Sequence record: KU726251.1 | Reading direction: 5' to 3' (one strand) | DNA: 64,000 bases | Part shown: piece by piece, positions 1 through 64,000 of the stretch | How positions within the stretch are numbered: the first letter of the stretch is position 1 | Layout of the letters: every line of letters starts with the position of its first letter | The notes under the pieces: model-generated | Databases searched by the model: none | What the model was told of the DNA's origin: nothing | The model's input: the letters and a program-made list of their open reading frames with translations, nothing else | Made by a program: the position numbers and the translations under genes

Positions 1-4
1 ATTA

Positions 5-1141
5 ATGAAATACGCTACGCCGGAAACTATAACTCTGACGGCGCACGCTAACTCCTTGTGTTATACCGGGTCATGCAAGATGACCTATGTTTACGAACCG
101 ATTGCGATGTATCCGAAGTCGGGTCCTGGGCCAAAAGGATTAATGGCTGGTAATGAGTTATACGGATTCTTTGGGCTGGTAAGCGCGGAAGAGTTATTCA
201 CATCTGATGAAATGGTGTATGCCCTCTATAACGGCACCAACTGGCCTAACCGCTACGCTATCAAGTGGCTCAAATTCTTTCTGAATGGGGCGGTAGTGTT
301 TGTTCCGACCCGTGCGATTTGCAACGTTACCTGGGCAGACCTGTACAACAAGGGTGCAATATTTGATTCCGGAGACGCAGGACCTCGCCCGAAGTCGACT
401 TACACACCTGTCGATGTTGAACAGTTGAAATACATGGTAAAACGGGATGATGAAGGAACGCATTATTTCAGAATGTCTATCCCGTATTACACCGAGAACG
501 CCGCCGCGCCTGATTGGAGTAAACCGCCGTCAATCACCTCTATCCTGTCACTGACCAGCAAATTGGGGTCGGTGAACGTATATGGGGAATGGGGAACTCT
601 TAGCACGACTGATGCTAACTTCCTGGATTACGTGTGGTTACGACACCAGTTCGGTGCCGACCAAGCGTATTACCAGTCTATCAGTGGGAGCTATCGTTCA
701 TACACCTACATTTACACCTCTTCTGGCTTTTGGCCAATCTTGGAGATGTTTGATGTTGCCAATGAACCTGTGCCGTTGATTGACGAAGGTGCAGAACTGA
801 CATGGGCACCGTCCGTGGTTACTCTGACGGACATCGACCAAAATGAATCGCTTCGTGTGGTGCCTATTACGGAAACCTCCGCTGCAGCGAATCCACGTCC
901 GTTAGTTTTCAACACCGACAACACCGAAACTGCCACCCCTGCCTGGCTGCGGGAAGCGTCATCAGACTCACCACGTCCTCTGCTTGCCGCGACGGACAAT
1001 GATGAACGTGCATATTCCGTCGCGGTAACAGGCATGGCTAGCGTTAAGATTAGACCGATTATTCTCACGACTGACCAAATCGCCCAACCTTCAAAAATTA
1101 CTCTGGGCGATACTAACGGTGAGTTGGATGGATTCCAATAA
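5..1141 (+). CDS. Virion structural protein, paralog type A (5' end lies upstream of the window)
   Basis: Aligns to residue ~120 onward of 3057..4499 (SGPGP..GyFG.VS..ELFT, WLKFF..G). Shares the C-terminal NGELDGF motif. Frame is open at the window edge. Confidence 0.75.
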   Translation: MKYATPETITLTAHANSLCYTGSCKMTYVYEPIAMYPKSGPGPKGLMAGNELYGFFGLVSAEELFTSDEMVYALYNGTNWPNRYAIKWLKFFLNGAVVFVPTRAICNVTWADLYNKGAIFDSGDAGPRPKSTYTPVDVEQLKYMVKRDDEGTHYFRMSIPYYTENAAAPDWSKPPSITSILSLTSKLGSVNVYGEWGTLSTTDANFLDYVWLRHQFGADQAYYQSISGSYRSYTYIYTSSGFWPILEMFDVANEPVPLIDEGAELTWAPSVVTLTDIDQNESLRVVPITETSAAANPRPLVFNTDNTETATPAWLREASSDSPRPLLAATDNDERAYSVAVTGMASVKIRPIILTTDQIAQPSKITLGDTNGELDGFQ

Positions 1142-1153
1142 GAGGTAACGACA

Positions 1154-2143
1154 ATGGCTTTTACAATTCGTTGGACGAACAATAACCCTGGGGCTTCGAC
1201 CGTGAAGCTGTACCGCGACACCAAACCTCTGGTGCGTGCGGCATTACCTGAACCCCTGGCAACGTTCACTAACGGGGAAACTGAGTATACTGACCGAACA
1301 GCGATACTGGGGACAACGTATTACTACATGACCACCGTGACAGTGGGAAGTCGGACACTGTTCAGTCCGCAGAAATCAATTCTGATTCAGAACCGTCGCG
1401 GTATCGGCATCGTGGCTCCACAGTACGGTGATGACCGCTTTGCGTATTACGGGTACGTGACGTACGGTGAATTACCTAGCGCGGGTGATTATCCGCCAGG
1501 GTTTGTGGCCCTTTCTGGATACGACCCAACTGTTAAGCCGGGCTTGATGAAGTTCCAGCTAGACGGTAAAATTCTGTATCTGTTTAGTGGTCTTCGTGCG
1601 AACGGCAACACGCTGTATAGCCGTGATGCGATTTATAACGCGGGTTTGCTGTACGGTGTGGCGGGACCTGGTCCGGAAGGCGGTCATGGCGATTTACCTG
1701 ACGTTGACCAGGCTGGGGAGTTTACGTGGTTGGGTGACCGCTATCGGATGCGCCTGCTGCGCGGTTTAACACTCGACAGTGAAAGCCCGGTCATGACACT
1801 CGACGCACAGTGGAACGGTAAACTCCATGACGAGTCGCCGTATACTGCCGATAGCGAATACAACCGACTCATCTATGGGATAAGTAGCTGGTTCCCAGAA
1901 AAGAAAAAAGTGATGTCCCTGATAAAGTGGTCGAACACCAGCATATTCGGAAGTGGATCGCTGGTGGCAGGCCGTGGGGCGCATTGTCAGGAGTTTGACC
2001 CAGACAGTAAGTTGGGGCTGACGCGCGGATGGGCGGCGGCGGATTCCACTGATACCGTGGATAACCTCCAGCGTATACAACATGTCCCTGGTGCGACCGT
2101 GGGCGGTATTTGGATTCCAGTAATCGAGCTTATCGAGGATTAA
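1154..2143 (+). CDS. Virion structural protein, paralog type B (N-terminal FN3/Ig-like domain plus shared family domain)
   Basis: RBS gaggt. N-terminus W..LYR...EYTD....TYYY resembles FN3. Clear paralog of 4510..5508. Confidence 0.75.
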   Translation: MAFTIRWTNNNPGASTVKLYRDTKPLVRAALPEPLATFTNGETEYTDRTAILGTTYYYMTTVTVGSRTLFSPQKSILIQNRRGIGIVAPQYGDDRFAYYGYVTYGELPSAGDYPPGFVALSGYDPTVKPGLMKFQLDGKILYLFSGLRANGNTLYSRDAIYNAGLLYGVAGPGPEGGHGDLPDVDQAGEFTWLGDRYRMRLLRGLTLDSESPVMTLDAQWNGKLHDESPYTADSEYNRLIYGISSWFPEKKKVMSLIKWSNTSIFGSGSLVAGRGAHCQEFDPDSKLGLTRGWAAADSTDTVDNLQRIQHVPGATVGGIWIPVIELIED

Positions 2144-2145
2144 TC

Positions 2146-3045
2146 ATGCCTATTACATTAAACTTTGCACAACGGAAGCCACAGGCGCTCGATAACATTG
2201 AAATCTATCGCAAGACGCCGGGCAACGCCACCATTGATGTTAATGCACCGGGAACGCCTCTGGCAACCCTTCCGGGTGACGCTACATCGTACGAAGACAA
2301 CGCTGTGGAAAACAACACCACTTACCGTTATTGGATAGCTGCGGTTAAAGACGGTGAGCGTGTCTTCAACACCCCTACCGCCCAAGGGTTCTTTTTAGAC
2401 ACCGGGCCTGGCCCCCAGAAACTGTTATACGGCGACTGGCACGCTGGATACTTTGGAACAGTAACGCCAGCAGAGTTATTCACTAACACGGAACTGAACG
2501 GCCTCGTGGTGAATATGTTCAGTTCCGCCGTTGGTGCCTGGCATAAATTCATTTACAAAAACCGTATTCTGTTTATGTCCGATAACTCGATAATAAACGC
2601 TAGCCCGCAGTTCATTTATAACCAGGGGATGATGTACGGCCAGGATGGCAATGGATATGTACCGGGCTGGGCTACTGCACGTAACCAACGGCGCACGGTG
2701 ACGAAAAACGGTTACGAATACGTGGTGCGCTTGCCGTATTTGTTCGACTACAAATTCTGGACGTCTTACGTTGGAAGCGGTAACACTGAGTTGTATCTCG
2801 ACGGTGAGTGGTTTAACACCTTCGCGCGCCTGTACAACTACAGTGGGCAGTTTCCGCGCTTTGACGACATTCCGGTCGGTCCAATCGATTCGGTTACTGC
2901 CCAACAATCTGCATTCTTTGCGGCTATGAATAACACGTCCAGTCAGTGGTACAACCGTCCACCTTACCCCGAGTCGCCGACGTGGAGTAACTACGGTACC
3001 ACTACAATACGCTCCATTGCGGTACTTGAACTCGTTCTGCCTTAA
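2146..3045 (+). CDS. Virion structural protein, paralog type C (FN3-like N-terminus plus GPGP family domain)
   Basis: ATG 2146 follows gagga RBS (ORF track start 2110 overlaps the previous gene). TGPGPQKLLYGDWHAGYFG motif. Paralog of 5512..6414. Resembles the phiKZ gp131-like paralog family (from memory). Confidence 0.75.
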   Translation: MPITLNFAQRKPQALDNIEIYRKTPGNATIDVNAPGTPLATLPGDATSYEDNAVENNTTYRYWIAAVKDGERVFNTPTAQGFFLDTGPGPQKLLYGDWHAGYFGTVTPAELFTNTELNGLVVNMFSSAVGAWHKFIYKNRILFMSDNSIINASPQFIYNQGMMYGQDGNGYVPGWATARNQRRTVTKNGYEYVVRLPYLFDYKFWTSYVGSGNTELYLDGEWFNTFARLYNYSGQFPRFDDIPVGPIDSVTAQQSAFFAAMNNTSSQWYNRPPYPESPTWSNYGTTTIRSIAVLELVLP

Positions 3046-3056
3046 CAGGAGACTTC

Positions 3057-4499
3057 ATGGGATTGTATAGCGCACCCGAACTGGAATTACTCTGCCAACA
3101 AGTCGTAAGGGATAACCCTGAACTCGCAGGAAGAATCAGCGCTGATTCGATTGGGGTGAGGGGTATTCCTGCCGAGACCACTAAGAATGGTCGTAACACG
3201 GTAATTACGTTGGTAGGAAAACCCGGTAAAGGTTTCTCTGGGGAGTGCACGGTTTATTACGACCGTTTAACATTATCAGATCTATTTAAAATAGCTCCGC
3301 GCGTCTACGTACCACAAACGGCCAAGACCGTGCGGGATCTTCTCCCAGCTCTACGCGATTTATACGGTGTTTGGTTATCTGATAGCAGTGTACAGTCGGT
3401 AGACGCGCCTATCAAATCGCTGGCAACGCCAACACGTATTAATTTAACCGCGTATAATAGCGTATGCTATCGCGGCTATATCCCGGTCGATTATTTGAAT
3501 GAAGCCGTGGGCTACTATCCAGATTCTGGGCCAGGCAATAAATATTTGTTGGCAGGGGACAGCACAAACGGATACTTCGGCCACGTTTCTCAGCAAGAGT
3601 TATTTACCTTTGCTGAACTAAACAACCTAATTCGTCCTGATGTTGCCCCAACGAAAATGACTTTCGAATGGTTGAAATTTTTCAAGGATGGTAAGATTGT
3701 TTATCTACCGACTACCGGAACGTTAACAGCAACCTGGACGGCCCTTTATCAAGCGGGTGCCATTTTCGGTACAGGTGACGCTGGTCCGTATCCAGACGGT
3801 ATCGAACCTGTTGACCAGGCTTTGATTGTCACGAAAACTGAGAATAACAAGACGCATTATTACCGCGTCTCCGTTCCGGTTAGCCCTGATTTATCAAAGG
3901 CCACACCGTTGTGGCTTATTTCACAACTCGGTGATGGTTCTACGGGCGGCGACTGGGCAAATGACACCACGTTAACCAGAACCACCGTCTTCTTCACGCA
4001 ACAACTGTTAACCGGGGGTAACCCTGTTAAAGTACAACGTTGCAATATGCGCGGTGGCTCAGTTGAATGGGTAACCCTCACAGATACCACTTACTGGTGG
4101 CCTGTTTTAGAGGAAATCAATAAGGACGACATCGTCTTACCTTTAGCTGATGTGGAAGGGGATGTTGTGTGGCGCGTTAGGGTTATTCCTAATGTACCAT
4201 CACCACAACCTGATAGCATTCGCCCTCTTGCAGTCGAGGTTGCGACAACAGATGCGCCGAGACCTCTAGCAACAACTGCGGAACAGGTGGAAGAACCTAT
4301 CAGCCCGATTGTGGTGGGTGAACCAAACGTCGACACTGCGCTGCCGTTATCGACAGTGTCGAACAGCGTAGGTACAGTTAGGCCGATGGTTGTACTTGAA
4401 CCACGCGTCGACGCACCGCGTCCACTACCGCCTACTCAGGCAGAACCTCCACTTAAAACAGATTTAGCAACCGCGAACGGTGAGTTGAACGGCTTCTAA
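3057..4499 (+). CDS. Virion structural protein, paralog type A
   Basis: RBS aggag. N-terminal RDNP...YYDRL.LS domain, central SGPG domain, RPL repeats, C-terminal NGELNGF. Confidence 0.8.
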   Translation: MGLYSAPELELLCQQVVRDNPELAGRISADSIGVRGIPAETTKNGRNTVITLVGKPGKGFSGECTVYYDRLTLSDLFKIAPRVYVPQTAKTVRDLLPALRDLYGVWLSDSSVQSVDAPIKSLATPTRINLTAYNSVCYRGYIPVDYLNEAVGYYPDSGPGNKYLLAGDSTNGYFGHVSQQELFTFAELNNLIRPDVAPTKMTFEWLKFFKDGKIVYLPTTGTLTATWTALYQAGAIFGTGDAGPYPDGIEPVDQALIVTKTENNKTHYYRVSVPVSPDLSKATPLWLISQLGDGSTGGDWANDTTLTRTTVFFTQQLLTGGNPVKVQRCNMRGGSVEWVTLTDTTYWWPVLEEINKDDIVLPLADVEGDVVWRVRVIPNVPSPQPDSIRPLAVEVATTDAPRPLATTAEQVEEPISPIVVGEPNVDTALPLSTVSNSVGTVRPMVVLEPRVDAPRPLPPTQAEPPLKTDLATANGELNGF

Positions 4500-4509
4500 G
4501 GAGTAACAG

Positions 4510-5508
4510 ATGGCTTTCACACTACGCTGGAAAAATGAAAATCCGGCAGGTTCAATTGTTAACATTTATCGGGGCACGGCTAAAATAAATACAGCCGCAT
4601 TACCAGCCCCTATTGCAACTTTAAGTAATGGCGAAACGGAATGGACGGACGAAACCGTTATTCTTAACACCCGTTACTGGTATCTTTTAACAGTAACTGT
4701 TAACGGTCGTACCGTAGGTAGTCCACAAAAATCCATTGTCATTAAAAACCGTCGTGGTGTGGGTGGCGTCGACCAGATTAACTATTCCGATACTGACGAC
4801 TTGGCGTTTCTGGGGCAGTTGCCGTTCGAAGAACAGATGACCTATGACGCGTTGCCTGCAGGCTTTCGTGCATTAACAGGGATATCGGGCACGGGCACGC
4901 TAATCATGAACAAGTTTTATCGTCATGGTAAAGTTTACTACATGATGAACAACGGCGGACGATTTAACTCTACACTTTACTCGTGGAATGACATTTATAA
5001 CGCGGGGCTTGTGTACGGCGTTGATGGATTTGGCCCTGATAACGGACGTGGTGATTTGGCGGGTGTTGACCAGAGTGGGTTGTTTGAATGGCAAGGCGAC
5101 ACCTATCGGATGCGATTGCTGCGCGGTTTAACCGACGGGGACGAACCGACAGTAATGACGTTGGATGAATCGTTACGAAACGCAGACCATGATGACTTGG
5201 AATATGGTCGCTGCGAATATAACGACTTTGTTTATCCGTTCGCGGATTGCATCCCTAACAAACAAATGCTCCCCAACTGGACTAATACCAGTCCGGCGTA
5301 CATTTATGGGAGCGGTAGCGCTTACCAAGGCAAAGGTTTCTTGTGCCAGGAACGTGATCCTGAATCGGGATTAGTTCTGGTTCGTGGGTCTGCGCCTATC
5401 GATTCAAGCACAACCAATACGTCGAAACGTAACCTCTCTCAAGTTACGTTAATTGACAGTGCTGAGAAGGTCGGTTTGTACGCATTCGTTATCGAGTTAG
5501 TGGAGTAA
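4510..5508 (+). CDS. Virion structural protein, paralog type B
   Basis: Collinear similarity to 1154..2143 over its full length (MAFT.RW.N, YRMRLLRGLT). Confidence 0.8.
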   Translation: MAFTLRWKNENPAGSIVNIYRGTAKINTAALPAPIATLSNGETEWTDETVILNTRYWYLLTVTVNGRTVGSPQKSIVIKNRRGVGGVDQINYSDTDDLAFLGQLPFEEQMTYDALPAGFRALTGISGTGTLIMNKFYRHGKVYYMMNNGGRFNSTLYSWNDIYNAGLVYGVDGFGPDNGRGDLAGVDQSGLFEWQGDTYRMRLLRGLTDGDEPTVMTLDESLRNADHDDLEYGRCEYNDFVYPFADCIPNKQMLPNWTNTSPAYIYGSGSAYQGKGFLCQERDPESGLVLVRGSAPIDSSTTNTSKRNLSQVTLIDSAEKVGLYAFVIELVE

Positions 5509-5511
5509 AAC

Positions 5512-6414
5512 ATGTCGATTATCTTAAACTGGAAACAACAGCCAGGCCAGACTTTAGATTCCATTGAAATCTATCGTTACGACAACCCTAGACAAAGTGT
5601 TAACCCAGTAGCACCGGGGGAACCTATTGTAACACTACCAGGTAACACAACGACGTACGAGGACAAGACCACCGAAGCGTATAAAACGTATCAATATCGC
5701 ATCGTGGCGGTAAAGGGCACTGAAAAGGTTATGGGGCTGCCGATTGTACAGGGCGACTTTCCAATGACAGGACCCGGCCCACAGGAACTTATTCGTGGCG
5801 ACTGGCATCGTGGCTACTTTGGCACACTGACAAACGAAGAATTTATTCTTAACCATGCCGAGCTGAATGGTTTAATTGGCTTTAATGCCTGGAACCAAGC
5901 TCCAACATTGTTCCATAAATTCGTTTTCAAAGGACGCATTCTGTTCATTCCTGACACGGTGACCCGTTTAGGGACGACGTGGAACGAACAATACCAGCAA
6001 GGTCTGGCCTGGGGAACAGATGACTACGGTTTCCCGCCACGGGGCGTCGCTACCACTAACCAGCGTCGGACATTTAATAAAGACGGTTACGAGTATGTGG
6101 TACGTTTGCCTCGACTCGGAGACTACAGTTATGGGCACAGCACCTACCTAAGCAGCGGTGGTTATTTTCAAGATGGCGAGTGGCACAACACGTTCGCAAG
6201 CTTGTTCCGCTACGCGGGCGTCGTAAGACGTTTTGGCGACTTACCGACGCGCTCCGGCGGTAGTCCAACCGATTCAAGCGCAACATTGTTTGCCAACGGT
6301 TATGACAACGCCACCCCCTGGTACTATCGCAGCAACTCACCAGACTCACCATCGTACACCTCTTCGACCAATAGCGCGTCGGTAGTCCACGTTATCGAAC
6401 TGGTTCTTAGCTAA
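5512..6414 (+). CDS. Virion structural protein, paralog type C
   Basis: Collinear similarity to 2146..3045 (TGPGPQ.L..GDWH.GYFG, GYEYVVRLP, ends ELVL). Confidence 0.8.
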   Translation: MSIILNWKQQPGQTLDSIEIYRYDNPRQSVNPVAPGEPIVTLPGNTTTYEDKTTEAYKTYQYRIVAVKGTEKVMGLPIVQGDFPMTGPGPQELIRGDWHRGYFGTLTNEEFILNHAELNGLIGFNAWNQAPTLFHKFVFKGRILFIPDTVTRLGTTWNEQYQQGLAWGTDDYGFPPRGVATTNQRRTFNKDGYEYVVRLPRLGDYSYGHSTYLSSGGYFQDGEWHNTFASLFRYAGVVRRFGDLPTRSGGSPTDSSATLFANGYDNATPWYYRSNSPDSPSYTSSTNSASVVHVIELVLS

Positions 6415-6425
6415 CAGGAGCTAAT

Positions 6426-6561
6426 ATGGGGTTTTACTCATCCACTGCACTTGAGCTGTTGTGTCGGCTCATTCAGCGGGATAATCCCCAACACGCAGGT
6501 CGAATCAGCTGGAGTTAAAGGGATAGCGTACTTCACCATAACAGCTAAAAATAGGCCCTGA
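6426..6561 (+). pseudogene. Truncated remnant of a third type-A gene
   Basis: After RBS aggag reads MGFYSSTALELLCRLIQRDNPQHAGRISWS*, matching MGLYSAPELELLCQQVVRDNPELAGRIS of 3057. GVKGI follows in another frame (vs GVRGI), then a terminator. Confidence 0.8.
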
Positions 6562-6582
6562 AGGGCCTATTTTCTTTTTTTA
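6548..6582 (+). terminator. Intrinsic terminator
   Basis: aaaataggccc-tgaa-gggcctatttt followed by a T-tract. Confidence 0.8.
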
Positions 6583-6592
6583 GGACGTTGCA

Positions 6593-7912
6593 ATGATCAA
6601 CTATAACAAACCTGTCATGCAGCTGGTTTGGGATCAGATTAATCGTGATAACCCGCAGCTCAAGAAACCACTCAACGCAACCAACGTGGCGTTATTACAA
6701 GGTCCTTTAACCAATGCCTTGCGCGATGGCCGCAACAGCCGTATAGTGGTAAACGGATTACAGGGTGGCGGTTACAGCGGTAAGATGGACATCTACTACG
6801 ACCGCTTAAACCTTTCGCAGTATTTTAAAGGCGTCAGCGTACCGGTTAAAGTACCTTATCGGGCGACGTCCTACCGCGACATCATCGACCGGATTTCCGC
6901 AGCTTGTGGGCTGGTGCTTACTGCTGACGATTTAACGTATCCTGACAGCCAGTTTGCAATGATCACTGTGGCAACGGGCGATCGGACGGTGGCGATTAAA
7001 TCGGATAACCCCGCATTCACGGGTCACATTCCTATTAGCTTTATTCGTGAAGAGCCCAGCTTTGCCGACTTGTACCACACCACCGAAACCGGAGCTTGGG
7101 AACCCATGGATGTTTACAGCACGGTCTATCGACTCGACTGGAGCATGTACACCCAACAGATAATCAATATCCCGATGGGTACCCCGCTGCGACTAAACAG
7201 TAACTCGTACATGACCCAGTTCATCGCGGCGCTGTCGGCATGGTCGGGCATCCCGTTCACTATCGGTAATGCTGCTACTGATAACCCGTATGACCTCTAT
7301 GGGTATGTCGCTACACGCAATAACAACCCAGGCTTAGACCCTGATATGCGTGGGGAGTACAATTACTGCGTGAAGTTGACGCCACCTGAGGATATGGGTA
7401 ATCTCCGCCGCCCGTTCTTCTTGCACTTTGGTCCGAAAAATAACGTGGCCTATTTGGCGCAGGAAGAGGACGTCGAACGTTATGCGCGTTACATGAGTTT
7501 CCGGGAAACCAGCCCAAATTCGATGAGCGTCACGTTGTATCAAAACGAGTACGTGTTGACTCGGGCAGAATCGCCTGAAACTGCGGATGATTTAACGGGT
7601 TCCCCGTATGGCACTCGATACTGTACCGGGAGTATTCGACGGCTGATGCAACACGCGTTTCCGACCGAAGAGATGTTCCAAGAAAGTATTGCTAACCGAC
7701 GTCGGGTACTGTACCACACTGCTTACACCACCACGACATCAGCTATTACTTACCAGGGACTATACCGTAACGGATACCAATCCAAACAAATGACGAGCCT
7801 CTACTCGAATTACTGTAACTATTTCATCTATTACGACCCAAGCAAAGGCGGCTATATGGTCTACAGTCCATATAGCAAAACTGCCCCGGTCCCTTGGTAT
7901 CCAGCGCTATAG
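6593..7912 (+). CDS. Putative tail fibre/virion protein
   Basis: N-terminal QINRDNP...YYDRLNLS domain shared with 3057 and 12998. Unique C-terminal part ends SPYSKTAPVPW, like NPYTKSAPKPW in 7927. Confidence 0.7.
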   Translation: MINYNKPVMQLVWDQINRDNPQLKKPLNATNVALLQGPLTNALRDGRNSRIVVNGLQGGGYSGKMDIYYDRLNLSQYFKGVSVPVKVPYRATSYRDIIDRISAACGLVLTADDLTYPDSQFAMITVATGDRTVAIKSDNPAFTGHIPISFIREEPSFADLYHTTETGAWEPMDVYSTVYRLDWSMYTQQIINIPMGTPLRLNSNSYMTQFIAALSAWSGIPFTIGNAATDNPYDLYGYVATRNNNPGLDPDMRGEYNYCVKLTPPEDMGNLRRPFFLHFGPKNNVAYLAQEEDVERYARYMSFRETSPNSMSVTLYQNEYVLTRAESPETADDLTGSPYGTRYCTGSIRRLMQHAFPTEEMFQESIANRRRVLYHTAYTTTTSAITYQGLYRNGYQSKQMTSLYSNYCNYFIYYDPSKGGYMVYSPYSKTAPVPWYPAL

Positions 7913-7926
7913 ACTAAGGTGTCACC

Positions 7927-10104
7927 ATGCCATACACTCCCGATTTAGTGGCGACCGTGATTCGGTCGCTCAACCGTAAAAACGCGGTCGCCAAAGCAGT
8001 AGACCCCGCTAACGTACGCCTGGTGTCCGTGGCGCATCGTGACGAAAAAACCCTAGACGTCACACTGACAGGGGGTCCGGGGTATTCTAGTTACGGTCAA
8101 ATTACGGCCCAAGTCACGAAGCAAAATATTGCTGATTATTTCGCCAAGGTTAAGTTGGATGCCATTCCCACTTGTGCGTCCATCCACGAACTGTTGCCGC
8201 ATTTAGACACTCTACTAGGGATTACCTTTTTAACCGACGACTTTGAAGACCTGCCCATCACTTGGACAAACAATGCTGCGCGTATCACGTTCCAGGCGAA
8301 ACAGACAAGTCTTATTTGGTACGGCAGCCAAACGCTAGATGTGATAAACGGTGACGTGGATATCAACACCGTCTACACTGTTACCAATATCATTCTCACG
8401 CTAAAGGCTGCGAATAAACAGCAGTGGATTAACTTCTACTCTAATGCAGCCAAACGGATCGTGGATCTTGATAAAGTCGATGTCAGCGCCCCGATGTCCC
8501 CGGAGGATATAGGCCAAACCTCTGCGTATAACAGCGTCGTAGCTTTGACCGCTAGACCGGGGAGCGGGATGTTTGGAACGAAGTATGTGTTCTTCTCACG
8601 TAACAAACTCGAGACATATGCAGGCAAAACCACATACGTCCCGGATGATTTCACCGGTAGCCTGCACGATGCTCTGGCCATCGAGACACTCGGCATTCGG
8701 AGCGTTTTTGATGTAAACGAAATTGCTCCTGTAGAGAGCCTGGCAGGCGAGTGGCCGAGACAAGTGCAATTGGCACCCGTAGAGGGTTCGTACAAAGTCA
8801 TGGGCAGTGCCACGTTGAATGTAGCACGCTATCAAGATAACGAGCAAACCCTTAACCTGAACTACACAACTACGTCGCAACTTTCGGACAGCTACTGGGC
8901 CACAACGTTGACCAACCACGCGGCGTGCGGGCGTTTGTTTGTTAACGTGACCGTAGATGCGGGGGCTTTCGTTTATCGCGACAGCAACCTGAAACCGACG
9001 TTCGTTATCGACGAATTGCCGCAAATTGGCGAGGTGGTTTGGAAGTTCGTTAACCGGGGAACCATTCTTGGTCGTGGTGGTTCGGGTGTGGTCTACTCTA
9101 TGCCTGCGAACACATCAGCGGACGGAGCTGACGCAATCCACATTAGCGATACCTTCCGTGGCAAAGTCACCATCGAAAACTACGGCACCATCGCCGGAGG
9201 TGGGGGCGGGGGCGACTACTATGCGTTTAGCACCACCAAGATCGGTGGAGCTGGTGGTGCGCCACTCGGGCCAGGCGCGGCGGTACCCAGCGGCACCAAT
9301 AACCGCAACGGCTTAGCTGGGTCCCGTGACAAAGGCGGTGCTACCCAGTTAGTCGTCGCGCAATTTACCGGCTACCAGAGTCGCTACTATGGCGGTCCGG
9401 GTGGGGATTGGGGCCAGCCGGGACGATATACAGCGTTCGAGCAATGGAACACCCCGGCTACCGGCTCGCCAGTCTATGTCTACGGTCGTGAAGACGGGAT
9501 GTCATGGACTCGCCCTGGGATGGCAGGCGAAGCTGTCGGTGGGAATAAAAGTATCGTCAACTGGGTATCCGTCGGAACGGTGAAACCGAATGTTACCGAC
9601 GAGTACCAAGAGTTCCTCGACTACCTCGCAGTTTTAGATGCCAATCGACTGGCCAGTGCGGATGGGATAGATAAAGTCACCGACCCAACCAAGCCTGTAG
9701 TTGTGGAGTTCTTAGGTACGATTATTTCAGGTACGCTGTTCAAAAAGCAAAACATACCCGGCGGTTTGGTGGGAACACCATACGGTGATGCTGTAGCCAA
9801 TTTACCGAGCACCACATTGTTTGGTATCATGGCACACAGTGTATCGGAGTTTGATATTGTGCACGATATTTGGCGTTACAACCGTGCGGTGATGTTCACG
9901 CTAAAACCCGCGCCTACCGGGACGATTAACCTCGCTGTGGAACGCAACCGGGTGAAATCGGCTACCAGTAGTGCACCGGTGGAGAAGTTCTATGTCGATC
10001 GCTTCGTGTATTACGATGCCTACCTCGGTAAGATGATGGAATGTAATCCGTATACCAAATCCGCCCCTAAACCGTGGGTGCGGCCAAAGATATCGTTATC
10101 ATAA
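7927..10104 (+). CDS. Tail fibre/receptor-binding protein with a T-even gp38-like polyglycine adhesin domain
   Basis: Two copies of the shared N-terminal domain, then GTILGRGGSG...DGADAI...IENYGTIAGGGGGG...GGAGGAPLG...GGPGGDWGQPG, the motif order of gp38 adhesins. Confidence 0.7.
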   Translation: MPYTPDLVATVIRSLNRKNAVAKAVDPANVRLVSVAHRDEKTLDVTLTGGPGYSSYGQITAQVTKQNIADYFAKVKLDAIPTCASIHELLPHLDTLLGITFLTDDFEDLPITWTNNAARITFQAKQTSLIWYGSQTLDVINGDVDINTVYTVTNIILTLKAANKQQWINFYSNAAKRIVDLDKVDVSAPMSPEDIGQTSAYNSVVALTARPGSGMFGTKYVFFSRNKLETYAGKTTYVPDDFTGSLHDALAIETLGIRSVFDVNEIAPVESLAGEWPRQVQLAPVEGSYKVMGSATLNVARYQDNEQTLNLNYTTTSQLSDSYWATTLTNHAACGRLFVNVTVDAGAFVYRDSNLKPTFVIDELPQIGEVVWKFVNRGTILGRGGSGVVYSMPANTSADGADAIHISDTFRGKVTIENYGTIAGGGGGGDYYAFSTTKIGGAGGAPLGPGAAVPSGTNNRNGLAGSRDKGGATQLVVAQFTGYQSRYYGGPGGDWGQPGRYTAFEQWNTPATGSPVYVYGREDGMSWTRPGMAGEAVGGNKSIVNWVSVGTVKPNVTDEYQEFLDYLAVLDANRLASADGIDKVTDPTKPVVVEFLGTIISGTLFKKQNIPGGLVGTPYGDAVANLPSTTLFGIMAHSVSEFDIVHDIWRYNRAVMFTLKPAPTGTINLAVERNRVKSATSSAPVEKFYVDRFVYYDAYLGKMMECNPYTKSAPKPWVRPKISLS

Positions 10105-10148
10105 TTTAACGAGGAACTTGACGGGGTTAAAGCCTGAGAATAACCCAT

Positions 10149-10182
10149 GCCCTCTTCCCCACGGGGAAGAGGCTTTCTTTTT
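10149..10182 (+). terminator. Intrinsic terminator
   Basis: cctcttccc-cacg-gggaagagg followed by ctttcttttt. Confidence 0.8.
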
Positions 10183-10209
10183 ATGACCCTATCAACGCAG
10201 GAGGTTATC

Positions 10210-10800
10210 GTGGTCGATCGTTGGAGTAAAGAGGGCATTATTCGTGCCAAAGTAAACATCGAAGCCGGTTACGTTAATAACCCGAAAGATTTGGGTAAAG
10301 CAACTAACCGTGGTGTCACCGAACTCACGGCGCGTGAATATGGCTATAAAGGGGATATGCGTGACCTGAGCCTAGAAACCGCGTTAGACATTTACAACAA
10401 GCTCTGGTGGCAGCGGATGCGCTTAGACCAGATTATGAAAATGAATGTCCTGCTAGCTGACCGGATGTTTGATTTCGGCATCAACGCAGGTCGTGGCAAC
10501 TGTATCAAGTCCCTGCAGCGCATTCTGAACGTATTAAACCGTCAGGGTAAACTGTACGACGATATCGATGCCGACGGTGGTATTGGACCACGTACGTTAA
10601 CAGCGTTAGATGGCTTTATCAAAGCTCGTGGGGAAGAGGGTCTGAATCGACTGATGTTCGCTTTAACCTGTCATCAGGTGGCGTACTACACCGAAATCAG
10701 TGAAGAGCGTGAGGATAACGAAGAGTTTACTTACGGCTGGTATGGGCGCGTCTATCAGGAAATGCCAGACTACGTGGCTAAGTTGGGAATGTGCAAATGA
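10210..10800 (+). CDS. Glycoside hydrolase family 108 lysozyme with C-terminal peptidoglycan-binding domain (endolysin)
   Basis: EAGYVNNPKDLGKATNRGVT matches the GH108 EGGY.N.P.D.GG.T..GIT motif. FDFGINAG and DGGIGPRTL also present. GTG start after aggagg, downstream of the terminator. Confidence 0.85.
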   Translation: MVDRWSKEGIIRAKVNIEAGYVNNPKDLGKATNRGVTELTAREYGYKGDMRDLSLETALDIYNKLWWQRMRLDQIMKMNVLLADRMFDFGINAGRGNCIKSLQRILNVLNRQGKLYDDIDADGGIGPRTLTALDGFIKARGEEGLNRLMFALTCHQVAYYTEISEEREDNEEFTYGWYGRVYQEMPDYVAKLGMCK

Positions 10801-11081
10801 AACAGAATTGGTTTGCTGCCTTAATGAAAGCTATCTGGCGTGCTCTTGTGTTTGCCGCGAGGAGAAAACGTAATGACCCACCGTCCAACTCCGCCTAAGT
10901 TCCCCGAAGTACAAACCGTTCCGGAAACGTATTACGATTCTGGGTTCTTCAAACTATTACGTGCGATCTTCTGTCGGAGGGTAAAGCCATGCAATACGAC
11001 AACGACGACTGGCCGAAAGGCTTAATGCCCATTTTACTGGGATTAATGGTCCTCACGATGCTCGTGCGTTATATGACGTGA
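10797..11081 (+). CDS. Three overlapping micro-ORFs (10797..10898, 10873..11025, 10989..11081); the last has one hydrophobic helix
   Basis: Translational coupling (atga overlap) and RBS-like gaggag/ggaggg. Translated by hand. Confidence 0.35.
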
Positions 11082-11088
11082 GGCCAGT

Positions 11089-11730
11089 ATGGAAGCACTT
11101 AAGTATAAGTTGTTAGAGAAGCCGTGGTTTATTCTCACGGATGATTTCCATTTCGAGTTTACGTTGCGCAGCTTGTATCGTGAAGACACCGGAATGGATG
11201 CGATGGTAGCATTATCAGGTGTACATCCGGATACTCCGTTATGGGTAACGGTGCCGAAAGGATTTGTAACAGACCTGGCAAGCATTCCAGAAGCGTTACG
11301 TCCTATCCTGCATCCAGATGGCCCTTGGGCTGCTGCCGCTTGTGTGCATGATTTGTTTTACCAGAAACGTTCATCGGTAGGCTTTTACCCTGACACCGTT
11401 GAAGGTAATCTATCTCGTGCTTGCGACAAAACATTCGCTGACCTGATGTTCTTACGCATCATGGAGGCATTAGGCGTTGACACCTTTATTCGTAAGTCCT
11501 TCTACCGTGCCGTTCACGAGTTTGGTTGGCCGTCCTATGTAGACGATAACTCTAAAGTGGTTTATAGCCGGCCGGTAGAAAAGACGTTGTCCTATAATCG
11601 CAACTACCTGTTCTTTAGAACGTCTCGTACGTTAGCGATTCCTGAACACGAACGTGTTGACATTACTAATGGGCAACCGGTAAACGTGCAGTATTTGAAT
11701 ATCAAACGTGCGTTCCTGACTGCCCCTTAA
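11089..11730 (+). CDS. DUF1353-family protein
   Basis: VPKGFVTDLASIP...AAACVHDLFY...ADLMF...FYRAVHEFGW is the DUF1353 signature. Confidence 0.8.
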   Translation: MEALKYKLLEKPWFILTDDFHFEFTLRSLYREDTGMDAMVALSGVHPDTPLWVTVPKGFVTDLASIPEALRPILHPDGPWAAAACVHDLFYQKRSSVGFYPDTVEGNLSRACDKTFADLMFLRIMEALGVDTFIRKSFYRAVHEFGWPSYVDDNSKVVYSRPVEKTLSYNRNYLFFRTSRTLAIPEHERVDITNGQPVNVQYLNIKRAFLTAP

Positions 11731-11739
11731 GGAGAGAAA

Positions 11740-12255
11740 ATGTTTCATCCGAATCCTGCCAACTTCGCGTTAAAAGAGTTGATGCCGCAGGAGTACATCG
11801 CGAAATACGGTGAAGGTGCTATTCGTTTCCTTAATCCGTTACTGCTAATCTCGCTCCAACAGATTCGTAATCGTTTTGGGCGGATGGTGATTTTAACCAG
11901 TTCCCAGCAACAGCGTAGTCTGCGTACCCTGCAGTTCTTTATTAATCAAGAGAAACCAAAGGGTGGCGATTGGCAAACTCGTGCAAACAAACTGTACGCC
12001 GAATCGGGCAGTATGCATAAATTCGGTAATGCGTTTGATGCAACAATGCTCGATACTCCGTTGCAGAAAGTGCACGATTATATTGCCGCGAACCCTGACG
12101 AGTTTCCATTTATTCACTTTATCGAGTGCGATATTACCTGGCTACATGTTGACGTACGCAACCAACCTGATATCACCTTCTGGTCACCAACGCGTGGTAC
12201 CGTTAAAGTGGTAAAACAACAACCCATCGATTGGAGCAAGCTAGTTAAAATCTAA
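11740..12255 (+). CDS. Peptidase M15-family zinc peptidase (peptidoglycan endopeptidase-like)
   Basis: SMHKFGNAFD (H..D ligands) and WLHVDVR (third ligand H). Confidence 0.75.
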   Translation: MFHPNPANFALKELMPQEYIAKYGEGAIRFLNPLLLISLQQIRNRFGRMVILTSSQQQRSLRTLQFFINQEKPKGGDWQTRANKLYAESGSMHKFGNAFDATMLDTPLQKVHDYIAANPDEFPFIHFIECDITWLHVDVRNQPDITFWSPTRGTVKVVKQQPIDWSKLVKI

Positions 12256-12347
12256 GCTACTTTAATCAAAAGTAATATAATTTATCATCTAATACGTTTA
12301 GCGCTTTTAGAGAGCGTTACAGAGCGTTTTAGAGGGTAAATAAAGCC

Positions 12348-12378
12348 CTTACCCACTCCCCTTACGGGAGTGGGTAAG
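12348..12378. terminator. Bidirectional terminator, conserved-stem family member 1
   Basis: cttacccactccc-cttac-gggagtgggtaag between convergent genes, flanked by A- and T-rich tracts. Confidence 0.8.
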
Positions 12379-12380
12379 CA

Positions 12381-12872
12381 CTATTTATTTTCTTCTAACG
12401 GAACAATCGTAATCGGGGTAGGAACTTCGTCAATAAGGCCGCCATTGCAGCGAAAGAACGTCATCCCTTTACCTTCCCCGGTATGCGGGTTCACATCCGA
12501 AAAAGAATAAGTGGGGCCATCGTTTACGGTTTTATTAATACGGTAATAACGCTCGCCCGTGGTGGTGTTAACATTCCCGTCGATTTTGCCAACCACATCT
12601 TTAAACATCATCGGTGACTCAAGTTTGCCACCGTCCCACGTTGCTACCCAGCTTGCACCCACATCCAATACTGTTACTGACCGCGGCATCATTTGTAGGT
12701 TGTCCAGAACCGGACGGTAGTCTACAAACTTCTCCTGTGTCCCTGTGCATGTATAAATCACCAAGTCGTGATTCTTTACCGGTGTGCTGCTAAATTGTCC
12801 GATGTTGCTTGGTGACTGGACGCAACCGGTCAACAGGCTTATAAACGCGAATACGATAAATAGACGTTTCAT
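12381..12872 (-). CDS. Lipoprotein of unknown function
   Basis: MKRLFIVFAFISLLTGC is a signal peptide II with lipobox. ATG 12872 follows an aagg RBS. Confidence 0.75.
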   Translation of the reverse strand: MKRLFIVFAFISLLTGCVQSPSNIGQFSSTPVKNHDLVIYTCTGTQEKFVDYRPVLDNLQMMPRSVTVLDVGASWVATWDGGKLESPMMFKDVVGKIDGNVNTTTGERYYRINKTVNDGPTYSFSDVNPHTGEGKGMTFFRCNGGLIDEVPTPITIVPLEENK

Positions 12873-12961
12873 AAGGTATCCTTTCGGTGGTAAAAAATTT
12901 TCTCGTTTAACAGCCAACTTTACTGTCATATTAAGCCCACTATGTATTTTTTAGAATGATT

Positions 12962-12968
12962 TAGTATG
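12962..12968 (+). promoter_or_regulatory. Candidate late promoter (TAGTATG)
   Basis: The same heptamer precedes three virion genes (also 33459-33465 and 36178-36184 on the - strand). TATG is the phiKZ late-promoter consensus. Confidence 0.4.
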
Positions 12969-12997
12969 CACCACAAACCTACTATAAGGAAACAACC

Positions 12998-13525
12998 ATG
13001 GCAGTCATCTCTGCAAAAGACCAACTCGTCGCGCTGTTTAATGCTGCAAACAGCGGACTGTCTAGTCCGTTAACTGCTGCTGACGTTACATTCGGCGCTG
13101 TTGCTGACTATTCACCAGCTGATTCCGGAGACACACGCAACTCCAAACTTACCATCACCGCCACCGAGGAATCCGCTAACTTTACTGGCGAGAAAGAGCT
13201 GCATTATACCCGCCTCAATTCATTGAACATCATCGGTGCGAAAGCAGTGACCGCTGACCAGGCAGAATGGGATACCGATGAAGAAGTGCTTGCTTTTGTC
13301 AACGCAGATCTAATTGCCGCCGGTAAAACGGAAGATGCGTTTGCATTGTCTGAACTCACCATTACACGCGAGGACGGCAGCAGTGGTGAGAAAATCATCA
13401 CTGTTAAGGTGAAAGAAGGCCACATTAAATACCAACCTGCCAGCCTTGCAGTTTATACTGTAACGCAGCCAGTCGTTAAAACTGACCTGAGCACCACCAA
13501 CGGTGAACTGGACGGATTCGTTTAA
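12998..13525 (+). CDS. Small virion structural protein
   Basis: Carries the shared N-terminal domain (FNAAN...LHYTRL) and the C-terminal KTDLSTTNGELDGF motif shared with type A proteins. Confidence 0.75.
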   Translation: MAVISAKDQLVALFNAANSGLSSPLTAADVTFGAVADYSPADSGDTRNSKLTITATEESANFTGEKELHYTRLNSLNIIGAKAVTADQAEWDTDEEVLAFVNADLIAAGKTEDAFALSELTITREDGSSGEKIITVKVKEGHIKYQPASLAVYTVTQPVVKTDLSTTNGELDGFV

Positions 13526-13564
13526 CAAAACAACTTAGTAGTTTCTAAGAAATAAAATAAGGTA

Positions 13565-13587
13565 CCTACCTCCCGAAGGGAGGTAGG
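13565..13587. terminator. Bidirectional terminator, family member 2; ends the long minus-strand operon
   Basis: cctacctccc-gaa-gggaggtagg flanked by aaataaaataa and tttattttc. Confidence 0.8.
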
Positions 13588-13604
13588 GCCTTTATTTTCT
13601 TTGC

Positions 13605-14276
13605 TTAAATGCCGAGAGATTCGGACAATGTTTTTAATCCAGTGTAATCGCGCTTTTCAGCTAACTCACGGATTTGGCGTTTGTTATCTGCCATTGCTGA
13701 GTGCAACACTTGGTCGCGTGCAACAATAGCGCCCAACAACGCTTTACATTGGTCTACTGTAAACGGACTGTGCTTAGTATTCAGCGTATCGAGCCAGTAT
13801 TCTGGTGCGGTATCTGCCTGAATGTATTGACCGAGGATGGTACGCGACGATTCATCGGCTTGAAAGTGACTACCTTCAAACTCGATATAACCATGACGCT
13901 CATCTTCGTAGCGGTGGTCAAGTTCCAACAGCATCTTCTGCACGTCTTCGTAAATGTAACGTGCGGTAGATTTTAGATTCCCGCGAATTTCGTCGAGGTC
14001 AATCTCCAGCACATTAGCAATAAACTCTTTCGTGCGTTTCAATGTGAAGTTAGCTTCAATCTCCGACATCTCATACAGCTTCATGCGTGCCAGGGCTTCT
14101 TTATCAGACATCCCTTCGATGAGATGATAATGGAGCAGAGCGCAAAAGCCTGTACGGCCCTGATCCTGCGCACCGATTCGTTCCATGAAATTACCGTGGC
14201 GATCAATCGGCAAATCACGCTGGAAATAACGGGCGCGGATCTCTTCGTTCGTTAAGCTTTTGTCAGTAACAGACAT
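13605..14276 (-). CDS. DUF4376-domain protein (tail-fibre-assembly-associated)
   Basis: C-terminal FQADESSRTIL...YWLDTLN...FTVDQCKALLGAI matches the DUF4376 pattern FQ.D..S....W...dN....T..el..L. Confidence 0.6.
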   Translation of the reverse strand: MSVTDKSLTNEEIRARYFQRDLPIDRHGNFMERIGAQDQGRTGFCALLHYHLIEGMSDKEALARMKLYEMSEIEANFTLKRTKEFIANVLEIDLDEIRGNLKSTARYIYEDVQKMLLELDHRYEDERHGYIEFEGSHFQADESSRTILGQYIQADTAPEYWLDTLNTKHSPFTVDQCKALLGAIVARDQVLHSAMADNKRQIRELAEKRDYTGLKTLSESLGI

Positions 14277-14818
14277 TCGTCCTCCTCAATCAGGCCAAGT
14301 TCTAACAACAAACCGAAGTCCAGCATCTGGAAGTCCTGATCGAGGTTACCGGCCCACAACAGAGAAATGTTGTGTTGCTCTTCTTCTTCCAACTGCGGGA
14401 GCAGGTGTTCTTCGAAGATTTGACGCTCTGTGTAATAAGCGTCAACCGGGTTATTGGAGCGTAAGTTACGAATACGCATCCGCGGGAAAGACAAGCCCAA
14501 AGCCACTAAACTTTCAGGACTGGCTTCATCAATAGAGTGACGTAGCAGTTCGATTTTGTGGCGTGGGTATGCAAGCAGTCGCTTCTCAAAGCCAGGGTTG
14601 CGCTTTTCGATTTCCGCGACAGACTCGTGTCCTTTCTCAACGCAGTAGACCGGGATCATCACATTCAGCCCGTATTTAATCAACAGGCTTTGGATTTCAT
14701 CAGTGAAGTCTTCCCCTGCCACAATTGCGTGCACATTGTACAGCTTGCTTTTGCGCAGGAAGCGATCGACCAAGTGCAGTTTACGCTTCGTAAAATTGTG
14801 AATCAGTATTGACTTCAT
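14252..14818 (-). CDS. Hypothetical protein in the radical SAM cluster (188 aa)
   Basis: ATG 14818 overlaps the end of the rSAM gene. Its stop overlaps the start of the DUF4376 gene. Confidence 0.6.
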   Translation of the reverse strand: MKSILIHNFTKRKLHLVDRFLRKSKLYNVHAIVAGEDFTDEIQSLLIKYGLNVMIPVYCVEKGHESVAEIEKRNPGFEKRLLAYPRHKIELLRHSIDEASPESLVALGLSFPRMRIRNLRSNNPVDAYYTERQIFEEHLLPQLEEEEQHNISLLWAGNLDQDFQMLDFGLLLELGLIEEDECLLLTKA

Positions 14819-16109
14819 TCTGGGCTCCGTTTTGTAATTTTTCTGCTTCAGCACGTTGGCGTACACAACGTGAACAATAGCACATGGATTTATCATGCAA
14901 ATCTGATGCGCGGGTCGTACCAGTTTTCTGATACCAATATTCCGCCGCCATCAGCTTCGCAGTAGTCCAACCACACTGACGACGCTCGGCGTGATACGCT
15001 TTACGGTCTTCCAGTGTACCTTCACCGTTTTCGTACGATGCTGCTGCGCAGCTACCGCAACTGTGTTTCATCGGACACCCTAAACAGGTTTCTGGGTAGT
15101 TGGTGTACTGTGTTTGAATCTCTTCTAACAACTTACCACCGTCCAGGCTCACAAACTCACGACCGACCAGTTCTGCTACAGCAGAACGGGAAGTTACCGT
15201 GGACATGAAACGGTTACAACCGTAAATCTTGCGATCAAAGCCGAGACAGGTCATGTGCGTCAACGTACCGCAGTACGGTTTCAGGCGTTCTGGGTCGAGA
15301 CGAACAGAGTCGTCATGTAAGAGTTTGTCACGCCAATCCGGGTCCCAAGTTGCCATAAAGTTCAGGCCATCCGGGATGATGTGTGTAATCGTGTTACGCG
15401 GGTTGGTGTGCAGACCCTTCTCAATCCAGTAGTCCATCACGTCCATCATCTGGTTCGCGATATCCAACGCCATATGGCGCGGTAGGATATCTTCGTACGT
15501 TACGTTACCAGAAATGGTACCACCGCCGGACATGTCAATTAACGATTTCATGCTGGCGGCATAGTGCGGCAATGTATCGATCGTAAACGTCGCCTTTACG
15601 CCCAGTTCAGCGATGCCAACACTCTTCAGATAATTGTAACCGCGTACCGCAGCTTCGTACGACCCTTCACGCGTCGTGGTAAAGATACGATATTTGTCAT
15701 GGACTTCAGGTAAACCATCGATGGAGACCCCAATAGACAGTTTGTCTTTCCAGCGCTCGATAATTTCTTTGTTCAGCGGACGGTCCAGAAGTGTACCGTT
15801 CGTGGAGATACTGAACATATACGGGCGATTGTGTTCTGCGCATAACTTCTCTGCGGTTTCAAAGGCCGCCAAAAGAAGTTTAGGCTGCATGAACGGCTCA
15901 CCACCGATGATATCGATGATGACCTCAACGTTCGGGATATCTTTATCACGCTCGAAACAAGCGTGGATAAAATCAATCACGTCTGCTACTTTGTTGTTAC
16001 GAGGATATTTACGCTCGTAGCAGTATTCGCAGTCCAGGTTACATGACAGGTTAGTCACAACCTGATACGTGCGTGGTGTGTACTGGATTTGCTGTTCGCT
16101 GTTACTCAT
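14781..16109 (-). CDS. Radical SAM/SPASM peptide maturase, Cys-Xaa3-repeat target type
   Basis: CNLDCEYC (CxxxCxxC), IGGEPF, STNG, SIDG. SPASM-type Cys set YCG..TC..GCNRF..CLGC..SCGSC..QC with a tail ending KLMAAEYWYQK. Confidence 0.9.
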   Translation of the reverse strand: MSNSEQQIQYTPRTYQVVTNLSCNLDCEYCYERKYPRNNKVADVIDFIHACFERDKDIPNVEVIIDIIGGEPFMQPKLLLAAFETAEKLCAEHNRPYMFSISTNGTLLDRPLNKEIIERWKDKLSIGVSIDGLPEVHDKYRIFTTTREGSYEAAVRGYNYLKSVGIAELGVKATFTIDTLPHYAASMKSLIDMSGGGTISGNVTYEDILPRHMALDIANQMMDVMDYWIEKGLHTNPRNTITHIIPDGLNFMATWDPDWRDKLLHDDSVRLDPERLKPYCGTLTHMTCLGFDRKIYGCNRFMSTVTSRSAVAELVGREFVSLDGGKLLEEIQTQYTNYPETCLGCPMKHSCGSCAAASYENGEGTLEDRKAYHAERRQCGWTTAKLMAAEYWYQKTGTTRASDLHDKSMCYCSRCVRQRAEAEKLQNGAQNEVNTDSQFYEA

Positions 16110-17016
16110 TGTTCGCCGCCCGTTTACGCTTAGCAGAAATTACACGGTTGATGTAGTTATACGCATCAACGCCGATAGAACGCGCCAGGCGATTACAGCC
16201 GACTTCCAATATCTCTGGGGCGTTCTGAATTTGCTCCTGCGTACCGTCGGCGTTAAGCCACAGCACTTCACTGCACGTGTTGCACTCGGTATCGAACATT
16301 TTACTGATCGCAAGCCCACATTCAGAATCGTTCTGCATGTTAAGGCGTTCGATATTGTCGAGTATTTTCCAATACCCGTACATGAAGTTCATGACGTGGT
16401 CTGGCGATAACGGTTTCGGCATCATCGCATCAAACAACAACGACACACCACCTGGACGGTAATGATAGATTGCTCGGTGCAGCTCGATGAAATCTTCGTA
16501 CCAGCGTTTATCACCTAACTGGTCACGCGTCATCACACCCCAGGTGTAATAGTTGTCCAGCTCGTACAGCACTTCCAGCGCTTCATGATTACCACCGTTT
16601 ACAAAGTTCATAAACGGACGTTCCGACTTCTTGTAGCCGTCAATGGACACAAAGATAAGGTCGAACTGTTTCAGCAACGGCAGATGTGATTTACGCATCT
16701 TTAAACCGTTGGTGTACATGTGATGACGGAGGTTCGGATGAGACTCCTTTAACTCGTTCACGAAGTCTTCAATCTTGCGCTGCGCTAACAGCGGCTCACC
16801 GCCCGTCCAATGAATCTCACCGATATCCGGATTCTTCTCTAAAATCGAGAGAATCTCTTCACGTTGAAACTCACGAGAAGTATCTTCTCTATCCATGTAA
16901 TAAGCCCCTCCACAGAAGCTACAGTCTAAGTTACACTTAGAAGTTGCGACAACCGACAGAATTGACGGTTTGTCGTACAGTTCAGACGAGATCCTGGATT
17001 CTACTTGATCTGTCAT
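16102..17016 (-). CDS. Second radical SAM enzyme (short C-terminal Cys cluster)
   Basis: CNLDCSFC, TGGEPLL, YTNG, SIDG. C-terminal CNTC...GCNRL. Confidence 0.85.
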   Translation of the reverse strand: MTDQVESRISSELYDKPSILSVVATSKCNLDCSFCGGAYYMDREDTSREFQREEILSILEKNPDIGEIHWTGGEPLLAQRKIEDFVNELKESHPNLRHHMYTNGLKMRKSHLPLLKQFDLIFVSIDGYKKSERPFMNFVNGGNHEALEVLYELDNYYTWGVMTRDQLGDKRWYEDFIELHRAIYHYRPGGVSLLFDAMMPKPLSPDHVMNFMYGYWKILDNIERLNMQNDSECGLAISKMFDTECNTCSEVLWLNADGTQEQIQNAPEILEVGCNRLARSIGVDAYNYINRVISAKRKRAANNE

Positions 17017-17037
17017 TGCAGGTTGCTCCAGTATTTT

Positions 17038-17925
17038 TTAAATATAATCAATGGCGAATAAAGGATCTTCGTCTACATTAGCGCCGGGCACCAGTAACAT
17101 CGGGTCGTGATAGGCAGCTAAAATTTTGTTCAGGTCGGCGTGTCTTTCGTTCAAGCGTTTCAAATCGGCCAACGTAACCGAACGACTACGAATCTCAGAA
17201 ACAGCTTCTGCTTCTTCTTTCGTTAAATCCACCTTCGTTAAGAGGAAGCTTACCAGCTTACTCAAATCCGCTTCTGTCGCCGGGTAATCCCCATATCGGG
17301 TTTGAACCAGGTGTTGCATCCACGGCTTACGAATACGTTTGGTGATTTCAAAATCGTCAGTCAACGCATACCAGACAGAACGCTTTTTATCCCACACGAA
17401 CTTATAGCTATACGCCATCATGTCCGCTAAACGGGTGATGCCGAGTTCTTTATATCCCTCGATATCGATGTACGGTTCGGTGTCGAAATACGTTTCCGTA
17501 TCGGCAGGTACCAGTACAAAGTAGTAAGGGAACGAGCCCAGATAGTCCGGACTCCACCAACGGCGCGCCATCGGTTTTGCTTCGAGTTCGTCAAACGGTG
17601 TAAACATCAGTTCTAAATCGACACTGTTGTTCAGAATCCCTTCACTGAAGAAATACTTACCGTCAACCAACACGCCGCGAGAGTTACCATCGCCGTTAAA
17701 GATAACGATGGCCTCTGCAACCATATCACGGATCTTAAACGTATTTTCTACGGTGTAGTTCTTCTTGTCGGTCAAGAAGCGACCACGAACCTTTGGCCAC
17801 TCACCAGGAATCTGTGCAATCAGTCTGACTTTGTCAGCGAGGTGTGCACGCACCGAATCTGGGGAAGATAGATGCAGCGGGTGGTTGAATGTGGTTTTAT
17901 ACGCAAGATGCAAATCGTTTTTCAT
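17038..17925 (-). CDS. Hypothetical protein in the radical SAM cluster (295 aa)
   Basis: Long ORF with RBS ggag between the precursors and the rSAM genes. No recognisable motif. Confidence 0.65.
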   Translation of the reverse strand: MKNDLHLAYKTTFNHPLHLSSPDSVRAHLADKVRLIAQIPGEWPKVRGRFLTDKKNYTVENTFKIRDMVAEAIVIFNGDGNSRGVLVDGKYFFSEGILNNSVDLELMFTPFDELEAKPMARRWWSPDYLGSFPYYFVLVPADTETYFDTEPYIDIEGYKELGITRLADMMAYSYKFVWDKKRSVWYALTDDFEITKRIRKPWMQHLVQTRYGDYPATEADLSKLVSFLLTKVDLTKEEAEAVSEIRSRSVTLADLKRLNERHADLNKILAAYHDPMLLVPGANVDEDPLFAIDYI

Positions 17926-17947
17926 TTAATACTCCGAACGTTTTCTG

Positions 17948-18154
17948 TTATCGATTCCCCGCTCCACGGCTACAGCTTCCGCTGCAGGACCAGCTACACC
18001 CACCATTACAGTTATAGTGAGAAAGCGGTAAGCCAGCCAGGTTATTTGTGGTCGACACGGTGCCCTGGTTAGCGATATAGTTGTTTGCCTGTGCGGTTGT
18101 AATGTAACCTTCTGCCGTAACGAGACGGTTTCGAATAGTCTTGAGACTGATCAC
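17948..18154 (-). CDS. Cys-Xaa3-repeat peptide 3 (short, 4 Cys)
   Basis: MISLKTIRNRL...SHYNCNGGCSWSCSGSCSRG. Leader homologous to peptides 1 and 2. RBS ggagg. Confidence 0.8.
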   Translation of the reverse strand: MISLKTIRNRLVTAEGYITTAQANNYIANQGTVSTTNNLAGLPLSHYNCNGGCSWSCSGSCSRGAGNR

Positions 18155-18169
18155 ATAAGCCTCCGTCGG

Positions 18170-18574
18170 TTAGGAGTTAGGACCTGAACAACCACCAGAG
18201 CACGCACCTGAGCAGTTTGCGGAGCAGGATTTACCACAACCCCCAGAACAGCTGCCTGTGCACGTGCCGCTACAACCACCAGAGCACGAAGAGCTACAGC
18301 CCGTGCAGCTGCTGCTACAGCCTGATACACAGTTTGCCGAACAAGTCGACCCACAACCGCCCGTAGCAGACCCAGTACATCCGCCAGAACAACTCGAGCA
18401 ACTAAAAGAGCATGTTCCACCACAGTCATAGTGCGAACGACCTTGACCTGCGAACAAGTCAGCGTTATTCGTAGCTTTATTGCGAATGTAGTTTTGCACA
18501 TTCGTGGTATTCTTTAGAGCGTTTGCATCGATCGTGTTTAATCGGTTATTCAGTTCTTTTAATCCAATTGCCAT
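18170..18574 (-). CDS. Cys-Xaa3-repeat peptide 2 (20 Cys), putative rSAM substrate
   Basis: About 50-aa leader, then CGGTCSFSCSSCSGGC... repeats in a Ser/Gly/Thr-rich background. Confidence 0.9.
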   Translation of the reverse strand: MAIGLKELNNRLNTIDANALKNTTNVQNYIRNKATNNADLFAGQGRSHYDCGGTCSFSCSSCSGGCTGSATGGCGSTCSANCVSGCSSSCTGCSSSCSGGCSGTCTGSCSGGCGKSCSANCSGACSGGCSGPNS

Positions 18575-18584
18575 TTAATCCCCC

Positions 18585-18976
18585 TTAGCGACCTGAACAG
18601 CCGCCGGAGCAGGCCCCGGAACAACTGGAAGAACATGAGCCACCGCAACCACCTGTGCAGTTACCGGTACAGCTACTACTGCAACCACCAGAACAACCAG
18701 AGCAACCAGAACAGTTACCGCCACACGTCGAAGAACAGCTACCGATACAAGAAGCAGAACAGCTTCCTGAACAGCTCGAACAGCCATGCGAGCAACCGTT
18801 AGAGCACGTCCAAGAACATGTCCCGCCGCAATCTAGCTGTGTTTTCGTCCAACCCCCAAATCGGTCTGCCGCGTTATGGCTTTAGAGGCCACTTGCGCGT
18901 CGATACGGGGGCCCGTCGCCATGTTAGCTTCGACTATCTGGACGCGGTTTCTGACGTCTTTAATAGATATCGCCAT
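18585..18976 (-). CDS. Cys-Xaa3-repeat peptide 1 (21 Cys), split by a 1-nt frameshift near 18876; not in the ORF track
   Basis: Hand translation: MAISIKDVRNRVQIVEANMATGPRIDAQVASKA / (H)NAADRFGGWTKTQLDCGGTCSWTCSNGCSHGCSSCSGSCSASCIGSCSSTCGGNCSGCSGCSGGCSSSCTGNCTGGCGGSCSSSCSGACSGGCSGR*. RBS aagga. Confidence 0.85.
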
Positions 18977-18998
18977 TACGCTTCCTTAAAAAGTAGAA

Positions 18999-19033
18999 CG
19001 AGCGGACTATGTCCATAAACATAGTCCGGCTCG
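18999..19033 (-). promoter_or_regulatory. Intergenic RNA hairpin (attenuator, processing or stability element)
   Basis: On the - strand gagc-c-ggactatgt-ttatgg-acatagtcc-gctc followed by gttctacttttt, just upstream of the peptide 1 RBS. Confidence 0.55.
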
Positions 19034-19041
19034 TAAACAAG

Positions 19042-20244
19042 TTACTTAGTACCCGCTTCAGCTTGAACATCGTCGCGCGAGGTGAGGTTGTTGTTAACGT
19101 GAACAGCAGCCTGCACAACACCGCCATACTGTTTATGGAGGTAATTCGGGTGTGGGTTATCCGCAGCCGCATGGTTCGCCAGATTCTGGTTTGCCTGCGA
19201 AATTGCGTTGGTGTTGTTTACAACCTGAGTTTTAAGACTGTTGATTTGTCCTTGCAGGTTATCAATTTGCTGTTGGAAGTCTTTGCCCTGATTCTCAAGA
19301 TCCGTGACACGCTGATTTGTTTCATTCAGCGCAGACTGAAGATCGTTAACCTTCTTCTGTAATTGCAACACCAGAGAATTAAGGTTAGCTAATGCTAACG
19401 ACATTTTCTGGTAATTTTGAGCAACTACATTAAGCTGGTCGTTCCACGCGGCTAACGAAGCCACAATTGCATCGATGCGTTGTCCCAACGCCGTGTCTGC
19501 TGCTCTTAAGTCGCCGATATCTCTGATAGTGGCGTCAATGGCAGTCTGTACACTTTGAATCAAAGCACGAATCTCCGTCTCCGTCAGGCCATTAACCTGA
19601 TGAATGTCGAGATTGTGTACGTTACCTTCGGCGTTGATGTGGGTATTTAAGGCATCGAGGAAGTCGTTTTTCAGACCGTCCAGAATACCTTTAATTTCTT
19701 CCAGCTGTACTGCAGAGCCGGAGTTAATCGCATCTTTAATCCCCGCGAGCACGGTAATGATATACTCAAAACCGTAGATATCGCCAAGGTCTTTATACGT
19801 CGGTGCGGACGGGAACGTATCGGGCACGTTTCGAAGATCCTTGAAGTCCACCACACGGTCTTCAATTTTCAACGACGCAATCGCTTGTCGGATGCCTTCG
19901 ACGTTCGCGGACTGAAAACCACCAACGACTTGCGCAGAGACTTCGATATCAGTAGGAATGGCCGAGTTAGTTACCACCACACCCATGACCACTTCGCGGT
20001 TCTTGGTCATTTTCTGATATGCAGTATGTGCAAAAATCAGCTCGTAGTCTGTACCGCGTTTGTACGGGTAGACACCTGGTTTATTCGCAGCCGCCAAGCG
20101 GAAGGTATCCGCGTAGAAAGCTCCGTCAGGAAATGCAAAAGCCCGGTTAACTTTACCAGAACCTAACGTAATACGCCGCGTAACGGCGTTCGACGTTAAT
20201 GTCCCGGTAAGGTCAAGCGGGTACTGATAAATGATTTCGGCCAT
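19042..20244 (-). CDS. Baseplate/fibre-family virion protein with long coiled coil (400 aa)
   Basis: YPLDLTG...N.V N-terminal domain shared with the three upstream giants. HINAEGNVH and DNPHP motifs. Heptad-rich segment. ATG 20244 after ggag. Confidence 0.75.
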   Translation of the reverse strand: MAEIIYQYPLDLTGTLTSNAVTRRITLGSGKVNRAFAFPDGAFYADTFRLAAANKPGVYPYKRGTDYELIFAHTAYQKMTKNREVVMGVVVTNSAIPTDIEVSAQVVGGFQSANVEGIRQAIASLKIEDRVVDFKDLRNVPDTFPSAPTYKDLGDIYGFEYIITVLAGIKDAINSGSAVQLEEIKGILDGLKNDFLDALNTHINAEGNVHNLDIHQVNGLTETEIRALIQSVQTAIDATIRDIGDLRAADTALGQRIDAIVASLAAWNDQLNVVAQNYQKMSLALANLNSLVLQLQKKVNDLQSALNETNQRVTDLENQGKDFQQQIDNLQGQINSLKTQVVNNTNAISQANQNLANHAAADNPHPNYLHKQYGGVVQAAVHVNNNLTSRDDVQAEAGTK

Positions 20245-20291
20245 TGCCAAACTCCTTTGATTGGGGCTTCCTTGCCCCATAGCGCCATCTG

Positions 20292-23200
20292 TTAGGTACG
20301 GAACATAAGATTGACCTGGATAACATCAGGCTGTTGACGTCCTCTCTCGTTCACCCAATCATGCGCAATCGTTAACGTAAGATTATCGCCATCCCACGAC
20401 ATGATCGGCGGTGGGAATAAACCCTGAGCACCTGTGGTAACAACCGGGATTGCACCTGCCACATTCGTAAACGTATAGCTACGACTGTTCAGAACAACCG
20501 GTGTGCCGTGGGTCTCTCCCGGATGTGGTAAGATTTGAATCTTACTATCCGAGAGATCGGTGGTGATTGGTAGCCCCCCAGCGTCCGTGAAAAGCCAAGA
20601 GCAAATATGCTGGTTAGCAGTTTCGAGCGCTGAAGAACTTACCGCCGCGACAAATGTAAAGGTGCACGGCACGCCTGCTGGCAGAGAGTGCTGTTTGTGG
20701 TGCACGGTGTGTGGTGACGGCAATAACACTTCTGGATTTTCATCAATGTTAACATCCGTACCTTCCGCTTCGACGTTGTAGAAAAAGCCATCCACCGCCT
20801 CCCATGGGGCAACGTGGACATTAAAGGTCGTTTCTACTCCCGGTGTACCTGGGACGACGAATTTACTTTGCACCACCACCATCAGGTTTGTTGAGGTCGG
20901 AGCGAAAGCGGGCGTTGGAATACCTACCCACTCCATACCCAATGATGTCGCTTCACTGTTCTCATCGGCCGTTACCGTCGCAATTGTTGTAGGATGTTTC
21001 CAAAACGCCCCCGACTTGTTTGCCTGAGTAAACGCCGGCAAAGTTTTCAAGCCTTCGAAACGTTTAGACACCATCGCTTTACCGCGACGCTGTGCGTCAG
21101 ATACAGTATAAAGCAACTGACTATCCAGATAGCCTTTCGTAGCATCGACTGACAAAGGACCCATCGCTTCTTTACGCAATGGTGCCAGTCTGCCCGTTGC
21201 TGCATCCCTTCCCACTTCCACATCATGCTTATTCTCAACTGCCGCATGTTCCAACAGCTGTTTTACCGCCCCCAATCGCTTAGCATGGTCGACGTTAGTC
21301 TCGACGACTCGCGACGAGCCCGTTTTAACATACCCGATGTAGAGTTCCGTTTCGGTGTCTGGATGTTGAACCACGTCCATTACGTACTTCGGTGTACCAT
21401 TTTCTACCTTGGCGTGCAGGTAAAATGTCCGGTTCTGATGGTTTGTTGGAAATGCTTCGCTGAGGTCAATATACCACGTAGGCAGCTTATAAGTGTTCGA
21501 GCCGAAACGCAGGTTAACTTCCTCAGTCACATATACCAGCCAACCTTCGGCTGTTTCCACACCAGCAATGACGACCGATTCAGTCGGGCCGCTAAAATTA
21601 GGAGTCGCGACAAAATCTCTCGACGACATTGCGATACCACCACAATAGACGTAGTCGAGAGATGAGTTGTGTAGCATCACCTGATCACGATGAGCCAGAT
21701 AAGCTGGGCTGACTGGAGTGTGTGATGGTGCCATGCGTCCAATGCCGCGCGGGGCAGAAGAACGCGTCCAGGTACCATTAGACAGCGTAAGACCGACACC
21801 GTAGTTAAGCGCACCCAAGTCGCCAATTTGGCGCAAGGTTAACGTGTGTGGAAGATACAACCCGAACTGCGTACCATCTACCGACACCATGGTAGGTTGT
21901 CCCGGCCGGCGTGTTTTTCCTCCCGTTATCTCTCCCAACGTAGCATAGTTCAAGCCGTAGTCGAGGTTGTTATAGAAGTCAAACAGTGCCAATATCGCTG
22001 CGGGGAATGTTACCTGCCCGTTGCTGATTGTTGGTTTCAGTGTAAAGTAGTAGATATCTAACAAGTTAACATTGTTCACAGTACGTGTACATGCTACTTG
22101 TGCTAATGTGAGCGGTGTGGCCGTTCCGATGCCGATGAACCAAACGGAAAACAATGCCTTTCCTGCGTTATTTGCAGCAAGGATAAATTCCGAAGCATAA
22201 CCATTCGCAGCGCCTGCCGGTGCTCCGTCGATGATCATCTGCTTCATCTTATCCCATTCAGCTTGTGACAGCGTCAATCGATCGGCATGAATCGTGAAAG
22301 TGCCGGAAACGTTGTGGTAAGGGAATGTTTCTGGTCCTGTGCAATACCAGCCGTTTAACTCTGTACCAGGCGACGCCGGTGTAACAATGTGGCACATCTG
22401 CGACAGATTCTCATACGTGATAGAATCTACTACACGACGATTGTTAGTTGGGCCATACCCCGCCTTACCTGAGTAAGTGGTGTTCGGATCAAACTCAACT
22501 TCAATTGCCAAGCGGGAACGCGGCTGTGACAACCAGATAAGTCTGGAATTCGCTCCCAGAGTCAGCGGATACGCCATACCCAGCTCGTAGATAGAACCAC
22601 GTCCTTGGTTTAACATTACCGCACTAAAACTTCTGGCAGTGAAGTTGTAGTCGCACGACAGGTACTCGTACCAACTCACACCGTCATCTAACGTTGTAAT
22701 CGTGACATAAGGCATTAGGTCGCGATCGCCTGCATGTCCTTGCGAAACGATATACTTGTCTTGCGATGTTGCAAAGGTTCGGTTATTAGCTTGACCTTCG
22801 CCCCACTTCCGGCTCGGAATCCCAATCTCAGCGCCGCCGTTATAACGAACCGTGGTAAGATCGGCCACGATAGGGAATCGATCGGCACCTTCCAGCGTTA
22901 CCGTCATTGAACTGCAATCAACAACAAAGCTTGACACCCATTGTTTAAAGTTAATAGTTTGCCCTGTAGTAGAAGCAAACCAGACTGTTGGCGTTAAACC
23001 AACACGAAAGTTCAGCCCATCCACAGCAATCGCGTGATTACATTCCGGACCATGGACGAAATTTCGCGCACTATTCCACTTCGCCGATGCGTCTGCGTAG
23101 ATTTGTGTTACTGGCGCTACCAACACATCTGTATCAGAACGTTTCTGACCCTGACGCAAGTAGATATTATCTCCCGACGTTAACATCCCACCTGTTAACA

Positions 23201-25474
23201 CATCCGCCACAAACGTGTTGCTACCACCCAGATTAAGTTCGTTGAGTGCGATGCTACGCATACTCACGAAATAGTCACCGGAGGTAAGGACAGTACGGAG
23301 CAGATAAACCCGATCGTTGCAAACGATCAAATCGTTTGTTGACGGATCGGCAACCCATGGTGCGGTTGTAATCACACCGGCCGCGTTACCATTTCGGTAA
23401 TCGCCCAAGTAAACTTTAACAACACGATGATGTTTTGCATGGTCAATGGTGCCGTCAAAGATGACCAGATAATACGCATAGTCACTGCCTAAGCAGATCA
23501 TTGCATCTGTACCGGTAATCAGAATAGCAACCAGATTCACCCCAGGATACGCCGACATTCCAGCGGGGTGATAACGTACGGACGTCTGCTGCATATTTTC
23601 CAGCGTATTGCTTGGCGACACATCAGCATAGGCGTAATAGATAGCCAGTCACCTGGCGGGTTCCCGTTGGAACCATTGCGCAACGAGTAAACCTTACCAG
23701 CCTCGTAACGCGCCAGTCCTTTTTGCCAGGTTTGGTTTTTGGTGTACCCTTCGTAGTTCCCCTGGACAGGTATAGGCAAGAAGTTATTGTTGCCGTACGA
23801 TGATCCGCCAACGGTCCATGCTGGCAACAACGTAGCAATCTTGTCGTTCAGTGTACCGATCTTCTGTTCGAGCAAGAAACCCTGGCGGGCAGTAACCATC
23901 TTATCTGTTGTGGTGTCAATAGCATCCCACAATTTAGCCAAACCTGTAACAGACGTGGATGCGTACGGTACGTTATCGAGATCAGCAATGGTGTGGGTGT
24001 GTGTTGAGAGTGCCTTGCCTGATAGCACGGTGCGCAACGCATTAGTAACCGGTTTCTCCAGCGGTCCGGTATTGTTCATCTTCTCAATACCGAAATCCGA
24101 CGCGGTTAATGTTAAATGCATTTGACCGTTTTCGTCTAACACAAACCCTTTACCATTGACCGTATACGTGTCGTCCACATATCCGTCTAGTTTGTTCTTC
24201 AAGTCAGTAACAGCTTTTTGGGAAATCGCTGTGGACGCTGCAGCGGACGCCGAAAGGTTAGTAATCGCAAACAAACCCTGCACAGTTGTGGTTGCTGCAG
24301 GCAGTTCCGCATTCATGTAAACTTTGTTTGTTTCTTTACCAGAGCCGTAAATCTTCAACGTGTCGCTGGACTTGAAGTAGGCGTTTGCTGGAAGTATCTT
24401 CACCGAGGTCAAGTACATCTTAACCATATCCGGTGTAACGAGATAGACGCTGTTATACACAGGCGCAAGCACACCTGCATCATAAGCGCCCCACTTGTCA
24501 CCTGCTTTACCCGAGTGAACCCAAAGCGTGTTCAGACCAGCACTGAACTCCGTAGCGATACCCGGTTCGTTGTTATCCTGGTCAGCTTTTAATACCAGCG
24601 GTTTTGTCGAGGTGATGATGAACTTCTCACCCTTCATGCTGATAACGTGACCAGACGTTGTTTGGAACGTAATCGCGTCGTTATTCAGAACACGCATACG
24701 GCCCAGTAAATCACCCAGGGTATTATCCAGAAGCATGTCAACGTGTTTCTGTTGGATGCCGCTGGTAGACATTAACGTCACTAGCTCTGCCAGGGTACGT
24801 CCGAATGCCTTAGTCGCATCTACGGCTTTGCCGAGTACCGGGAGAGCGCCAATGTCACCGCAGGTGTAACCATGTGCATTTTTAATCAGGTGGTGTTGAT
24901 ACATTTCGTCATCAAACACCTGCTTACCGTTCTGATAAATCAAATCGGTAACTTCGGCAAAAGCCTCATCCAGCTCGTGGGCGCGCTCTAAAATACCCAG
25001 ACGGATATCTTCCAACGCCTTTACGATTTCATCGCGAAGAATCGCTTCTTCGAGGTCTTTTGGCGGGTCGATTGGCGAGATAATCGGCGGATATTTCATC
25101 AGCTCAGACCAATCGCAGTTACGCGGGTCTTTCATATCTGTCTTAACCAGATACTTGCCGATTTCAGAAGCAGGGATGCGATACTGTCGACCAACCGACA
25201 GTAACTCGTATTCTACCTCTGTGGCGTTCAGCAGCATTATGCTGCCGTATATTGCATCGTTCTCAGCCTCGGCTAATTCCTGGAAGTAATGTCCTAAGAA
25301 ATAATCAAGACCTTCTATTAACTTGCGTTTAGTTCCGGTTGTTTTATCGGTAACGGTTAACGTTAACCCGATGCGATAGAACGGTGCTTCGACGGGAATG
25401 ACCGCCGAATAACGGTTCGGGTAAGTAGCGGTACTGAGCGTACCGTTAAACTGCGCCGCATCTTCTCTCGGCAT
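20292..25474 (-). CDS. Long tail fibre/baseplate protein (~1730 aa), split by a 1-nt frameshift at ~23645
   Basis: ORFs 23537..25519 and 20292..23621 join as GDW-AIYYAYADVSPSN if one G is restored. Fibre repeats (ATTTVQG, HTHTIADL, ASTSVTGLAKL). ATG 25474 after aggag. Confidence 0.75.
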
Positions 25475-25504
25475 TGCAAACACTCCTAATCTGTAATAAA
25501 ACGG

Positions 25505-25568
25505 AGACCGCCCTCCCAATAACGGAAGGGCGGTTTACCTACGGACTACCCGCCCGTAGGCAGTCCGT
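25505..25568 (-). promoter_or_regulatory. Two tandem intergenic hairpins within the operon
   Basis: On the - strand acggactgcc-...-gggtagtccgt and accgcccttcc-gttatt-gggagggcggt, with G-U pairs favouring the - strand RNA. Confidence 0.55.
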
Positions 25569-25569
25569 C

Positions 25570-28500
25570 CTAAGAGGCCCACTCACCCGAGTTGTTGCCT
25601 TCGTTTCTACGTTCAGTATCCAACGTTTGTAAAATCCAATCCCATGTCCTGGTGGGGATGTGGAATGGATTACGCTTCTCAATGAGGAGCGTCTCGCCAC
25701 CTGTGCGAAGTTCCACCGGTGTCGTTTCAGTAATCACGAACAACGGATTACCACTACTGCCCACACCATTAATAGTGAACTTCGCTTGCAGCGGCGGCAC
25801 AGAACCTTCCGGAGGCACGAACACGATGTGAATTGGCTGCATCGGTTTCGTGCGGGCAAGAGTCCCAGATATCTGAACAGCTGTTGTCGATGCACTGAAA
25901 GGTATAATATTACCCGGAATTTTCTCACTACCCACGATGATATATCCAGGGTAGTTAGAGAGCATTGTCCCATTTACCGACACAAAACGCTCATTTTGAG
26001 TTGGGCGATAAGCCCGCATAAAGCCGTACTTCCATTCACCACCGTTAGACGTATAGTCTGCAGGAGCCGACTCAAGTAGCGGAGCACCACGTTTCTGCAG
26101 TCCTTTGTAAAACGGTGCGGGGAGTTTACCGTTCGGTGCAAGTTCCGGATAACCCTCACCTGCAGCAGACAACGTGATGTATTCCGTAACCGGGTTATCG
26201 ACGTTATCTCCAAAGTTCGCGAACGTGACGGTTGATATCGACATCTCCTCATGCCCAGAAGACTGGCTGTCTGGAGAACGCTCGATATACGACTCAAATA
26301 GTGAGCGTAGATAATGGAAACGATTTAAATCTACTTCTGTTGTGGAAGGGTCCATCAAACCGTGGTTGATTGTGACACCTTCACCAGTTTCGAGGCCAGT
26401 AACACTAATCGATAAAGCGCCACCTTTAAAATAATCAATCGCGTCAAACGGAATGTCGTATTCTATCTCACGAACAGTTGCCGAAGCCTGGCCACCTATC
26501 TTACTAATCGTCGATATTCGCAGTATCTGCGTATCAACAATATAGCGATAACGAATAAGCCAGCGTGAACCAATGGCTGCGAACTCGCTAGCGATTGAAA
26601 CCGGGAGATAGTCTAAACAGTCAGGCGACTGAACTTCCACGCTCTTGATTACACGAGGAGCATCAACCAGCGTATTAGTAACGCTGGATTGTGTGCTGGC
26701 AATTCTTCCGGTTGGTTTATCGTACGGCGCAGCAATAAAGCCACAGTTTAAACTGGTCTTGGAATTACTCCACCGCAGAACTCTGGTTTTACCTTTCCCA
26801 TCAGCAGAAGGGGTCATGAAGTTTAATGAAACTTCGACGTCCGAGGTTTTTGGGACTTCAGGATAATCAGTGTCGATTACCACCGAACCCTCGAATGTCG
26901 CCATTCCATTTTCTTTCGGGTTGCTTGGTGTAAACCAGCAATACGGGGACGCGTTTTCAGTGGAAACAACCGCCGCAAGAAGAATCCTGAGCGAGGTGGC
27001 ACTTACGAATTTATAATCAAATAACCCACGATCTAAACGAACGAGGTTATCCCCAGAAACTGACGGGTTAGTTGGATACGCGTACAGCCATTGTTTAGGT
27101 AACGGATCAACCTTATTCAACGGCAGCATTTTGGGGTTATCCGTCAACGACCAGTCGGTGTTACTCACCCCGTGTGCTAGACGTGTTTCGAAGTGCCGTT
27201 TAAGTTCGGACGCCATGCCAAAATCAAACGTCGTTTCAAACTCGTAAGTCGTGCCTGCAACCAATCCCGCGTCAGGGACATCGATGTGTCCGATATAGCC
27301 GCGTTCCAAGTTAATACCTTCCGTGTCCACAATAGGTTCGGCGCGCGAATATAACGCATCGGTTATCATGTTCACATAGAGGTAATGCCTTAAACCGTTC
27401 GGCGTCTTAACAAACTCCTGCAGGCGGGCAACTTTGGTGTTTTTATCCGAGGCCCCAACCGCAAAGTCGCCGTCGTAAATTGTGAAACGAATTGCGGCTG
27501 CTTTAGCGCTATCGTTACACTCGGCACGGAATGCTAAGCAGTGTTGCTTCCACCCCTCCTTGACAGTCGCCTCCAGATACCCCGCTTCTGTAATACCCGC
27601 ACCGATAATTTCACCGTCCAGATAAACAGAAACAGCACCACCGCCACGAACCCAAATCCGCAGCTTACCAGAGTCGCAACGAACCCACGTTTTCGCCAAG
27701 AGGTTAACGACCGACAAATCACCCATTCCGGTTGTCGTTAAACCAATCTGCGCACCGTAGTCTGTCTCCGGGACGGCAACCTCAAACCCACTAAAATCAA
27801 TACCGGCACCGGTATTAATTACCGCGTTCTGCCACGTTGTCTCCATACGGTTATCTGGAGAGAACCACTGGAACATCGGTGTGGTTTGCAGGTCTATCGA
27901 ACCCGACACCGTCCCCTCTTTACGTGCGCCATTTAACAGATAGAAATAATTCAAATCCGTTACGGCGAGGGTGGTACGTGTAGATCCCACAGTCCAAGTC
28001 TTGCCGCGCACAGCGGCAAAATCGGTCACGGAGTCCTCTTTCGCGTTTGCTAGCGCAGCTGCAACTACGTCTAAACGTTTTGACAAATCGTTCAGAACGT
28101 TTGGGGTAACGCCGCGATTATCCGACAAGCCGTTTAGGTTGGTAGAATATCGAGCGATACCGGGCACTGTTTGAGAAGCCGTTGGGATCTGTAAATCGGC
28201 GAAGTTGTGATGGTGGCCTTTATCACTAAGACCAGTAACTGCTTCTGCCAACGAATCGGAAAGTGGTTTATCGACGTCAGCTGTGTTATCAGCCAAGTCC
28301 AGACCCAAATCCTTTTTCGTTAGCGTTCGGCTACCAGTGTCCATCGGCTGGTTATTCAGCAGTGTTGTCTTCCTGACGTACGAAGACAGATCACCCTCGT
28401 ACGGTAAGAGCGAAGCTGGGGTGGCTGCTTGTCCTTTGACTACATCGCTCGGCTTATCAGTTAGCGTCACAACGCCGGGTTCAGAGGTCGTCGCGGGTTT

Positions 28501-29700
28501 GGCTGTGACCTTCCCGGTGACGGGATCGGCTTTTGACCCTTTACCCGTGAAAGTAATGCCGTTCACCCCGCTAATGTACAGTTTGTTGTCATCCGGGTCA
28601 ACGGTACCACCGCCGGTACCAGTGTCTTGTTGATAGCCCATGAGAGCGGTTGTGGTCAGTAACGTCGTACCATTAAGCGTCAGCTTATCCATCCCCAAGG
28701 CACTGCCAGTCGACTCAATACGTAATGTATTGATGCCTGCTTTCCACTCCATAAACCGGACGGTTCCAGTAGTATCGGCATACCCACACGCCAACACAAC
28801 AGAGCCATTAGATTTAAGAGTGAAAGCCTCAGCAGAGAACACAATTTCGGATTCGCCAGCAGGAGAACGGAACAGGGCACGAGTACCAGATATCGTCGCA
28901 TTAAACACCCCTTTGGATTCTTTCGATACCCATTTAGAAATGTACTTGTCGATATCCGATTGCTGCAGACCCAGTGCACGGACCTCGCTGGTTAACTGAC
29001 GCAACGTCTTTCCGTACGCCAGGAAAGTATCTGGCGTTTTCAGGTTGACAGGATGCGCACCGGCCTGCGCCGCGGTAGTCCCATGAGGGTTAGTGGACGC
29101 AATGTGTCCGGGGTAGTTAAATGTGGCGATTTCAGTTCCTAAGCCCAAAACCGCATCTTTCAGCTCAGTAAGCTTTTCACGAATCTGCTCGTTGGCCGCG
29201 CCGGCATCTAACTCCACATCATGCACTGCAGAGGCAACATACTTTTTATTCAGCATGTCTGACCAAGCTACCGCTGCAGGGGTGGCTGGGTACAGGGAAG
29301 GACGATTACCTAAAAGCAGCCAATCTGCAGCCGTTGGGTTGTTGAGTGCCTTAACTAGCTCATCCAACATCTCAATCAAACCACTGTAAAACGTACCCCC
29401 GAGCATCTGGCCTTCAAAGACCACCGCACCACGCAGTTTAGGGTTAATAAGATGCACCCCGCAAAACACCGGGGTCGTCACCGAGTCGTCCAACGGTGTT
29501 AAAGCATACTCCAGCTCATAGTCCGTCCCGCGGGTAAGCGGTATGTACGAGCCAGCGAGCCTTACCACCAATCCTTCGAAAAATGGGCGATGATCTAGCA
29601 TCACCACCCGATCGTTAGGATTGTCGGAGTCGATGATACGTTCCTCGATGAAGTGACACTCGGGATTTACACCCCGAGGATCGTAAGGATACGTTTTCAT
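25570..29700 (-). CDS. Long tail fibre/baseplate protein (1376 aa)
   Basis: YPYDPRG..PF F..L..GTDY N-terminal domain, STNPHGTT, fibre repeats (ATTSEPGVVTL, LGLDLADNTADVDKPLS, HHH). Confidence 0.8.
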   Translation of the reverse strand: MKTYPYDPRGVNPECHFIEERIIDSDNPNDRVVMLDHRPFFEGLVVRLAGSYIPLTRGTDYELEYALTPLDDSVTTPVFCGVHLINPKLRGAVVFEGQMLGGTFYSGLIEMLDELVKALNNPTAADWLLLGNRPSLYPATPAAVAWSDMLNKKYVASAVHDVELDAGAANEQIREKLTELKDAVLGLGTEIATFNYPGHIASTNPHGTTAAQAGAHPVNLKTPDTFLAYGKTLRQLTSEVRALGLQQSDIDKYISKWVSKESKGVFNATISGTRALFRSPAGESEIVFSAEAFTLKSNGSVVLACGYADTTGTVRFMEWKAGINTLRIESTGSALGMDKLTLNGTTLLTTTALMGYQQDTGTGGGTVDPDDNKLYISGVNGITFTGKGSKADPVTGKVTAKPATTSEPGVVTLTDKPSDVVKGQAATPASLLPYEGDLSSYVRKTTLLNNQPMDTGSRTLTKKDLGLDLADNTADVDKPLSDSLAEAVTGLSDKGHHHNFADLQIPTASQTVPGIARYSTNLNGLSDNRGVTPNVLNDLSKRLDVVAAALANAKEDSVTDFAAVRGKTWTVGSTRTTLAVTDLNYFYLLNGARKEGTVSGSIDLQTTPMFQWFSPDNRMETTWQNAVINTGAGIDFSGFEVAVPETDYGAQIGLTTTGMGDLSVVNLLAKTWVRCDSGKLRIWVRGGGAVSVYLDGEIIGAGITEAGYLEATVKEGWKQHCLAFRAECNDSAKAAAIRFTIYDGDFAVGASDKNTKVARLQEFVKTPNGLRHYLYVNMITDALYSRAEPIVDTEGINLERGYIGHIDVPDAGLVAGTTYEFETTFDFGMASELKRHFETRLAHGVSNTDWSLTDNPKMLPLNKVDPLPKQWLYAYPTNPSVSGDNLVRLDRGLFDYKFVSATSLRILLAAVVSTENASPYCWFTPSNPKENGMATFEGSVVIDTDYPEVPKTSDVEVSLNFMTPSADGKGKTRVLRWSNSKTSLNCGFIAAPYDKPTGRIASTQSSVTNTLVDAPRVIKSVEVQSPDCLDYLPVSIASEFAAIGSRWLIRYRYIVDTQILRISTISKIGGQASATVREIEYDIPFDAIDYFKGGALSISVTGLETGEGVTINHGLMDPSTTEVDLNRFHYLRSLFESYIERSPDSQSSGHEEMSISTVTFANFGDNVDNPVTEYITLSAAGEGYPELAPNGKLPAPFYKGLQKRGAPLLESAPADYTSNGGEWKYGFMRAYRPTQNERFVSVNGTMLSNYPGYIIVGSEKIPGNIIPFSASTTAVQISGTLARTKPMQPIHIVFVPPEGSVPPLQAKFTINGVGSSGNPLFVITETTPVELRTGGETLLIEKRNPFHIPTRTWDWILQTLDTERRNEGNNSGEWAS

Positions 29701-29712
29701 TCAAAAATCTCC

Positions 29713-32700
29713 TTAATCACGAATAATAAGTGTTCGAGCTGACGTGTTTTTCGGATTGAACGTCATCATCTTGGATGGGTGTGCCACCAGTGGAATTTTA
29801 CCTGCATCCACTGGTCGGAACGAACTGTATGAATAGTTGCACATCGCGCTGTTCATCTCATTAATCGTTGAACCTGCATCCACCACGCCAGTAAAGAATC
29901 TTGCGCGGTTTAAGCCGGAATAGTTAATCGCATAGTCAAGGAACGTGGCGTAATAACGATTCTTTGTCGGCATCGTGTTCAGGTTAGCGTAAGTCAAACG
30001 CGCTTCTGTGTCTGAACTAAACAAACCTCCCATGCCGTGATAAATCGGCGTACTCGGATCGGTAATCAGATTCGTCAAGTCGATATAGTCAGGACGGAGA
30101 CGGGTAGACAAATCCTCAGTCCACGACTCGCCGGTCGACTGCAAGGTGTATTTCAGCGTCTTTGTTGTCGCGGTTAGCGTCAGCTCAAAGTTAATCGTTT
30201 TGGAATCGATGTTAATCGTTCCCTCGAACGAAATACCGTCCGCTGTTCGCGTGTGGCTGAAACGCACCGATGGATTAAGTGCCGTCCAGTCATGTCCGGA
30301 ACCAGTAACACCGTTCAAGCCAATAACAACCTGAGCAGCACGTCCGTAGTTAACCGCGATTCCCGCATACGTGCTCACACCGCCTGGAGTGGTAATACGC
30401 CCTGCGGTGCGTGCGACGAGTACAGAAATACGGTGCATGAATGTGGCCGAGTGATGGCAACACCCAATTACCGTTTCTAGCACACTGTCCGCTGTTGCGG
30501 TTAAAGGTGTCCACGTTGCAGTAATGCCGTTATTCTGGAACATCGGGAATGTGTTGTGGACAAAACGATAATCGGCTACAGATAAACTGGTTGTTTTAAA
30601 CGTCCATTTATCAGCAGCCGGATCGTAGTCCGCTTTCAACATAGGCGTGTAGCTGCTAGCCTGCGCGTAACGCCAATCAGCATCTATACGTTTTGTACCC
30701 GGTGCGCCCGTGGACCACACAGGCCCGCCTGTACCGTAAGTAAATCCGAATTCAGCTTGCGTCATGCCCCGTCGAATATGGGCGTTATCATCCTCGATAT
30801 GCTCGCCTAATTCACGAAACTCACCTAAACGCGTCACGTTGCGGATTTCTACAAAAACCACACCGGTTTCACTGGTGATGATGGAACCTATTTTGGTCAT
30901 CGTCTCAGTTTCTGCCGTGTTTGGATTTTCGTAGATAATGTACTTGCCATCATCGCCCGCCGCGTCAACATACACGCCAAACTCGGCATCTTCGTGCGTC
31001 GCTGGGAATAGCTCAGCCAAGTTAAATGTGGAGAGAGGTACTTTGTACTCGCGACCAACGAAATAATCGTTCGCTTTAATAGTAACCATCCAGTCGGTGT
31101 AAGTGATGCCGTTTTCAATGATATCCGTGCCGGGTAAACCGTAACGAATAATGTTGATTGAAGCACCAGAGTCGACTGTCTTCGCAACCTTCTCTATCTC
31201 TGTGATGGCGTCCGCCTGTCGGATGACCACACCGCCGTCTAATGCCAGCGTGGCATCGTCAACCGCGGTGCCGAACTGTACTAAACCGAACTCCGTCGTT
31301 GTTGCACGCTTAATCCCGAACGCAGCAGAAGTGTGTTTGTGACCGACGACTGCATACTTGTCCAGCTCAGCTTGTTGGAGCGGGGAAATCGGCAATTGTA
31401 CATCTGGGACGTTCTGTACGTTCGATAAGCCAAAGTTAGTTTTATCGATGTAAATAGAACTCGTCAGTGGCATGTCGTTGATGTACGATTTAACGGCAAC
31501 CAACTTGCCCGTAAACTGCTGATCCAATTTCTTGATGAGTGCCGGCGTTGCGGCCAAGTCCTCACGATCGCCGAATTCAGTAGCCAACAAACGGACAGCC
31601 ATCAGGCCAAGGTCATCGGACTCCGGTGGAACAAAGGTACAAATAAACGGAACAGACTGAATACCGTTACCGTTAATGGTTACAGTAGCTGTGGAAGTTC
31701 CGTAAAACAGTCCATCGCCACCTGACTCGTTACCCGGCAAATACGGCCCGACCGTAGTAGGGTCCAACAGTTTCTTACCGTTGAACTCCAATCCACGGGA
31801 ATCCGGATAAAGGATGAGCTGGTTAGCCCCACTTTGCCATGTAATCGGGTTGTTCCCGGCGTTAACGGTTTGCGAATCGCGTCCAATAAAACGGATAACC
31901 CTCGGGTCAACCGTGAATTGTGCACCCACGCCTTCAGACTCATCGGTACCCACTGCCGACGTTATCGAAGTCAGGCCAGGCTTCATACCGAACGTGCCGT
32001 TGATAGACTGTGCAGCCGCCGGTAAACGTAAAAGCTTATTCGCCAGCGTTGACAGTTTCGGCAACAGATTGTTAACGTAATCTGTCAGCTGCGGTTGCGT
32101 TTTTCCGTATACCAGTGTCGCGTCCGAAGCAATACCGTTATTCTCCAAAGCACGGATTGCGCCCCACGAATCGCGATGTGGGTTATCCTTGCGCGGCACG
32201 TGCGTATGTGCCGGTGCATCACGGTACAGTTTATCGACAATCTGGTGATATTTTACCAGCAGCTGGTACACGTCATTGTTAACGTCAGGTGCCGGTGCGC
32301 CTGGTAATGAACGAATCTGGACGTAATCGTTCTCACCTGCCCACCAGTTTAGGTTGACGCCCGATTTAAACTTCAACCATTTTGCGACATCAGTTTTCTG
32401 ATACCCTGGCGCAAATTCGCTCGGTGGGTTGTCAACGTTAAAGCTGTAGTTAACGGTTTGCTTGCTTGTTTTAACGGTGATGTCGTAAACGCCGTTACCT
32501 TCGCGTCTGACCACGCTAAACTCAACCTCACCCGCCAACTCGGTATCGGTCAGGCCAGTCGTCAACGTATAGCTGTAATTGGACGAACCGGAACCAATCG
32601 CTGTCGTTAAAGTAAGATAAATCGCGCGTTGCTTCAACTGAAGACGCAGGATACTCGCCCCACCGTTTGCGTAACAGAGCATCCAATCGATCAACTCGCC

Positions 32701-33426
32701 TGGGTTCAACGTTGTTTCCGGTGGAATGCTCGGTAAACGGTATTTTACCGCTAACGAATACGCATCGAATGTCGTATTCTGGTAAGATAACGAATAACGA
32801 CGACGTGACGCGTTATACGTGTAGCCGCCAGTACCGTCGTACGTCGCATACTGCTCGGATGTGATAAGCGTGACGCCGGCGCGATATTGAAGGTCTAACG
32901 TGTTACGAGCAATCGGGTCAACGCGACTGATCGCTTCACCGAGCTTAGCACCAACCGCAACAATGGCTTCCATCAACTCAGATTCGCCACGCCAGTTTTC
33001 CCAATCGAACTTAATATCGACTGGTGGGAAATATAAATCCCCAATGACGTTATCCCATTGGCAGTCTACGGGATAGCGATCTTTATTCGCTTCTCGTTCT
33101 GCGGCGATCATTTCTGCAGTGGCTTCGCCGATACCAATTGCATGGTAATCGAGTGTAAAGCCACTCTGGTATTTCGGGTTGGTAATCCACACGCCGCCGT
33201 GACAAACATGACCAGTGCGGGCCATGCCCGTAACGTACGCATGGGTGATGACGTAATCATCACCTAATGTTAATTTCTTGCCGCCACTCTTGACCACCAG
33301 GGATGTGGTATAAAAGGGGGCGTGTGCGGGGAACAGCATCCGGTACTTAGTACCGATCGGCGTTACCGCTTCACCGGTCTGCATATTCCCCGGTTCTTGA
33401 TAGTGCGGGTCAGGGACGACAGCCAT
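29713..33426 (-). CDS. Long tail fibre/baseplate protein (1237 aa)
   Basis: APFY..L..G.DY domain, FPPVD, KDNPH, FGLSNVQN, HKH, ATTTEFGLVQ fibre repeats. Confidence 0.8.
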   Translation of the reverse strand: MAVVPDPHYQEPGNMQTGEAVTPIGTKYRMLFPAHAPFYTTSLVVKSGGKKLTLGDDYVITHAYVTGMARTGHVCHGGVWITNPKYQSGFTLDYHAIGIGEATAEMIAAEREANKDRYPVDCQWDNVIGDLYFPPVDIKFDWENWRGESELMEAIVAVGAKLGEAISRVDPIARNTLDLQYRAGVTLITSEQYATYDGTGGYTYNASRRRYSLSYQNTTFDAYSLAVKYRLPSIPPETTLNPGELIDWMLCYANGGASILRLQLKQRAIYLTLTTAIGSGSSNYSYTLTTGLTDTELAGEVEFSVVRREGNGVYDITVKTSKQTVNYSFNVDNPPSEFAPGYQKTDVAKWLKFKSGVNLNWWAGENDYVQIRSLPGAPAPDVNNDVYQLLVKYHQIVDKLYRDAPAHTHVPRKDNPHRDSWGAIRALENNGIASDATLVYGKTQPQLTDYVNNLLPKLSTLANKLLRLPAAAQSINGTFGMKPGLTSITSAVGTDESEGVGAQFTVDPRVIRFIGRDSQTVNAGNNPITWQSGANQLILYPDSRGLEFNGKKLLDPTTVGPYLPGNESGGDGLFYGTSTATVTINGNGIQSVPFICTFVPPESDDLGLMAVRLLATEFGDREDLAATPALIKKLDQQFTGKLVAVKSYINDMPLTSSIYIDKTNFGLSNVQNVPDVQLPISPLQQAELDKYAVVGHKHTSAAFGIKRATTTEFGLVQFGTAVDDATLALDGGVVIRQADAITEIEKVAKTVDSGASINIIRYGLPGTDIIENGITYTDWMVTIKANDYFVGREYKVPLSTFNLAELFPATHEDAEFGVYVDAAGDDGKYIIYENPNTAETETMTKIGSIITSETGVVFVEIRNVTRLGEFRELGEHIEDDNAHIRRGMTQAEFGFTYGTGGPVWSTGAPGTKRIDADWRYAQASSYTPMLKADYDPAADKWTFKTTSLSVADYRFVHNTFPMFQNNGITATWTPLTATADSVLETVIGCCHHSATFMHRISVLVARTAGRITTPGGVSTYAGIAVNYGRAAQVVIGLNGVTGSGHDWTALNPSVRFSHTRTADGISFEGTINIDSKTINFELTLTATTKTLKYTLQSTGESWTEDLSTRLRPDYIDLTNLITDPSTPIYHGMGGLFSSDTEARLTYANLNTMPTKNRYYATFLDYAINYSGLNRARFFTGVVDAGSTINEMNSAMCNYSYSSFRPVDAGKIPLVAHPSKMMTFNPKNTSARTLIIRD

Positions 33427-33458
33427 TTTACACTCCTTTTCTCTGAGGGCGTCGAGTT

Positions 33459-33467
33459 CATACTATG
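33459..33467. promoter_or_regulatory. Back-to-back TATG elements (CATA-C-TATG) between divergent virion genes
   Basis: The only TATG on each strand in the short 33427-33493 intergenic gap. Matches the phiKZ late consensus. Confidence 0.4.
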
Positions 33468-33493
33468 ACCCGAATCCTTAGAGGAAACAGCCA

Positions 33494-34755
33494 GTGACTA
33501 CTGCTTATCAAGTGCGGGCCGACAGCGCTTTTGGCTTCTCTCGAGACACCCGAACTTGGGGAACCATCGATGTCACGCAGCCCTTAAATACCCTTTGTGC
33601 TAACTACCACTTTTTCGAAGTAGGACTAGAAGCACTAGGTGCTGAATATACCTTCTATAGCCAGTATCACCTGGCTGATTTACAAAACCGTACGGACACG
33701 TTGCAAGATTGGTTAAACACCAAGTCAGGAATCGCAATTCCAACGCTTGGGAAGGGCCTACCGAAGCTCGAATTCGTTGAGGCACACTACCAGTCTATTA
33801 ATGCAGATGTGCCCGTAGAAACGCACCTGTGCCCTCCTGGGTACCATTACACTCAGGACTTCAATCCTGATGATGCACACGACGTTGTTGTATCTGCGAC
33901 GATGAGTGGAAAGAGAAATACCGTACCGGGGTACTGTACAACATCAACGGTCAATGGGTACCTCACCAATCTGACCCAGTGGGTGTTCGCTTAACCGGCG
34001 CTGGTAACATCGTGCGGCGTGCCAATACACCTGACATCGGCTGTCTGGTGATGGCAAACATCGGTAAAGTAAAGACCTACCCCATATCCGGTTTAACGAT
34101 GAACAAACTCGATACTACGCGAGATTACTATTCTTCGTTAATGTTGACCTTACCCGATTCCATTACAGGGAAAACCGTTGGGTTCGTCATCGGGGGTATT
34201 CTGCATTGGTTGCCGCCGCAGGGCTATTTCAGCGACCGTGCGATTATGCTGAGTCTGCCAAACCTTAGCGTGGCGAAGATTGTATTGGAAACCCGTCGCT
34301 ATTACGATTGGGACGCCATCGGTGTAGGTGATTTAAGTACGCCTACGTCCGTTCAACGTATTCGTAACTCAGAAACGTTAAAAGCGTTGCTGACGCACGA
34401 ATCCTCGTTTATCTTTACGATAGACAACCCGTATCTCGAAAAAGAGATTCACGGAATAAGCCACAACGCTATCTGGGGCCGGTTCTATTTAAAAGACCCG
34501 ACTGACCCAGATGGGAAGAAAACGCTAGGTCCTATCTTTAACCGTATTGGTAAATGTGTAGGGTACTGGCCGACCTGGGAAGAAGGGGAGTGGGTCTTTA
34601 ATACCACATTCTTCGACCGGGAAAACTTTTTGTTGGGGAACGCGCGTTGGTATAACCAGAATTTGGTAAACGACGCGCAGGCAATCGTCGGGCCTTTCGG
34701 GGCTTGGGGTAAGCCATTTGTTGAAATGCATCGCTACAAAGCACGAAAAAAATAA
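33494..34755 (+). CDS. Conserved jumbo-phage virion protein (~420 aa), split by a 1-nt frameshift at ~33891
   Basis: Restoring one base joins ...DAHDVVV to ICDDEWKEKYRTGVLYNINGQWVPH and ORF 33979..34755. Confidence 0.65.
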
Positions 34756-34762
34756 AAGGTAA

Positions 34763-34787
34763 ACCCTACTCCCGACGGGAGTAGGGT
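34763..34787. terminator. Bidirectional terminator, family member 3
   Basis: accctactccc-gac-gggagtagggt between convergent genes. Confidence 0.8.
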
Positions 34788-34823
34788 ACCTATATCTTTT
34801 TTGCCTGCAGGCCGATTACGCGT

Positions 34824-35024
34824 TTACGTAATAGATGCGTTGCCGAACATTTTGTTGTTGCCGCCACAAGCGGTAACTTTAAATGCTACGCCGCCTTCAG
34901 CTTCGGCTTTCTTAGCCAGCGCTTCGGTAACTTCGGTAACGGTGCTCAGTCCAGAAACCTGAACGGTGCCTGCTTCTACCAGACCAGAAACGTCGCTGCC
35001 TGCGGTGATTTCACGAATGCTCAT
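34824..35024 (-). CDS. DUF1471 (YdgH/BhsA/McbA-like) domain protein without signal peptide
   Basis: GTVQVSG..TVTEVTEALAKKAEAEGGVAFKVTA..GNNKMFGNASI matches the BhsA pattern GT.S......L..KA...G...F.IT...G.N..HGTA.IY. One restored T gives ...ASIYVNA* ending at 34816. Confidence 0.75.
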   Translation of the reverse strand: MSIREITAGSDVSGLVEAGTVQVSGLSTVTEVTEALAKKAEAEGGVAFKVTACGGNNKMFGNASIT

Positions 35025-35044
35025 TTACTTATCTCCATTAACAA

Positions 35045-35071
35045 ATGATAGCAGAAGAACCCTATGTTCAA
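35045..35071 (-). promoter_or_regulatory. Possible sigma70-like promoter for the DUF1471 gene
   Basis: TTGAAC-15 nt-TATCAT with extended -10 TG. The short spacer lowers confidence. Confidence 0.3.
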
Positions 35072-35231
35072 CTACTTGTACTTCGAGGCATATTAACTGC
35101 CCCGACTCGTAAATTAGTTGACAATAAACCGGCTTTTGTGCGAAAAAAGTGGCTAACTGTGCACAAGCGATTCGGGTTATCGTTACAGTTAGGGGTTTAT
35201 TGTCACATTATACCCCACACACGTAAATAAC

Positions 35232-36164
35232 TTAGTGTGGTGTACTGGTGTCGTTGCCCGGACCATGGCCAGTATGTACGTGAAGAGTAAAGGTGATGCC
35301 GCCGATAACCGATTCGGTAACTGTGAATGTGCCCTTACCCTCACCCTTGCCGTTATAGAGGAAATCCTTACCTACTTCCAGGTTACCGGTAAATAGATTC
35401 GTTGGGCATGTGGTCTTCCAGTCTTTAGTCGTCCATGCCATGTTTTTCGACGCTGTAGAGTTGCGAGTTTCGCACTTCTCGTTAATCGTCTTTGTCTCGA
35501 GATTAATAGAACGTTTAGCATAAATGAAAGCGTCCTCTTTATTGATATTAATCTTCGACCGGCAGGCGTTTTCAAACCCTAAGTCATCCTCTGGAGAGTT
35601 GAGGTAGAACTTACGCCCTTCGTCATCCACTAACTGGAAAAACCCGTCACGGGTATTCAGCTGGAGCAAATACGCATTTTTCTCGCCGTTAGTCATACTG
35701 GTACGTAAAGTAACGTGACCATCCATCGGGGAGATATTCAGTACGTAGGCGTTAGAGAGGTCATCGGCCATCTGGTTTACTGGGTCAGCAGACCAGGCAT
35801 ATACCCCATCTTCCAGTCGCTTAACGTTACTGTTGTTTAAATCTTCCCAGAAGTACATATCGGTTTCACCGATACGCCAGATTCTTACGTAGTCTTCTTT
35901 TTTCACATCCGGAGGGTTAACCCGGTTGCTGTTGGACTTCATCCATTTTGCAGTGATGGCATTACCTTGCTTTACAGTAAGGTTGTCAGTACCACTTAAA
36001 CTGTTGTGTTGCTTCTCTACAGGTGTCTCTGTTGCATCGACAGCTGTTGGATTAATAAAGTTAACTTCGATAGGGATGACTTTAACTCGAGTGGCACCAC
36101 GAGGTTTATCTTCCGCGACGATACCTATCGAGAAGATGTGCAACCCTGACTTAGATTTGTTCAT
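35232..36164 (-). CDS. Baseplate central spike protein (gpV/gp5-like)
   Basis: OB-fold-like N-terminus (SNRVNPPDVK...V.IWR), beta-helix-like middle, C-terminal HVH metal-binding apex motif as in P2 gpV-type spikes. Confidence 0.7.
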   Translation of the reverse strand: MNKSKSGLHIFSIGIVAEDKPRGATRVKVIPIEVNFINPTAVDATETPVEKQHNSLSGTDNLTVKQGNAITAKWMKSNSNRVNPPDVKKEDYVRIWRIGETDMYFWEDLNNSNVKRLEDGVYAWSADPVNQMADDLSNAYVLNISPMDGHVTLRTSMTNGEKNAYLLQLNTRDGFFQLVDDEGRKFYLNSPEDDLGFENACRSKININKEDAFIYAKRSINLETKTINEKCETRNSTASKNMAWTTKDWKTTCPTNLFTGNLEVGKDFLYNGKGEGKGTFTVTESVIGGITFTLHVHTGHGPGNDTSTPH

Positions 36165-36344
36165 ACCACCCTCCTCTCATACTACACTTTTTTACGTTTC
36201 GATCTCATCGTTTGACAATCGAGGAGAGTACGGGGGTAAGGGGGTTTATGTATTGGATGCGAACATAGACGGAGGTATCCGTAGGATACCGACATCCTTT
36301 TTGTAGTTGACCTTGACTTTTAACCTAACGAGGAGTGCAGTACC

Positions 36345-36662
36345 ATGTCTTTATTTCAAACCATTAAAAGTGCATTAGAGCGTAATGATGCAGACAGTGC
36401 CTTTACTGCGTTACAGAAAGCCAGTAACGGGAAGCTAAACAGCGTCTTTGCTAACAATCAAAGAATGCGCTTTTACAAAGTCGGGGAAGTAGACCAGTTC
36501 TACGACGAACTGTTTACAGGGGTAGTGCAAAGCGCGGTATACGTCATGCCGACTGAACAATTAAGTCAGTTTGAAAAAGGGATGCGTTACCAGCGGTTAA
36601 GTAACGACTACTCATTACTGAATCTGGCTATCGATGACTGCGTCGTACTGGTCGTATACTAA
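36345..36662 (+). CDS. Hypothetical protein
   Basis: RBS gaggag, 105 aa. Confidence 0.6.
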   Translation: MSLFQTIKSALERNDADSAFTALQKASNGKLNSVFANNQRMRFYKVGEVDQFYDELFTGVVQSAVYVMPTEQLSQFEKGMRYQRLSNDYSLLNLAIDDCVVLVVY

Positions 36663-36668
36663 GTTTTT

Positions 36669-36683
36669 ACAGATAGATGTCAT
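36669..36683 (+). promoter_or_regulatory. Candidate early promoter motif (CAGATAGATRTTAT family)
   Basis: ACAGATAGATGTCAT. Aligned copies at 40437, 42255, 49703 and 58786. Confidence 0.45.
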
Positions 36684-36782
36684 CTTAGTGAGCATTGTGT
36701 ATAAACCCACAGTCGCTTAAACACCAACTGTTCTTTAGTAACAGTTTTTGGTCACTTTAGTGTACTTTAAAGGAAATACCAA

Positions 36783-38021
36783 ATGTATAACGAATACGAA
36801 TTAGTTTACCAGACACCGAAAGAAGCATTCTTTAATGCAGTAATTACTAACTCAATTGTACTGTTGGGAATGCAGTTCAGTATTCGGAGTATGGCTTACA
36901 GCGACGTAACGTGGCAGGATTGTGCGTACCTGCCACAAAAGCTCTCAACCGTTGTCGAAAAGCGGCTGCTTGACAAAGGGGAAGTAAAGTGCCGTTTAGG
37001 CCACCACGTCTCTGACTTAGCGCCGTGGGTTGAATTAACCATGACGTTCGAAGGGGATTCGCGGGTAGCTTACCTATCGGGTAATCAAAACATCGGACGC
37101 GCCATTGCTGAGGGTAACACAATGTGGGTGCACTACATTCTTACTCTGCTGATCGATAAACCGGTGTTCGAGTTAACACCTGACATGCCGGCACTAAGCG
37201 ATAGCAACTGGTGGACTGGCGGAGAGCTGAATACAGGGTTTAATGAGAAATTACAAAACTTTAATTCAGAGCGACTCGATGTTGATGCGGAAGTGTTGGT
37301 GCAGCAGTTCCCCGAATTCACTGCGTACCAAATTACTACCGTATGGAATAGAGCGGTAAGCAAGCGCAGATTCTACACGAAAAACGCACCGCGTGAAGCA
37401 GCCAAACCTGTGGAAATTGACGAAGACACCAAGGAAGCACTGCGTGATCTAGTCACCATAGCCAATGATAGCAATATGATGTTCTGGACATCTGATGAAA
37501 ACGCTAACCATTATTTCGGTGAGATGTTAGACGCCGATGTTTGGTCAGTAATGCCGATAACAGAGCCAGGAAACCTTAAAGATTACTATAAGGTCGAAAA
37601 GGGTGAGGTGGTTAATGAGAAAGTCGTCGCTCTTCTTGCTGTTTTCCGCGAAGTTATCCAGTCAGAAATACTGTTAAGCATCTATAAACGCAAGACCCCG
37701 GCCAGTGAAAATGACACGGCGTGGGTATTTGACTGTCGACCGACAAATACAATATCGCCTGCGTTCTGGATACAAGTGTCAGGAACGCTGCAGCGTGTGA
37801 ACAGTTCCGTTGTTTCTCGCCTGCCAGATTCTGAAATGCGCTCCGTTGCCGAACCTGCTTATTTGATGTCGGCGAAGGCGGTACGGGATGCGTGGGGTAC
37901 CAGCGAACTGAAACAGTGGCATTACGATGCTATCATCGAATGGGGTGTTAACAATGGCTGGAAAGAAGTGACTAAGTACGGCCGTCAACTGTTGTTTGTC
38001 GCTGATTTGCGTTTACTGTAA
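36783..38021 (+). CDS. Hypothetical protein (412 aa)
   Basis: RBS aagga, long ORF followed by a hairpin and T-tract. Confidence 0.7.
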   Translation: MYNEYELVYQTPKEAFFNAVITNSIVLLGMQFSIRSMAYSDVTWQDCAYLPQKLSTVVEKRLLDKGEVKCRLGHHVSDLAPWVELTMTFEGDSRVAYLSGNQNIGRAIAEGNTMWVHYILTLLIDKPVFELTPDMPALSDSNWWTGGELNTGFNEKLQNFNSERLDVDAEVLVQQFPEFTAYQITTVWNRAVSKRRFYTKNAPREAAKPVEIDEDTKEALRDLVTIANDSNMMFWTSDENANHYFGEMLDADVWSVMPITEPGNLKDYYKVEKGEVVNEKVVALLAVFREVIQSEILLSIYKRKTPASENDTAWVFDCRPTNTISPAFWIQVSGTLQRVNSSVVSRLPDSEMRSVAEPAYLMSAKAVRDAWGTSELKQWHYDAIIEWGVNNGWKEVTKYGRQLLFVADLRLL

Positions 38022-38081
38022 TCTCGTCATCGGGGGTCTTGTACCCCCTTCTTATTTTTTAACCGTAAAGAGTATTTAACC

Positions 38082-38663
38082 ATGCCACAACCAATTATTG
38101 AACAACATGAAATGAACTACGAAGAACTGACCCGCCGCTATCGCGTGAAAGCCCCACGGGTAGTAGAAGGTTGCGAGAAATACAAAGAAGCAGACTTCGT
38201 GGTATTCCAACGCGAAGGTGTTCCGATGTTGGTGTTCGTAAAACACGTCACCACCGATAACGACGACCGTCTAGTGATGCTGTATAACGTGATGGCTACC
38301 GTACTAGATACCGATATTGGACTGTTACGTCGTTATAAATCATCCTACGAACAGAAAGCGAAGGTGGTTGCTTTTGACTTACCACGCACGGTACTAGTAG
38401 ATGGTTCCCGTCCGGCTATTCTTCGTTTTACGAAAAGTGAAGACGACAGTAACCCAGCGCATATCGTTCAGCCACTAACGCTGTCGCAAGATACGTTACA
38501 GCAGAACGGCGGGATGGATTGGCTAAACGTCATGTTACCGGGCCTAGCTGAAGGTCAGGAACTGCATCTGGTTTGCTACACCCCATCCGTCGAGCACACC
38601 TATGCGCGTTACCTTACCGAAGAACACGGTTTCCGTAACCACCGCGGTATTTACATTGCGTAA
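38082..38663 (+). CDS. Hypothetical protein
   Basis: 193-aa ORF in a co-oriented run. Confidence 0.65.
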   Translation: MPQPIIEQHEMNYEELTRRYRVKAPRVVEGCEKYKEADFVVFQREGVPMLVFVKHVTTDNDDRLVMLYNVMATVLDTDIGLLRRYKSSYEQKAKVVAFDLPRTVLVDGSRPAILRFTKSEDDSNPAHIVQPLTLSQDTLQQNGGMDWLNVMLPGLAEGQELHLVCYTPSVEHTYARYLTEEHGFRNHRGIYIA

Positions 38664-38672
38664 GGTGAGTGT

Positions 38673-39236
38673 ATGTTCCGTTTACTAGAAATTCGAAACG
38701 ATATCTGGCAAGAGCACATCCGCAACGATCCGGAGTGGGAAGGAGTTGAAAGTGATTTACCGGATAACCCCGACCAGCTGTTGGTGTTCCTTTATAGCGA
38801 TAAGGCCAAACAGATCAAGGGGATATTTGAACGCAAAACGACAAGCTTGTCGACCTTACTGAGCTGCATTTGCTGTGGCGTCAGTGAGCTTGATCCCAAT
38901 CTATTCGCCAACTATCTTGCGCGTAAAGTCCGTACACCGCTACTGGAGGTTACACTCCCGCCAGATATTCGTATCAGTAAAACCGTACCGACCGTTTTGC
39001 GTTTACAGGACGTGTCTGGTAGTAGCGACGACGGGGAAACAACGATTACTCTTTCCTCGTCAGAGAGTGAACTCGCAACCGAATCGTTTCTTAGCGAAGT
39101 CGATGCCGGATTAAAGCAGGACGTAATCGTCTATAATCTCGGCGGTGTGCCCATTGAGCCCATTTTACACTTCTTTGAAAGCCAAACCTGCCATCTCGTA
39201 GAAAGCTTAACATACCACTTTAAAGGAGCACTATGA
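38673..39236 (+). CDS. Hypothetical protein
   Basis: 187-aa ORF, RBS aaggtg. Confidence 0.65.
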   Translation: MFRLLEIRNDIWQEHIRNDPEWEGVESDLPDNPDQLLVFLYSDKAKQIKGIFERKTTSLSTLLSCICCGVSELDPNLFANYLARKVRTPLLEVTLPPDIRISKTVPTVLRLQDVSGSSDDGETTITLSSSESELATESFLSEVDAGLKQDVIVYNLGGVPIEPILHFFESQTCHLVESLTYHFKGAL

Positions 39237-39763
39237 TGAAACTCGAAGGCTACGTTGTTACTGATAAACCTTTTGCTGAAGCCAACCTGTCGCGTTCACA
39301 GGTTGTTTATAAAGACATCGACGTGCCTGCCGAAATCGTTAAAGCGAATCCCAGCTGGCTAATCAACCACGTTTCTTTGGAAATCACCAATCCGTTTATC
39401 AACGATCCAACCGACCCATTTGTCGACATGGGTAATTTCCGCGATATTCTTTCCCCACATCAATACCAGACAGTGGCACAGAAGAAAGGGAAGCTGCTCA
39501 CTGAAACGAATGAGTGGGAGCGTATCCAAGAGCGTCATCCTGAAAAGGGTTTGATGGAAATTTATCACCAACACCCTAAAGAGTTTGACAAATTACCTCT
39601 GTGGGCATCGGTGGCGTATAACTGCAGTGGGATATATGACCATCTGTTGCTGAGCGGATACGATGGCGCAATACACGCAGCCGAAGGCCCGCACACGCCG
39701 GTAACTGTTTATCACACATTTCACCCAGCGCGCATCACTTTCATCGAAACGTTGAGTGTGTAG
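39233..39763 (+). CDS. Divergent ART-PolyVal-like (ADP-ribosyltransferase fold) protein
   Basis: VSLEITNPF...LLSGYDGAI...YHTFHPARI resembles the ART-PolyVal pattern v.L.i.NP...GYDGi...y.vF.p.QI. The N-terminal HGT motif is not evident. Confidence 0.4.
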   Translation: MMKLEGYVVTDKPFAEANLSRSQVVYKDIDVPAEIVKANPSWLINHVSLEITNPFINDPTDPFVDMGNFRDILSPHQYQTVAQKKGKLLTETNEWERIQERHPEKGLMEIYHQHPKEFDKLPLWASVAYNCSGIYDHLLLSGYDGAIHAAEGPHTPVTVYHTFHPARITFIETLSV

Positions 39764-39768
39764 TTTAT

Positions 39769-39810
39769 CTCCAGTAACCACGAGGGTTACTGGAGTCCTC
39801 TTATTTTTTA
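39769..39810 (+). terminator. Intrinsic terminator
   Basis: ctccagtaacc-acgag-ggttactggag then tcctcttatttttt. Confidence 0.7.
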
Positions 39811-39833
39811 CACTTAACTCAAATTAATTTGAG

Positions 39834-40430
39834 GTGTGGTATATGACAGAACGTATTTTACGACTGCAAGAGAACAGGTTAGAAGACCTGCACGTAATGC
39901 GTAGTCGTGGCTTGTTCCCAGTGGGGCTTGACGTAAGTGGGTTAATAACTTCTGCGCAGCACGGGGACAAGGTCATTACAATGCATTCACGTGGGAACGA
40001 AGTGGTCTCTGCGATTTTCATCGATAAGGTTATTCCGGACTCGGAAAGTGGTAAGGTGGCGGGACACATCATTTACGAATACTTTCGCAGCATTCTATAC
40101 GAGGAAAAGATAAACGTCAAAACTTTTATGGAATACGCTAAGCGAAATAACTACATCGATGCGCGGCTGATGGTCACGGAAGGCACTCCAACTATAAACG
40201 GTAAAGTCCACCATCGTTTACTTGGAGCACAGTTGCCGAGACTAGGCGAGATACCAACGACGATAGAGCTGCACCAAAAAACAGATTGGCGACACAAAAT
40301 CGAAGTGCTTCACAAGCTTTACGATTTACCGATCGTTCAAATCAAACTGGTGGACTTTACGCCTGCAAATATGCAAATCGCTAAGCGCGCGTTGGGTTTT
40401 CGTATTCTTAACACAACCTTCACATTGTAA
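39834..40430 (+). CDS. Hypothetical protein
   Basis: 198-aa ORF, RBS gaggtg. Confidence 0.65.
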   Translation: MWYMTERILRLQENRLEDLHVMRSRGLFPVGLDVSGLITSAQHGDKVITMHSRGNEVVSAIFIDKVIPDSESGKVAGHIIYEYFRSILYEEKINVKTFMEYAKRNNYIDARLMVTEGTPTINGKVHHRLLGAQLPRLGEIPTTIELHQKTDWRHKIEVLHKLYDLPIVQIKLVDFTPANMQIAKRALGFRILNTTFTL

Positions 40431-40436
40431 AATATC

Positions 40437-40451
40437 TCAGATATATATTAC
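40437..40451 (+). promoter_or_regulatory. Candidate early (virion RNAP) promoter
   Basis: TCAGATATATATTAC contains an exact TATATTAC (40444-40451), the phiKZ early-promoter consensus. Confidence 0.55.
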
Positions 40452-40480
40452 CTAGGTGAGAGTTAAGAGATTAACTCAAT

Positions 40481-40509
40481 GGCTACCTTCGGGTAGCCTA
40501 TTCTTTTTT
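40481..40509 (+). terminator. Intrinsic terminator with C(UUCG)G loop
   Basis: ggctacc-ttcg-ggtagcc-tattctttttt. Confidence 0.8.
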
Positions 40510-40534
40510 AAACCAATCGACTGTAGAGCAAAAC

Positions 40535-40936
40535 ATGACTATCAAGAAGTTCTTACAAACAGTAGTAGTTCTGGCCGCATGTGGTATCGCAGCAACTTAT
40601 GCTTTCGATAAGCCAGACGTGACTGAATACGTATCAGCGGATTCCGATTACGGTATTGCACCGAATGAAAAACCGGAACTGATGCGTGAGGTCGAACAGT
40701 TACAAATCTACAAACTGACGGATGGTAAGAACTGCACAGGGCTGGTTATCGCTGATAAGAAACTGAAAATGTATCAGCGGTTAATCGACATATCGTGCGA
40801 TCAACCAAAAGTCACTTCGGTCAGCGTATCACCGTTGGAATTACCAGATCTGGTTGCTGTGAGTTTTTATCACAACGATGTACTCGTTGGTCGCATCACC
40901 CTCATTCGTGGAGATATCAAAAATGAAATGCAATAA
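40535..40936 (+). CDS. Secreted small protein (Cys-pair family, divergent member)
   Basis: Signal peptide MTIKKFLQTVVVLAACGIAATYA. NC...ISCD Cys pair. Confidence 0.65.
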   Translation: MTIKKFLQTVVVLAACGIAATYAFDKPDVTEYVSADSDYGIAPNEKPELMREVEQLQIYKLTDGKNCTGLVIADKKLKMYQRLIDISCDQPKVTSVSVSPLELPDLVAVSFYHNDVLVGRITLIRGDIKNEMQ

Positions 40937-41426
40937 CGTTAATCACCACCTGATTAAGGTGGTGCTTTTTACTGTGCTGTTGATGGTACTTGTTGTTGGG
41001 CTACGGATTTCTAAGGCGCACGCTGACGAATTCAGCGGGTTCCAGGGCAGTATTAACGGCAGCATTCCAGCATATACCCGCACCATCAATCTTAATGATA
41101 AGCCGTTCTGGTGCAATGCGCGTAAGCTGCTTAAGAAACAGTGTCGTGTAGTTGACATATCCTTCAACGGACGTGTCGCTATCGTACACCGTCCGGGCGA
41201 TAAAGATTGCCCAGGTGGTTGGTGGGGTGCAGTCGACCGTCACAACGGTGACGCGTTATGGCTTATCCCTAATCGTGATGAACTATCAGTGGAGAAAATT
41301 TGCAGCAAAGATTTCAGGGCCGGTTTTGTACAGCGACCGGATACCAAAACTCTGGCTCCATCGCTATGTACTACGGTATGGAAACTATCAAAACAATCGA
41401 CTATTCAGAATAACTCAAAAAATTGA
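40923..41426 (+). CDS. Secreted small protein (Cys-pair family)
   Basis: Hydrophobic N-terminus ending AHA. CRVVDIS...DCPGGWW...ICS. Confidence 0.7.
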   Translation: MKCNNVNHHLIKVVLFTVLLMVLVVGLRISKAHADEFSGFQGSINGSIPAYTRTINLNDKPFWCNARKLLKKQCRVVDISFNGRVAIVHRPGDKDCPGGWWGAVDRHNGDALWLIPNRDELSVEKICSKDFRAGFVQRPDTKTLAPSLCTTVWKLSKQSTIQNNSKN

Positions 41427-41435
41427 GGTGCTATT

Positions 41436-41846
41436 ATGAAACATTTTTTATTACCAGTTTTACTTGCTACTCTGGCCATTAGCTTCTTCGCTCGTGCTGG
41501 AAGTATCGAGTTACCAAAAGTTGTTAACGATCACGAATACGGCGGACAGTTCTGGTGCCAGAACTCTGACGTACAAGGCGGCAGCTGCCAGATCGTTGCG
41601 ATGTCCGATAACAACCGTTACCTGTTAGTGAAAACGATGGGCGGCGTCGCATGTGGCGACCCGGAATACGGGGTTATTAACATGGCAACCGGGCAAGCCG
41701 AATCCATGAACTATAATGATAACCAAGCCTGCAGTGGTGAAGCCGTTGCCGAGTTTACTCGCGACCCAGGCGATAATGCCCTGACGGTTATCATGTATGA
41801 CCCTACGATTAAGAAAAATGTAGGCATCAATAAACTCGACTTTTAA
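41436..41846 (+). CDS. Secreted small protein (Cys-pair family)
   Basis: Signal peptide ending ARA. CQIVAMS...ACGDPEY...ACS. Confidence 0.7.
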   Translation: MKHFLLPVLLATLAISFFARAGSIELPKVVNDHEYGGQFWCQNSDVQGGSCQIVAMSDNNRYLLVKTMGGVACGDPEYGVINMATGQAESMNYNDNQACSGEAVAEFTRDPGDNALTVIMYDPTIKKNVGINKLDF

Positions 41847-41859
41847 GTAAGGAAACAAC

Positions 41860-42243
41860 ATGCGTGGATTTATGGGTATTATCGTGGCGGTGTTCTTTAC
41901 CGCTTCTGCTTCAGCTACAACTAGCGTAGAAGATTTACTACCAGGCACACCGTATCAGTACAACCCGCCTTCGTTCGAAGTCTGTACTGGCGACGATGGT
42001 AGATGTGAAGAAGTCAGCCGGCACGACGAGTACATCCTAGTCCACGCAAAGGGCGAGGAAACTTGTCCGGCAGGTTACTACTTTCTGTTGAACTCAAAGG
42101 CACAAGAGATTGTGCCAGTAGAGACAATAACGTGCGACCCGACGCTTCGCGCGTCGCTCGCTTACAATACGAAAACCAAACAACGCCTCCTGGTTATTGA
42201 ACAGCAAGGGGTGGTGCGTGGTTCAGTAGCGCTCGACCAGTAA
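41860..42243 (+). CDS. Secreted small protein (Cys-pair family)
   Basis: Signal peptide ending ASA. CEEVSRH...TCPAGYY...TCD. Confidence 0.7.
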   Translation: MRGFMGIIVAVFFTASASATTSVEDLLPGTPYQYNPPSFEVCTGDDGRCEEVSRHDEYILVHAKGEETCPAGYYFLLNSKAQEIVPVETITCDPTLRASLAYNTKTKQRLLVIEQQGVVRGSVALDQ

Positions 42244-42366
42244 CCGAAAAGTTTTCAGACAGATGTTATAACGTGAGATGACGACCCATCTCACTTTGGC
42301 CCTGCGGTGATATCCCCAACACTTAGCCGCAGGGTCCTTTTTAATCGACTATTACTCGTAAGGATT

Positions 42367-42873
42367 ATGCAAATGAACATGAACATTCTCGACGATACCC
42401 GTTCTTCTTTCTTTACTCAGATGAACGTCAATCCCGAACGTACCCGTGCTATTCTTTCCACCGGCTGGAAATTAAAGCTGTTAGGCGAGTTAACCCTAAA
42501 CCGCACCGACTGGCCAGAAGAAGCAACCGTATTAATTAACACCATTCACAGCGAGTGGCTAGATGCTACTCTGAATGCCCCACAACTTCGCCCGTACTAC
42601 CGGATGCTTCATGCGGGTTATGAAGCATACCGTAAGGGCTGGTACGCTGCAGCCACTTATTGCAAAACCCCTGAAGGTCGTGAAGACAACACCGTCGACC
42701 ATGTATTGGTGAATAACTTCTGGGGCGACCAAATTGAAGTCTTGCAACTCTCTACCGGTGACCGCATTCCGGCCTGTGAGTTATTCGAAACTAACGCACA
42801 AATGTACGAACCGTATGCAATGATTCGTGGCCGTAAGGTCCCAATCATTTCCCTTATGCATATGGGGCTGTAA
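42367..42873 (+). CDS. Hypothetical protein
   Basis: ATG after aagga. Followed by terminator aggtagcc-tacg-ggctacct (42881-42900). Confidence 0.65.
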   Translation: MQMNMNILDDTRSSFFTQMNVNPERTRAILSTGWKLKLLGELTLNRTDWPEEATVLINTIHSEWLDATLNAPQLRPYYRMLHAGYEAYRKGWYAAATYCKTPEGREDNTVDHVLVNNFWGDQIEVLQLSTGDRIPACELFETNAQMYEPYAMIRGRKVPIISLMHMGL

Positions 42874-42927
42874 ATACGAGAGGTAGCCTACGGGCTACCT
42901 TCTTTTTTTGTTGAAGAAGGATTAAAC

Positions 42928-43554
42928 ATGAACGAGATTACCCTGATTCGTTTCATCGACGACATGGTGACGTGTCAGAAAGCGAATCGTCAGGATACCA
43001 AACTGCGTATCAATCTGATGGAAGAAGAGGTAGAAGGGTTTCTGGAATACCCGCGATTGGTGAAGTGGTTTAAAGAAGCACTGCCGCGTAGCTGGGGGCA
43101 GCTCGAAGCGTGGTTTGCTCTACCTATTGCAGAACGTAATCCCAATAATACGATCTTCACCGGAACTACTGCATTAGATTTGGCTGGTTCGGTGGAGCAA
43201 CCTAAACGTTTAGTTTTCTTCTACGTCAATGGCGATTCAATAATGGCTGATACAGTTAACTGGATTTCTGATGAGTTAACTGTAAACACCACTTTGGTCG
43301 GTAGCGCTGCTGATGCCTGGGTTGTTGGTCAGCACCAATCGCAACCGTACGAAGAAATCAAAACCGGTTATTTAATTCCGATATATCTCGACGGTGTAGC
43401 ACCCGGTCGTAGCGCTGAACTGTTCAAATTCCTGCTTACTGAAACGTTAAAGGTTGTCGATTCTGATGCCGGGCGTGCGTGGTATGAATTAACCAAAGAG
43501 CGCACCGACAGTTTTTGGGAATCGCTCGGACACCGTAAGTTTATTCCGCAGTAA
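42928..43554 (+). CDS. Hypothetical protein
   Basis: 208 aa, RBS aagga. Followed by a UUCG terminator at 43565-43584. Confidence 0.65.
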   Translation: MNEITLIRFIDDMVTCQKANRQDTKLRINLMEEEVEGFLEYPRLVKWFKEALPRSWGQLEAWFALPIAERNPNNTIFTGTTALDLAGSVEQPKRLVFFYVNGDSIMADTVNWISDELTVNTTLVGSAADAWVVGQHQSQPYEEIKTGYLIPIYLDGVAPGRSAELFKFLLTETLKVVDSDAGRAWYELTKERTDSFWESLGHRKFIPQ

Positions 43555-43650
43555 CTCTCCTCTCTGGAACCCTTCGGGGTTCCATTTCTTCTTTTTTACG
43601 CATGGCCTTTTGGATATGAACGACTAATACTTTCTCATTAGAAGGCAAAC

Positions 43651-46161
43651 ATGCTCAAGGTCGAACGTATCATTTTGAAAGGATTTACCGGCATGGGGTT
43701 ACACGAAATCGAAACGTTTGATTTCACCCTTAAGTCAACCGTTACCATCATCCTCGGTGGCAATGGTTGCGGTAAAACAAGCCTCCTGTCTGTTTTTCTC
43801 CCCTTAGCTCCAGCAAAATCTGAATTCCGCGAAGGCGGTTCTTACACTAACTACGCGTTAGTCGGGGACGACCGTCTTAAATTTGAAGTCCTGCGACGTG
43901 GGTCTTCTTTGTCTTGTAGTATTTTCAATATCACCAAAGGCGTCCCCATTGTGGACTCGGTAAACGCCAAAGTTTACAACTCCATGGTGGAGCAATTAAC
44001 CGGAATCACCAAAGAAATCAAAGAGTTAATTAATGGTGAGACCTTATTAACTGACGCCACTACCGAAGTTCGTCGTAAATGGTTTACGTTAATGTCAGAA
44101 TCTGATCTGACATACGTTGTTGGCTGCTATCGACGTTTGCGTAAACTCGCTTCCAGTTTAAGCGGGGCCATCGAACACACCGGACGAAAAATCGGCGAAG
44201 CAAAAATGCGCGTCGTTGACGATGAAGAAGATCGTGCACGTTTAGAAGTTCGTTTGAAAGAACTCGATGCTGAGCTTCAAGAATTAAACCGCACAATTGA
44301 AACAAGGCCCGGTTTAGATAACGCTGTTTCGGTTGACAGTATCCGGAAACGCATTGCTTCGTTGCAACCGGCTGTAAAACTCATTATGGAACGTTATGGC
44401 GTTCTGCCTTCTGACGAACTGATTAACGAGTTTCAAAGTCGTGTGGTTGCCTGGCGTGAGCAAGCTGCCTCCGCTGAAACTGAATGCAACATGTACAATA
44501 AAGAGTTGTCACAGCTACTGGATGAGGAGTCGCGTCAAACATATCTGATGCGCAACCATACCGGTCTAAAACAAACAATCGACAGCTTAAAACAGGAACT
44601 GGCAACGTTCCAACAGAACTGGATGTTCCCGGCTCTGTTTGAAGGTACCCGCATCGACGTGGATAGCATTCAGAACGCGTTAAACGATGCCTGTAACTGG
44701 AATTTACCGTTGTCCATGCATCTGGACCAGTTAAAGACAACAGAGCGCCTGGGAGCGTTAGAGAAGCGTTTACAGGGTATGGATTTAACCTCTGCGGGTC
44801 TATCTGAAAAGTTGCAACGTTGTGAGAATGTGCTACACGGTTTATACCACGACCGTCAACACTTCTTAGAAACTGCAGAAGTTGATTGTCCACAGTGTAA
44901 CCACCGTTTCCGTCCTGGGATTCGTAAGTCGTTACCTGAAATTGAAAAGGCCATCAACGATAATGAAGGTTGGAAAAAACAGCTGAAAGACGAAATGGAT
45001 AGTCTTTTGCGTGACCGCAAAGAGATCGAAGAGGACGTCCGTAGCCTACGTACGATTCGCGAAATTGTCATGTCGTATTCCAATCATCCCGTTGTCGGTT
45101 TGTTTTTCCGTAAACTGCAAGAGTTGGATATCTTCACCACGTCGCGGGATCGTTATGGTGCCATTGCACGTGCCTTTACCGAAGAGTTAGATTCGGCCAT
45201 GATGTATCTGCGTCAATCAGCGAAGCTTGCAACAGCGGAACGGGAATGGCAAGAGGCTGTTGCCGCAGTAGGTAATGTTGATGGTGCGCTGAGTCAGAAA
45301 ATTGAACATATCCGTTCACAACTAGACGGGGCTAACCGTCGACTGATAGAATACCGCAGACAAGCCAATGAGCTGGAACGCGAAACCATCCAACTGCAAC
45401 AAACCAAAGAAGCAATCGAACGTTTCCAAAAGGGCTACGAACATCTGGTATCGGAAATGAACATCTCCGTTAACAACGTCGTGGTTCGCGAGTTGTTAAA
45501 CCGACGCGAAGCGAAGCTCGATGCGTATACTTCAGCTCGTGAACGGTTTCGTCAAATGGAAGGGGCTATTGCACGTTTAGCGGAACTGGAAAAGGAACAA
45601 GCTGAACTGCTCAAAGAGCATCACCATGCCAGATTGATTATCAATGCCGTCTCCCCCGAAAAAGGATTATTGCGTCGTTACTTTTATGCTGCGATTACAC
45701 GCATCATGGATTTAATGAATCGGTATATCGAAATGGTGTGGGCATATCCGATGCAGGTTATTCCGTGCGATTTAACCGACGGGGATTTGGATTACACATT
45801 CCCGGTACGATTAAAAGACCATGAAGAACTGGTACCTGACGTGAAGAAAGGTTCAAAAGCACAGCGTATCATTTTCAACATGATGTTTCGTTTAACGGCG
45901 TATAAAGCACTTGGTTTACAAAATTATCCTTTGTTATTGGATGAACCATCTGAAGGCATGGATGAAGAACACAAAAACCGATTAGTTAACTTCATTAAAT
46001 CGTTGGCGTTGTCGGGAGAGTTTTCTCAATTGCTGGTCGTTTCGCATGAAGCGGAAGTTCATTCTAAACTTAACGAAGCCACCTACTGTGTCGTAGAACC
46101 AGAAGGTGTAACGCTTCCACCGGTGTATAACGAAGGGGTAATAATCAAATATGCATCATAA
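43651..46161 (+). CDS. SbcC/Rad50-like SMC-family ATPase (recombination/repair)
   Basis: Walker A GGNGCGKTS, long coiled coil with central CPQC zinc hook, Walker B LLLDEP, terminal VSH. Confidence 0.9.
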   Translation: MLKVERIILKGFTGMGLHEIETFDFTLKSTVTIILGGNGCGKTSLLSVFLPLAPAKSEFREGGSYTNYALVGDDRLKFEVLRRGSSLSCSIFNITKGVPIVDSVNAKVYNSMVEQLTGITKEIKELINGETLLTDATTEVRRKWFTLMSESDLTYVVGCYRRLRKLASSLSGAIEHTGRKIGEAKMRVVDDEEDRARLEVRLKELDAELQELNRTIETRPGLDNAVSVDSIRKRIASLQPAVKLIMERYGVLPSDELINEFQSRVVAWREQAASAETECNMYNKELSQLLDEESRQTYLMRNHTGLKQTIDSLKQELATFQQNWMFPALFEGTRIDVDSIQNALNDACNWNLPLSMHLDQLKTTERLGALEKRLQGMDLTSAGLSEKLQRCENVLHGLYHDRQHFLETAEVDCPQCNHRFRPGIRKSLPEIEKAINDNEGWKKQLKDEMDSLLRDRKEIEEDVRSLRTIREIVMSYSNHPVVGLFFRKLQELDIFTTSRDRYGAIARAFTEELDSAMMYLRQSAKLATAEREWQEAVAAVGNVDGALSQKIEHIRSQLDGANRRLIEYRRQANELERETIQLQQTKEAIERFQKGYEHLVSEMNISVNNVVVRELLNRREAKLDAYTSARERFRQMEGAIARLAELEKEQAELLKEHHHARLIINAVSPEKGLLRRYFYAAITRIMDLMNRYIEMVWAYPMQVIPCDLTDGDLDYTFPVRLKDHEELVPDVKKGSKAQRIIFNMMFRLTAYKALGLQNYPLLLDEPSEGMDEEHKNRLVNFIKSLALSGEFSQLLVVSHEAEVHSKLNEATYCVVEPEGVTLPPVYNEGVIIKYAS

Positions 46162-46843
46162 AGGTTGGCGCTTATGGGCTTGGTGGGGTTTTCAGTTCCT
46201 TCAGTTTGTTGTGATGGTACTGTACCTCTCCTTTTGTGCAGCCGTGGTGGTTATCGCTGCAGTTGTCTATTTAGCCTCTGCTCTTAAAGAACGCCTTTTT
46301 GACACGCGTTGTGAGTGGCGAGATATAGGAGAACGGACATGATTGAAGGTATCGTATTAACCGGTATTGCACTGTGGTTGATTCGTGGTGCCTGGGGTTG
46401 GATTATCCGCACGAAAGGATGGGCATTCCATGGCAAGACGTAAACCTGGTCGTTTAAAGTTTTGGGCAGTTGTGGTAATGCACACTGTGGTGCTACTCGG
46501 TATTTTCATGTCTCGCGCTACGCCTGCCTTTTGGGGCTTAGTTGTTTTGGTGTTCTTAGAAGGGGTTTACTTCGGTAATCTGTGGAGCAAGCCCCCGCGT
46601 TTAAGGGACCCGGCTTATGACAGTCGTGAATAGTGTCAACGCAGCCATGATTGCAACAGGTGCGTATGATGGTGCCACCTGGACAGACCTTGGCATTACG
46701 ATTATCATCTGTGCAATCGGAGCATTTCTGGCATCATGGTTATTTTAGTGAAGTGGGTTGGGTGTATCATCTGTAGTCTGGTACTAGGAGCAGGCGCATA
46801 CGCCCTAGGCGCAATCCTTGCATTGACGCAAGGTTGGTTTTAA
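46151..46843 (+). CDS. Run of five small overlapping membrane-peptide ORFs (46151..46342, 46339..46443, 46430..46633, 46617..46748, 46748..46843)
   Basis: Each has 1-2 hydrophobic helices. Starts and stops overlap. Confidence 0.5.
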
Positions 46844-46861
46844 CAGGAGGGTAATTACGAA

Positions 46862-47213
46862 GTGGGAGAAGTATCATGTAACAGTGAAACAGTCTCTGAT
46901 CCCGTGGTCGTGGGTTCAGGGGCGGCCGTGCCAACCCGGCGTATCGTTCTTTCGAGCGCGGGGATGGCTATAGGGTCTTCAAAGAACCTTCTAGCAGACA
47001 TCGCGGAAGTCTGCGGGCCGGATGATTTTGCAGTTTCACGTACAGTCGGGGAAGACTGGCGTGGTAATCAGAAGCGCCATGAGCGAATGTGGCGACGGAA
47101 GGTTACCTCAGCATCGCGACGTTTTCAACGTCGTTGCTGATTAAAGACACGGTTCCAATAGAGAACTGGTCTTCACCTCTGGCGGTATGCGCCGCTAAGC
47201 TTTACCGGTAAAC
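46862..47213 (+). CDS. Hypothetical protein, probably extended past 47140 by a 1-nt frameshift at ~47089
   Basis: RBS aggaggg. Restoring one G continues as MVATEGYLSIATFS...KLYR*. Confidence 0.45.
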
Positions 47214-47286
47214 TTAAGAAAACACAAACGCAATTCTTCGTTACTCGCTTTCATCGCAGGTGAAAGCTCACTTAGGAATTCAGCTC

Positions 47287-47775
47287 ATGGCCGAAATTGT
47301 TATTCTTTCCTCATCTTCAGATTTAACGGAAGCACAAAATAAACAGCTGTTGGGGCTGCATTATAAATTTCTGAACCACCAACGTACCATACTCCATATC
47401 GAAAAAGGTGAGATTCCGAACCTCACTCTGGAGAAACTGTTGGCGGGGAACCGTGCTTGTGTTGCTCTGGAAGGGGGTACCCCTGTTGGTTACTGTCTCT
47501 ATCGCGTAATCGCTGGGGTTCTGAAGATTCGTACGATGTTCGTGTCCGAAATGGCACGCCGTCGCAAAACGATGACGCAGATTTTTGATGCGCTTGATGT
47601 GAATGAAAAGTTCACCAGTGCGCATGGGGGAATATACGCTTGCCAGGAAGCTGGTATTGCGTTCTTTACCGCTCGCGGTTTTGACAAGACCGTCTCTACA
47701 GACGGACAATGGCTTGAATTTACGAAGCAGGTTCCTGCGGAAGCAGATGAACCTTTAAGGACTGCGGTAGCATAG
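47287..47775 (+). CDS. GNAT-family acetyltransferase
   Basis: PVGYCLY...KIRTMFVSEMARRRKTMTQIFDAL...AGIAFFTARGF corresponds to GNAT motifs A and B. Confidence 0.7.
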   Translation: MAEIVILSSSSDLTEAQNKQLLGLHYKFLNHQRTILHIEKGEIPNLTLEKLLAGNRACVALEGGTPVGYCLYRVIAGVLKIRTMFVSEMARRRKTMTQIFDALDVNEKFTSAHGGIYACQEAGIAFFTARGFDKTVSTDGQWLEFTKQVPAEADEPLRTAVA

Positions 47776-47845
47776 TCCTGTTTTAGCACTCCTTACGATT
47801 ATGCCTCACTATGAGTGGGGTATTTTTACGCGAGGAGTGCTATTT

Positions 47846-48055
47846 ATGTTTCACCGTCCTGGGTTTTCAGCTTTAAACACCGATGTCTGTTGGGCTGAGT
47901 ACGAGCGGGTGAAGGAGTTCTTACCCGTAAATCCAAAACACATCAACGTGGGTACTATCGGGCGTGTTGCGTTCGATGATACTCCGCTGAGTACGTGTAT
48001 TAAAGCTGCGCTTGGTACGCTGCCGGCGTCTATAGTGTTTGAGGAATTAAAATGA
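47846..48055 (+). CDS. Hypothetical protein
   Basis: RBS gaggag, coupled to the next gene. Confidence 0.5.
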   Translation: MFHRPGFSALNTDVCWAEYERVKEFLPVNPKHINVGTIGRVAFDDTPLSTCIKAALGTLPASIVFEELK

Positions 48056-48570
48056 CGGACATTCGTGTTGACATATATGGGGAAATTCATACCACGGCCG
48101 ATCGTAATCGTGTTGAATGGGCGATCATCGATAACCATCGGAAAAAACCATACGATTTTTTACTGTGTGAAGAACTGGGGCCGTATGAACATCACACTGC
48201 AAAAGCGCAAGATAAGGCATTAAAGGAGAAGATGTACTCTATTGGGCCCATGGGGCTGGAGTTGGCTAAGAAACTCGGCATCCCTGCTATTGGGATCGAT
48301 GACTGGAGCGACGCAACCTACGCTAAAGATATCAAGGATAAAAAGGGAATGGCTGTAAACTTTAGCCGTTCTTTTTATATTCGTGAAACTAAAATGGTTG
48401 CAAAAATTAAAAAGTATATGGCAAAAGGGCGTTGTGCTGTTATGCTTGGCGACTCACACTTGCGCACCACGAAAACTAAAGAGCTTGGTGATGCGTCCCT
48501 TATCTGGGAAACGTTTAAGGATAATCCTGAAGTGAAGTTTCACAGGAGCCCTAAACGCGAGATTGATTAA
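48052..48570 (+). CDS. TraB/TIKI/ChaN-EreA superfamily-like protein
   Basis: YGEIH...DFLLCEE...VMLGDSHL matches the GExH / E / G..H pattern. Confidence 0.5.
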   Translation: MTDIRVDIYGEIHTTADRNRVEWAIIDNHRKKPYDFLLCEELGPYEHHTAKAQDKALKEKMYSIGPMGLELAKKLGIPAIGIDDWSDATYAKDIKDKKGMAVNFSRSFYIRETKMVAKIKKYMAKGRCAVMLGDSHLRTTKTKELGDASLIWETFKDNPEVKFHRSPKREID

Positions 48571-48587
48571 ATCTAAAGGAGCATTAA

Positions 48588-49010
48588 ATGGTTACCGCTA
48601 TTCGCGAAACAAAATCACTATACGATCATTTATCAGAAGAAGAAACAGCCTTATTCTACGACCTGTTACCTGAAACCAAAGCAAATGTTCAGTGGTGGTT
48701 ACGTTTAGCGCTACGTGATAAAGTTGGGGAAACGCCGGTTAGTATTCTCGCACACACGTTGGACATGACACCCATGATTGAAATCGCGATTACCCGCCCT
48801 AAATTCTGGCGGCCTGGTATGGTGCGTGAGGCGTATCTACTCCAACGCTTAGGTGTTGACCCGGAGAAGTGTTGGCGTAAGATGGACGACCATCGCTACC
48901 GTGAAGAAATTACGAATAGCCTCAACACTATGTTGGCAATGAAACGGCTCGGTATCGAACACGAAGGTTTCGAGTCTGCGGTGCGAGCGTGGGTGAGAAG
49001 GAATAGCTAA
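48588..49010 (+). CDS. Hypothetical protein
   Basis: RBS aaggag, 140 aa. Confidence 0.6.
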   Translation: MVTAIRETKSLYDHLSEEETALFYDLLPETKANVQWWLRLALRDKVGETPVSILAHTLDMTPMIEIAITRPKFWRPGMVREAYLLQRLGVDPEKCWRKMDDHRYREEITNSLNTMLAMKRLGIEHEGFESAVRAWVRRNS

Positions 49011-49259
49011 ATGCAAAAAACAATCATCGGAATAATGGTTAGTTCTTTCTGTGGTTTCCCTACCCCGCAGACAGAACCCCAATATTTGGGCGCAGGCAAA
49101 CCTGATCCGGAAGTCCGTAAGTTGCGCGAAGAAGCAAAAGCCAGAGTTCTTACTGAGCTGGAATCATTGCTTCAGTCTCCGGTTATTTCACAATGGGGTA
49201 TGGCAATAGATGTCACTCGAACTGATCGACGAGGGCGTTATCTCCCACGACTTGTTTAA
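49011..49259 (+). CDS. Hypothetical protein
   Basis: Abuts the previous stop codon, 82 aa. Confidence 0.5.
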   Translation: MQKTIIGIMVSSFCGFPTPQTEPQYLGAGKPDPEVRKLREEAKARVLTELESLLQSPVISQWGMAIDVTRTDRRGRYLPRLV

Positions 49260-49710
49260 CGCGCCTGAGCGCTTCAAGGTCGTTACAGTTAACTGTGTTG
49301 GTGCAATGGGAAGGGGCATTGCCTTGGCGTGCCGAGAACGCTTCCCATCGCTTTATAATGACTATCGCCAGAAATGCCGTAAAGAGCAAATCGTTATCGG
49401 TGAGGTCTATTGTTATCCTGAGGAAGGGGTAATACTCCTTCCTACTAAAACCCATTTTCGCTATAAATCGCAGATTTACTATGTCACGTCCGGCATTGAT
49501 GCGCTGGCGCGACTAGGGGAAGACTTAGAAGGAGGGATTGCGATACCGCCCCTAGGGATGGCTAACGGTTGGTTACGTTACCATGAGCGATTGGAAATCT
49601 TTATACACTTACAGAAACGACTACAGCACACGGAGCAGACTTATCGATTCTATTTACCAGACACCCTGCTGAGGGAAGCAGAGAAAATCATCCCAAAAAG
49701 TTTCAAATAG
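49210..49710 (+). CDS. Macrodomain ADP-ribosyl hydrolase (DarG/TARG1-like)
   Basis: TVNCVGAMGRGIALACRERFP...LPTKTHFR..S...IAIPPLGMANGWL. Confidence 0.85.
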   Translation: MSLELIDEGVISHDLFNAPERFKVVTVNCVGAMGRGIALACRERFPSLYNDYRQKCRKEQIVIGEVYCYPEEGVILLPTKTHFRYKSQIYYVTSGIDALARLGEDLEGGIAIPPLGMANGWLRYHERLEIFIHLQKRLQHTEQTYRFYLPDTLLREAEKIIPKSFK

Positions 49711-49808
49711 ATATTATTATCAGGGCACATTACAAAGGAGCACAATGCCGTCCGCGCCGTCTTCCCGGATTGGGAACGGAAAAGTATAAATCCGTTTGGA
49801 GAACATCC

Positions 49809-50531
49809 ATGTTTCGCACCATTTTATTTCTTCTGGTAGCAGTGACCACATTCAACAGCAACGCTTCTTACCAGTCCACCAGTAACAAACATCAAAAAGA
49901 ATTTGTCCTTATCCAGGACCAGTTCAATGAGATTAAACCTCTCATTGTCTCCGCATCTCAAAAGCAAGGTGTACATGCCGGGATGCTCGCGACCACCATT
50001 TACCGTGAATCCCGTTTTAATAAAAACGTGGGTAAGAATAAATCGAGCAGTGCTAGTAGTGTTGTCCAAATGACGACAGGCACTAAACGCTCCATGATAC
50101 GTCTGTATGGGAAACATCTTAACATCCCAAAGAACGCAGACCTTAATAAACCGAAATATGCTGTACAGCTTGCTGCTGTTTACATGAAACACATCGAGGA
50201 TCATCTGACAAAACAACTCAAACGCAAGCCGAGCACAGCCGAAATCGCATTAGGCTACCGCTTCGGTGAGAGCGCTGCTGTTGCGATGATTAAAAAGAAA
50301 TCATCGGTCGGGAAACGCTGGATGGACAGCTACCGAAAAGACGCAGCATTCTACGGTGCGAAAATGACGCCACCGAAAGCTGAAACACGTCAGCTTGCTT
50401 TTGCGAAGGAAGACCGCGACCAACGCGTCGCTGAGCTTCAGAAAATCTGGGATACGCTGTACAGCAAAGTATCACCTGCGGCCGGTACATTACTGGCAAA
50501 TAACACTATCATGAAAGGAGCACTGCTTTGA
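49809..50531 (+). CDS. Lytic transglycosylase (SLT domain, phiKZ gp144-catalytic-domain-like) with N-terminal signal sequence
   Basis: IYRESRFN...SSAS..VQM..GT...YG....L.R.P...I.L.Y.FG. MFRTILFLLVAVTTFNSNA leader. Confidence 0.75.
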   Translation: MFRTILFLLVAVTTFNSNASYQSTSNKHQKEFVLIQDQFNEIKPLIVSASQKQGVHAGMLATTIYRESRFNKNVGKNKSSSASSVVQMTTGTKRSMIRLYGKHLNIPKNADLNKPKYAVQLAAVYMKHIEDHLTKQLKRKPSTAEIALGYRFGESAAVAMIKKKSSVGKRWMDSYRKDAAFYGAKMTPPKAETRQLAFAKEDRDQRVAELQKIWDTLYSKVSPAAGTLLANNTIMKGALL

Positions 50532-51121
50532 CACTCGTAACACGCCCCTGGTATCCAGGTCTTAAAACAGCCGCACAAATCACCGCCAAAGATGTCTACG
50601 AATTAATTCGCGCGGGTGCGGAACACGTTCAAACCAACCCGAACTATGTAGAGCGTCCTATCGGTGAGGTCGATGGGGAAGCTGTCGAAGCACCGGTCTA
50701 CGTTGAGTACGGCGAATGGTTCGCAGAGAACCACGGTTTCTACGATGCGTTAAACGCGGCGTTTGGTGATGACGAAGACGAAGGTATCGAATTCGACTGG
50801 AACGTTAATCTGGCGCTGATGTGGATTTGTGGTTTACGTCCAGCAATTAACGAAACCGAAGCAGGTTTCGTGCTGACCTGGCGACAGTCGGCAGGTTACG
50901 ATAAAGGGCTCGACTTCAAACAGGCGTATATGGATGTGTCAATTGCACTGCAGAAACTGTTCTTCGGCGATCGTGCGTTTTGCCAACTCAGCTGGCTGAC
51001 CATCCTGGAAAAACTGGCAACGTGTCACAAACTGTGGCGAGCAGAAGATGCCCCAGAGCATCTGTTCGTGCTCGAATACGCAGTGGTACCAAACCAGCCG
51101 TTCTTTGAGGCCGATGCGTAA
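50528..51121 (+). CDS. Hypothetical protein
   Basis: TTG start after aaggag. Followed by a UUCG terminator at 51127-51148. Confidence 0.6.
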   Translation: MTLVTRPWYPGLKTAAQITAKDVYELIRAGAEHVQTNPNYVERPIGEVDGEAVEAPVYVEYGEWFAENHGFYDALNAAFGDDEDEGIEFDWNVNLALMWICGLRPAINETEAGFVLTWRQSAGYDKGLDFKQAYMDVSIALQKLFFGDRAFCQLSWLTILEKLATCHKLWRAEDAPEHLFVLEYAVVPNQPFFEADA

Positions 51122-51172
51122 TTAACGGTCAGACCTTCGGGTCTGACCACCTTTTATTTAATTCTTGGATGT

Positions 51173-51439
51173 GTGCTCGTGAAACGTTTAATAAATTTTC
51201 TCTACTGGATGGAGAAACGCTATAGCCACAACATTCCGATGATGTACAGTTTGCTATTCTCCACGGTAATGTTGGTAATCGGTGCGATTGTCGCACATCT
51301 GATGGAACTCACGTCCCCATGGGCGCAGCTCTTTCTTGCCATCTGGATGTTGTTCTCAGGCTACCACGTGCGTGGTTTCATAACCCGATTCTTTCGCTGG
51401 CGTAGTTCCTGGCACGTCTTTAATTCCGACCGTAACTAG
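51173..51439 (+). CDS. Small two-helix membrane protein
   Basis: Two hydrophobic segments. Confidence 0.5.
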   Translation: MLVKRLINFLYWMEKRYSHNIPMMYSLLFSTVMLVIGAIVAHLMELTSPWAQLFLAIWMLFSGYHVRGFITRFFRWRSSWHVFNSDRN

Positions 51440-51499
51440 TTTTTTACAGCAGTAACTAATCATCTGAAAATACCGTTTACTTTTATAAGGACTATTAAC

Positions 51500-52631
51500 A
51501 TGCAATTTCCAATTTCCGTAATCGAAGATATGGCTCGTGTAGTACGTAACCGTGCTATGTGCTTAGCTACGAAGGTGTTCGTGCTTATTCAGAAGCTCTG
51601 ATTGCACAACACGTCACTGGCACCGGTGTTATCAACCCGGATCTTTACAATGCACTGGTCGATAACAATGTGGAGGCTTATCTGCCGCTGCCGCATCTGC
51701 GTAATAAGTTGTGCCTTTCTTCTCAAACTCTTCAGTTTGATAACCTGCCGCCACTGAAATATTCGCCGGATGACCGTTGGGGAAGTATGCTTGGCGTAGC
51801 TTTCCAAAATTGCCACGCGCCTTATAACTGGTCTATTCTCGTTGAAGGTGTTGATGGTGTCTGGTATGCCATTGCACATTCTGACGAATTCTTCTTCGAG
51901 CCAGGTGAACTGATTAAACCCGTAAGTGCTCCACATGGTCGTGTTAAGGTTGGGCATTGTTACATTGAATTGACTCATGTCCAGTGGACTATCGAAGACT
52001 GGCGTGCTGCCTCCGTGATCTTCGGTGACGGTAAACCACACTCAGTTACTTTCGAGCGTTGCGAAGCAGAGCATGTTGAAGAGCCTGATAATGACGAAGT
52101 GGGAGATCGCTACGCGCCGCTGGAAGAGTGTCGCACCATCGCAAACATCGACTGGGTGAAAGTCTTTACGGCCAACCCCGGTTTCCGTGGTCAGACTATC
52201 AACCCGGCGAAGTAACCTGGGAAGGTTTCGTACAACTCGCAGATAAACTCGGTTATGACGTGTGGGATTACACCTACAAACGTCCATACCCGAATGCGTC
52301 GGAAGATGAAGGCCACGATGAAATCATTCTGGAAAACTTAGTTGATGTCGAAAATGTGTTTATTGACGACGAAATCTTTGTTACCCTCGGTATCGAACGT
52401 CCAAAATCAACAGCTTATCCGGTATCGGTTGCCAGTGTGATTCAGGAACTGGGCAAAATGCAGGAGCAGACTGTCGAAGTGAAAATCGACGAAGAGCAAA
52501 TGCAGATTGTTGCGCAGGTACAGAAAACTCTGAACCTGGATAAACTGTACGCGGAAATCCGCAAGCTGCCGAAAAAGAAACGTACTGCTGCCACAATCAA
52601 AGCAATGGTCCGCGACATCATCGGCAAATAA
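51500..52631 (+). CDS. Hypothetical protein (~377 aa) broken by two 1-nt frameshifts (~51559, ~52204)
   Basis: RBS aagga at ATG 51500. Restoring G gives RAMVLSYEG and restoring C gives TINPGEVTWEG, joining ORFs 51559..52215 and 52128..52631. Confidence 0.6.
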
Positions 52632-52650
52632 TGCGATAAAAAATAAAAGC

Positions 52651-52674
52651 CTACCTACTCCAAGGAGTAGGTAG
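52651..52674. terminator. Bidirectional terminator, family member 4
   Basis: ctacctactcc-aa-ggagtaggtag between convergent genes. Confidence 0.8.
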
Positions 52675-52686
52675 TTCTTTTTTTCT

Positions 52687-53310
52687 TTAATTTGTTAACC
52701 CGTTATCTTTCAGGATTTTCAACATCGCATCATTCAACGCCTGCAGTTCTTGATTCTGCTTAGTGAGTGTTGCAACTTGTTCTGTCAGAGGAACCTGCTC
52801 ACGGATTTTGGCTTTACGCACCGCTTCCATTTGCAAGTGTTCTTCTTCCGTCACCGTCCCTTCGTAATCCATCGATGTGATGTCCACACGTGCATCGATT
52901 CCTAAACCGCGTTCTAAAATGCTTTTCAGGTCGTTCGTTAGCAGTGTGACGTCGACGTATTCGGGTATTAATGCCAGGTCAATAACCACAACATTGCGTC
53001 TATAATTTAACCCGTTCAGTCCAGGATACGTCTCAATGTACGTATCAGGCAACTCGTAGACTTGACCGTCCCTCGACTTTAATGTTACAATCGAAGCTTC
53101 GACATTAGCGTCGCTGATATAGTCGTCACGAGTTAGGCCGACGGGTTTATAATACTTGTTATAAACGTCAATATTATTACGTTGGAGTTTCGGAAAGTTC
53201 TGTACCGCGTCAACACGGTAAATCACTTTATCTGGCAACGTATAAGGTGCCTTAACCTTGAACAACCCCTCAAGGTTAACCTGAGGCGTGTTAGGCAACA
53301 GTTGTGCCAT
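52687..53310 (-). CDS. Conserved jumbo-phage protein (probable virion component)
   Basis: 207 aa with C-terminal coiled coil. RBS ggagg. Sits in the core block next to the spanins and RNase H. Confidence 0.6.
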   Translation of the reverse strand: MAQLLPNTPQVNLEGLFKVKAPYTLPDKVIYRVDAVQNFPKLQRNNIDVYNKYYKPVGLTRDDYISDANVEASIVTLKSRDGQVYELPDTYIETYPGLNGLNYRRNVVVIDLALIPEYVDVTLLTNDLKSILERGLGIDARVDITSMDYEGTVTEEEHLQMEAVRKAKIREQVPLTEQVATLTKQNQELQALNDAMLKILKDNGLTN

Positions 53311-53320
53311 TTAACCCTCC

Positions 53321-54699
53321 TTAGGCTTCTGGCTCTACCGCAGGGACATCCCAAACAGCTTTGCGGGCCAAGACACGATACTCCACGTTATCGAATTCGA
53401 AGACGTAGAAGTAAACGTTAGGATCAACGTCGTCTACGAGCTTCACGATATCCAGCGGGGTGGAATGTGGGTGATACTCTTCCGCTGCGATTAACGCCTG
53501 GAAGAATAAGTCCAGCCACTCGGTGGTTTTCTTCGACATTCTCGCAATATCTGCATTGTTAGTGCCGATTAATGCGTAGTCGGGAATCGTATCGTGCAGG
53601 GTCGTTTTGCGTGAATCGTTTTCAGGGCCTGCGATAACTACAGCGTTTAGTGATTTATAGATGGACGGTAAATCCGTTACATCGGTAGTTGGAGTTGAGA
53701 TTGCTCCACTATTTTTTTCCGTAATGGTTTGAACAGTCCACTCCCCAAATCGGGAGATTGCTTTGACCCAGAAATCATATGGGAGAATCGGCGAGTATAA
53801 TGCCGCAACATCTTCCTCATTTGGAATCCCACGAATTGACCAACCGGGAACAATTGTGAACTTGGTGGTCGTAAAGATTTCTGGGAACACCTTGACACCC
53901 AACGCCACAGTAAAACTGGAGTTTGCCAAAATGTAATCACGTAACGCTTGTTTAATCCTGCTCGGGTTACGACCTGCGCGGCCGTAGATGATAACCGACA
54001 TCGGTATCGGTAAGGTGGAATCAAAGTCTTCCTGGTCGTGCCAAGTATAGATGTTAGTAATCAGGCTAGTGTACGGATAACCGTCAGCTAATTCGTTAAT
54101 CTTATTATGGTGATCCGGAAGGTTGAACCTTCCATTGCCTTTTCGACTACAGATTTCACAGCCAAGAAAGTATCAACCGGTAATATCGGCATTTGGACTT
54201 CAATTTCAAATCCGGTATAGTCCTGATTGAAATCTTCATCAGCAAACCAGAGAATAATCTGGTTATTCACATCAGATGGGTCTTCGACTTTATCTGCTGT
54301 GGTTTCAAGTTTCCAACTGACCCAACGTGGGAACCAGTTACTGTTAGTCTGAATCATCGCGCCAGACTGAACACCGCTGATGACACTATTAAATTGCCCC
54401 AACAGCAAACGCTGGAATTCAACTTCGTCGTTTCTTAAGTTGCCCAGGATAGACTGTTGGTAGATCCATTGGGAAACAGTAAGAACGTGGTCGCTAAAGA
54501 CGGCCGGGGTCTTAATAGGCAACTCGTCACGTTTAGAAGTAAAAGCAACCAGTTCCACCTGCAGATTTTCTTTAGTAAAATACTGCTTGCTTTTAGCGAA
54601 CGAATATGACAGCTCAGACAACTCACCTACCGGAGCGGTGTTGCCAGGGCCATTATCAATCAGAGCCGCTATTTGAATAAAGCCTTGTAAATCATACAT
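53321..54699 (-). CDS. Conserved jumbo-phage virion protein (~459 aa), split by a 1-nt frameshift at ~54126
   Basis: Restoring one T reads EKAMEG-FNLPDHHNKINELADGYPYT... continuously into ORF 53321..54001. Confidence 0.65.
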
Positions 54700-54717
54700 A
54701 ATTAAAAACTCTCCGAG

Positions 54718-55233
54718 GTGAGCATGATAGCATCAGTTTTCAAACTGCTTCCATTCTTACAGATGCTGTGGGAAGCATTTAAACCGGGCGAGGGGGAGAA
54801 AGTAACACGAGCCGGGAAAATAGTGACACTAGTGATAGTGGCACTGATCGCGTTCTCTGCATTTGTCTCATATGCCTATATTGTTCAATACCACACACTG
54901 GTTAGCGTTCAATCGCGTACTCAGTATCTGGAGATATCCTATAAGGAGCTAAAAGAGAAGTCCGATCACGGCGAAGTGGAGAACAATAAGTTGTACGATC
55001 GTCTCTTCACGTGCCTGGGTTCTCGACCGCCATATGATGGTACCAAATCTCCAACAGGAACAGGCACTGGGGCCGCAGTTCCGCCTGTAGAACCCAAGCC
55101 GGTAACTCCGCCGGCACCGTTAAATCCGTCTAGCCCACCTGCCAAGAAATACCAGGCCGCTTCTCGCCCGGTAGGGTCGCAGGAGGCAAATGATTTCCGA
55201 CAGGAGATTATCAGTACGCTTAATAATCCATGA
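54718..55233 (+). CDS. Inner-membrane spanin-like protein (i-spanin)
   Basis: N-terminal TM helix, periplasmic coiled coil, single Cys, Pro-rich linker, immediately upstream of a lipoprotein. Confidence 0.55.
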   Translation: MSMIASVFKLLPFLQMLWEAFKPGEGEKVTRAGKIVTLVIVALIAFSAFVSYAYIVQYHTLVSVQSRTQYLEISYKELKEKSDHGEVENNKLYDRLFTCLGSRPPYDGTKSPTGTGTGAAVPPVEPKPVTPPAPLNPSSPPAKKYQAASRPVGSQEANDFRQEIISTLNNP

Positions 55234-55242
55234 GGAGCATAC

Positions 55243-55721
55243 ATGAAGTTATTTTTGGCGGCGATATTGGTGCTATTGTTGACAGGATGCCCTGGGGTCA
55301 TCCGTCACGTAGACCCAGATTACTCCTCAACCGGAGATTGGCCTTTTCGTCCTTTAGAACACCCACCAGTTTATGTCGGTGGGAACAGTCCTGAGGCGAA
55401 AAAGCTGGCAGGGAAAATGTTTGTTGCGGATGTGAACGCTTATGCTTATTACGTTTATCTGTACGCTAAGTCGTTGAACAATTACGCAGAAGCTAAGGGG
55501 TGGCGCACCCCGATGGCCGCACCGCTTTGTGAAGAGTTTATTCGCCCCACTCTTCATGATATACCACTGGGATATATCTCGACCCTGGTTCTCGTAGCCC
55601 TCAAGACATTAGTCGTGATTTGTCACGACAGATTAAGTCTCTCATTCGCGGCTATCGCGAAGACAGAGAGTCTTTTAATCGTGCCTACGAACGGCACAGA
55701 AGTAGTTGCCTTGTGCAATGA
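55243..55721 (+). CDS. Outer-membrane lipoprotein, o-spanin-like (1-nt frameshift at ~55570)
   Basis: Lipobox LLTGC. Restoring one G ends the protein at TGA 55721, just before the UUCG terminator at 55727-55750, which the uncorrected ORF runs through. Confidence 0.55.
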
Positions 55722-55808
55722 AAACTCCCTCTTACCTTCGGGTAAGAGGGATTTCCTTTTTTACGTTAGTAGTTAATAGTGTGATATATAATCTCGTGGA
55801 GAGTTGAA

Positions 55809-56527
55809 ATGACCTATCCTAAAATTCTGCCTGTTTTAACACCAACCGTGGTTGTTGGTACAGACTTAGAGACCCTGGCTTTACGTCCAGATGCCTACAT
55901 CTTAACGTTGGCAAACGTGGCATTCGATGTTCCGACAATGAAAATGATCGGTTCATGTTACCACAAAATCGACCCCAATGATGCAAAGGCAAAAGAAATC
56001 TTCTACATCGACCCACAAACGGTCGGCTATTGGGAAGGTAAAGGCGACCCCGAATACGCACCGAGCGAGAAAGCACGTATTGAAGCGTTTTCTGGGACCA
56101 CTCCACTGCCAGAGGCACTGTGGGCGGCCAAAAAATGGTTGGATGATCTGGGCAACGTGAAAATGGTTATCACCATGCGCGGTCCCGATTTTGATGCTCC
56201 AATTCTGATGAACGCGTTCGCGCAGTGCGATATCCCGCCGGGCAAGTACCGCAAGTTTTCTATATTGGACTCTGACCGGACCGCAGAACGTATTGCATAT
56301 GCGTTTGGCCTGGAACCGAACTGGCACGCAGAAGCGCACCACTGGACCCGTGGCAAAGAAGCGTACGAGCATAACGCTAACTTTGATGCTGCGAAGGAAG
56401 CGTATTCTACGGCACGCATCTATCATTTGGCCCTGGTCGCACGTACGTACGGCTTCGAACGCATGTTAGAAGCCACCGCGAAATGTGCACAGGTGAATAC
56501 ATTCCACCGCAGTTGCGAGGAGAATAA
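55809..56527 (+). CDS. DEDD 3'-5' exonuclease (1-nt frameshift at ~56473 near the C-terminus)
   Basis: DLETL (ExoI), RGPDFDAPIL (ExoII), HNANFDA (ExoIII). Corrected frame ends TAA overlapping the RNase H ATG. Confidence 0.75.
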
Positions 56528-58041
56528 TGAAAGACGTCGACGTAGCGGTTATTTATACCGATGGTAGTCATACTGAGTCCCCGAAAGGTTCGGGGGCTGG
56601 TATTCATGGTTATTTATTCAACAACGGAGATTTGGAAGACAGTCAGGCTTATAGCCATCCGGGTGTTTCAGAACGGATTACCACTGTTGGATACAAAAAA
56701 GTGCCGCAGGATGTGAAGTGTCCGGAGTTGCCGGACACCGTTCAATTTGTCGACGCCGTTATTCCCGTTCCGAAAGAGTTCTACTCAGATGTGGGCGAGT
56801 TAATCGCCTTCATCACGTTGTTTGAGAACGCGCCATTCCGTGCGAAGAACTATATCATCTACGTGGATGCCAGTTACGTTGTAAACACTTTTAACGAGTG
56901 GATAGACGGCTGGCATAAACGTGGTTGGGTTCGTGCTGACGGTACTCCGCTGGCGAACAAAGAACTTATTGTTCGTATCTGGGAAATCAAACAGCAGATG
57001 AAAAAAGAAGGGCGGGGTGTTAAGGTTATCAAAATCAAAGGACACTCCGGCCACTACGGTAACGACCGGGCGGACGAATTGGCTAGAAAAGGTTCAGCTA
57101 TCACTGCGACCAACGACGGTGTTCCATATCAGCCGTACTGGTCGAAGGATGAGTTGCCTGCATCCGCGGAACCTGAGCCCATCGCTGCTGGAATGAACCT
57201 TGCGGCATATCCGCCGATTTGTACGGTTAAATATTGCTATCCGTTGGTGAACGAAGACCATCCTACTGTAAAAGTGAAAGATGAAACTTTCTATTACATG
57301 TTTGGTGGCAACCATGCAAAGAACAAGGACGACTTGGTGTTTATTGGGAAAATGATTCCCGATGCACACTTTTCCGTAATGTTCACTAAACAACCGTGGG
57401 ATAACATCTACACGATTGTAAATACCCACGCCGCCCTGGCATGGAAAGATACACCGAAGATGCGGCAGTATGATCCAATCGGTGTTGTTAACAATGAGTT
57501 CGTTAAACGTAAGAAGTTCGTTGATGTGGCAGGTGATGGATTACCGGCAGACAAGATGCATTTCAGTGGAGAAGATTCCAATGTCTGGTTCTTTGAAGAC
57601 CTGGCCATCTCCAGAATGCTTCGCCCGCCCTTATTGTCGTATCGTGCGCTGGATATTCGTGACGAACTCGCTACAACGTTGAGAGATGTTCTGCATCAGG
57701 AAAAGGGTTATGTCTTAAACGACATTACCGACTTGCTATTCGACGACAAAGGTAAACCTGTCAAGGAATACTACCGTAGCGTCGATAAGTCAATAACGTT
57801 AAAGATTGACTTTCCGATGGGTAAACGACCTGTCTCGGTTATTTTGACTCGCGGCATCGATATTCCATCGCGTACGGAAATCAACCGTATTAAAGAACCG
57901 GAAGGCCGTTATTACATCGCGGTGTGTCGTCCTGAAAAATACTACATCCGTTACTTCTTAATCTATATCGGTAAAGAGTATCATGGGTTGTGGTGTGCGT
58001 ATTACGCAAACCGTCGCATACTGCGAGAAGAAGAGGTGTAA
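56527..58041 (+). CDS. RNase HI with long C-terminal extension
   Basis: IYTDGS, ELIAF, YVDASYV, GW...N.EL, KIKGHSGHYGNDRADELARKG. Confidence 0.9.
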   Translation: MKDVDVAVIYTDGSHTESPKGSGAGIHGYLFNNGDLEDSQAYSHPGVSERITTVGYKKVPQDVKCPELPDTVQFVDAVIPVPKEFYSDVGELIAFITLFENAPFRAKNYIIYVDASYVVNTFNEWIDGWHKRGWVRADGTPLANKELIVRIWEIKQQMKKEGRGVKVIKIKGHSGHYGNDRADELARKGSAITATNDGVPYQPYWSKDELPASAEPEPIAAGMNLAAYPPICTVKYCYPLVNEDHPTVKVKDETFYYMFGGNHAKNKDDLVFIGKMIPDAHFSVMFTKQPWDNIYTIVNTHAALAWKDTPKMRQYDPIGVVNNEFVKRKKFVDVAGDGLPADKMHFSGEDSNVWFFEDLAISRMLRPPLLSYRALDIRDELATTLRDVLHQEKGYVLNDITDLLFDDKGKPVKEYYRSVDKSITLKIDFPMGKRPVSVILTRGIDIPSRTEINRIKEPEGRYYIAVCRPEKYYIRYFLIYIGKEYHGLWCAYYANRRILREEEV

Positions 58042-58042
58042 C

Positions 58043-58783
58043 ATGTTGCGAGTCGTGAGTGAATCGCTCACGCTCCACACACAAAGTCTGATTAACTGTG
58101 TGGAGCAATACGGATGGATGTCGTGGATGGCAACGAACCGTGAGTTCGGTGCTGCGCCCATGGAAGATTACGACGTGTTGTACAAGTGGGGATTTGAAGC
58201 GGCTTGTGATGTTGTGGCAGAGCTGGTTACCGAAACAATTGCGCGTTACAATGCAAGATGTGATGAACCGATGCCTAAACAAGTCCCGCCGCAAATACCT
58301 CCCCTACCGACAATCGATCGTGAGCAGTGTCGAATCTGGACAATGGAAGAGTTGTACGACGAACACGTTAGAATGCTGAAACCGAACGAGCTAATAACCG
58401 GTGCGTTGAACTGGTTCTTACATCGTTTCTGGACAGAGTTGGTCGATGTGGCGGGTGACGAAGATAATTGTTCTCAGGTTATTTGGTACGATCGAGCGAT
58501 GTTTCATCGCAGTCTTAAAGATCGCAGTCTCTGCAACCTGTATATTGTTGACCCGTGTGTAGACATTGTAAGGGTAGCAGAAGGTAACTCTTATTCGGAC
58601 TTAGTGATGCCCGTGGTAGAAAAACCGATGGGTATTTTCCTGCAAGGGGACGCTTGGGTTTTAACGGATGATATCTCGGGCTACCTGCTGGACCCGGACG
58701 ACATTCACTCGGACGAACCTGATACCATCGAGTATTTTCACTTTACAGAACAGGCAGCACGCTTCTTGCATCTCTTAAAGTAA
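58043..58783 (+). CDS. Hypothetical protein
   Basis: ATG after gaggtg, acidic protein. Confidence 0.6.
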   Translation: MLRVVSESLTLHTQSLINCVEQYGWMSWMATNREFGAAPMEDYDVLYKWGFEAACDVVAELVTETIARYNARCDEPMPKQVPPQIPPLPTIDREQCRIWTMEELYDEHVRMLKPNELITGALNWFLHRFWTELVDVAGDEDNCSQVIWYDRAMFHRSLKDRSLCNLYIVDPCVDIVRVAEGNSYSDLVMPVVEKPMGIFLQGDAWVLTDDISGYLLDPDDIHSDEPDTIEYFHFTEQAARFLHLLK

Positions 58784-58836
58784 TCTGAGATAGATATTAT
58801 CTACAGGGACGTAACCTTAAGGAGAATTTATTCACG

Positions 58837-59571
58837 ATGCTTAAAGTCGAAGTGCCAGTGCTTTTAAACCTCACGCCCCAGTTCTTTGAAGCGTTGTTCG
58901 AAAAGCATTGGCCCGCGTTCGCGAAGAACGAACTAAAGGATAACCCACAGTGGTATCCTCTGCGCGATGAATTCAAGTATACAGCCATCAACGTCTGTAT
59001 AGAAGTCTTCACTGCATGGTTACAAGAGATGTACGACTGCATCAACACCGAACGGTTGTTCACGCTAGAACATGTAGAGATTAATGTTGTTGACGTCTAC
59101 GAAGGTTACTCCTACGAAGAAGGCATTACTGCCACGGGGTTAAGCCAGCAAGACGTTGAAGAACAAATCTTTGCGTGGATCGAGTGGTTCACGGAAAAGT
59201 TGATGCTGGCTGATTTTGTCACGCAAGTGGAGGACGTATTCATCCCAATGTACGAGCGGTTAGCTGAGATACGTCGTAACCATCGACTGCTCGGTTACTG
59301 GTATGACACTTATACCACCTCCTCAACACTGTGGTCTTCCGCTACTGCCGCATTTGGCATAACTGATGGCGATTACGATGTCGTTCATTCCGGCCCTTGG
59401 CAGTATGGTTTCGGCACCCTGTGGCACGAGCTGACCGATGCCATGTGTCTGGACTTTTATCTGTGTGAAGGTAAGTTTTACACGGATAACTGCGTGAGCC
59501 AAATTCCGAATGGTGCGATGGTGGTGATGTGTCGCATCCGTAAAGAAGTCTCTGAGAAACTAAACTACTGA
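58837..59571 (+). CDS. Hypothetical protein
   Basis: RBS aaggag, preceded by the early-promoter-like motif at 58786. Confidence 0.65.
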   Translation: MLKVEVPVLLNLTPQFFEALFEKHWPAFAKNELKDNPQWYPLRDEFKYTAINVCIEVFTAWLQEMYDCINTERLFTLEHVEINVVDVYEGYSYEEGITATGLSQQDVEEQIFAWIEWFTEKLMLADFVTQVEDVFIPMYERLAEIRRNHRLLGYWYDTYTTSSTLWSSATAAFGITDGDYDVVHSGPWQYGFGTLWHELTDAMCLDFYLCEGKFYTDNCVSQIPNGAMVVMCRIRKEVSEKLNY

Positions 59572-59584
59572 AGGAGTATTTAAA

Positions 59585-59956
59585 ATGACGCAAGACGAAT
59601 TTGAAACGATGGTAAAACAATACTTTAAAGAAGGGACTATTCTGTACATAGTCGCACCCGAGAGCGAAAACTGGTTGACGTTATCGTCGCGGGTAACCAC
59701 CCTACGCGGCCCAGTTTCTCAAGAAATAAGACAGATGGCTCGTATAGTTCGAGATACCGCCATCCAGGGCGGTAAAGTCGTCAGCTTCTCCCACCTCTCT
59801 CCGATCGGCCACTCTAACTTAGAAACCGAAGTTGATGTGGTTGCAACCGTCGGTTTCGATTTAGACGGCTCCCCAGGCACTAGCCTTGTTGCCATTAAGA
59901 AATGGCGTGGATACGATGCGATTCCATCGCCGGGGGTTTGGCCAGCTACCAGCTAA
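59585..59956 (+). CDS. Hypothetical protein
   Basis: RBS aaggag, 123 aa. Confidence 0.6.
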   Translation: MTQDEFETMVKQYFKEGTILYIVAPESENWLTLSSRVTTLRGPVSQEIRQMARIVRDTAIQGGKVVSFSHLSPIGHSNLETEVDVVATVGFDLDGSPGTSLVAIKKWRGYDAIPSPGVWPATS

Positions 59957-59966
59957 TGGGGGCGGT

Positions 59967-60374
59967 ATGTTAAAGGTGTATAGCGAGTCATTGATGGACT
60001 TGCAAGAGTATCTAAAGCATGTGGAAATTAACGGCAACCGTGGAATGATATACTCCATGGTTGTCGAGATTTTAATTAAAATCGTGCTTGTTTCATTCCA
60101 CGCGGCAGAAAATGGCACTGCTGTACCAGGAGATGTTTATAAAGGCGTTATTAAGCATCTTAGCGACCGCTACAGTTGTTTACGTGAACCGGATATCTTT
60201 AATGAGGTGCAGCGTGTTGTGTTGCTTATCCTCGACAACCGTGAAGATTTGGCGTACAAGCTTGCGCATGAACTGGCAGACACGTCACAGCACGGCGGAC
60301 AACTGAAGTATAACGTTGTGGATCTCGTAGCGTGCAGATACTGGTATACGCAGCCCGAGGTAAGTAACTTCTAA
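59967..60374 (+). CDS. Hypothetical protein
   Basis: ATG 59967 follows the previous stop codon. Confidence 0.55.
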   Translation: MLKVYSESLMDLQEYLKHVEINGNRGMIYSMVVEILIKIVLVSFHAAENGTAVPGDVYKGVIKHLSDRYSCLREPDIFNEVQRVVLLILDNREDLAYKLAHELADTSQHGGQLKYNVVDLVACRYWYTQPEVSNF

Positions 60375-60384
60375 GGAGTATTAG

Positions 60385-60923
60385 ATGCAAATCGTAATAG
60401 ACTTCGCTCTGTCGGAGTCGAGACGTCAGTTAGATGAAATTCTGTTAGGATTAAAACGTGACGTGGAATTTGAACTTCACGACGCGTTGGCCGTCCACGA
60501 AAATCGTTTGTCTGACGAAATAGGTTCGGGTGTAGATGTGGCTATCTGCGACACTGGGATATGGTAAATCAGCTTATTGAACGTATGTTCACTCGGCTGC
60601 GTAACATTCTGAACTATCCCCATCGTTTTGAACTGGTAGAAGGGACGGACCAAATTACCGACTTATTGAGTGAAGCCTTTGATAAGGTCGGTGAGTCTCT
60701 GGCGGGGTTACATCAAGAGAACCTGGGCGAGACATACGTTGCTGTGGTCATTAACGGGCAATCATCGAACGTTACGGACACGGTAACATGGTCTGATATC
60801 GTTGACCAGCCAATCATTGACAAAATCACCAAGCTGTATCGTGAGGCGGAAATGAAGGTGCTGGCTATCTGTCGTCGTGAACTACTGTATCTCGGCGAGA
60901 AATATGGGAAACCTGTTGAATGA
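60385..60923 (+). CDS. Hypothetical acidic helical protein (~179 aa), split by a 1-nt frameshift at ~60557
   Basis: Restoring one G gives CDTGDMVNQLIER, joining 60385..60567 and 60561..60923. Confidence 0.6.
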
Positions 60924-61462
60924 AAATATTCATTGATTTACTCGATGACGAATTTCGCGAAATATTTCCAGCGGCGTTGTTCGAGTTTAAGCGTAAGTGT
61001 GAAGACTATCTGATACCAAAGAATATCGATCGTCAGCACCTCGCCGGGCTTATCTCTGCGGCGTACGTCAACATCGCGGTAAATGAAGTTCATCAACTCG
61101 CGCAACGTATTGCTTGTTTTGAATACAACGATGAAGACATTGAAGACGGCTTCCTGCAGTCTAAGATGGGTCGTTTCTCGCTCGAACTTAAAACCGATGA
61201 GGTTATTGATAAAGTCGGTAAGGCGTTTGATGAGATGAAAGACATCGAAATGATGATCAAGATGTCTGGTCCAGAAGCAGGCCCATTGAAAGAAGCGTGG
61301 GAACATCTCAACCGCGACGAGTATAAAGAGATGTACATGGGTGAGTTCACCACCATGTTACGTCACCTTGAAGCACAGGTCTGGGAGCATATCGTTTCGC
61401 GTCTGAAAGAAATACTGATTGTGGTCGAGCCAATGCAGCCTCTTTCTATCAGTAAATTCTAA
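60920..61462 (+). CDS. Hypothetical acidic helical protein (180 aa)
   Basis: Similar length and M.I.ID N-terminus to the corrected upstream gene. Confidence 0.6.
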   Translation: MKIFIDLLDDEFREIFPAALFEFKRKCEDYLIPKNIDRQHLAGLISAAYVNIAVNEVHQLAQRIACFEYNDEDIEDGFLQSKMGRFSLELKTDEVIDKVGKAFDEMKDIEMMIKMSGPEAGPLKEAWEHLNRDEYKEMYMGEFTTMLRHLEAQVWEHIVSRLKEILIVVEPMQPLSISKF

Positions 61463-61486
61463 ATCGGTCCGAAATAAAATAAAGCC

Positions 61487-61513
61487 TACCCACTCCCGTA
61501 AGGGGAGTGGGTA
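61487..61513. terminator. Bidirectional terminator, family member 5
   Basis: tacccactccc-gtaag-gggagtgggta between convergent genes. Confidence 0.8.
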
Positions 61514-61524
61514 CTGCTTACTTT

Positions 61525-62280
61525 TTATTTTTTGTTTGCTTTCAGGGTCTTGAGGCGATCACCGGTTACGTTCAGGCATTCTGTCAGTTCATTAATCTGT
61601 TTCATAAACAGTCCGAACAGCTCAACCCAGTCAGCACCCATGTCAGCCATTTTCACTAACTCTGCCGCCACATTAGGATGGACTTGTGAATTAGAGATAA
61701 TGTCCACAGAGACATTGATGCTTTCAACTGTACGGTCAATACTTTTCTGAAGTTTCTTAGTCACTTCCAGGTTCAGCGCTTTGGCACGATTAAATGCAAC
61801 GTCAATCTCGCCTGCGCTGTGGTAGGTCTTTTCAATCGGACGCTGGTCAATGACGTTGTTGGTATACGACTTCGCCAGTTTCTCAACCAGATCTTTTGGA
61901 TTGATATTTTTCAGCGGGTAGTTCAGGTCTTTGAACTTAAACCCAATCGGCAGAGTTAACATGCCCAGGTCATGGGTCATCGCACCGAAACGTTTATCGA
62001 TGGGTGTTAAAACCCCTTCCTGAATCTTCTGGAGCACAGCCCATACAGATTCCAACCGTTCTATGTGGTCCATCACATACGTGTTGAAGCCCGGAGGTAC
62101 GGGTACAAGCATTCCGGTAAAGTTTAAAAACTTCTCTTGCTGCATCCACTTGGACACATCAGACATGTCGTCATAGGTGGTCAGCGCGAGTTCCTGTTGA
62201 GAGCCGCTAAAGGCTTTAGGCAGAATCGTGGATGCTTTGGCAACAAAGCCCGACAACGCTGCAAGTGGATTAACATTCAT
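61525..62280 (-). CDS. Conserved jumbo-phage protein (probable virion component)
   Basis: 251-aa helical ORF, RBS gagg, located between the RNase H block and the recombinase. Confidence 0.6.
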   Translation of the reverse strand: MNVNPLAALSGFVAKASTILPKAFSGSQQELALTTYDDMSDVSKWMQQEKFLNFTGMLVPVPPGFNTYVMDHIERLESVWAVLQKIQEGVLTPIDKRFGAMTHDLGMLTLPIGFKFKDLNYPLKNINPKDLVEKLAKSYTNNVIDQRPIEKTYHSAGEIDVAFNRAKALNLEVTKKLQKSIDRTVESINVSVDIISNSQVHPNVAAELVKMADMGADWVELFGLFMKQINELTECLNVTGDRLKTLKANKK

Positions 62281-62378
62281 TCTATCAACCTCGAATATAT
62301 AAGGGATTGGGCTACATAGTAAGTCTTTTACGTATCACCCAAACCTTATGTACGAGAACTGCATAAAGGTAACATCTG

Positions 62379-62678
62379 ATGAGAATCAAATTACTGACTC
62401 GCGCTTTAACCTCTCGTATCGAACCTGAGATTTACACCACCCCGACGAAGAAGAATACCGATGGTAGTCCGATCGTGGTTGGTAAAATCCTGAACGTGAC
62501 CACTCGTGCTGATGGTCAGCGCGTTCTGGAAATCGAAATCGACGAACGTAACCGTAACCGCTTCAAGGGCATTTCTAATATCAACCCTAAAGATGACAGT
62601 CAAGTCACCGAGTGGGCAGAAATGCATTTCGAAGTTTGGCATAAACGTCGTCTGTTACTCCCACTGAAAAAACGCTAA
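62379..62678 (+). CDS. Hypothetical protein
   Basis: RBS aaggt, 99 aa, directly upstream of the recombinase. Confidence 0.6.
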   Translation: MRIKLLTRALTSRIEPEIYTTPTKKNTDGSPIVVGKILNVTTRADGQRVLEIEIDERNRNRFKGISNINPKDDSQVTEWAEMHFEVWHKRRLLLPLKKR

Positions 62679-62693
62679 TTGACGGAGCGCTAA

Positions 62694-64000
62694 ATGGCAG
62701 GTCCAGCTAAACAAGTCATGGGTGAAGTGATTCGCCCTCGTTTTAACGTATATACCATCATGGACCACGCTCTCGGTAACTACGAGCGCGGGGAAGATGG
62801 TTTGTACTACCTCAACGGTGGTTTTGCCCACATCATGGGCTTCGCAGGTCGTGGGAACACCTTTAAGTCTACCCTATTAGACTTCTGCATTTTCATGATT
62901 CTGCAACGTTATAATGCGGCCTGGGGATCGAAATACGATACCGAAGTTACGGCAGCATTAAGTCGTCTGGAAACAGGGTACATTTCCGCAGCGAAAGCAA
63001 ACGGATTAGAAGTATCACCAACGGGCGGCGTGCTGGACCTGATCCACGAAGGTCGTTACAACATGGTTGGCTCGGATATCATGGCGGGTGAGGAGTATTA
63101 CTCTGCTTATATCCGTGACGAAGTCGAAAAACGTTTCAAAGAGTATATGGCTGGTAAGGCACGCGAAACACCATTCCCTGACCCAATCCGTCGCTCTGCG
63201 AAAAAGATTCTCGACCCGTGGTTGTACTCGATTGACTCCCTGTCCGAATGGCACACCTCTTCTCTGGAAGAGAAACATGCCAAATCAGAAGTCGGTGATT
63301 CTGAACAGAACATCCTGAACGCCCACGATGCCCTGCAGAAATCGAATATGATGAGCCGTTGGCCGTCTGCGTTTGCGCGTGGTGGTTTCTATATGGGCTT
63401 CGTTGCTCAGTTGGCCGACGATGCGGGTAAAGCAATGGCGGCAGGTGGCCGTGGTGGACCGAAGGCGAACGGTAAACTGTTGGACGATGCAGGCGATGAT
63501 CTGAAGTTTGCGGGTATCCCGCGCCGTCAGTTGTCGTTCTTAACTAACTCCCTGCTGGTTGCAACCAAGTCTGGTGAGTTGAAGCAAGATCAGACTTACA
63601 ACGCGAAGACCGGTGTAAACGAAGAGAAATACCCGACTGCGCGTTCGAAGGCAATGAATGCTTCGGTGAACGACCTGAAAGAAATCGTGTTCACGCAGTA
63701 CCGTGCGAAAGGTGGTCACACAGGAGTTAAGTTCAAAATGGTCTTCTCACAGGAGATGGGTCTGCTTTATCACCTCTCTCTGTGGCATTACCTGAGCGAC
63801 ACACTGAAAGATGAATGGGGCTACAAACGTAGTGGTGCTAATTATACCCTCGATTTGCTACCTGGTACATCTTTCATGCGTACCACGATTCGCGACATGT
63901 GTGACAGCAACCCGCGTTTGCGCCGTGCGTTGGAAATCACCGCCGCATTAGCGTACATGCAGAATAACTACCACCGACTGGAAATGAAATACCATCTCTC
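62694..64000 (+). CDS. UvsX/RecA-like recombinase (3' end outside the window; absent from the ORF track)
   Basis: Hand translation MAGPAKQVMGEVIRPRFNV...GFAGRGNTFKST (Walker A)...YSIDSLSE (Walker B)...FVAQL. RBS ggag. No stop before the window end. Confidence 0.75.
   Translation, partial: MAGPAKQVMGEVIRPRFNVYTIMDHALGNYERGEDGLYYLNGGFAHIMGFAGRGNTFKSTLLDFCIFMILQRYNAAWGSKYDTEVTAALSRLETGYISAAKANGLEVSPTGGVLDLIHEGRYNMVGSDIMAGEEYYSAYIRDEVEKRFKEYMAGKARETPFPDPIRRSAKKILDPWLYSIDSLSEWHTSSLEEKHAKSEVGDSEQNILNAHDALQKSNMMSRWPSAFARGGFYMGFVAQLADDAGKAMAAGGRGGPKANGKLLDDAGDDLKFAGIPRRQLSFLTNSLLVATKSGELKQDQTYNAKTGVNEEKYPTARSKAMNASVNDLKEIVFTQYRAKGGHTGVKFKMVFSQEMGLLYHLSLWHYLSDTLKDEWGYKRSGANYTLDLLPGTSFMRTTIRDMCDSNPRLRRALEITAALAYMQNNYHRLEMKYHL

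What the first reader, a model, noticed from the sequence alone, without database searches (positions are those of the whole stretch)
13605..18976. RiPP-like Cys-Xaa3-repeat / double radical-SAM system embedded in a jumbo-phage tail-fibre operon
Seen: on the - strand, four baseplate/fibre genes (33426->19042) run without a strand switch into three paralogous Cys-repeat peptides (21, 20 and 4 Cys, mostly spaced CxxxC in Ser/Gly/Thr), a 295-aa unknown, two radical SAM enzymes, a 188-aa unknown and a DUF4376 protein, ending at one terminator (13565). Several genes overlap at start and stop. Established: rSAM/SPASM enzymes install thioether and C-C crosslinks on ribosomal peptides, and CXXX-repeat peptide plus rSAM maturase families are defined in bacteria (TIGR04114/TIGR04115, recalled and to be confirmed). 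Unusual: no peptidase or exporter gene is present, and the flanks are virion and fibre-assembly genes. Inference: the phage post-translationally crosslinks Cys-rich polypeptides that become virion parts (fibre tips, whiskers or a stabilised metal-binding rod) rather than secreted natural products. I cannot check whether this has been published.
Basis: partly seen in the sequence, partly recalled or inferred. Interest (0 to 1): 0.95.

Follow-up and report, generated by a model that had tools for sequence, protein, structure and literature searches.

The report
Radical-SAM-matured cysteine-repeat tail-fibre proteins
A giant Salmonella phage encodes, directly after its tail-fibre genes, three small cysteine-repeat proteins, two radical-SAM enzymes and helper proteins; the same kit sits beside, or fused to, tail fibres of unrelated phages, so phages appear to modify part of their host-recognition fibres enzymatically, which I could not find described anywhere.

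Summary
The window is Salmonella giant phage SEGD1 (SPN3US species). The described cluster exists. It holds three paralogous Cys-repeat proteins (21, 20 and 4 Cys; 36 of 42 spacings are CxxxC), a 295-aa protein, two radical SAM enzymes, a 188-aa protein, a DUF4376 protein and one strong terminator.

Corrections:
- Peptide 1 is broken by one frameshift, in this record only.
- A conserved hairpin separates the fibre gene from the peptides.
- Public records annotate the wrong frames, so these ORFs were absent from the annotation and could not have been matched in virion proteomics.

The cluster is conserved in every SPN3US-like genus examined. The nearest outside relatives of the SPASM enzyme lie in eight unrelated phage or prophage loci. 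All eight carry the second rSAM, seven a homolog of the 295-aa protein, and seven a Cys-repeat protein next to them. In four loci that protein is a recognisable tail fibre, and three of those share the junction motif of the SPN3US peptides. DUF4376 is a published fibre-chaperone domain.

Best reading: small tail-fibre modules whose Cys-repeat rod is matured by an rSAM pair, probably by thioether links. Chemistry and virion location are untested. No publication was found. This is a new variant of the CXXX-repeat/rSAM kind with a new biological role.

The parts
13565..13587 (.). Bidirectional intrinsic-terminator-like hairpin that ends the cluster
   Evidence: 10-bp stem with 7 G-C pairs and T-runs on both sides. 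Folding energy -26.5 kcal/mol, z -4.85.
13605..14276 (-). 223-aa DUF4376 protein (SPN3US gp161 equivalent), a likely tail-fibre chaperone
   Evidence: PF14301 36.9 bits against a cutoff of 25. phrog_8169, with a weak hit to a tail-protein PHROG. DUF4376 proteins are fibre chaperones in Alteromonas phages V22 and A5. DUF4376 genes also lie beside the rSAM pair in L117 and L118. Not detected in SPN3US virions.
14252..14818 (-). 188-aa alpha/beta protein (gp162 equivalent), function unknown
   Evidence: phrog_7988, match from residue 27 of the longer ORF. AlphaFold2 pLDDT 90.5. Only weak fold matches to rSAM cores and TIM barrels: SkfB probability 0.99, TMq 0.54, E 0.012. It has 2 Cys and no profile match to either rSAM. 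The family is restricted to SPN3US-like phages.
14781..16109 (-). rSAM1: 442-aa radical SAM/SPASM enzyme (gp163 equivalent)
   Evidence: PF04055. Best NCBIfam hits are TIGR04115 at 125.6 bits and PapB at 113.6 bits, both below their cutoffs. Closest solved structure is CteB 5WGG, aligned from CteB residue 106, so there is no N-terminal RRE. CX3CX2C is kept in at least 90% of 28 relatives and seven C-terminal Cys are invariant.
16102..17016 (-). rSAM2: 304-aa radical SAM enzyme (gp164 equivalent) without a full SPASM domain
   Evidence: PF04055 58.8 bits. Same PHROG as rSAM1. Invariant CX3CX2C, GGE and two C-terminal Cys in 12 family members. The public annotation of 264 aa removes the cluster motif.
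17038..17925 (-). 295-aa accessory protein (gp165 equivalent), the marker of the module
   Evidence: No Pfam or NCBIfam family. pLDDT 90.1 with no fold relative in PDB or BFVD other than its own ortholog. Its profile hits the ORF next to the rSAMs in 7 of 8 distant loci and nothing else among 8,828 + 5,393 ORF segments. Only 49 clusters match in 1.84 billion proteins.
17948..18154 (-). Peptide 3: 68 aa, GTG start, 4 Cys (short paralog)
   Evidence: phrog_6085 E 2.7e-24. Conserved in 73 phage records.
18170..18574 (-). Peptide 2: 134 aa, 20 Cys
   Evidence: phrog_6085 E 3e-41. TIGR04114 17.1 bits against a cutoff of 20. 20 invariant Cys columns in 20 distinct orthologs.
18585..18976 (-). Peptide 1 gene: broken in this record by one frameshift. 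It is an intact 130-aa, 21-Cys ORF in SPN3US and all other close records.
   Evidence: Both pieces match the junction profile separately. The Cys-frame piece alone has 21 Cys.
18987..19034 (-). Conserved hairpin plus U-rich tail between the fibre gene and peptide 1: possible attenuator, terminator or RNA-stabilising element
   Evidence: MFE -24.1 kcal/mol, z -4.18, 0 of 200 shuffles fold as well. Hairpins occupy the same place in Machina, CR5, Kwan and Phobos.
19042..20244 (-). gp167 homolog: coiled-coil virion protein of the tail, baseplate or fibre
   Evidence: phrog_2163 virion structural protein. Detected in SPN3US virions and not marked as a head protein.
20292..25474 (-). gp168 homolog (baseplate/fibre protein): two ORFs in this record, one ORF of 1727 aa in SPN3US
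   Evidence: 95.2% identity to SPN3US with 10 gap openings. gp168 is a tail protein.
25570..29700 (-). gp169 homolog, baseplate/fibre candidate
29713..33426 (-). gp170 homolog, baseplate/fibre candidate

Best explanation
The cluster is a tail-fibre maturation module.

- The three small proteins are miniature tail-fibre pieces. Each has an N-terminal segment of about 50 residues (a helix, one shaft-like unit and a conserved junction) followed by a rod of Cys-x-x-x repeats.
- Late in infection the SPASM enzyme rSAM1 acts on the Cys repeats, together with the smaller rSAM2 and the 295-aa accessory protein. rSAM1 has no recognition domain of its own, so the accessory protein may present the substrate.
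- The most likely reaction is a carbon-sulfur (thioether) link from each Cys to a nearby residue, costing 2 Da per link. This would turn a floppy Ser/Gly/Cys stretch into a rigid rod resistant to reduction and proteases.
- The DUF4376 protein, and perhaps the 188-aa protein, then help folding, oligomerisation or attachment. The product becomes part of the peripheral baseplate/fibre apparatus.

Shown: gene content, homology, conservation, the link to fibre genes in unrelated phages, and fusion of the Cys-repeat to real fibre proteins.

Inferred: that the rSAMs act on the repeats, the thioether chemistry, the role of each helper, and incorporation into virions.
For: 1. The cluster is conserved gene for gene in all SPN3US-like genera examined (Seoulvirus, Machinavirus, Wellingtonvirus, Derbicusvirus and uncultivated relatives), always directly after the gp167-type fibre gene.
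2. The Cys frame is under purifying selection.
3. Eight loci hold the nearest outside relatives of rSAM1 (32-39% identity).
   - All eight have an rSAM2-type partner.
   - Seven have a gp165 homolog, E 1e-13 to 2e-3.
   - Seven have a Cys-repeat protein next to them.
4. The neighbours in those loci are tail genes: GpJ-type tip proteins (L031, L033), a T7-tail-fibre-like protein (L034), a protein with the tail-collar fibre N-domain at 24.2 bits against a cutoff of 23 that itself ends in Cys repeats (L116), and DUF4376 genes (L117, L118).
5. A profile built only from SPN3US-clade peptides hits exactly the fibre proteins of L032, L031 and L033 (E 7e-7, 3e-5, 7e-5) and nothing else among 8,828 ORF segments.
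6. As a negative control, none of 159 loci around generic rSAM/SPASM relatives has a gp165-like ORF or the junction.
7. rSAM1 is nearest to the CXXX-repeat and PapB thioether maturase families and to CteB.
8. rSAM-installed thioethers on a repeat protein that shares a 47-residue N-terminus with its paralog are shown for CrpC/CrpA (PMC13692751).
9. gp161-gp166 are absent from the SPN3US virion proteome while gp167-gp173 are present, as expected for assembly enzymes. The peptides themselves were not in the annotation.
10. Some relatives carry an extra rSAM2 copy between peptide 1 and peptide 2.
Against: - There is no direct evidence that the three proteins are in virions or are modified.
- rSAM1 fails the curated cutoffs of every named maturase family.
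- The cores lack the Asp/Glu acceptors of PapB-type substrates, so the acceptor atom is unknown.
- The SPN3US-type proteins have no fibre body of their own, and no similarity to gp167-gp170 was found.
- The conserved hairpin after gp167 may uncouple their expression from the fibre genes.
- L034's fibre-like protein has only 2 Cys, and its Cys-repeat ORF is separate or in another frame.
Confidence: 0.7

Rival explanations
1. The Cys-repeat proteins are structural, but the Cys residues bind metal ions or form disulfides in a trimeric rod. The rSAM enzymes then do something other than thioether formation, such as epimerisation, Cys or Ser oxidation, or methylation, or they act on another substrate.
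For: - There are 20-21 invariant Cys at a fixed period.
- The fused fibres of L031 and L033 carry His-x-His repeats just upstream. From memory, such repeats bind iron in the T4 long-fibre tip.
- rSAM1 also scores with anaerobic sulfatase maturases (57 bits; PDB 4K36-39).
- rSAM2 has no full SPASM domain.
Against: The best-scoring families and the best solved structure are Cys-to-carbon thioether formers. The strict co-occurrence of the rSAM pair with Cys repeats in distant phages argues that the repeats are the substrate.
Confidence: 0.15
2. The peptides are precursors of free RiPP natural products (bacteriocin-like, signalling or anti-defence molecules) made during infection and released at lysis. 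The position next to the fibre genes is incidental.
For: - The architecture resembles bacterial CXXX-repeat precursor plus rSAM systems, including short leader-bearing peptides in L041, L043 and L044 and viral contigs L026 and L027.
- The peptides were not reported in virions.
- A hairpin separates them from the fibre genes.
Against: - There is no peptidase, exporter or RRE.
- The N-terminal part is homologous to the shaft-to-repeat junction of real fibre proteins.
- In distant phages the repeat is fused to fibre proteins.
- A fibre-chaperone domain gene closes the cluster.
- Absence from the proteome is uninformative, because the ORFs were not annotated.
Confidence: 0.07
3. The Cys-repeat proteins are assembly-only factors, such as templates, caps or trans-acting chaperone-like pieces for fibre trimerisation. 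They are matured by the rSAMs but are not kept in the finished virion.
For: DUF4376 chaperones and C-terminal fibre domains can act transiently; 'transient chaperone caps' are described in PMC10579305. The remaining products of the cluster are non-virion proteins.
Against: In L031-L033 and L116 the repeat is the C-terminal part of the fibre protein itself, with no sign of a cleavage module. A fixed number of invariant Cys over five genera suggests a defined final structure.
Confidence: 0.08

Closest known systems
CXXX-repeat peptide / rSAM maturase system (NCBIfam TIGR04114 + TIGR04115), predicted in bacteria
   Same: A SPASM radical SAM enzyme sits next to proteins made of Cys-x-x-x repeats. 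TIGR04115 is the best-scoring family for rSAM1 and TIGR04114 for the peptides. Canonical bacterial examples were seen in L035-L037.
   Different: - Scores are far below the cutoffs (125.6 against 350; 17.1-19.6 against 20).
- The phage branch has a second rSAM, a gp165-family protein and a DUF4376 gene.
- It lies in tail-fibre gene blocks, and its substrates are fibre proteins or fibre fragments.
PapB / freyrasin ranthipeptide maturase (NF047865) and CteB / SCIFF (PDB 5WGG, 5WHY)
   Same: These are rSAM/SPASM enzymes that make Cys-to-carbon thioethers on repeated short motifs. PapB is the second-best family (113.6 bits, covering nearly the whole profile), and CteB is the closest solved structure.
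   Different: Scores are below the cutoffs. The cores have no Asp/Glu acceptors; that PapB substrates use Cys-x3-Asp is from my memory. rSAM1 lacks CteB's N-terminal RRE.
CrpC / CrpA of Methanococcus voltae (TIGR04463; PMC13692751)
   Same: An rSAM/SPASM enzyme installs thioether links on a protein-sized Cys-repeat substrate. Paralogous substrates share an N-terminal region of about 47 residues. No peptidase or exporter is emphasised.
   Different: It is a different rSAM family (57.6 bits against a cutoff of 525). CrpC has an RRE. The repeats are 17 residues with a C-x-x-Q/D motif. The context is archaeal and cellular, not a virion.
DUF4376 tail-fibre chaperones (Alteromonas phage V22 gp27, A5 gp9)
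   Same: A DUF4376 protein is encoded downstream of the fibre genes it serves and is absent from the virion.
   Different: In those phages no rSAM enzymes or Cys-repeat proteins are described.
His-Xaa-Ser system paired rSAMs HxsB / HxsC
   Same: A large SPASM rSAM is paired with a smaller rSAM next to a repeat peptide. rSAM1 scores with HxsB (75 bits) and rSAM2 with HxsC (45 bits).
   Different: Scores are far below the cutoffs (370 and 268). The repeat is a different type, and there is no phage or fibre context.
Small adhesins at long-tail-fibre tips of T-even-type phages (gp38 type; from memory, not tested here)
   Same: As an analogy only: a small protein with an N-terminal attachment part and a Gly-rich distal domain caps a fibre.

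Membership tests
TIGR04115 rSAM peptide maturase, CXXX-repeat target family | Whole-protein score at or above NCBI's curated cutoff (350 bits) | tested here: not met
   125.6 bits. It is the best family but is matched in two stretches, the best covering profile positions 8-227. Outside relatives P0165-P0191 score 113-171 bits. A bacterial example from L035 scores 273 bits.
TIGR04115 rSAM peptide maturase, CXXX-repeat target family | CX3CX2C radical SAM motif plus a C-terminal SPASM Cys set | tested here: met
   CX3CX2C is kept in at least 90% of 28 relatives, and seven C-terminal Cys are invariant (C280, C298, C342, C345, C351, C354, C379).
TIGR04115 rSAM peptide maturase, CXXX-repeat target family | Adjacent gene for a Cys-x-x-x repeat target | tested here: met
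   Three such genes lie within 2 kb; 36 of 42 Cys spacings are i->i+4.
TIGR04114 Cys-rich repeat-containing target protein | Repeat model score at or above the cutoff (20 bits) | tested here: not met
   Peptide 2 scores 17.1, peptide 3 scores 13.7, and the intact SPN3US peptide 1 scores 19.6. The fused fibre of L032 reaches 20.7.
PapB-family ranthipeptide maturase (NF047865) | Score at or above 340 bits | tested here: not met
   113.6 bits.
PapB-family ranthipeptide maturase (NF047865) | Substrate with Cys-x3-Asp/Glu motifs (as recalled) | tested here: not met
   The six commonest core residues are S, G, C, T, N and A, and no acidic residue is among them.
RiPP pathway in the usual sense | Leader recognised by an RRE, removed by a peptidase, and the product exported | tested here: not met
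   No peptidase, transporter or PqqD/RRE family hit in any of the cluster's proteins. rSAM1 starts where CteB's catalytic domain starts. The gp165 model has no RRE-like fold match.
SPASM/twitch radical SAM subfamily | Auxiliary-cluster Cys motif in the C-terminal domain | tested here: inconclusive
   Met for rSAM1. rSAM2 keeps only two invariant C-terminal Cys plus one frequent Cys. No SPASM Pfam hit was listed for either enzyme.
DUF4376 tail-fibre chaperones | PF14301 above the gathering score | tested here: met
   36.9 bits against 25.
DUF4376 tail-fibre chaperones | Needed for fibre maturation and absent from the virion | not testable with these tools
   Absence from SPN3US virions is on record. 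Chaperone activity is not testable here.
Phage tail-fibre proteins | Homology to a fibre protein segment | tested here: met
   The junction profile hits the fibre proteins of L032, L031 and L033 only (E 7e-7 to 7e-5). The match covers 24-32 positions, not a whole domain.
Phage tail-fibre proteins | Presence in purified virions | not testable with these tools
   The SPN3US record annotates wrong frames over these genes, so a search against its annotated proteins could not have matched them.
TIGR04463 (CrpC) and HxsB/HxsC families | Scores at or above the curated cutoffs (525; 370 and 267.9) | tested here: not met
   57.6, 75.1 and 45.0 bits.

The most novel reading that the evidence does not exclude
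Tail fibres of many unrelated phages, from a 240-kb nucleus-forming myovirus to lambda-J-type prophages, end in a ribosomally made Cys-x-x-x rod. A dedicated radical-SAM pair converts this rod into a ladder of thioether rings, possibly linking the chains of the fibre. This would be the first RiPP-type enzymatic cross-linking of a virion structural protein and a new kind of fibre tip.
Probability: 0.45. Interest if true: 0.9.

Novelty: new variant of a known kind. Interest (0 to 1): 0.8.

Why it matters
- Radical-SAM chemistry is known from natural products, cofactors and, very recently, one archaeal repeat protein. I know of no virion structural protein matured this way, and nine full-text searches found none.
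- If true, it adds a new principle to phage fibre assembly, namely enzymatic covalent stapling. It would also account for a conserved block of 'hypothetical' genes in the model giant phage SPN3US.
- It points to unannotated virion candidates that published proteomes could not have seen.
- It gives the orphan CXXX-repeat/rSAM families a first biological context.
- The peripheral baseplate and fibres of chimalliviruses are still unassigned in cryo-EM maps, so three new candidate components are directly useful.

Tried and rejected
- **tblastn of peptide 3 against 50,697 phage records (E up to 1).** It found only SPN3US-like phages, so the fibre link could not be shown that way.
- **BLASTP of peptide 2 against the Deferribacter fibre.** It failed because of composition correction. 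A profile search succeeded instead.
- **gp162 as a degenerate rSAM.** Fold matches are weak (E about 0.01). Profile comparison with both rSAMs is negative, and there is one marginal hit to the C-terminal extension of the L032 rSAM (E 0.024). This is left open.
- **gp165 as an RRE, peptidase or known chaperone.** No fold relative was found.
- **gp167 against the Cys-tailed coiled-coil fibre of L116.** No similarity.
- **Defence or viperin reading.** Only the generic rSAM core matches pVip.
- **Genome contigs and metagenome-contig scans with the rSAM1 alignment.** They were swamped by a generic CX3CX2C pattern and added only one SPN3US-like fragment. I used them as a negative control.
- **Viral-contig scan with the gp165 alignment.** It returned only the SPN3US-like set.
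- **Literature.** Nothing links rSAM enzymes to tail fibres or discusses these SPN3US genes. The SPN3US infection time-course proteome (PMC6384053) is not held.

Full report
**Identity of the window.** Region 13500-19100 is 100% identical to Enterobacteria phage SEGD1 (KU726251) and 99.4% identical to Salmonella phage SPN3US (Seoulvirus SPN3US), a 240-kb nucleus-forming myovirus used as a genetic model. Window coordinates equal record coordinates minus 124000. The genes correspond to SPN3US gp161 (DUF4376), gp162, gp163 (rSAM1), gp164 (rSAM2), gp165, the peptide region, and gp167-gp170.

**The observation: what holds.**
- On the - strand I find the DUF4376 protein (13605-14276), a 188-aa protein (14252-14818), a 442-aa radical SAM enzyme (14781-16109), a 304-aa radical SAM enzyme (16102-17016) and a 295-aa protein (17038-17925). 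Three Cys-repeat genes follow at 17948-18154, 18170-18574 and 18585-18976.
- Cys counts are 4, 20 and 21. Thirty-six of 42 Cys-to-Cys spacings are i->i+4. The cores are about 25% Cys in a Ser/Gly/Thr background, against 0.87% Cys in the window's long ORFs.
- Start/stop overlaps and good ribosome-binding sites are present.
- A strong bidirectional terminator hairpin at 13565-13587 closes the cluster.
- No peptidase or transporter family matches any product.

**The observation: three corrections.**
1. In this record the peptide 1 gene is split over two reading frames by one frameshift.
   - In SPN3US the same gene is an intact 130-aa ORF.
   - All 22 other full-length close records are one base longer than SEGD1.
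   - The gene differs from SPN3US by two mismatches and one single-base gap.
   - This is a sequencing error or a private mutation, not a feature of the system. I searched the two pieces apart.
2. A strong hairpin with a U-rich tail lies between the gp167 homolog and peptide 1 (z -4.2). Hairpins occupy the same spot in Machina (with a run of seven U), CR5, Kwan and Phobos. The 'one operon, one terminator' picture is therefore uncertain.
3. The gp168 homolog is two ORFs here.

**Are the Cys frames real genes?** Public records disagree.
- SEGD1 gp169 and gp170 and SPN3US gp166 are Val/Ala-rich overlapping frames. CR5, Kwan and Phobos annotate ORFs on the opposite strand. Machina annotates the Cys frame.
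- Across 19 and 20 distinct sequences of the two long peptide types, from five genera and with pairwise identity down to 50%, all 21 and 20 Cys columns are invariant. Every one of them uses both TGT and TGC, and third codon positions vary most.
- PHROGs already holds the family (phrog_6085, function unknown).
- The Cys frames are therefore the genes.
- The SPN3US virion proteome lists gp167-gp173 but none of gp161-gp166. The Cys-repeat ORFs are not annotated in the SPN3US record, so a search against the annotated proteins could not have matched them.
- rSAM2 is also mis-annotated. The public 264-aa version lacks the CX3CX2C motif that the 304-aa ORF and all relatives carry.

**The enzymes.**
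- rSAM1:
  - It has the CX3CX2C motif and seven invariant C-terminal Cys of a SPASM-type domain.
  - Its best families are TIGR04115 (CXXX-repeat target maturase, 125.6 bits against a cutoff of 350) and PapB (113.6 against 340). Weaker matches are to geopeptide, HxsB, SCIFF, CcpM, TIGR04463 and sulfatase maturases.
  - The closest solved structure is the thioether-forming CteB. The alignment starts at CteB residue 106, so rSAM1 lacks an N-terminal peptide-recognition element.
- rSAM2:
  - It shares the PHROG with rSAM1.
  - It keeps only two invariant C-terminal Cys, plus one frequent Cys.

**The helpers.**
- The 295-aa protein gives a confident model (pLDDT 90) with no fold relative in the PDB or BFVD other than its own ortholog.
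- The 188-aa protein is an alpha/beta fold (pLDDT 90.5). It resembles rSAM cores and TIM barrels only weakly, and it has just two Cys.
- DUF4376 is the domain of experimentally supported tail-fibre chaperones in Alteromonas phages V22 and A5.

**Conservation in relatives.**
- The same gene order follows the gp167-type fibre gene in CR5, Machina, Kwan, Phobos and 18 IMG/VR contigs: two long peptides, one short peptide, gp165, rSAM2, rSAM1, gp162, DUF4376. All long peptides there are intact, 127-143 aa with 20-23 Cys.
- Two uncultivated relatives carry an extra rSAM2 paralog between peptides 1 and 2.
- phiKZ-type and other chimalliviruses gave no full-length match.

**The decisive comparison.** Beyond this clade, rSAM1 has about 30 relatives at 32-39% identity over 76-89% of its length. 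I read eight of their contigs.

| Locus | Context |
|---|---|
| L031 | Deferribacter prophage. A GpJ-type tail tip gene and two small genes precede a 302-aa protein with His-x-His fibre repeats that ends in 29 Cys in Cys-x-x(-x) repeats. A gp165 homolog (hhalign 97%), an rSAM2-type enzyme (26% identity) and the rSAM1 relative follow, then host genes. |
| L033 | The same layout, with a 258-aa fibre and three rSAMs. |
| L032 | A 568-aa fibre-like protein ending in Cys repeats (TIGR04114 20.7 bits; Pfam tSAM_targ_Cxxx_rpt on record). |
| L116 | A 271-aa protein with the tail-collar fibre N-domain (24.2 bits against 23), a coiled coil and a Cys-repeat tail. |
| L117, L118 | 110-aa Cys-tailed proteins and DUF4376 genes. 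|
| L034 | A T7-tail-fibre-like protein and a separate Cys-repeat ORF. |
| L115 | Cut at the contig end, but still has the gp165 and rSAM2 homologs. |

- A profile of the SPN3US-clade N-terminal region and junction hits only the fibre proteins of L032, L031 and L033 among 8,828 ORF segments (E 7e-7 to 7e-5). The aligned stretch runs from an Asn-Ala...Leu-x-Gly element through an aromatic residue into the first Cys units, including Cys-Ser-Trp-Ser/Thr-Cys.
- None of 159 loci around generic rSAM/SPASM enzymes has a gp165-like ORF or this junction.
- The gp165 family is rare: 49 representative clusters in 1.84 billion proteins.

**Interpretation.**
- The conserved unit is a Cys-repeat fibre end, a gp165-type protein and an rSAM pair, often with DUF4376, and it travels with tail-fibre genes across very different phages.
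- In SPN3US-like phages the Cys-repeat end is detached as three small proteins. Their N-terminal 50 residues look like a remnant of fibre shaft plus junction rather than a RiPP leader.
- I therefore read the cluster as a fibre maturation module. The most likely chemistry is thioether formation, judged from the nearest families, from CteB, and from the recent demonstration of rSAM-installed thioethers on the repeat protein CrpA.
- The acceptor atom, the separate roles of the two rSAMs and of gp165 and gp162, and the place of the products in the virion are all inferred.
- Rivals are metal-binding or other rSAM chemistry, free RiPP products, and assembly-only factors.

**Comparison with known systems and novelty.**
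- The system works like the CXXX-repeat/rSAM, PapB and CrpC systems, but it fails the curated cutoffs of all of them.
- It differs in having a paired second rSAM, a new-fold accessory protein, a fibre-chaperone gene and fibre substrates.
- Nine full-text searches found no paper linking radical SAM enzymes with tail fibres or discussing these SPN3US genes. Subscription journals are largely not covered.
- I rate it a new variant of a known kind, with high interest.

Noticed in passing
window 18151-18429, 18575-18787, 16102-16896: Public annotations are wrong here. SEGD1 gp169 and gp170 (and SPN3US gp166) are Val/Ala-rich frames overlapping the Cys-repeat genes. rSAM2 is annotated 264 aa, which removes its CX3CX2C motif.
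   Followed up: yes
window 20292-25474: The gp168 homolog (one 1727-aa ORF in SPN3US) is two ORFs in this record. It is also much more diverged from SPN3US (95.2% identity, 10 gap openings) than its neighbours (about 99%), as expected of a host-range determinant.
   Followed up: partly
window 18987-19034; L005 3103-3140; L006 3073-3106: The hairpin between the gp167-type gene and peptide 1 is conserved in shape across genera, and its loop always contains UAUG. From memory, TATG is the late-promoter motif of phiKZ-type phages, so the element might be both a terminator and a promoter.
   Followed up: partly
L024 4543-5454 (also L009): Two uncultivated SPN3US-like phages carry an extra 303-aa rSAM2 paralog inserted between peptide 1 and peptide 2, in addition to the usual rSAM2.
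   Followed up: partly
L118 2269-4537: A phage with the rSAM-pair module also encodes two S-adenosylmethionine lyase genes a few kb away. That is odd for a phage whose enzymes need SAM.
   Followed up: no
L034 4951-5256: A Cys-repeat ORF overlaps the end of the T7-tail-fibre-like gene in another frame. It may be a separate small gene or a frame change at the fibre's C-terminus.
   Followed up: no
L026 4075-4543; L027 7477-7942: Small viral contigs carry pairs of 68-80-aa peptides with 17-18 Cys in CxxC repeats, next to an rSAM 24% identical to rSAM1.
   Followed up: no
L035 3886-5874; L036 6384-8402; L037 6647-8650: Margulisbacteria/Termititenax genomes encode 660-670-aa proteins with 112-122 Cys in CXXX repeats beside a TIGR04115-like rSAM (273 bits). 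This is the bacterial form of the system.
   Followed up: partly
phage records LR535901, LR535903-LR535908, LR535911-LR535913, LR535917 (SPFM series): Eleven SPFM records match the region only in 4-40 short pieces and yield oddly truncated proteins. This suggests low-quality or scrambled assemblies.
   Followed up: no
window 12998-13525 (+): The gene just beyond the terminator on the other strand is the SPN3US gp160 homolog, one of the most abundant head proteins (paralog family B). The fibre module therefore abuts head genes.
   Followed up: no

Follow-up and report, generated by a model that had tools for sequence, protein, structure and literature searches.

Curated HMMs already pair proteins carrying CXXX repeats with radical SAM (rSAM) enzymes. 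In the families TIGR04114 and TIGR04115 (PF27846, tSAM_targ_Cxxx_rpt), which have been defined by comparative genomics only, CXXX substrates adjoin a SPASM-type rSAM; a literature search turned up no report of their chemistry. Among characterised enzymes, CteB of the SCIFF/thermocellin system (PDB 5WGG/5WHY) and PapB of the freyrasin ranthipeptide system are thioether synthases. In Methanococcus voltae, the SPASM rSAM CrpC puts ranthionine (thioether) crosslinks on the large Cys-repeat protein CrpA (PMC13692751). The His-Xaa-Ser system (HxsA-D) has a short-period repeat peptide and pairs a SPASM rSAM with a smaller rSAM.

In a window of 64,000 nucleotides from sequence record KU726251.1 (phage SEGD1), we found three small paralogous genes, here termed P1, P2 and P3, whose products carry CXXX cysteine repeats, together with genes for a gp165-like protein and two rSAMs (rSAM2 and rSAM1). 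The peptides were already on record as a PHROG with no function given, and no paper retrieved by the literature search dealt with the chemistry of this system, its linkage to tail fibres, its trio of chains or its fixed numbers of Cys slots. It is proposed, with a probability of roughly 0.55, that P1-P3 are fibre-type proteins cross-linked by enzymes, and that their N-terminus is not cleaved off but serves attachment or assembly.

Comparison with described radical SAM systems

Inspection of rSAM1 revealed C23/C27/C30 (CxxxCxxC) and the invariant residues C280, C298, C342, C345, C351, C354 and C379, a SPASM-like pattern; with this CxxxCxxC plus 7-Cys SPASM architecture, it adjoined a CXXX-repeat gene in all cassettes. 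Its top NCBIfam match was TIGR04115 (CXXX-repeat target maturase) with 125.6 bits, and its relatives gave 130-157 bits, so that rSAM1 and all tail-fibre-linked relatives lie at 125-157 bits, far below the cutoff of 350. The HMM of PapB (NF047865), co-best for rSAM1, gave 113.6 bits, which was also far below the cutoff (340). PapB resembles the phage system in its Cys-rich substrates with short-period motifs, but the core of P1-P3 is without Asp/Glu or a CX3D motif.

When a profile of rSAM1 was compared with CteB (5WGG), the rSAM core and the 7-Cys SPASM of CteB aligned to rSAM1 over nearly full length (E 8.7e-37). The alignment began at CteB residue 101, indicating that the N-terminal RRE of CteB is absent from rSAM1. 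In contrast to the CteB and PapB systems, the phage cassette has a second rSAM and a gp165-like protein as obligatory companions, and its substrate can be a fibre protein of 250-570 aa. A resemblance of rSAM1 to anaerobic sulfatase maturase was also observed.

The CrpA/CrpB/CrpC system is similar in that its Cys-repeat substrate is protein-sized, its paralogs share an N-terminal region of ~47 residues and its enzyme is PapB-like by active-site profile (PMC13692751). It differs in the rSAM family (TIGR04463, 57.6 bits to rSAM1), in its 17- or 34-residue repeats with CxxQ/D, in the RRE carried by CrpC, and in a context that is neither phage nor tail fibre. The His-Xaa-Ser system shares with the cassette the short-period repeat peptide and the pairing of a SPASM rSAM (HxsB-like) with a smaller one (HxsC-like). 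HxsC was the top NCBIfam match of the rSAM2 from Deferribacter, and HxsB was among the matches of rSAM1, both far below the cutoffs; the phage repeat, however, is Cys-based with a period of 4, and no equivalent of HxsD was recognised.

It was found that rSAM2 shares only the core with rSAM1, and that its three C-terminal cysteines are invariant. Its nearest relatives were peptide-modifying rSAMs (8VPO, CteB, ChlB, SkfB and YydG), and it also resembled MoaA. A search of the nine cassette genes detected no RRE, peptidase/protease or exporter/transporter (C39) domain. The AF2 model of gp165 was confident (pLDDT 88.5, pTM 0.85) and consisted of a beta-rich domain and a helical hairpin. Fold searches with this model (Foldseek against the PDB, VIA-wide, and BFVD) gave no informative match and no recognisable RRE or chaperone fold; the best VIA hit (Z 5.8) covered only the C-terminal helical hairpin and was within noise, and the protein atlas contained nothing above 0.84.

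The trio within a run of tail genes

SEGD1 and Salmonella phage SPN3US are phiKZ-related giant myoviruses of the genus Seoulvirus (SPN3US species), and the region 14700-20300 of SEGD1 is 99.4% identical to SPN3US. In SPN3US numbering, the minus-strand run comprises gp168 (1727 aa), gp167, the three small genes, gp165, the two rSAMs gp164 and gp163, gp162 and gp161, and P1-P3 are located in the tail module, inside this minus-strand run of tail genes (Table 1). It has been reported that gp168 is a tail protein, which resembles phiKZ gp131 at the baseplate periphery (PMC5105663). A sequence like a Shine-Dalgarno element was present upstream of each of P1, P2 and P3 (GGAGG for P1), and a scan for promoters and terminators found nothing on the coding strand. 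The RNA-library contig covering 17900-18895 had a mean depth of 3154, compared with 251 for the contig upstream of it; contig depths of this kind are no proof of transcription or of its level.

Table 1. Positions of the Cys-repeat genes, their junctions and helices, and the neighbouring genes in the window
Feature	Coordinates	Strand	Remark
Virion structural protein with coiled-coil region, SPN3US gp167	19042..20280	-	directly upstream of P3
P3, first Cys-repeat gene, ~130 aa if intact, 21 Cys	18585..18976	-	PHROG 6085 E 7.5e-41 (SPN3US copy)
P3 N-terminal helix	18920-18967	-	counterpart of P2 helix 5-19
P3 junction LDCGGTCSWTCS	18801..18836	-	conserved in family alignment
P2, 134 aa, 20 Cys + one conserved Ala slot (21 slots), Phe at junction	18170..18574	-	PHROG 6085 E 3e-41
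P2 N-terminal amphipathic helix, residues 5-19	18518..18562	-	AF2 prediction and conserved hydrophobic columns
P2 junction YDCGGTCSFSCS	18395..18430	-	invariant C51, C55, S56; near-invariant G43, G53, W57, S60 (34-sequence alignment)
P1, short paralog, 68 aa, GTG start, 4 Cys, ends ...CSRGAGNR	17948..18154	-	PHROG 6085 E 2.7e-24
P1 N-terminal helix	18101-18145	-	counterpart of P2 helix 5-19
P1 junction YNCNGGCSWSCS	17981..18016	-	conserved in family alignment
gp165-like protein, 295 aa, PHROG 8030	17038..17925	-	conserved cassette member
rSAM2, 304 aa	16102..17016	-	CxxxCxxC + three conserved C-terminal Cys (C245, C248, C274)
rSAM1, 442 aa, radical SAM/SPASM	14781..16109	-	7 conserved C-terminal Cys; without N-terminal RRE
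gp162-like protein, PHROG 7988	14252..14896	-	confined to cassettes with stand-alone small Cys-repeat proteins
DUF4376 protein, SPN3US gp161	13605..14276	-	final gene of the minus-strand run

Three genes had been read here in the first-pass annotation. Three minus-strand paralogs are indeed present, but P3 is not one ORF in the SEGD1 record. Alignment to SPN3US located a 1-nt deletion in a C3 run, after plus-strand position 18877, which splits P3 into a leader ORF at 18833-18976 (the first 33 codons) and a core frame at 18585-18877. The missing base was present in 4/4 public runs (contigs from two DNA runs and two RNA libraries), and P3 was intact in 11/11 GenBank relatives examined, which indicated that the break is private to the SEGD1 record. 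A programmed -1 frameshift in P3 was thus ruled out. The gp168 homologue is also split in this record, by an uncompensated 1-nt deletion after 23644.

Public annotation mostly misses or mis-frames P1-P3, including in SPN3US and SEGD1: the ORFs SEGD1_169, SEGD1_170 and SPN3US gp166 are wrong-frame, Ala/Val-rich ORFs across the Cys repeats. Published proteomes of these phages therefore could not have detected the three proteins, and gp161-167 are not mentioned in the SPN3US proteome papers. This appears to be a systematic failure, in which gene callers choose wrong-frame Ala/Val-rich ORFs over Cys-repeat genes and proteomic searches are left blind. A search with peptide words retrieved few relatives, probably because gene callers skip these ORFs, and a degenerate DNA pattern for the junction gave chance matches only.

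Junction, cysteine slots and N-terminal region

The three proteins share one layout, with an N-terminal amphipathic helix, a junction of the form (Y/L)xCxGxCS(W/F)xCS and a stretch of CXXX cysteine repeats. Matches to the HMM of PHROG 6085 were significant for P1, P2 and P3 (SPN3US copy). On TIGR04114 (Cys-rich repeat), P2 and P3 scored 17.1 and 19.6 bits, respectively, against a cutoff of 20, and the SEGD1 peptides gave no Pfam match at E<=0.01; PF27846 is on record for two relatives, P0004 and the 568-aa protein of viral contig L017.

All three genes were present in Seoulvirus, Machinavirus and Erskinevirus, and additional metagenomic giant phages carried them too. The cysteine counts did not vary among any of the SPN3US-like giant phages compared, with 21 in P3, 20 plus the Ala slot in P2, and 4 in P1. 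The cores are thus not graded in length, as the first-pass annotation had supposed, but consist of two long chains with 21 slots each and one short chain. Its description of P2, with Ala in one Cys slot (TGSATGG) and occasional CxxC slips, proved correct. The Ala slot is occupied by Cys in the L033-35 lineage, the first Cys lies at residue 47-51, and most of the slips are positionally conserved. Elsewhere, 21/21 slots were counted in L015 and 15/16 in L019, and three unrelated fused fibres had 28 each.

The repeat unit was found to be C-(S/T)-(G/S)-(S/G/T), with the three degenerate positions occupied as given in 76%, 74% and 87% of units, respectively. Acidic residues account for ~1% or less of the Cys-repeat cores, and aromatic residues are almost absent from them beyond the junction. 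The earlier observation that each core has a single aromatic residue, placed at the junction, was borne out, and the junction (L/Y)(D/N)C(G/N)G(T/G)CS(W/F)(S/T)CS is conserved in SPN3US-like phages and in wider relatives. The aromatic position is likewise conserved among homologs: it is W in nearly all of the 51 members of the family that were examined, Y in one case, and F in P2 of both Seoulvirus and the metagenomic relatives L025/L026. Ahead of the junction cysteines, the motif (F/L)(A/G)G is conserved in P1-P3 ~8 residues before the first Cys.

The N-termini had been described as coiled-coil leaders, on the basis of heptad hydrophobic residues and a K..(R/N)NR motif. Both features are as stated and hold across SPN3US-like phages and wider relatives. 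The AF2 model of the P2 monomer, made from the 34-sequence alignment, exhibited helices at residues 5-19, 23-33 and 46-50, with pLDDT of ~73 falling to 55, and a Cys core without a fold (pLDDT below 40). In single sequences, the heptad a/d contrast was within shuffle expectation (p 0.21 for P2 and 0.36 for P1); despite this, the N-terminal hydrophobic columns are conserved in the alignment. A coiled coil was taken to need at least three to four contiguous heptads with hydrophobic a/d positions and oligomer formation. By prediction, the N-terminus is one amphipathic helix of ~15 residues, about two heptads, which is too short to be called a coiled coil. Such a helix is not diagnostic for coiled-coil formation. 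Within a given lineage of phages, the N-termini of the three proteins were also observed to co-vary.

Related cassettes and a proposed cross-linked fibre element

Homologues of rSAM1 with 32-39% identity were found on viral contigs and in regions resembling prophages in Deferribacter abyssi, Desulfoluna butyratoxydans, Thalassospiraceae and Synergistaceae. They were neighboured by rSAM2 (E 2e-14) and, where detected, by a gp165-like protein (E 1e-9), whose homologues adjoin the rSAM pair in most cassettes. The gene directly upstream encodes a 247-568 aa protein with the junction and CXXX repeats at its C-terminal end; in Deferribacter, the junction reads ...KATNADQLGGQAGSYYRCSDCSWTCSSSCTGSC... 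The fused proteins have 302 aa in Deferribacter, 257 aa in Desulfoluna and 475 aa in Synergistaceae, and 568 (L017), 312, about 250 and 271 (L018) aa on viral contigs. PHROG 6085 was matched by 7/8 fused proteins, from profile position about 8-35 on (E 1e-5 to 1e-14), which indicates that the homology starts just past the point where the small proteins have their first helix; L018, with its 271-aa protein, gave no match. The fused versions are single chains without the N-terminal helix of the small proteins. These data establish the homology, gene association, conservation and enzyme class of the cassette.

Three of the eight fused N-termini scored as tail fibre or minor tail protein, L040 with a minor-tail PHROG (1.2e-7) and L018 and L021 weakly (4e-4 and 8e-4). 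Some of the fused N-termini contained HDxRYYTExE 'phage tail repeat-like' units, collagen-like GPAGADG or long coiled coils, and GpJ-like, T7-tail-like, Peptidase_S74 and T4 gp13 proteins were among the neighbours of the fused genes. Stand-alone trios of two long chains and one short chain were observed in L015 and L019, whose rSAM1 is 47% and 53% identical, respectively, and also in L033-35. The short chain of L015 and L019 stops one to three residues after CSW. The L019 trio is located among non-structural genes, without recognisable tail genes adjoining, and Thalassospiraceae cassettes encode a 79-aa peptide with a 14-residue N-terminus only. In three cassette types (L016/L023, L022 and L018), the Cys-repeat protein has no junction aromatic, yet rSAM2 persists there with every one of its conserved cysteines. 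A dedicated W/F-x-C crosslink made by this second rSAM, as the first-pass annotation had suggested, is therefore unlikely.

Chemistry, virion location and oligomeric state can be proposed from this comparison. Each protein consists of ~30 N-terminal residues predicted to form two short helices, a junction ...NNxDLxGQ...(Y/L)xCxGxCS(W/F)xCS and C-(S/T)-(G/S)-(S/G/T) repeats. The junction and repeats may constitute a C-terminal tail-fibre element that is matured by the gp165-like protein, rSAM2 and rSAM1. Having no peptide-recognition domain of their own, the two rSAMs may depend on the gp165-like protein. The rSAM pair would turn the repeat cysteines into covalent crosslinks, which might make the low-complexity tail a rigid, stable fibre segment. 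Thioethers are the likeliest product, as we infer from the similarity of the enzymes and the precedent of CrpC and CrpA (PMC13692751). In SPN3US-like phages, the module would now be present as three stand-alone chains, with the N-terminal helices serving attachment or co-assembly. The short paralog keeps only the junction, and the fused fibres share it, suggesting that it is a likely nucleation or recognition site.

If this is true, phages use radical SAM 'RiPP' chemistry for part of the host-recognition apparatus of the virion, and enzymatic thioether (or related) crosslinking would reach beyond small natural products to structural proteins of viruses. Three unannotated genes, two rSAMs and gp165 in SPN3US and the Erwinia giant phages would likewise gain a function. 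A genetic system exists for SPN3US, which makes the case directly testable.

Several observations count against a cross-linked fibre. The scores of rSAM1 lie below the cutoffs of PapB and TIGR04115, and the core is without the Asp/Glu acceptor of PapB substrates. In addition, the L019 trio lies away from recognisable tail genes, the AF2 core is without a fold, and gp165 is without an RRE or chaperone fold. The same layout could be read as a canonical RiPP, in which the ~48 N-terminal residues guide the rSAMs and are then cleaved, releasing a cross-linked core as an antimicrobial, signal or anti-defence peptide. A leader-like region ahead of a Cys-rich core, multiple precursors and two RiPP-type rSAM enzymes agree with such a pathway, as do the merely 14-residue N-terminus of the 79-aa Thalassospiraceae peptide and the non-structural surroundings of the L019 trio. 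The (F/L)(A/G)G ~8 residues before the first Cys in all three chains resembles a double-glycine site, but the (A/G)G motif belongs to a junction also found in fused fibres. Release of the core is nevertheless unlikely. The module forms the C-terminus of the 247-568 aa proteins, several of which have tail-fibre hallmarks, and no leader is present there; a count of exactly 21 conserved slots is suggestive of a structural ruler. The fused versions do not carry the N-terminal helix, so maturation evidently proceeds without it. With no protease, C39-type exporter or RRE encoded in the cassette, the first-pass annotation was probably right that the N-terminus is not a disposable leader.

Instead of being cross-linked, the cysteines might coordinate metal or iron-sulfur along a trimeric fibre tip, with the rSAMs performing epimerisation, Cys/Ser oxidation, methylation or loading. 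Metal-binding repeats are known in the fibre tips of T4, and the regular Cys periodicity with small side chains between would suit such a tip. The likeness of rSAM1 to anaerobic sulfatase maturase and that of rSAM2 to the epimerase YydG and to MoaA point in the same direction. However, the nearest characterised relatives of rSAM1, CteB and PapB, synthesise thioethers, and the tolerance of an Ala slot in P2 and of a short paralog with 2-4 Cys is easier to reconcile with crosslinks made locally and serially than with a cooperative array of metals. We consider a metal-binding tip improbable.

Within the preferred reading of P1-P3 as cross-linked fibre-type proteins, the assembly of the trio was considered. 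The full model of the first-pass annotation, with a hetero-oligomeric N-terminal coiled coil, graded cores and a separate W/F-x-C crosslink by the second rSAM, is very unlikely to hold as a whole. The helix spans ~2 heptads, with single-sequence periodicity that was not significant, the lengths are 21/21/4, rSAM2 is kept where the aromatic is missing, and the fused versions are single-chain. Parts of it agree with the data: each of the three chains has the conserved amphipathic helix, and the junction aromatic is highly conserved. The N-termini co-vary per lineage, trios of two long chains and one short one are seen again in L015, L019 and L033-35, and slot numbers of the long chains are matched within a phage (21/21, or 15/16 in L019). 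A different picture is tentatively put forward as possible, though we would not rely on it: a previously undescribed tail-fibre element, in which a CXXX rod is stapled by the rSAM pair and which, in SPN3US-like phages, is a hetero-oligomer of two 21-slot chains and a short 'cap' joined at the Trp junction, with lengths quantised at 21 or 28 slots. Judged from the sequences, the conserved trio with its matched long-chain lengths is compatible with a hetero-oligomer.

Frameshift and annotation at the phage locus

Comparison of the window with Salmonella phage SPN3US showed that the counterpart of gp168, a single tail protein of 1727 aa in SPN3US, was broken into two ORFs, because a 1-nt deletion after position 23644 was not compensated. 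This was a second frameshift in the KU726251.1 record, besides the 1-nt deletion in the Cys-repeat gene P3. Inspection of the GenBank annotation revealed that SEGD1_169, SEGD1_170 and SPN3US gp166 were Ala/Val-rich ORFs overlying the Cys repeats in the wrong frame, and in some relatives ORFs were annotated on the opposite strand. The true Cys-repeat genes were mostly left without annotation.

Coordinates of the features considered in this part
Feature	Location	Strand	Remark
SPN3US gp168 homologue	window 20292-25519	(-)	two ORFs, 660 aa and 1109 aa
Wrong-frame Ala/Val-rich ORFs over Cys repeats	window 18151-18501 and 18575-18787	(-)	GenBank annotation
gp165-like protein	window 17038-17925	(-)	AF2 model
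79-aa CXXX peptide	L016 4017-4256		Thalassospiraceae cassettes L016, L022 and L023
Acb2/Tad1-like anti-CBASS sponge gene	L019 2877-3098		directly upstream of Cys-repeat trio

Cysteine slots and related cassettes

It was found that the numbers of Cys slots clustered, at 28 in three unrelated fused fibres (L014/L020, L017/L036 and L040) and at 21 in each of the two long chains in four lineages with a trio, among them the window (P2/P3) and L015, the rSAM1 of which had an identity of only 47%. Both numbers are multiples of 7. The Thalassospiraceae CXXX peptide, which began 1 nt past the stop of the gene for a 607-aa T7-tail-like fibre, had an N-terminus of just 14 residues and no aromatic residue at the junction; this is a third type of architecture, or else a fibre tip fused through a frameshift. 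In the metagenomic phage L019, the trio adjoined the sponge gene, and no recognisable tail genes adjoined the cassette.

Expression and the gp165-like partner

In the public transcriptomic run X17 (window 17900-19100), the contig spanning the P3 core, P2, P1 and gp165 had a mean depth ∼12-fold that of the upstream fibre-gene contig, with the break near 18878-18895. These contig depths give only a hint that the segment may be strongly expressed. The AF2 model of the gp165-like protein was confident (pLDDT 88.5, pTM 0.85), and searches of PDB and BFVD returned no match except its own orthologue. This constant companion of the rSAM pair possibly adopts an undescribed fold.

Follow-up and report, generated by a model that had tools for sequence, protein, structure and literature searches.

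pep3 is a real protein-coding gene, the most upstream of three paralogues for cysteine-repeat proteins, which has been split by a likely error in the sequence record. It lies on the minus strand at positions 18585-18976 of the window, i.e. the whole stretch of 64,000 nucleotides analysed here, and reads there as two pieces in frames offset by -1. The 5' piece (18833..18976) begins with an ATG at 18976, four nucleotides downstream of the ribosome binding site AAGGAAG (18981..18987, minus strand), and runs for 47 codons to a premature TAG at 18835-18833. The 3' piece (18585..18881), which is open in the -1 frame from 18881 to a TAA at 18587-18585, contains 21 cysteines and begins with H-N-A-A-D-R-F-G-G-W-T-K-T-Q-L-D-C-G-G-T-C-S-W-T-C. 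This start includes a junction motif, N-A-A-D-R-F-G-G...C-G-G-T-C-S-W-T-C, which is followed by Cys-x-x-x repeats. Coordinates, translation and cysteine count given in a preliminary description of this DNA were all found in the sequence.

Comparison with related phages supports the view taken in that description that the two pieces are one gene. The window showed a 100% match to record KU726251 of phage SEGD1, a Seoulvirus jumbo phage of Salmonella, and was matched by 35 other phage records. Between window positions 17900 and 19100, phage SPN3US is 99.6% identical and one base longer, and the extra base aligns in a C run at 18878-18879 of the minus strand (GG on the plus strand), where the window reads CC and SPN3US, EC001 and other relatives have CCC. 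With this base, SPN3US carries an uninterrupted 130-codon ORF with which both pieces are collinear, exactly the 130-residue gene that had been predicted to result from one additional base in the CC run. Intact relatives match the 5' piece over its first 33 codons only. The additional C together with an intact ORF of 127-131 residues and 21 cysteines was found in all 32 other sequences checked, namely 14 records of Seoulvirus, among them the divergent STsAS and SPAsTU (78% DNA identity), five phages from another four genera (Huxley, Asesino, CR5, Kwan and Phobos, each with 21 cysteines), four IMG/VR jumbo-phage contigs and nine further assemblies bearing an identical radical SAM gene. Among these 33 sequences, the window alone has a broken copy. 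The concern, voiced in the preliminary description, that relatives might likewise be devoid of an intact ORF was dispelled by this result.

The pattern of substitutions indicates that selection acts on the Cys frame of pep3, as judged from the comparison of SPN3US with STsAS. The 390-nucleotide gene differs between these phages at 90 sites, which distribute as 14, 8 and 68 over the three codon positions of the Cys frame and correspond to 66 synonymous and 24 non-synonymous changes. In the Cys part, 45 synonymous changes stand against 4 non-synonymous ones (pN/pS 0.028), compared with a pN/pS of 0.29 in the N-terminal part. Protein identity amounts to 115 of 130 residues in the Cys frame versus 59/129 and 58/129 in the two alternative frames.

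The break itself is very likely a sequencing or assembly error in the SEGD1 record. Along its entire 64 kb, the window shares 98.93% identity with SPN3US and differs from it by 21 single-base indels, in 18 of which the window is the sequence short of a base; 13 of these 18 deletions fall within G or C runs that are two to four bases long. Both SPN3US and EC001 carry the base missing from the window at all but a few sites that could not be aligned locally. When the window was mapped onto the SPN3US annotation, nine of its 66 annotated genes turned out to be frameshifted, with SPN3US 0168, 0171, 0172, 0181, 0201 (twice), 0203, 0205, 0206 and 0212 as their homologues and with the shifts at window positions 23645, 33893, 34837, 41356, 51555, 52203, 54128, 55564, 56473 and 60556. 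SPN3US and EC001 are intact at these ten gene-breaking sites. One of the broken genes, on the minus strand at 20292..25474, is the homologue of the SPN3US tail protein gp168, which is frameshifted by the missing base at 23645. In SPN3US, amber mutants showed that the phage cannot do without the tail genes gp171 and gp203, and the same is expected of the tail protein gp168 (PMC5105663); gp168, gp171, gp172 and gp203 are all contained in purified virions (PMC5694885, Suppl. Table 1). Taken together, such breaks are incompatible with a plaque-forming phage, so that the SEGD1 record has to be considered unreliable at runs of this kind. According to a published comparison, the SEGD1 genome was deposited only, without further characterisation (PMC6614189). 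As the break in pep3 is one of a systematic set of missing bases, a record error is its likely cause.

Two other causes of the break were considered. The missing base could be real, which would make pep3 a fresh pseudogene of the SEGD1 isolate that is tolerated thanks to pep2 and pep1. The deposited sequence is indeed broken, the two paralogues could cover the function of pep3 and nothing supports pep3 being essential; nevertheless, a real mutation appears improbable in view of the 17 other single-base deletions in the same record, some of them in essential tail or virion genes, of relatives that are without these deletions at every locally alignable site, and of the 32 intact sequences among 32. 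Far less probable still, to the point of being negligible, is a programmed -1 ribosomal frameshift at T-TTG-GGG (18856-18850), by which a full-length protein with eight altered residues would be made. Read in the frame of the ATG, this heptamer formally agrees with X XXY YYZ; it is located just before the TAG, and a -1 slip on it would enter the Cys frame. However, one frame is open throughout in each of the 32 other sequences, where no shift is needed, and the match is incidental because the same bases serve in all relatives as ordinary in-frame codons for R-F-G-G. To our knowledge, T TTG GGG is also not among the heptamers that are efficient in bacteria.

As had been anticipated, pep3 escapes automated annotation almost everywhere. 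Three of the six reading frames are free of stop codons in its Cys core. The SEGD1 annotation places wrong-frame coding sequences over pep3 (SEGD1_gp170) and pep2 (SEGD1_gp169), SPN3US has a wrong-frame coding sequence (SPN3US_0166) over pep2 and none over pep3, and the Huxley record has opposite-strand ORFs over these genes. None of the three genes is annotated in SPLA, MET_P1 and Proteus phage 7, the last having only a short opposite-strand coding sequence there, and ten independent assemblies show no gene call over pep3. EC001 and Lh1B, the only two GenBank records with pep3, list all three genes as hypothetical proteins. For the small radical SAM gene of the same module, SEGD1 gp167 and SPN3US 0164 start at an internal methionine (residue 41, 795 nucleotides), a late start that removes the motif CNLDCSFC; EC001 has the full ORF of 915 nucleotides. 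In sum, the SEGD1 annotation of this stretch comprises two wrong-frame coding sequences, one missing gene and one radical SAM gene that was started late. This blind spot is common to almost every record of the phage group, some members of which have been studied for Salmonella control.

A fault of a different kind was noticed in LR535901 of Salmonella phage SPFM1, which consists of 60-nucleotide blocks that are each in forward orientation and are arranged in reversed order, like the reversed lines of a file. Proteins called from this record are chimeric. Other SPFM records match the window in 13-19 pieces and probably share this block fault; the radical SAM proteins of SPFM8, 9, 15 and 20 are for this reason probably chimeric as well. 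The phage radical SAM protein is furthermore indexed in 931 blocks of public assemblies. Many of the respective contigs are about 240 kb long and belong to isolate assemblies named Salmonella enterica or Escherichia coli, which suggests that the phage is often co-sequenced with its hosts, be it by a carrier state, pseudolysogeny or contamination.

Downstream of pep3, the minus strand carries its two paralogues. The intact pep2 (18170..18574) encodes 134 residues with 20 cysteines, and the short pep1 (17948..18154), which starts with GTG after a GGAGG, encodes 68 residues with 4 cysteines. Homology of pep3 to pep2 was rightly recognised in the preliminary description: the intact SPN3US allele of pep3 shows about 52% identity over its full length with this 134-residue neighbour. 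In each family member, about 50 helical residues at the N-terminus precede a conserved junction, N-A-x-x-[LF]-x-G ... C-x-G-x-C-S-W-x-C, which leads into a run of C-[S/T]-G-x units. The repeat is regular: successive cysteines are four residues apart in 207 of 245 intervals and three apart in 32 of 245, the repeat unit is C-[S/T]-G-[G/S/T] and cysteine accounts for about 25% of the repeat residues. The Cys part has at most one lysine or arginine, and neither aspartate nor glutamate was present in the Cys part of any of eight jumbo-phage peptides examined.

Profile searches placed pep1, pep2 and the intact pep3 allele in phrog_6085, which they match along their whole length (E-values 3e-24 to 3e-41). 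Their scores against TIGR04114, an NCBIfam profile for a Cys-rich repeat that is described as a target of radical SAM enzymes, are 19.6 bits for intact SPN3US pep3, 17.1 for pep2 and 13.7 for pep1, and all stay below its cut-off of 20; a related fibre protein from a non-jumbo locus (L027) reaches 25.9 bits. A Pfam search gave no match for the three peptides or for the 295-residue protein encoded next to them. With a pLDDT of 44, the AlphaFold2 model of pep2 was of no practical use. Compared by BLAST with all ORFs of the window, the N-terminal parts of pep1, pep2 and pep3 gave no significant match outside the family, and hence no sign of an attachment domain shared with gp167-170. By exact look-up in a collection of 15 billion proteins, pep1 was found on 230 contigs, and the pep2 and pep3 sequences were absent; this absence carries little weight since the identical pep2 protein annotated in EC001 is absent, too. 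Other members of the pep1 cluster proved to be unrelated proteins. A scan for promoters and terminators around the three genes yielded nothing convincing. By eye, an imperfect inverted repeat (GGACTATG ... CATAGTCC) was seen on the minus strand at window 19000-19035, between the stop codon of the gp167 homologue and the ribosome binding site of pep3; it falls outside the rule of the terminator scan.

Three further genes on the minus strand complete the module. The most distal one (14781..16109) encodes a radical SAM/SPASM-type enzyme of 442 residues with the motif CNLDCEYC and conserved C-terminal cysteines. C23, C27 and C30 of its CX3CX2C motif are invariant across 18 homologues, and so are C280, C298, C342, C345, C351, C354 and C379. 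The enzyme hence combines the cluster motif with the C-terminal set of cysteines expected for a SPASM protein, and cluster binding is predicted. Its best NCBIfam match is TIGR04115, the profile of a CXXX-repeat-target maturase, with 125.6 bits, short of the cut-off of 350, and its distant relatives score 132-157 bits against this profile. The profile of the ranthipeptide maturase PapB (NF047865) aligns over residues 22-357 and gives 113.6 bits, below the cut-off of 340; against TIGR04463 only 57.6 bits were obtained. The radical SAM motif begins at residue 23, and the alignments enter profiles of RRE-bearing families at positions 85-106; from this early position of the motif we conclude that the enzyme is without an N-terminal RRE-type domain.

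The second gene (16102..17016) encodes a small radical SAM protein of 304 residues with CNLDCSFC at residues 28-35, and the third (17038..17925) a protein of 295 residues belonging to phrog_8030. Even in distant phages, the latter gene always has the Cys-repeat gene or genes on one side and the radical SAM genes on the other. A fairly confident model of the 295-residue protein (pLDDT 79.9) shows curved beta-sheets and a C-terminal helical bundle; a fold search with it found no match in the PDB and only its own orthologue in BFVD. As its fold resembles none that is known, it may be a new type of recognition protein. Profile searches of all module neighbours gave no match to any peptidase, transporter or exporter, or RRE family.

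The module, made up of the three Cys-repeat genes, then the 295-residue gene and lastly both radical SAM genes, is embedded among virion genes. Its upstream neighbour (19042..20280, minus strand) encodes a 412-residue homologue of SPN3US gp167, a coiled-coil protein that belongs to the non-head proteins of the virion; beyond it lies the gene for the very large gp168 homologue. Each of the five jumbo-phage genera has the complete module after gp167 and gp168, both of which are virion proteins. Outside the jumbo phages, the nearest relatives of the enzyme (34-39% identity) are likewise encoded in phage tail modules. Here, the repeats are carried by true fibre proteins with H-x-H-D-x-R-Y-Y-T-E fibre repeats or collagen-like stretches. 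The fibre proteins of loci L026, L027 and L029 have the junction motif, for example A-T-N-A-D-Q-L-G-G-Q-A-G-S-Y-Y-R-C-S-D-C-S-W-T-C, followed by Cys repeats at their C-terminal ends. In the non-jumbo loci, the gene after the fibre encodes a homologue of the 295-residue protein (E-values 1e-9 and 6e-8) and is followed by homologues of both enzymes.

One of these loci, L026, is a prophage-like tail module in a bacterial genome, that of Deferribacter abyssi (GCA_049472655.1, JAQNCS010000009.1, 82416-91573). It encodes, in this order, a GpJ-like tail protein, a 302-residue fibre protein with H-x-H fibre repeats and, at its end, 29 cysteines of CXXX repeats, the homologue of the 295-residue protein and a pair of radical SAM proteins. 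Among records that bear the name of a bacterium, this one has the homologue closest to the phage enzyme (38% identity).

The same arrangement is widespread among viral contigs. When IMG/VR was scanned with an enzyme alignment, 80 loci were obtained, and in 78 of them an ORF with a cysteine at every fourth position lies beside the enzyme gene on the same strand. These ORFs span 40-931 residues and have up to 92 cysteines. N-terminal parts matching tail-fibre proteins were detected in L034 (2e-40), L035 (PF12571, 1.8e-40) and L037 (1e-31), and the C-terminal parts of the fibre fusions match phrog_6085. The proteins of L026, L027, L029, L034, L035, L037 and L038 are tail-fibre proteins that end in the repeat domain and share the junction motif; the fusions are 258-568 residues long. 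Some of the IMG/VR Cys-repeat proteins have a different, unannotated N-terminal part. In one Cys-repeat protein that is encoded beside a related radical SAM enzyme (L104:2672-3733), the repeats are followed by C-F-P-E-G-T-R-V-L, which looks like the start of a self-cleaving domain of the Hint or intein type.

For the short jumbo-phage proteins, fusion of this kind is evidence of a link to fibres and not proof of it. The published SPN3US virion proteome lists gp167-173 and none of gp161-166, and the three peptides were not in the annotation that was used (PMC5694885). These proteomic data cannot decide the matter, as the database did not include the peptides and trypsin would leave the Cys repeat nearly uncut.

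From its sequence and gene context, pep3 is likely to encode a radical SAM substrate, perhaps one placed on fibres. The proteins encoded by pep1, pep2 and pep3 would serve as substrates for both radical SAM enzymes, whose genes lie three genes downstream. In the proposed mechanism, Fe-S clusters and SAM would enable the 442-residue SPASM-type enzyme to abstract a hydrogen and join the sulfur of a cysteine to a carbon of a neighbouring residue, and the resulting thioether, of the sactionine or ranthionine type, would be formed many times along the repeat. Thioether chemistry is suggested by the nearest characterised relatives of the SPASM enzyme, which carry out such reactions, and serine, threonine or glycine are candidate acceptors because the Cys part has no acidic residue. 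Possible partners are the small radical SAM protein and the protein of 295 residues, which may contribute a second modification, substrate delivery or fibre assembly. More speculatively, the cross-linked products might be attached to tail fibres or form part of them instead of being freed as peptides. Such a placement is proposed because the module resides in a fibre gene cluster and the same repeat domain is fused to the C-termini of tail-fibre proteins. As a tentative proposal, in which we place less than even confidence, the Cys-x-x-x domain would be a module of receptor-binding fibres that the paired radical SAM enzymes stitch into a covalently cross-linked rod or tip while the virion is being assembled.

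Alternatively, the three proteins could be classical RiPP precursors whose leader is cut off and whose cross-linked Cys core is freed at lysis, with no role in the virion. Their genes are small, the N-terminal part is more variable and the Cys part highly conserved (pN/pS 0.29 vs 0.028), the best matches of the adjoining SPASM-type enzyme are peptide maturases, and an N-terminal helix motif, [IL]-K-x-x-x-x-R, recurs in many distant Cys-repeat proteins. Against this stand a module in which no protease, exporter or RRE was found by our searches, an enzyme without the N-terminal domain of RRE-bearing maturases, the position inside a tail-fibre cluster in five phage genera and the fusion of the same domain to tail-fibre proteins of 258-568 residues elsewhere. 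We therefore regard release as a free peptide as rather doubtful, and lean slightly towards products that are parts of the virion. The same fusions bear on the term "precursor peptide" of the preliminary description: the gene it referred to was confirmed, and its status as a precursor is an interpretation, given that the repeat domain is elsewhere the C-terminal end of long tail-fibre proteins and the N-terminal part of pep3 may consequently not be a leader that is cut off. It is also conceivable that the repeats stay unmodified and bind metal, in a metallothionein-like manner or as Fe-S clusters, or form disulfide ladders, while the enzymes act elsewhere. A cysteine content of about 25% in the repeat would suit such a role; yet 78 of the 80 viral contigs with this enzyme clade, which come from very different phages, have a Cys-repeat ORF beside it, a pattern that is hard to explain without a substrate relationship, and Cys-rich peptides and proteins are the targets of related enzyme families (PMC13692751). 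We consider unmodified repeats to have only a slim chance of being correct, and favour the radical SAM substrates proposed above.

The break in pep3 itself is ordinary, a flaw of a record; the class of Cys-repeat proteins paired with radical SAM enzymes in fibre modules seems to be unstudied. If the enzymes do cross-link fibre proteins, this would be a new kind of virion maturation with a bearing on fibre stability and host recognition. It would likewise provide a new setting for the thioether chemistry of radical SAM enzymes on proteins, which was only just shown in an archaeon, and would constitute a RiPP-type modification of a structural protein of viruses that is widespread (78/80) and hidden by wrong-frame or skipped gene calls. 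Searches of the literature on SPN3US, on CXXX-repeat/TIGR04115 systems and on radical SAM enzymes with phage fibre or Cys-rich proteins found no study of the system, and the link to tail fibres was not found reported there. Nor did the literature searched contain an experimental study of a TIGR04114/TIGR04115 system or of the phage clade. The family phrog_6085 is without functional annotation and names a sequence class only.

Among known systems, the archaeal pair CrpA/CrpC of Methanococcus voltae (TIGR04463) resembles the phage module in that a SPASM radical SAM enzyme acts, or in the phages would act, on a repeat-rich, Cys-rich protein instead of a short peptide. In the archaeon, ranthionine cross-links are introduced into a Cys-rich protein of 28.8 kDa, and paralogous substrates share their N-terminal part (PMC13692751). 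In contrast to the phage system, CrpA/CrpC has a 17-residue repeat with C-x-x-Q/D and an RRE in CrpC, is archaeal and cellular without a link to virions, and its enzyme belongs to a different family. PapB, the maturase of freyrasin (NF047865), is the best or second-best profile for the phage enzyme clade (113-163 bits, cut-off 340). As for PapB, the phage substrate has repeated Cys motifs and the enzyme no long N-terminal extension. PapB is reported to link cysteine to aspartate or glutamate in C-x-x-x-D/E motifs (PMC9413430). Unlike its substrate, the phage repeats have no acidic residue and are devoid of this acceptor motif.

The closest resemblance is to TIGR04114/TIGR04115 (Pfam PF27846), a family described in silico, in which a cysteine likewise occurs at every fourth residue and a SPASM-type radical SAM enzyme is encoded alongside; one viral fibre protein related to the phage family even matches PF27846. 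The phage proteins differ in scoring below the cut-offs (125.6 vs 350 for the enzyme, 13.7-19.6 vs 20 for the peptides), in the addition of a smaller radical SAM protein and a conserved partner of 250-295 residues, and in their location in tail-fibre modules, where the repeats often form the end of a fibre protein. Judged by these sequence features, the phages possess a divergent variant of the CXXX-repeat radical SAM target family, which has so far been defined in silico.
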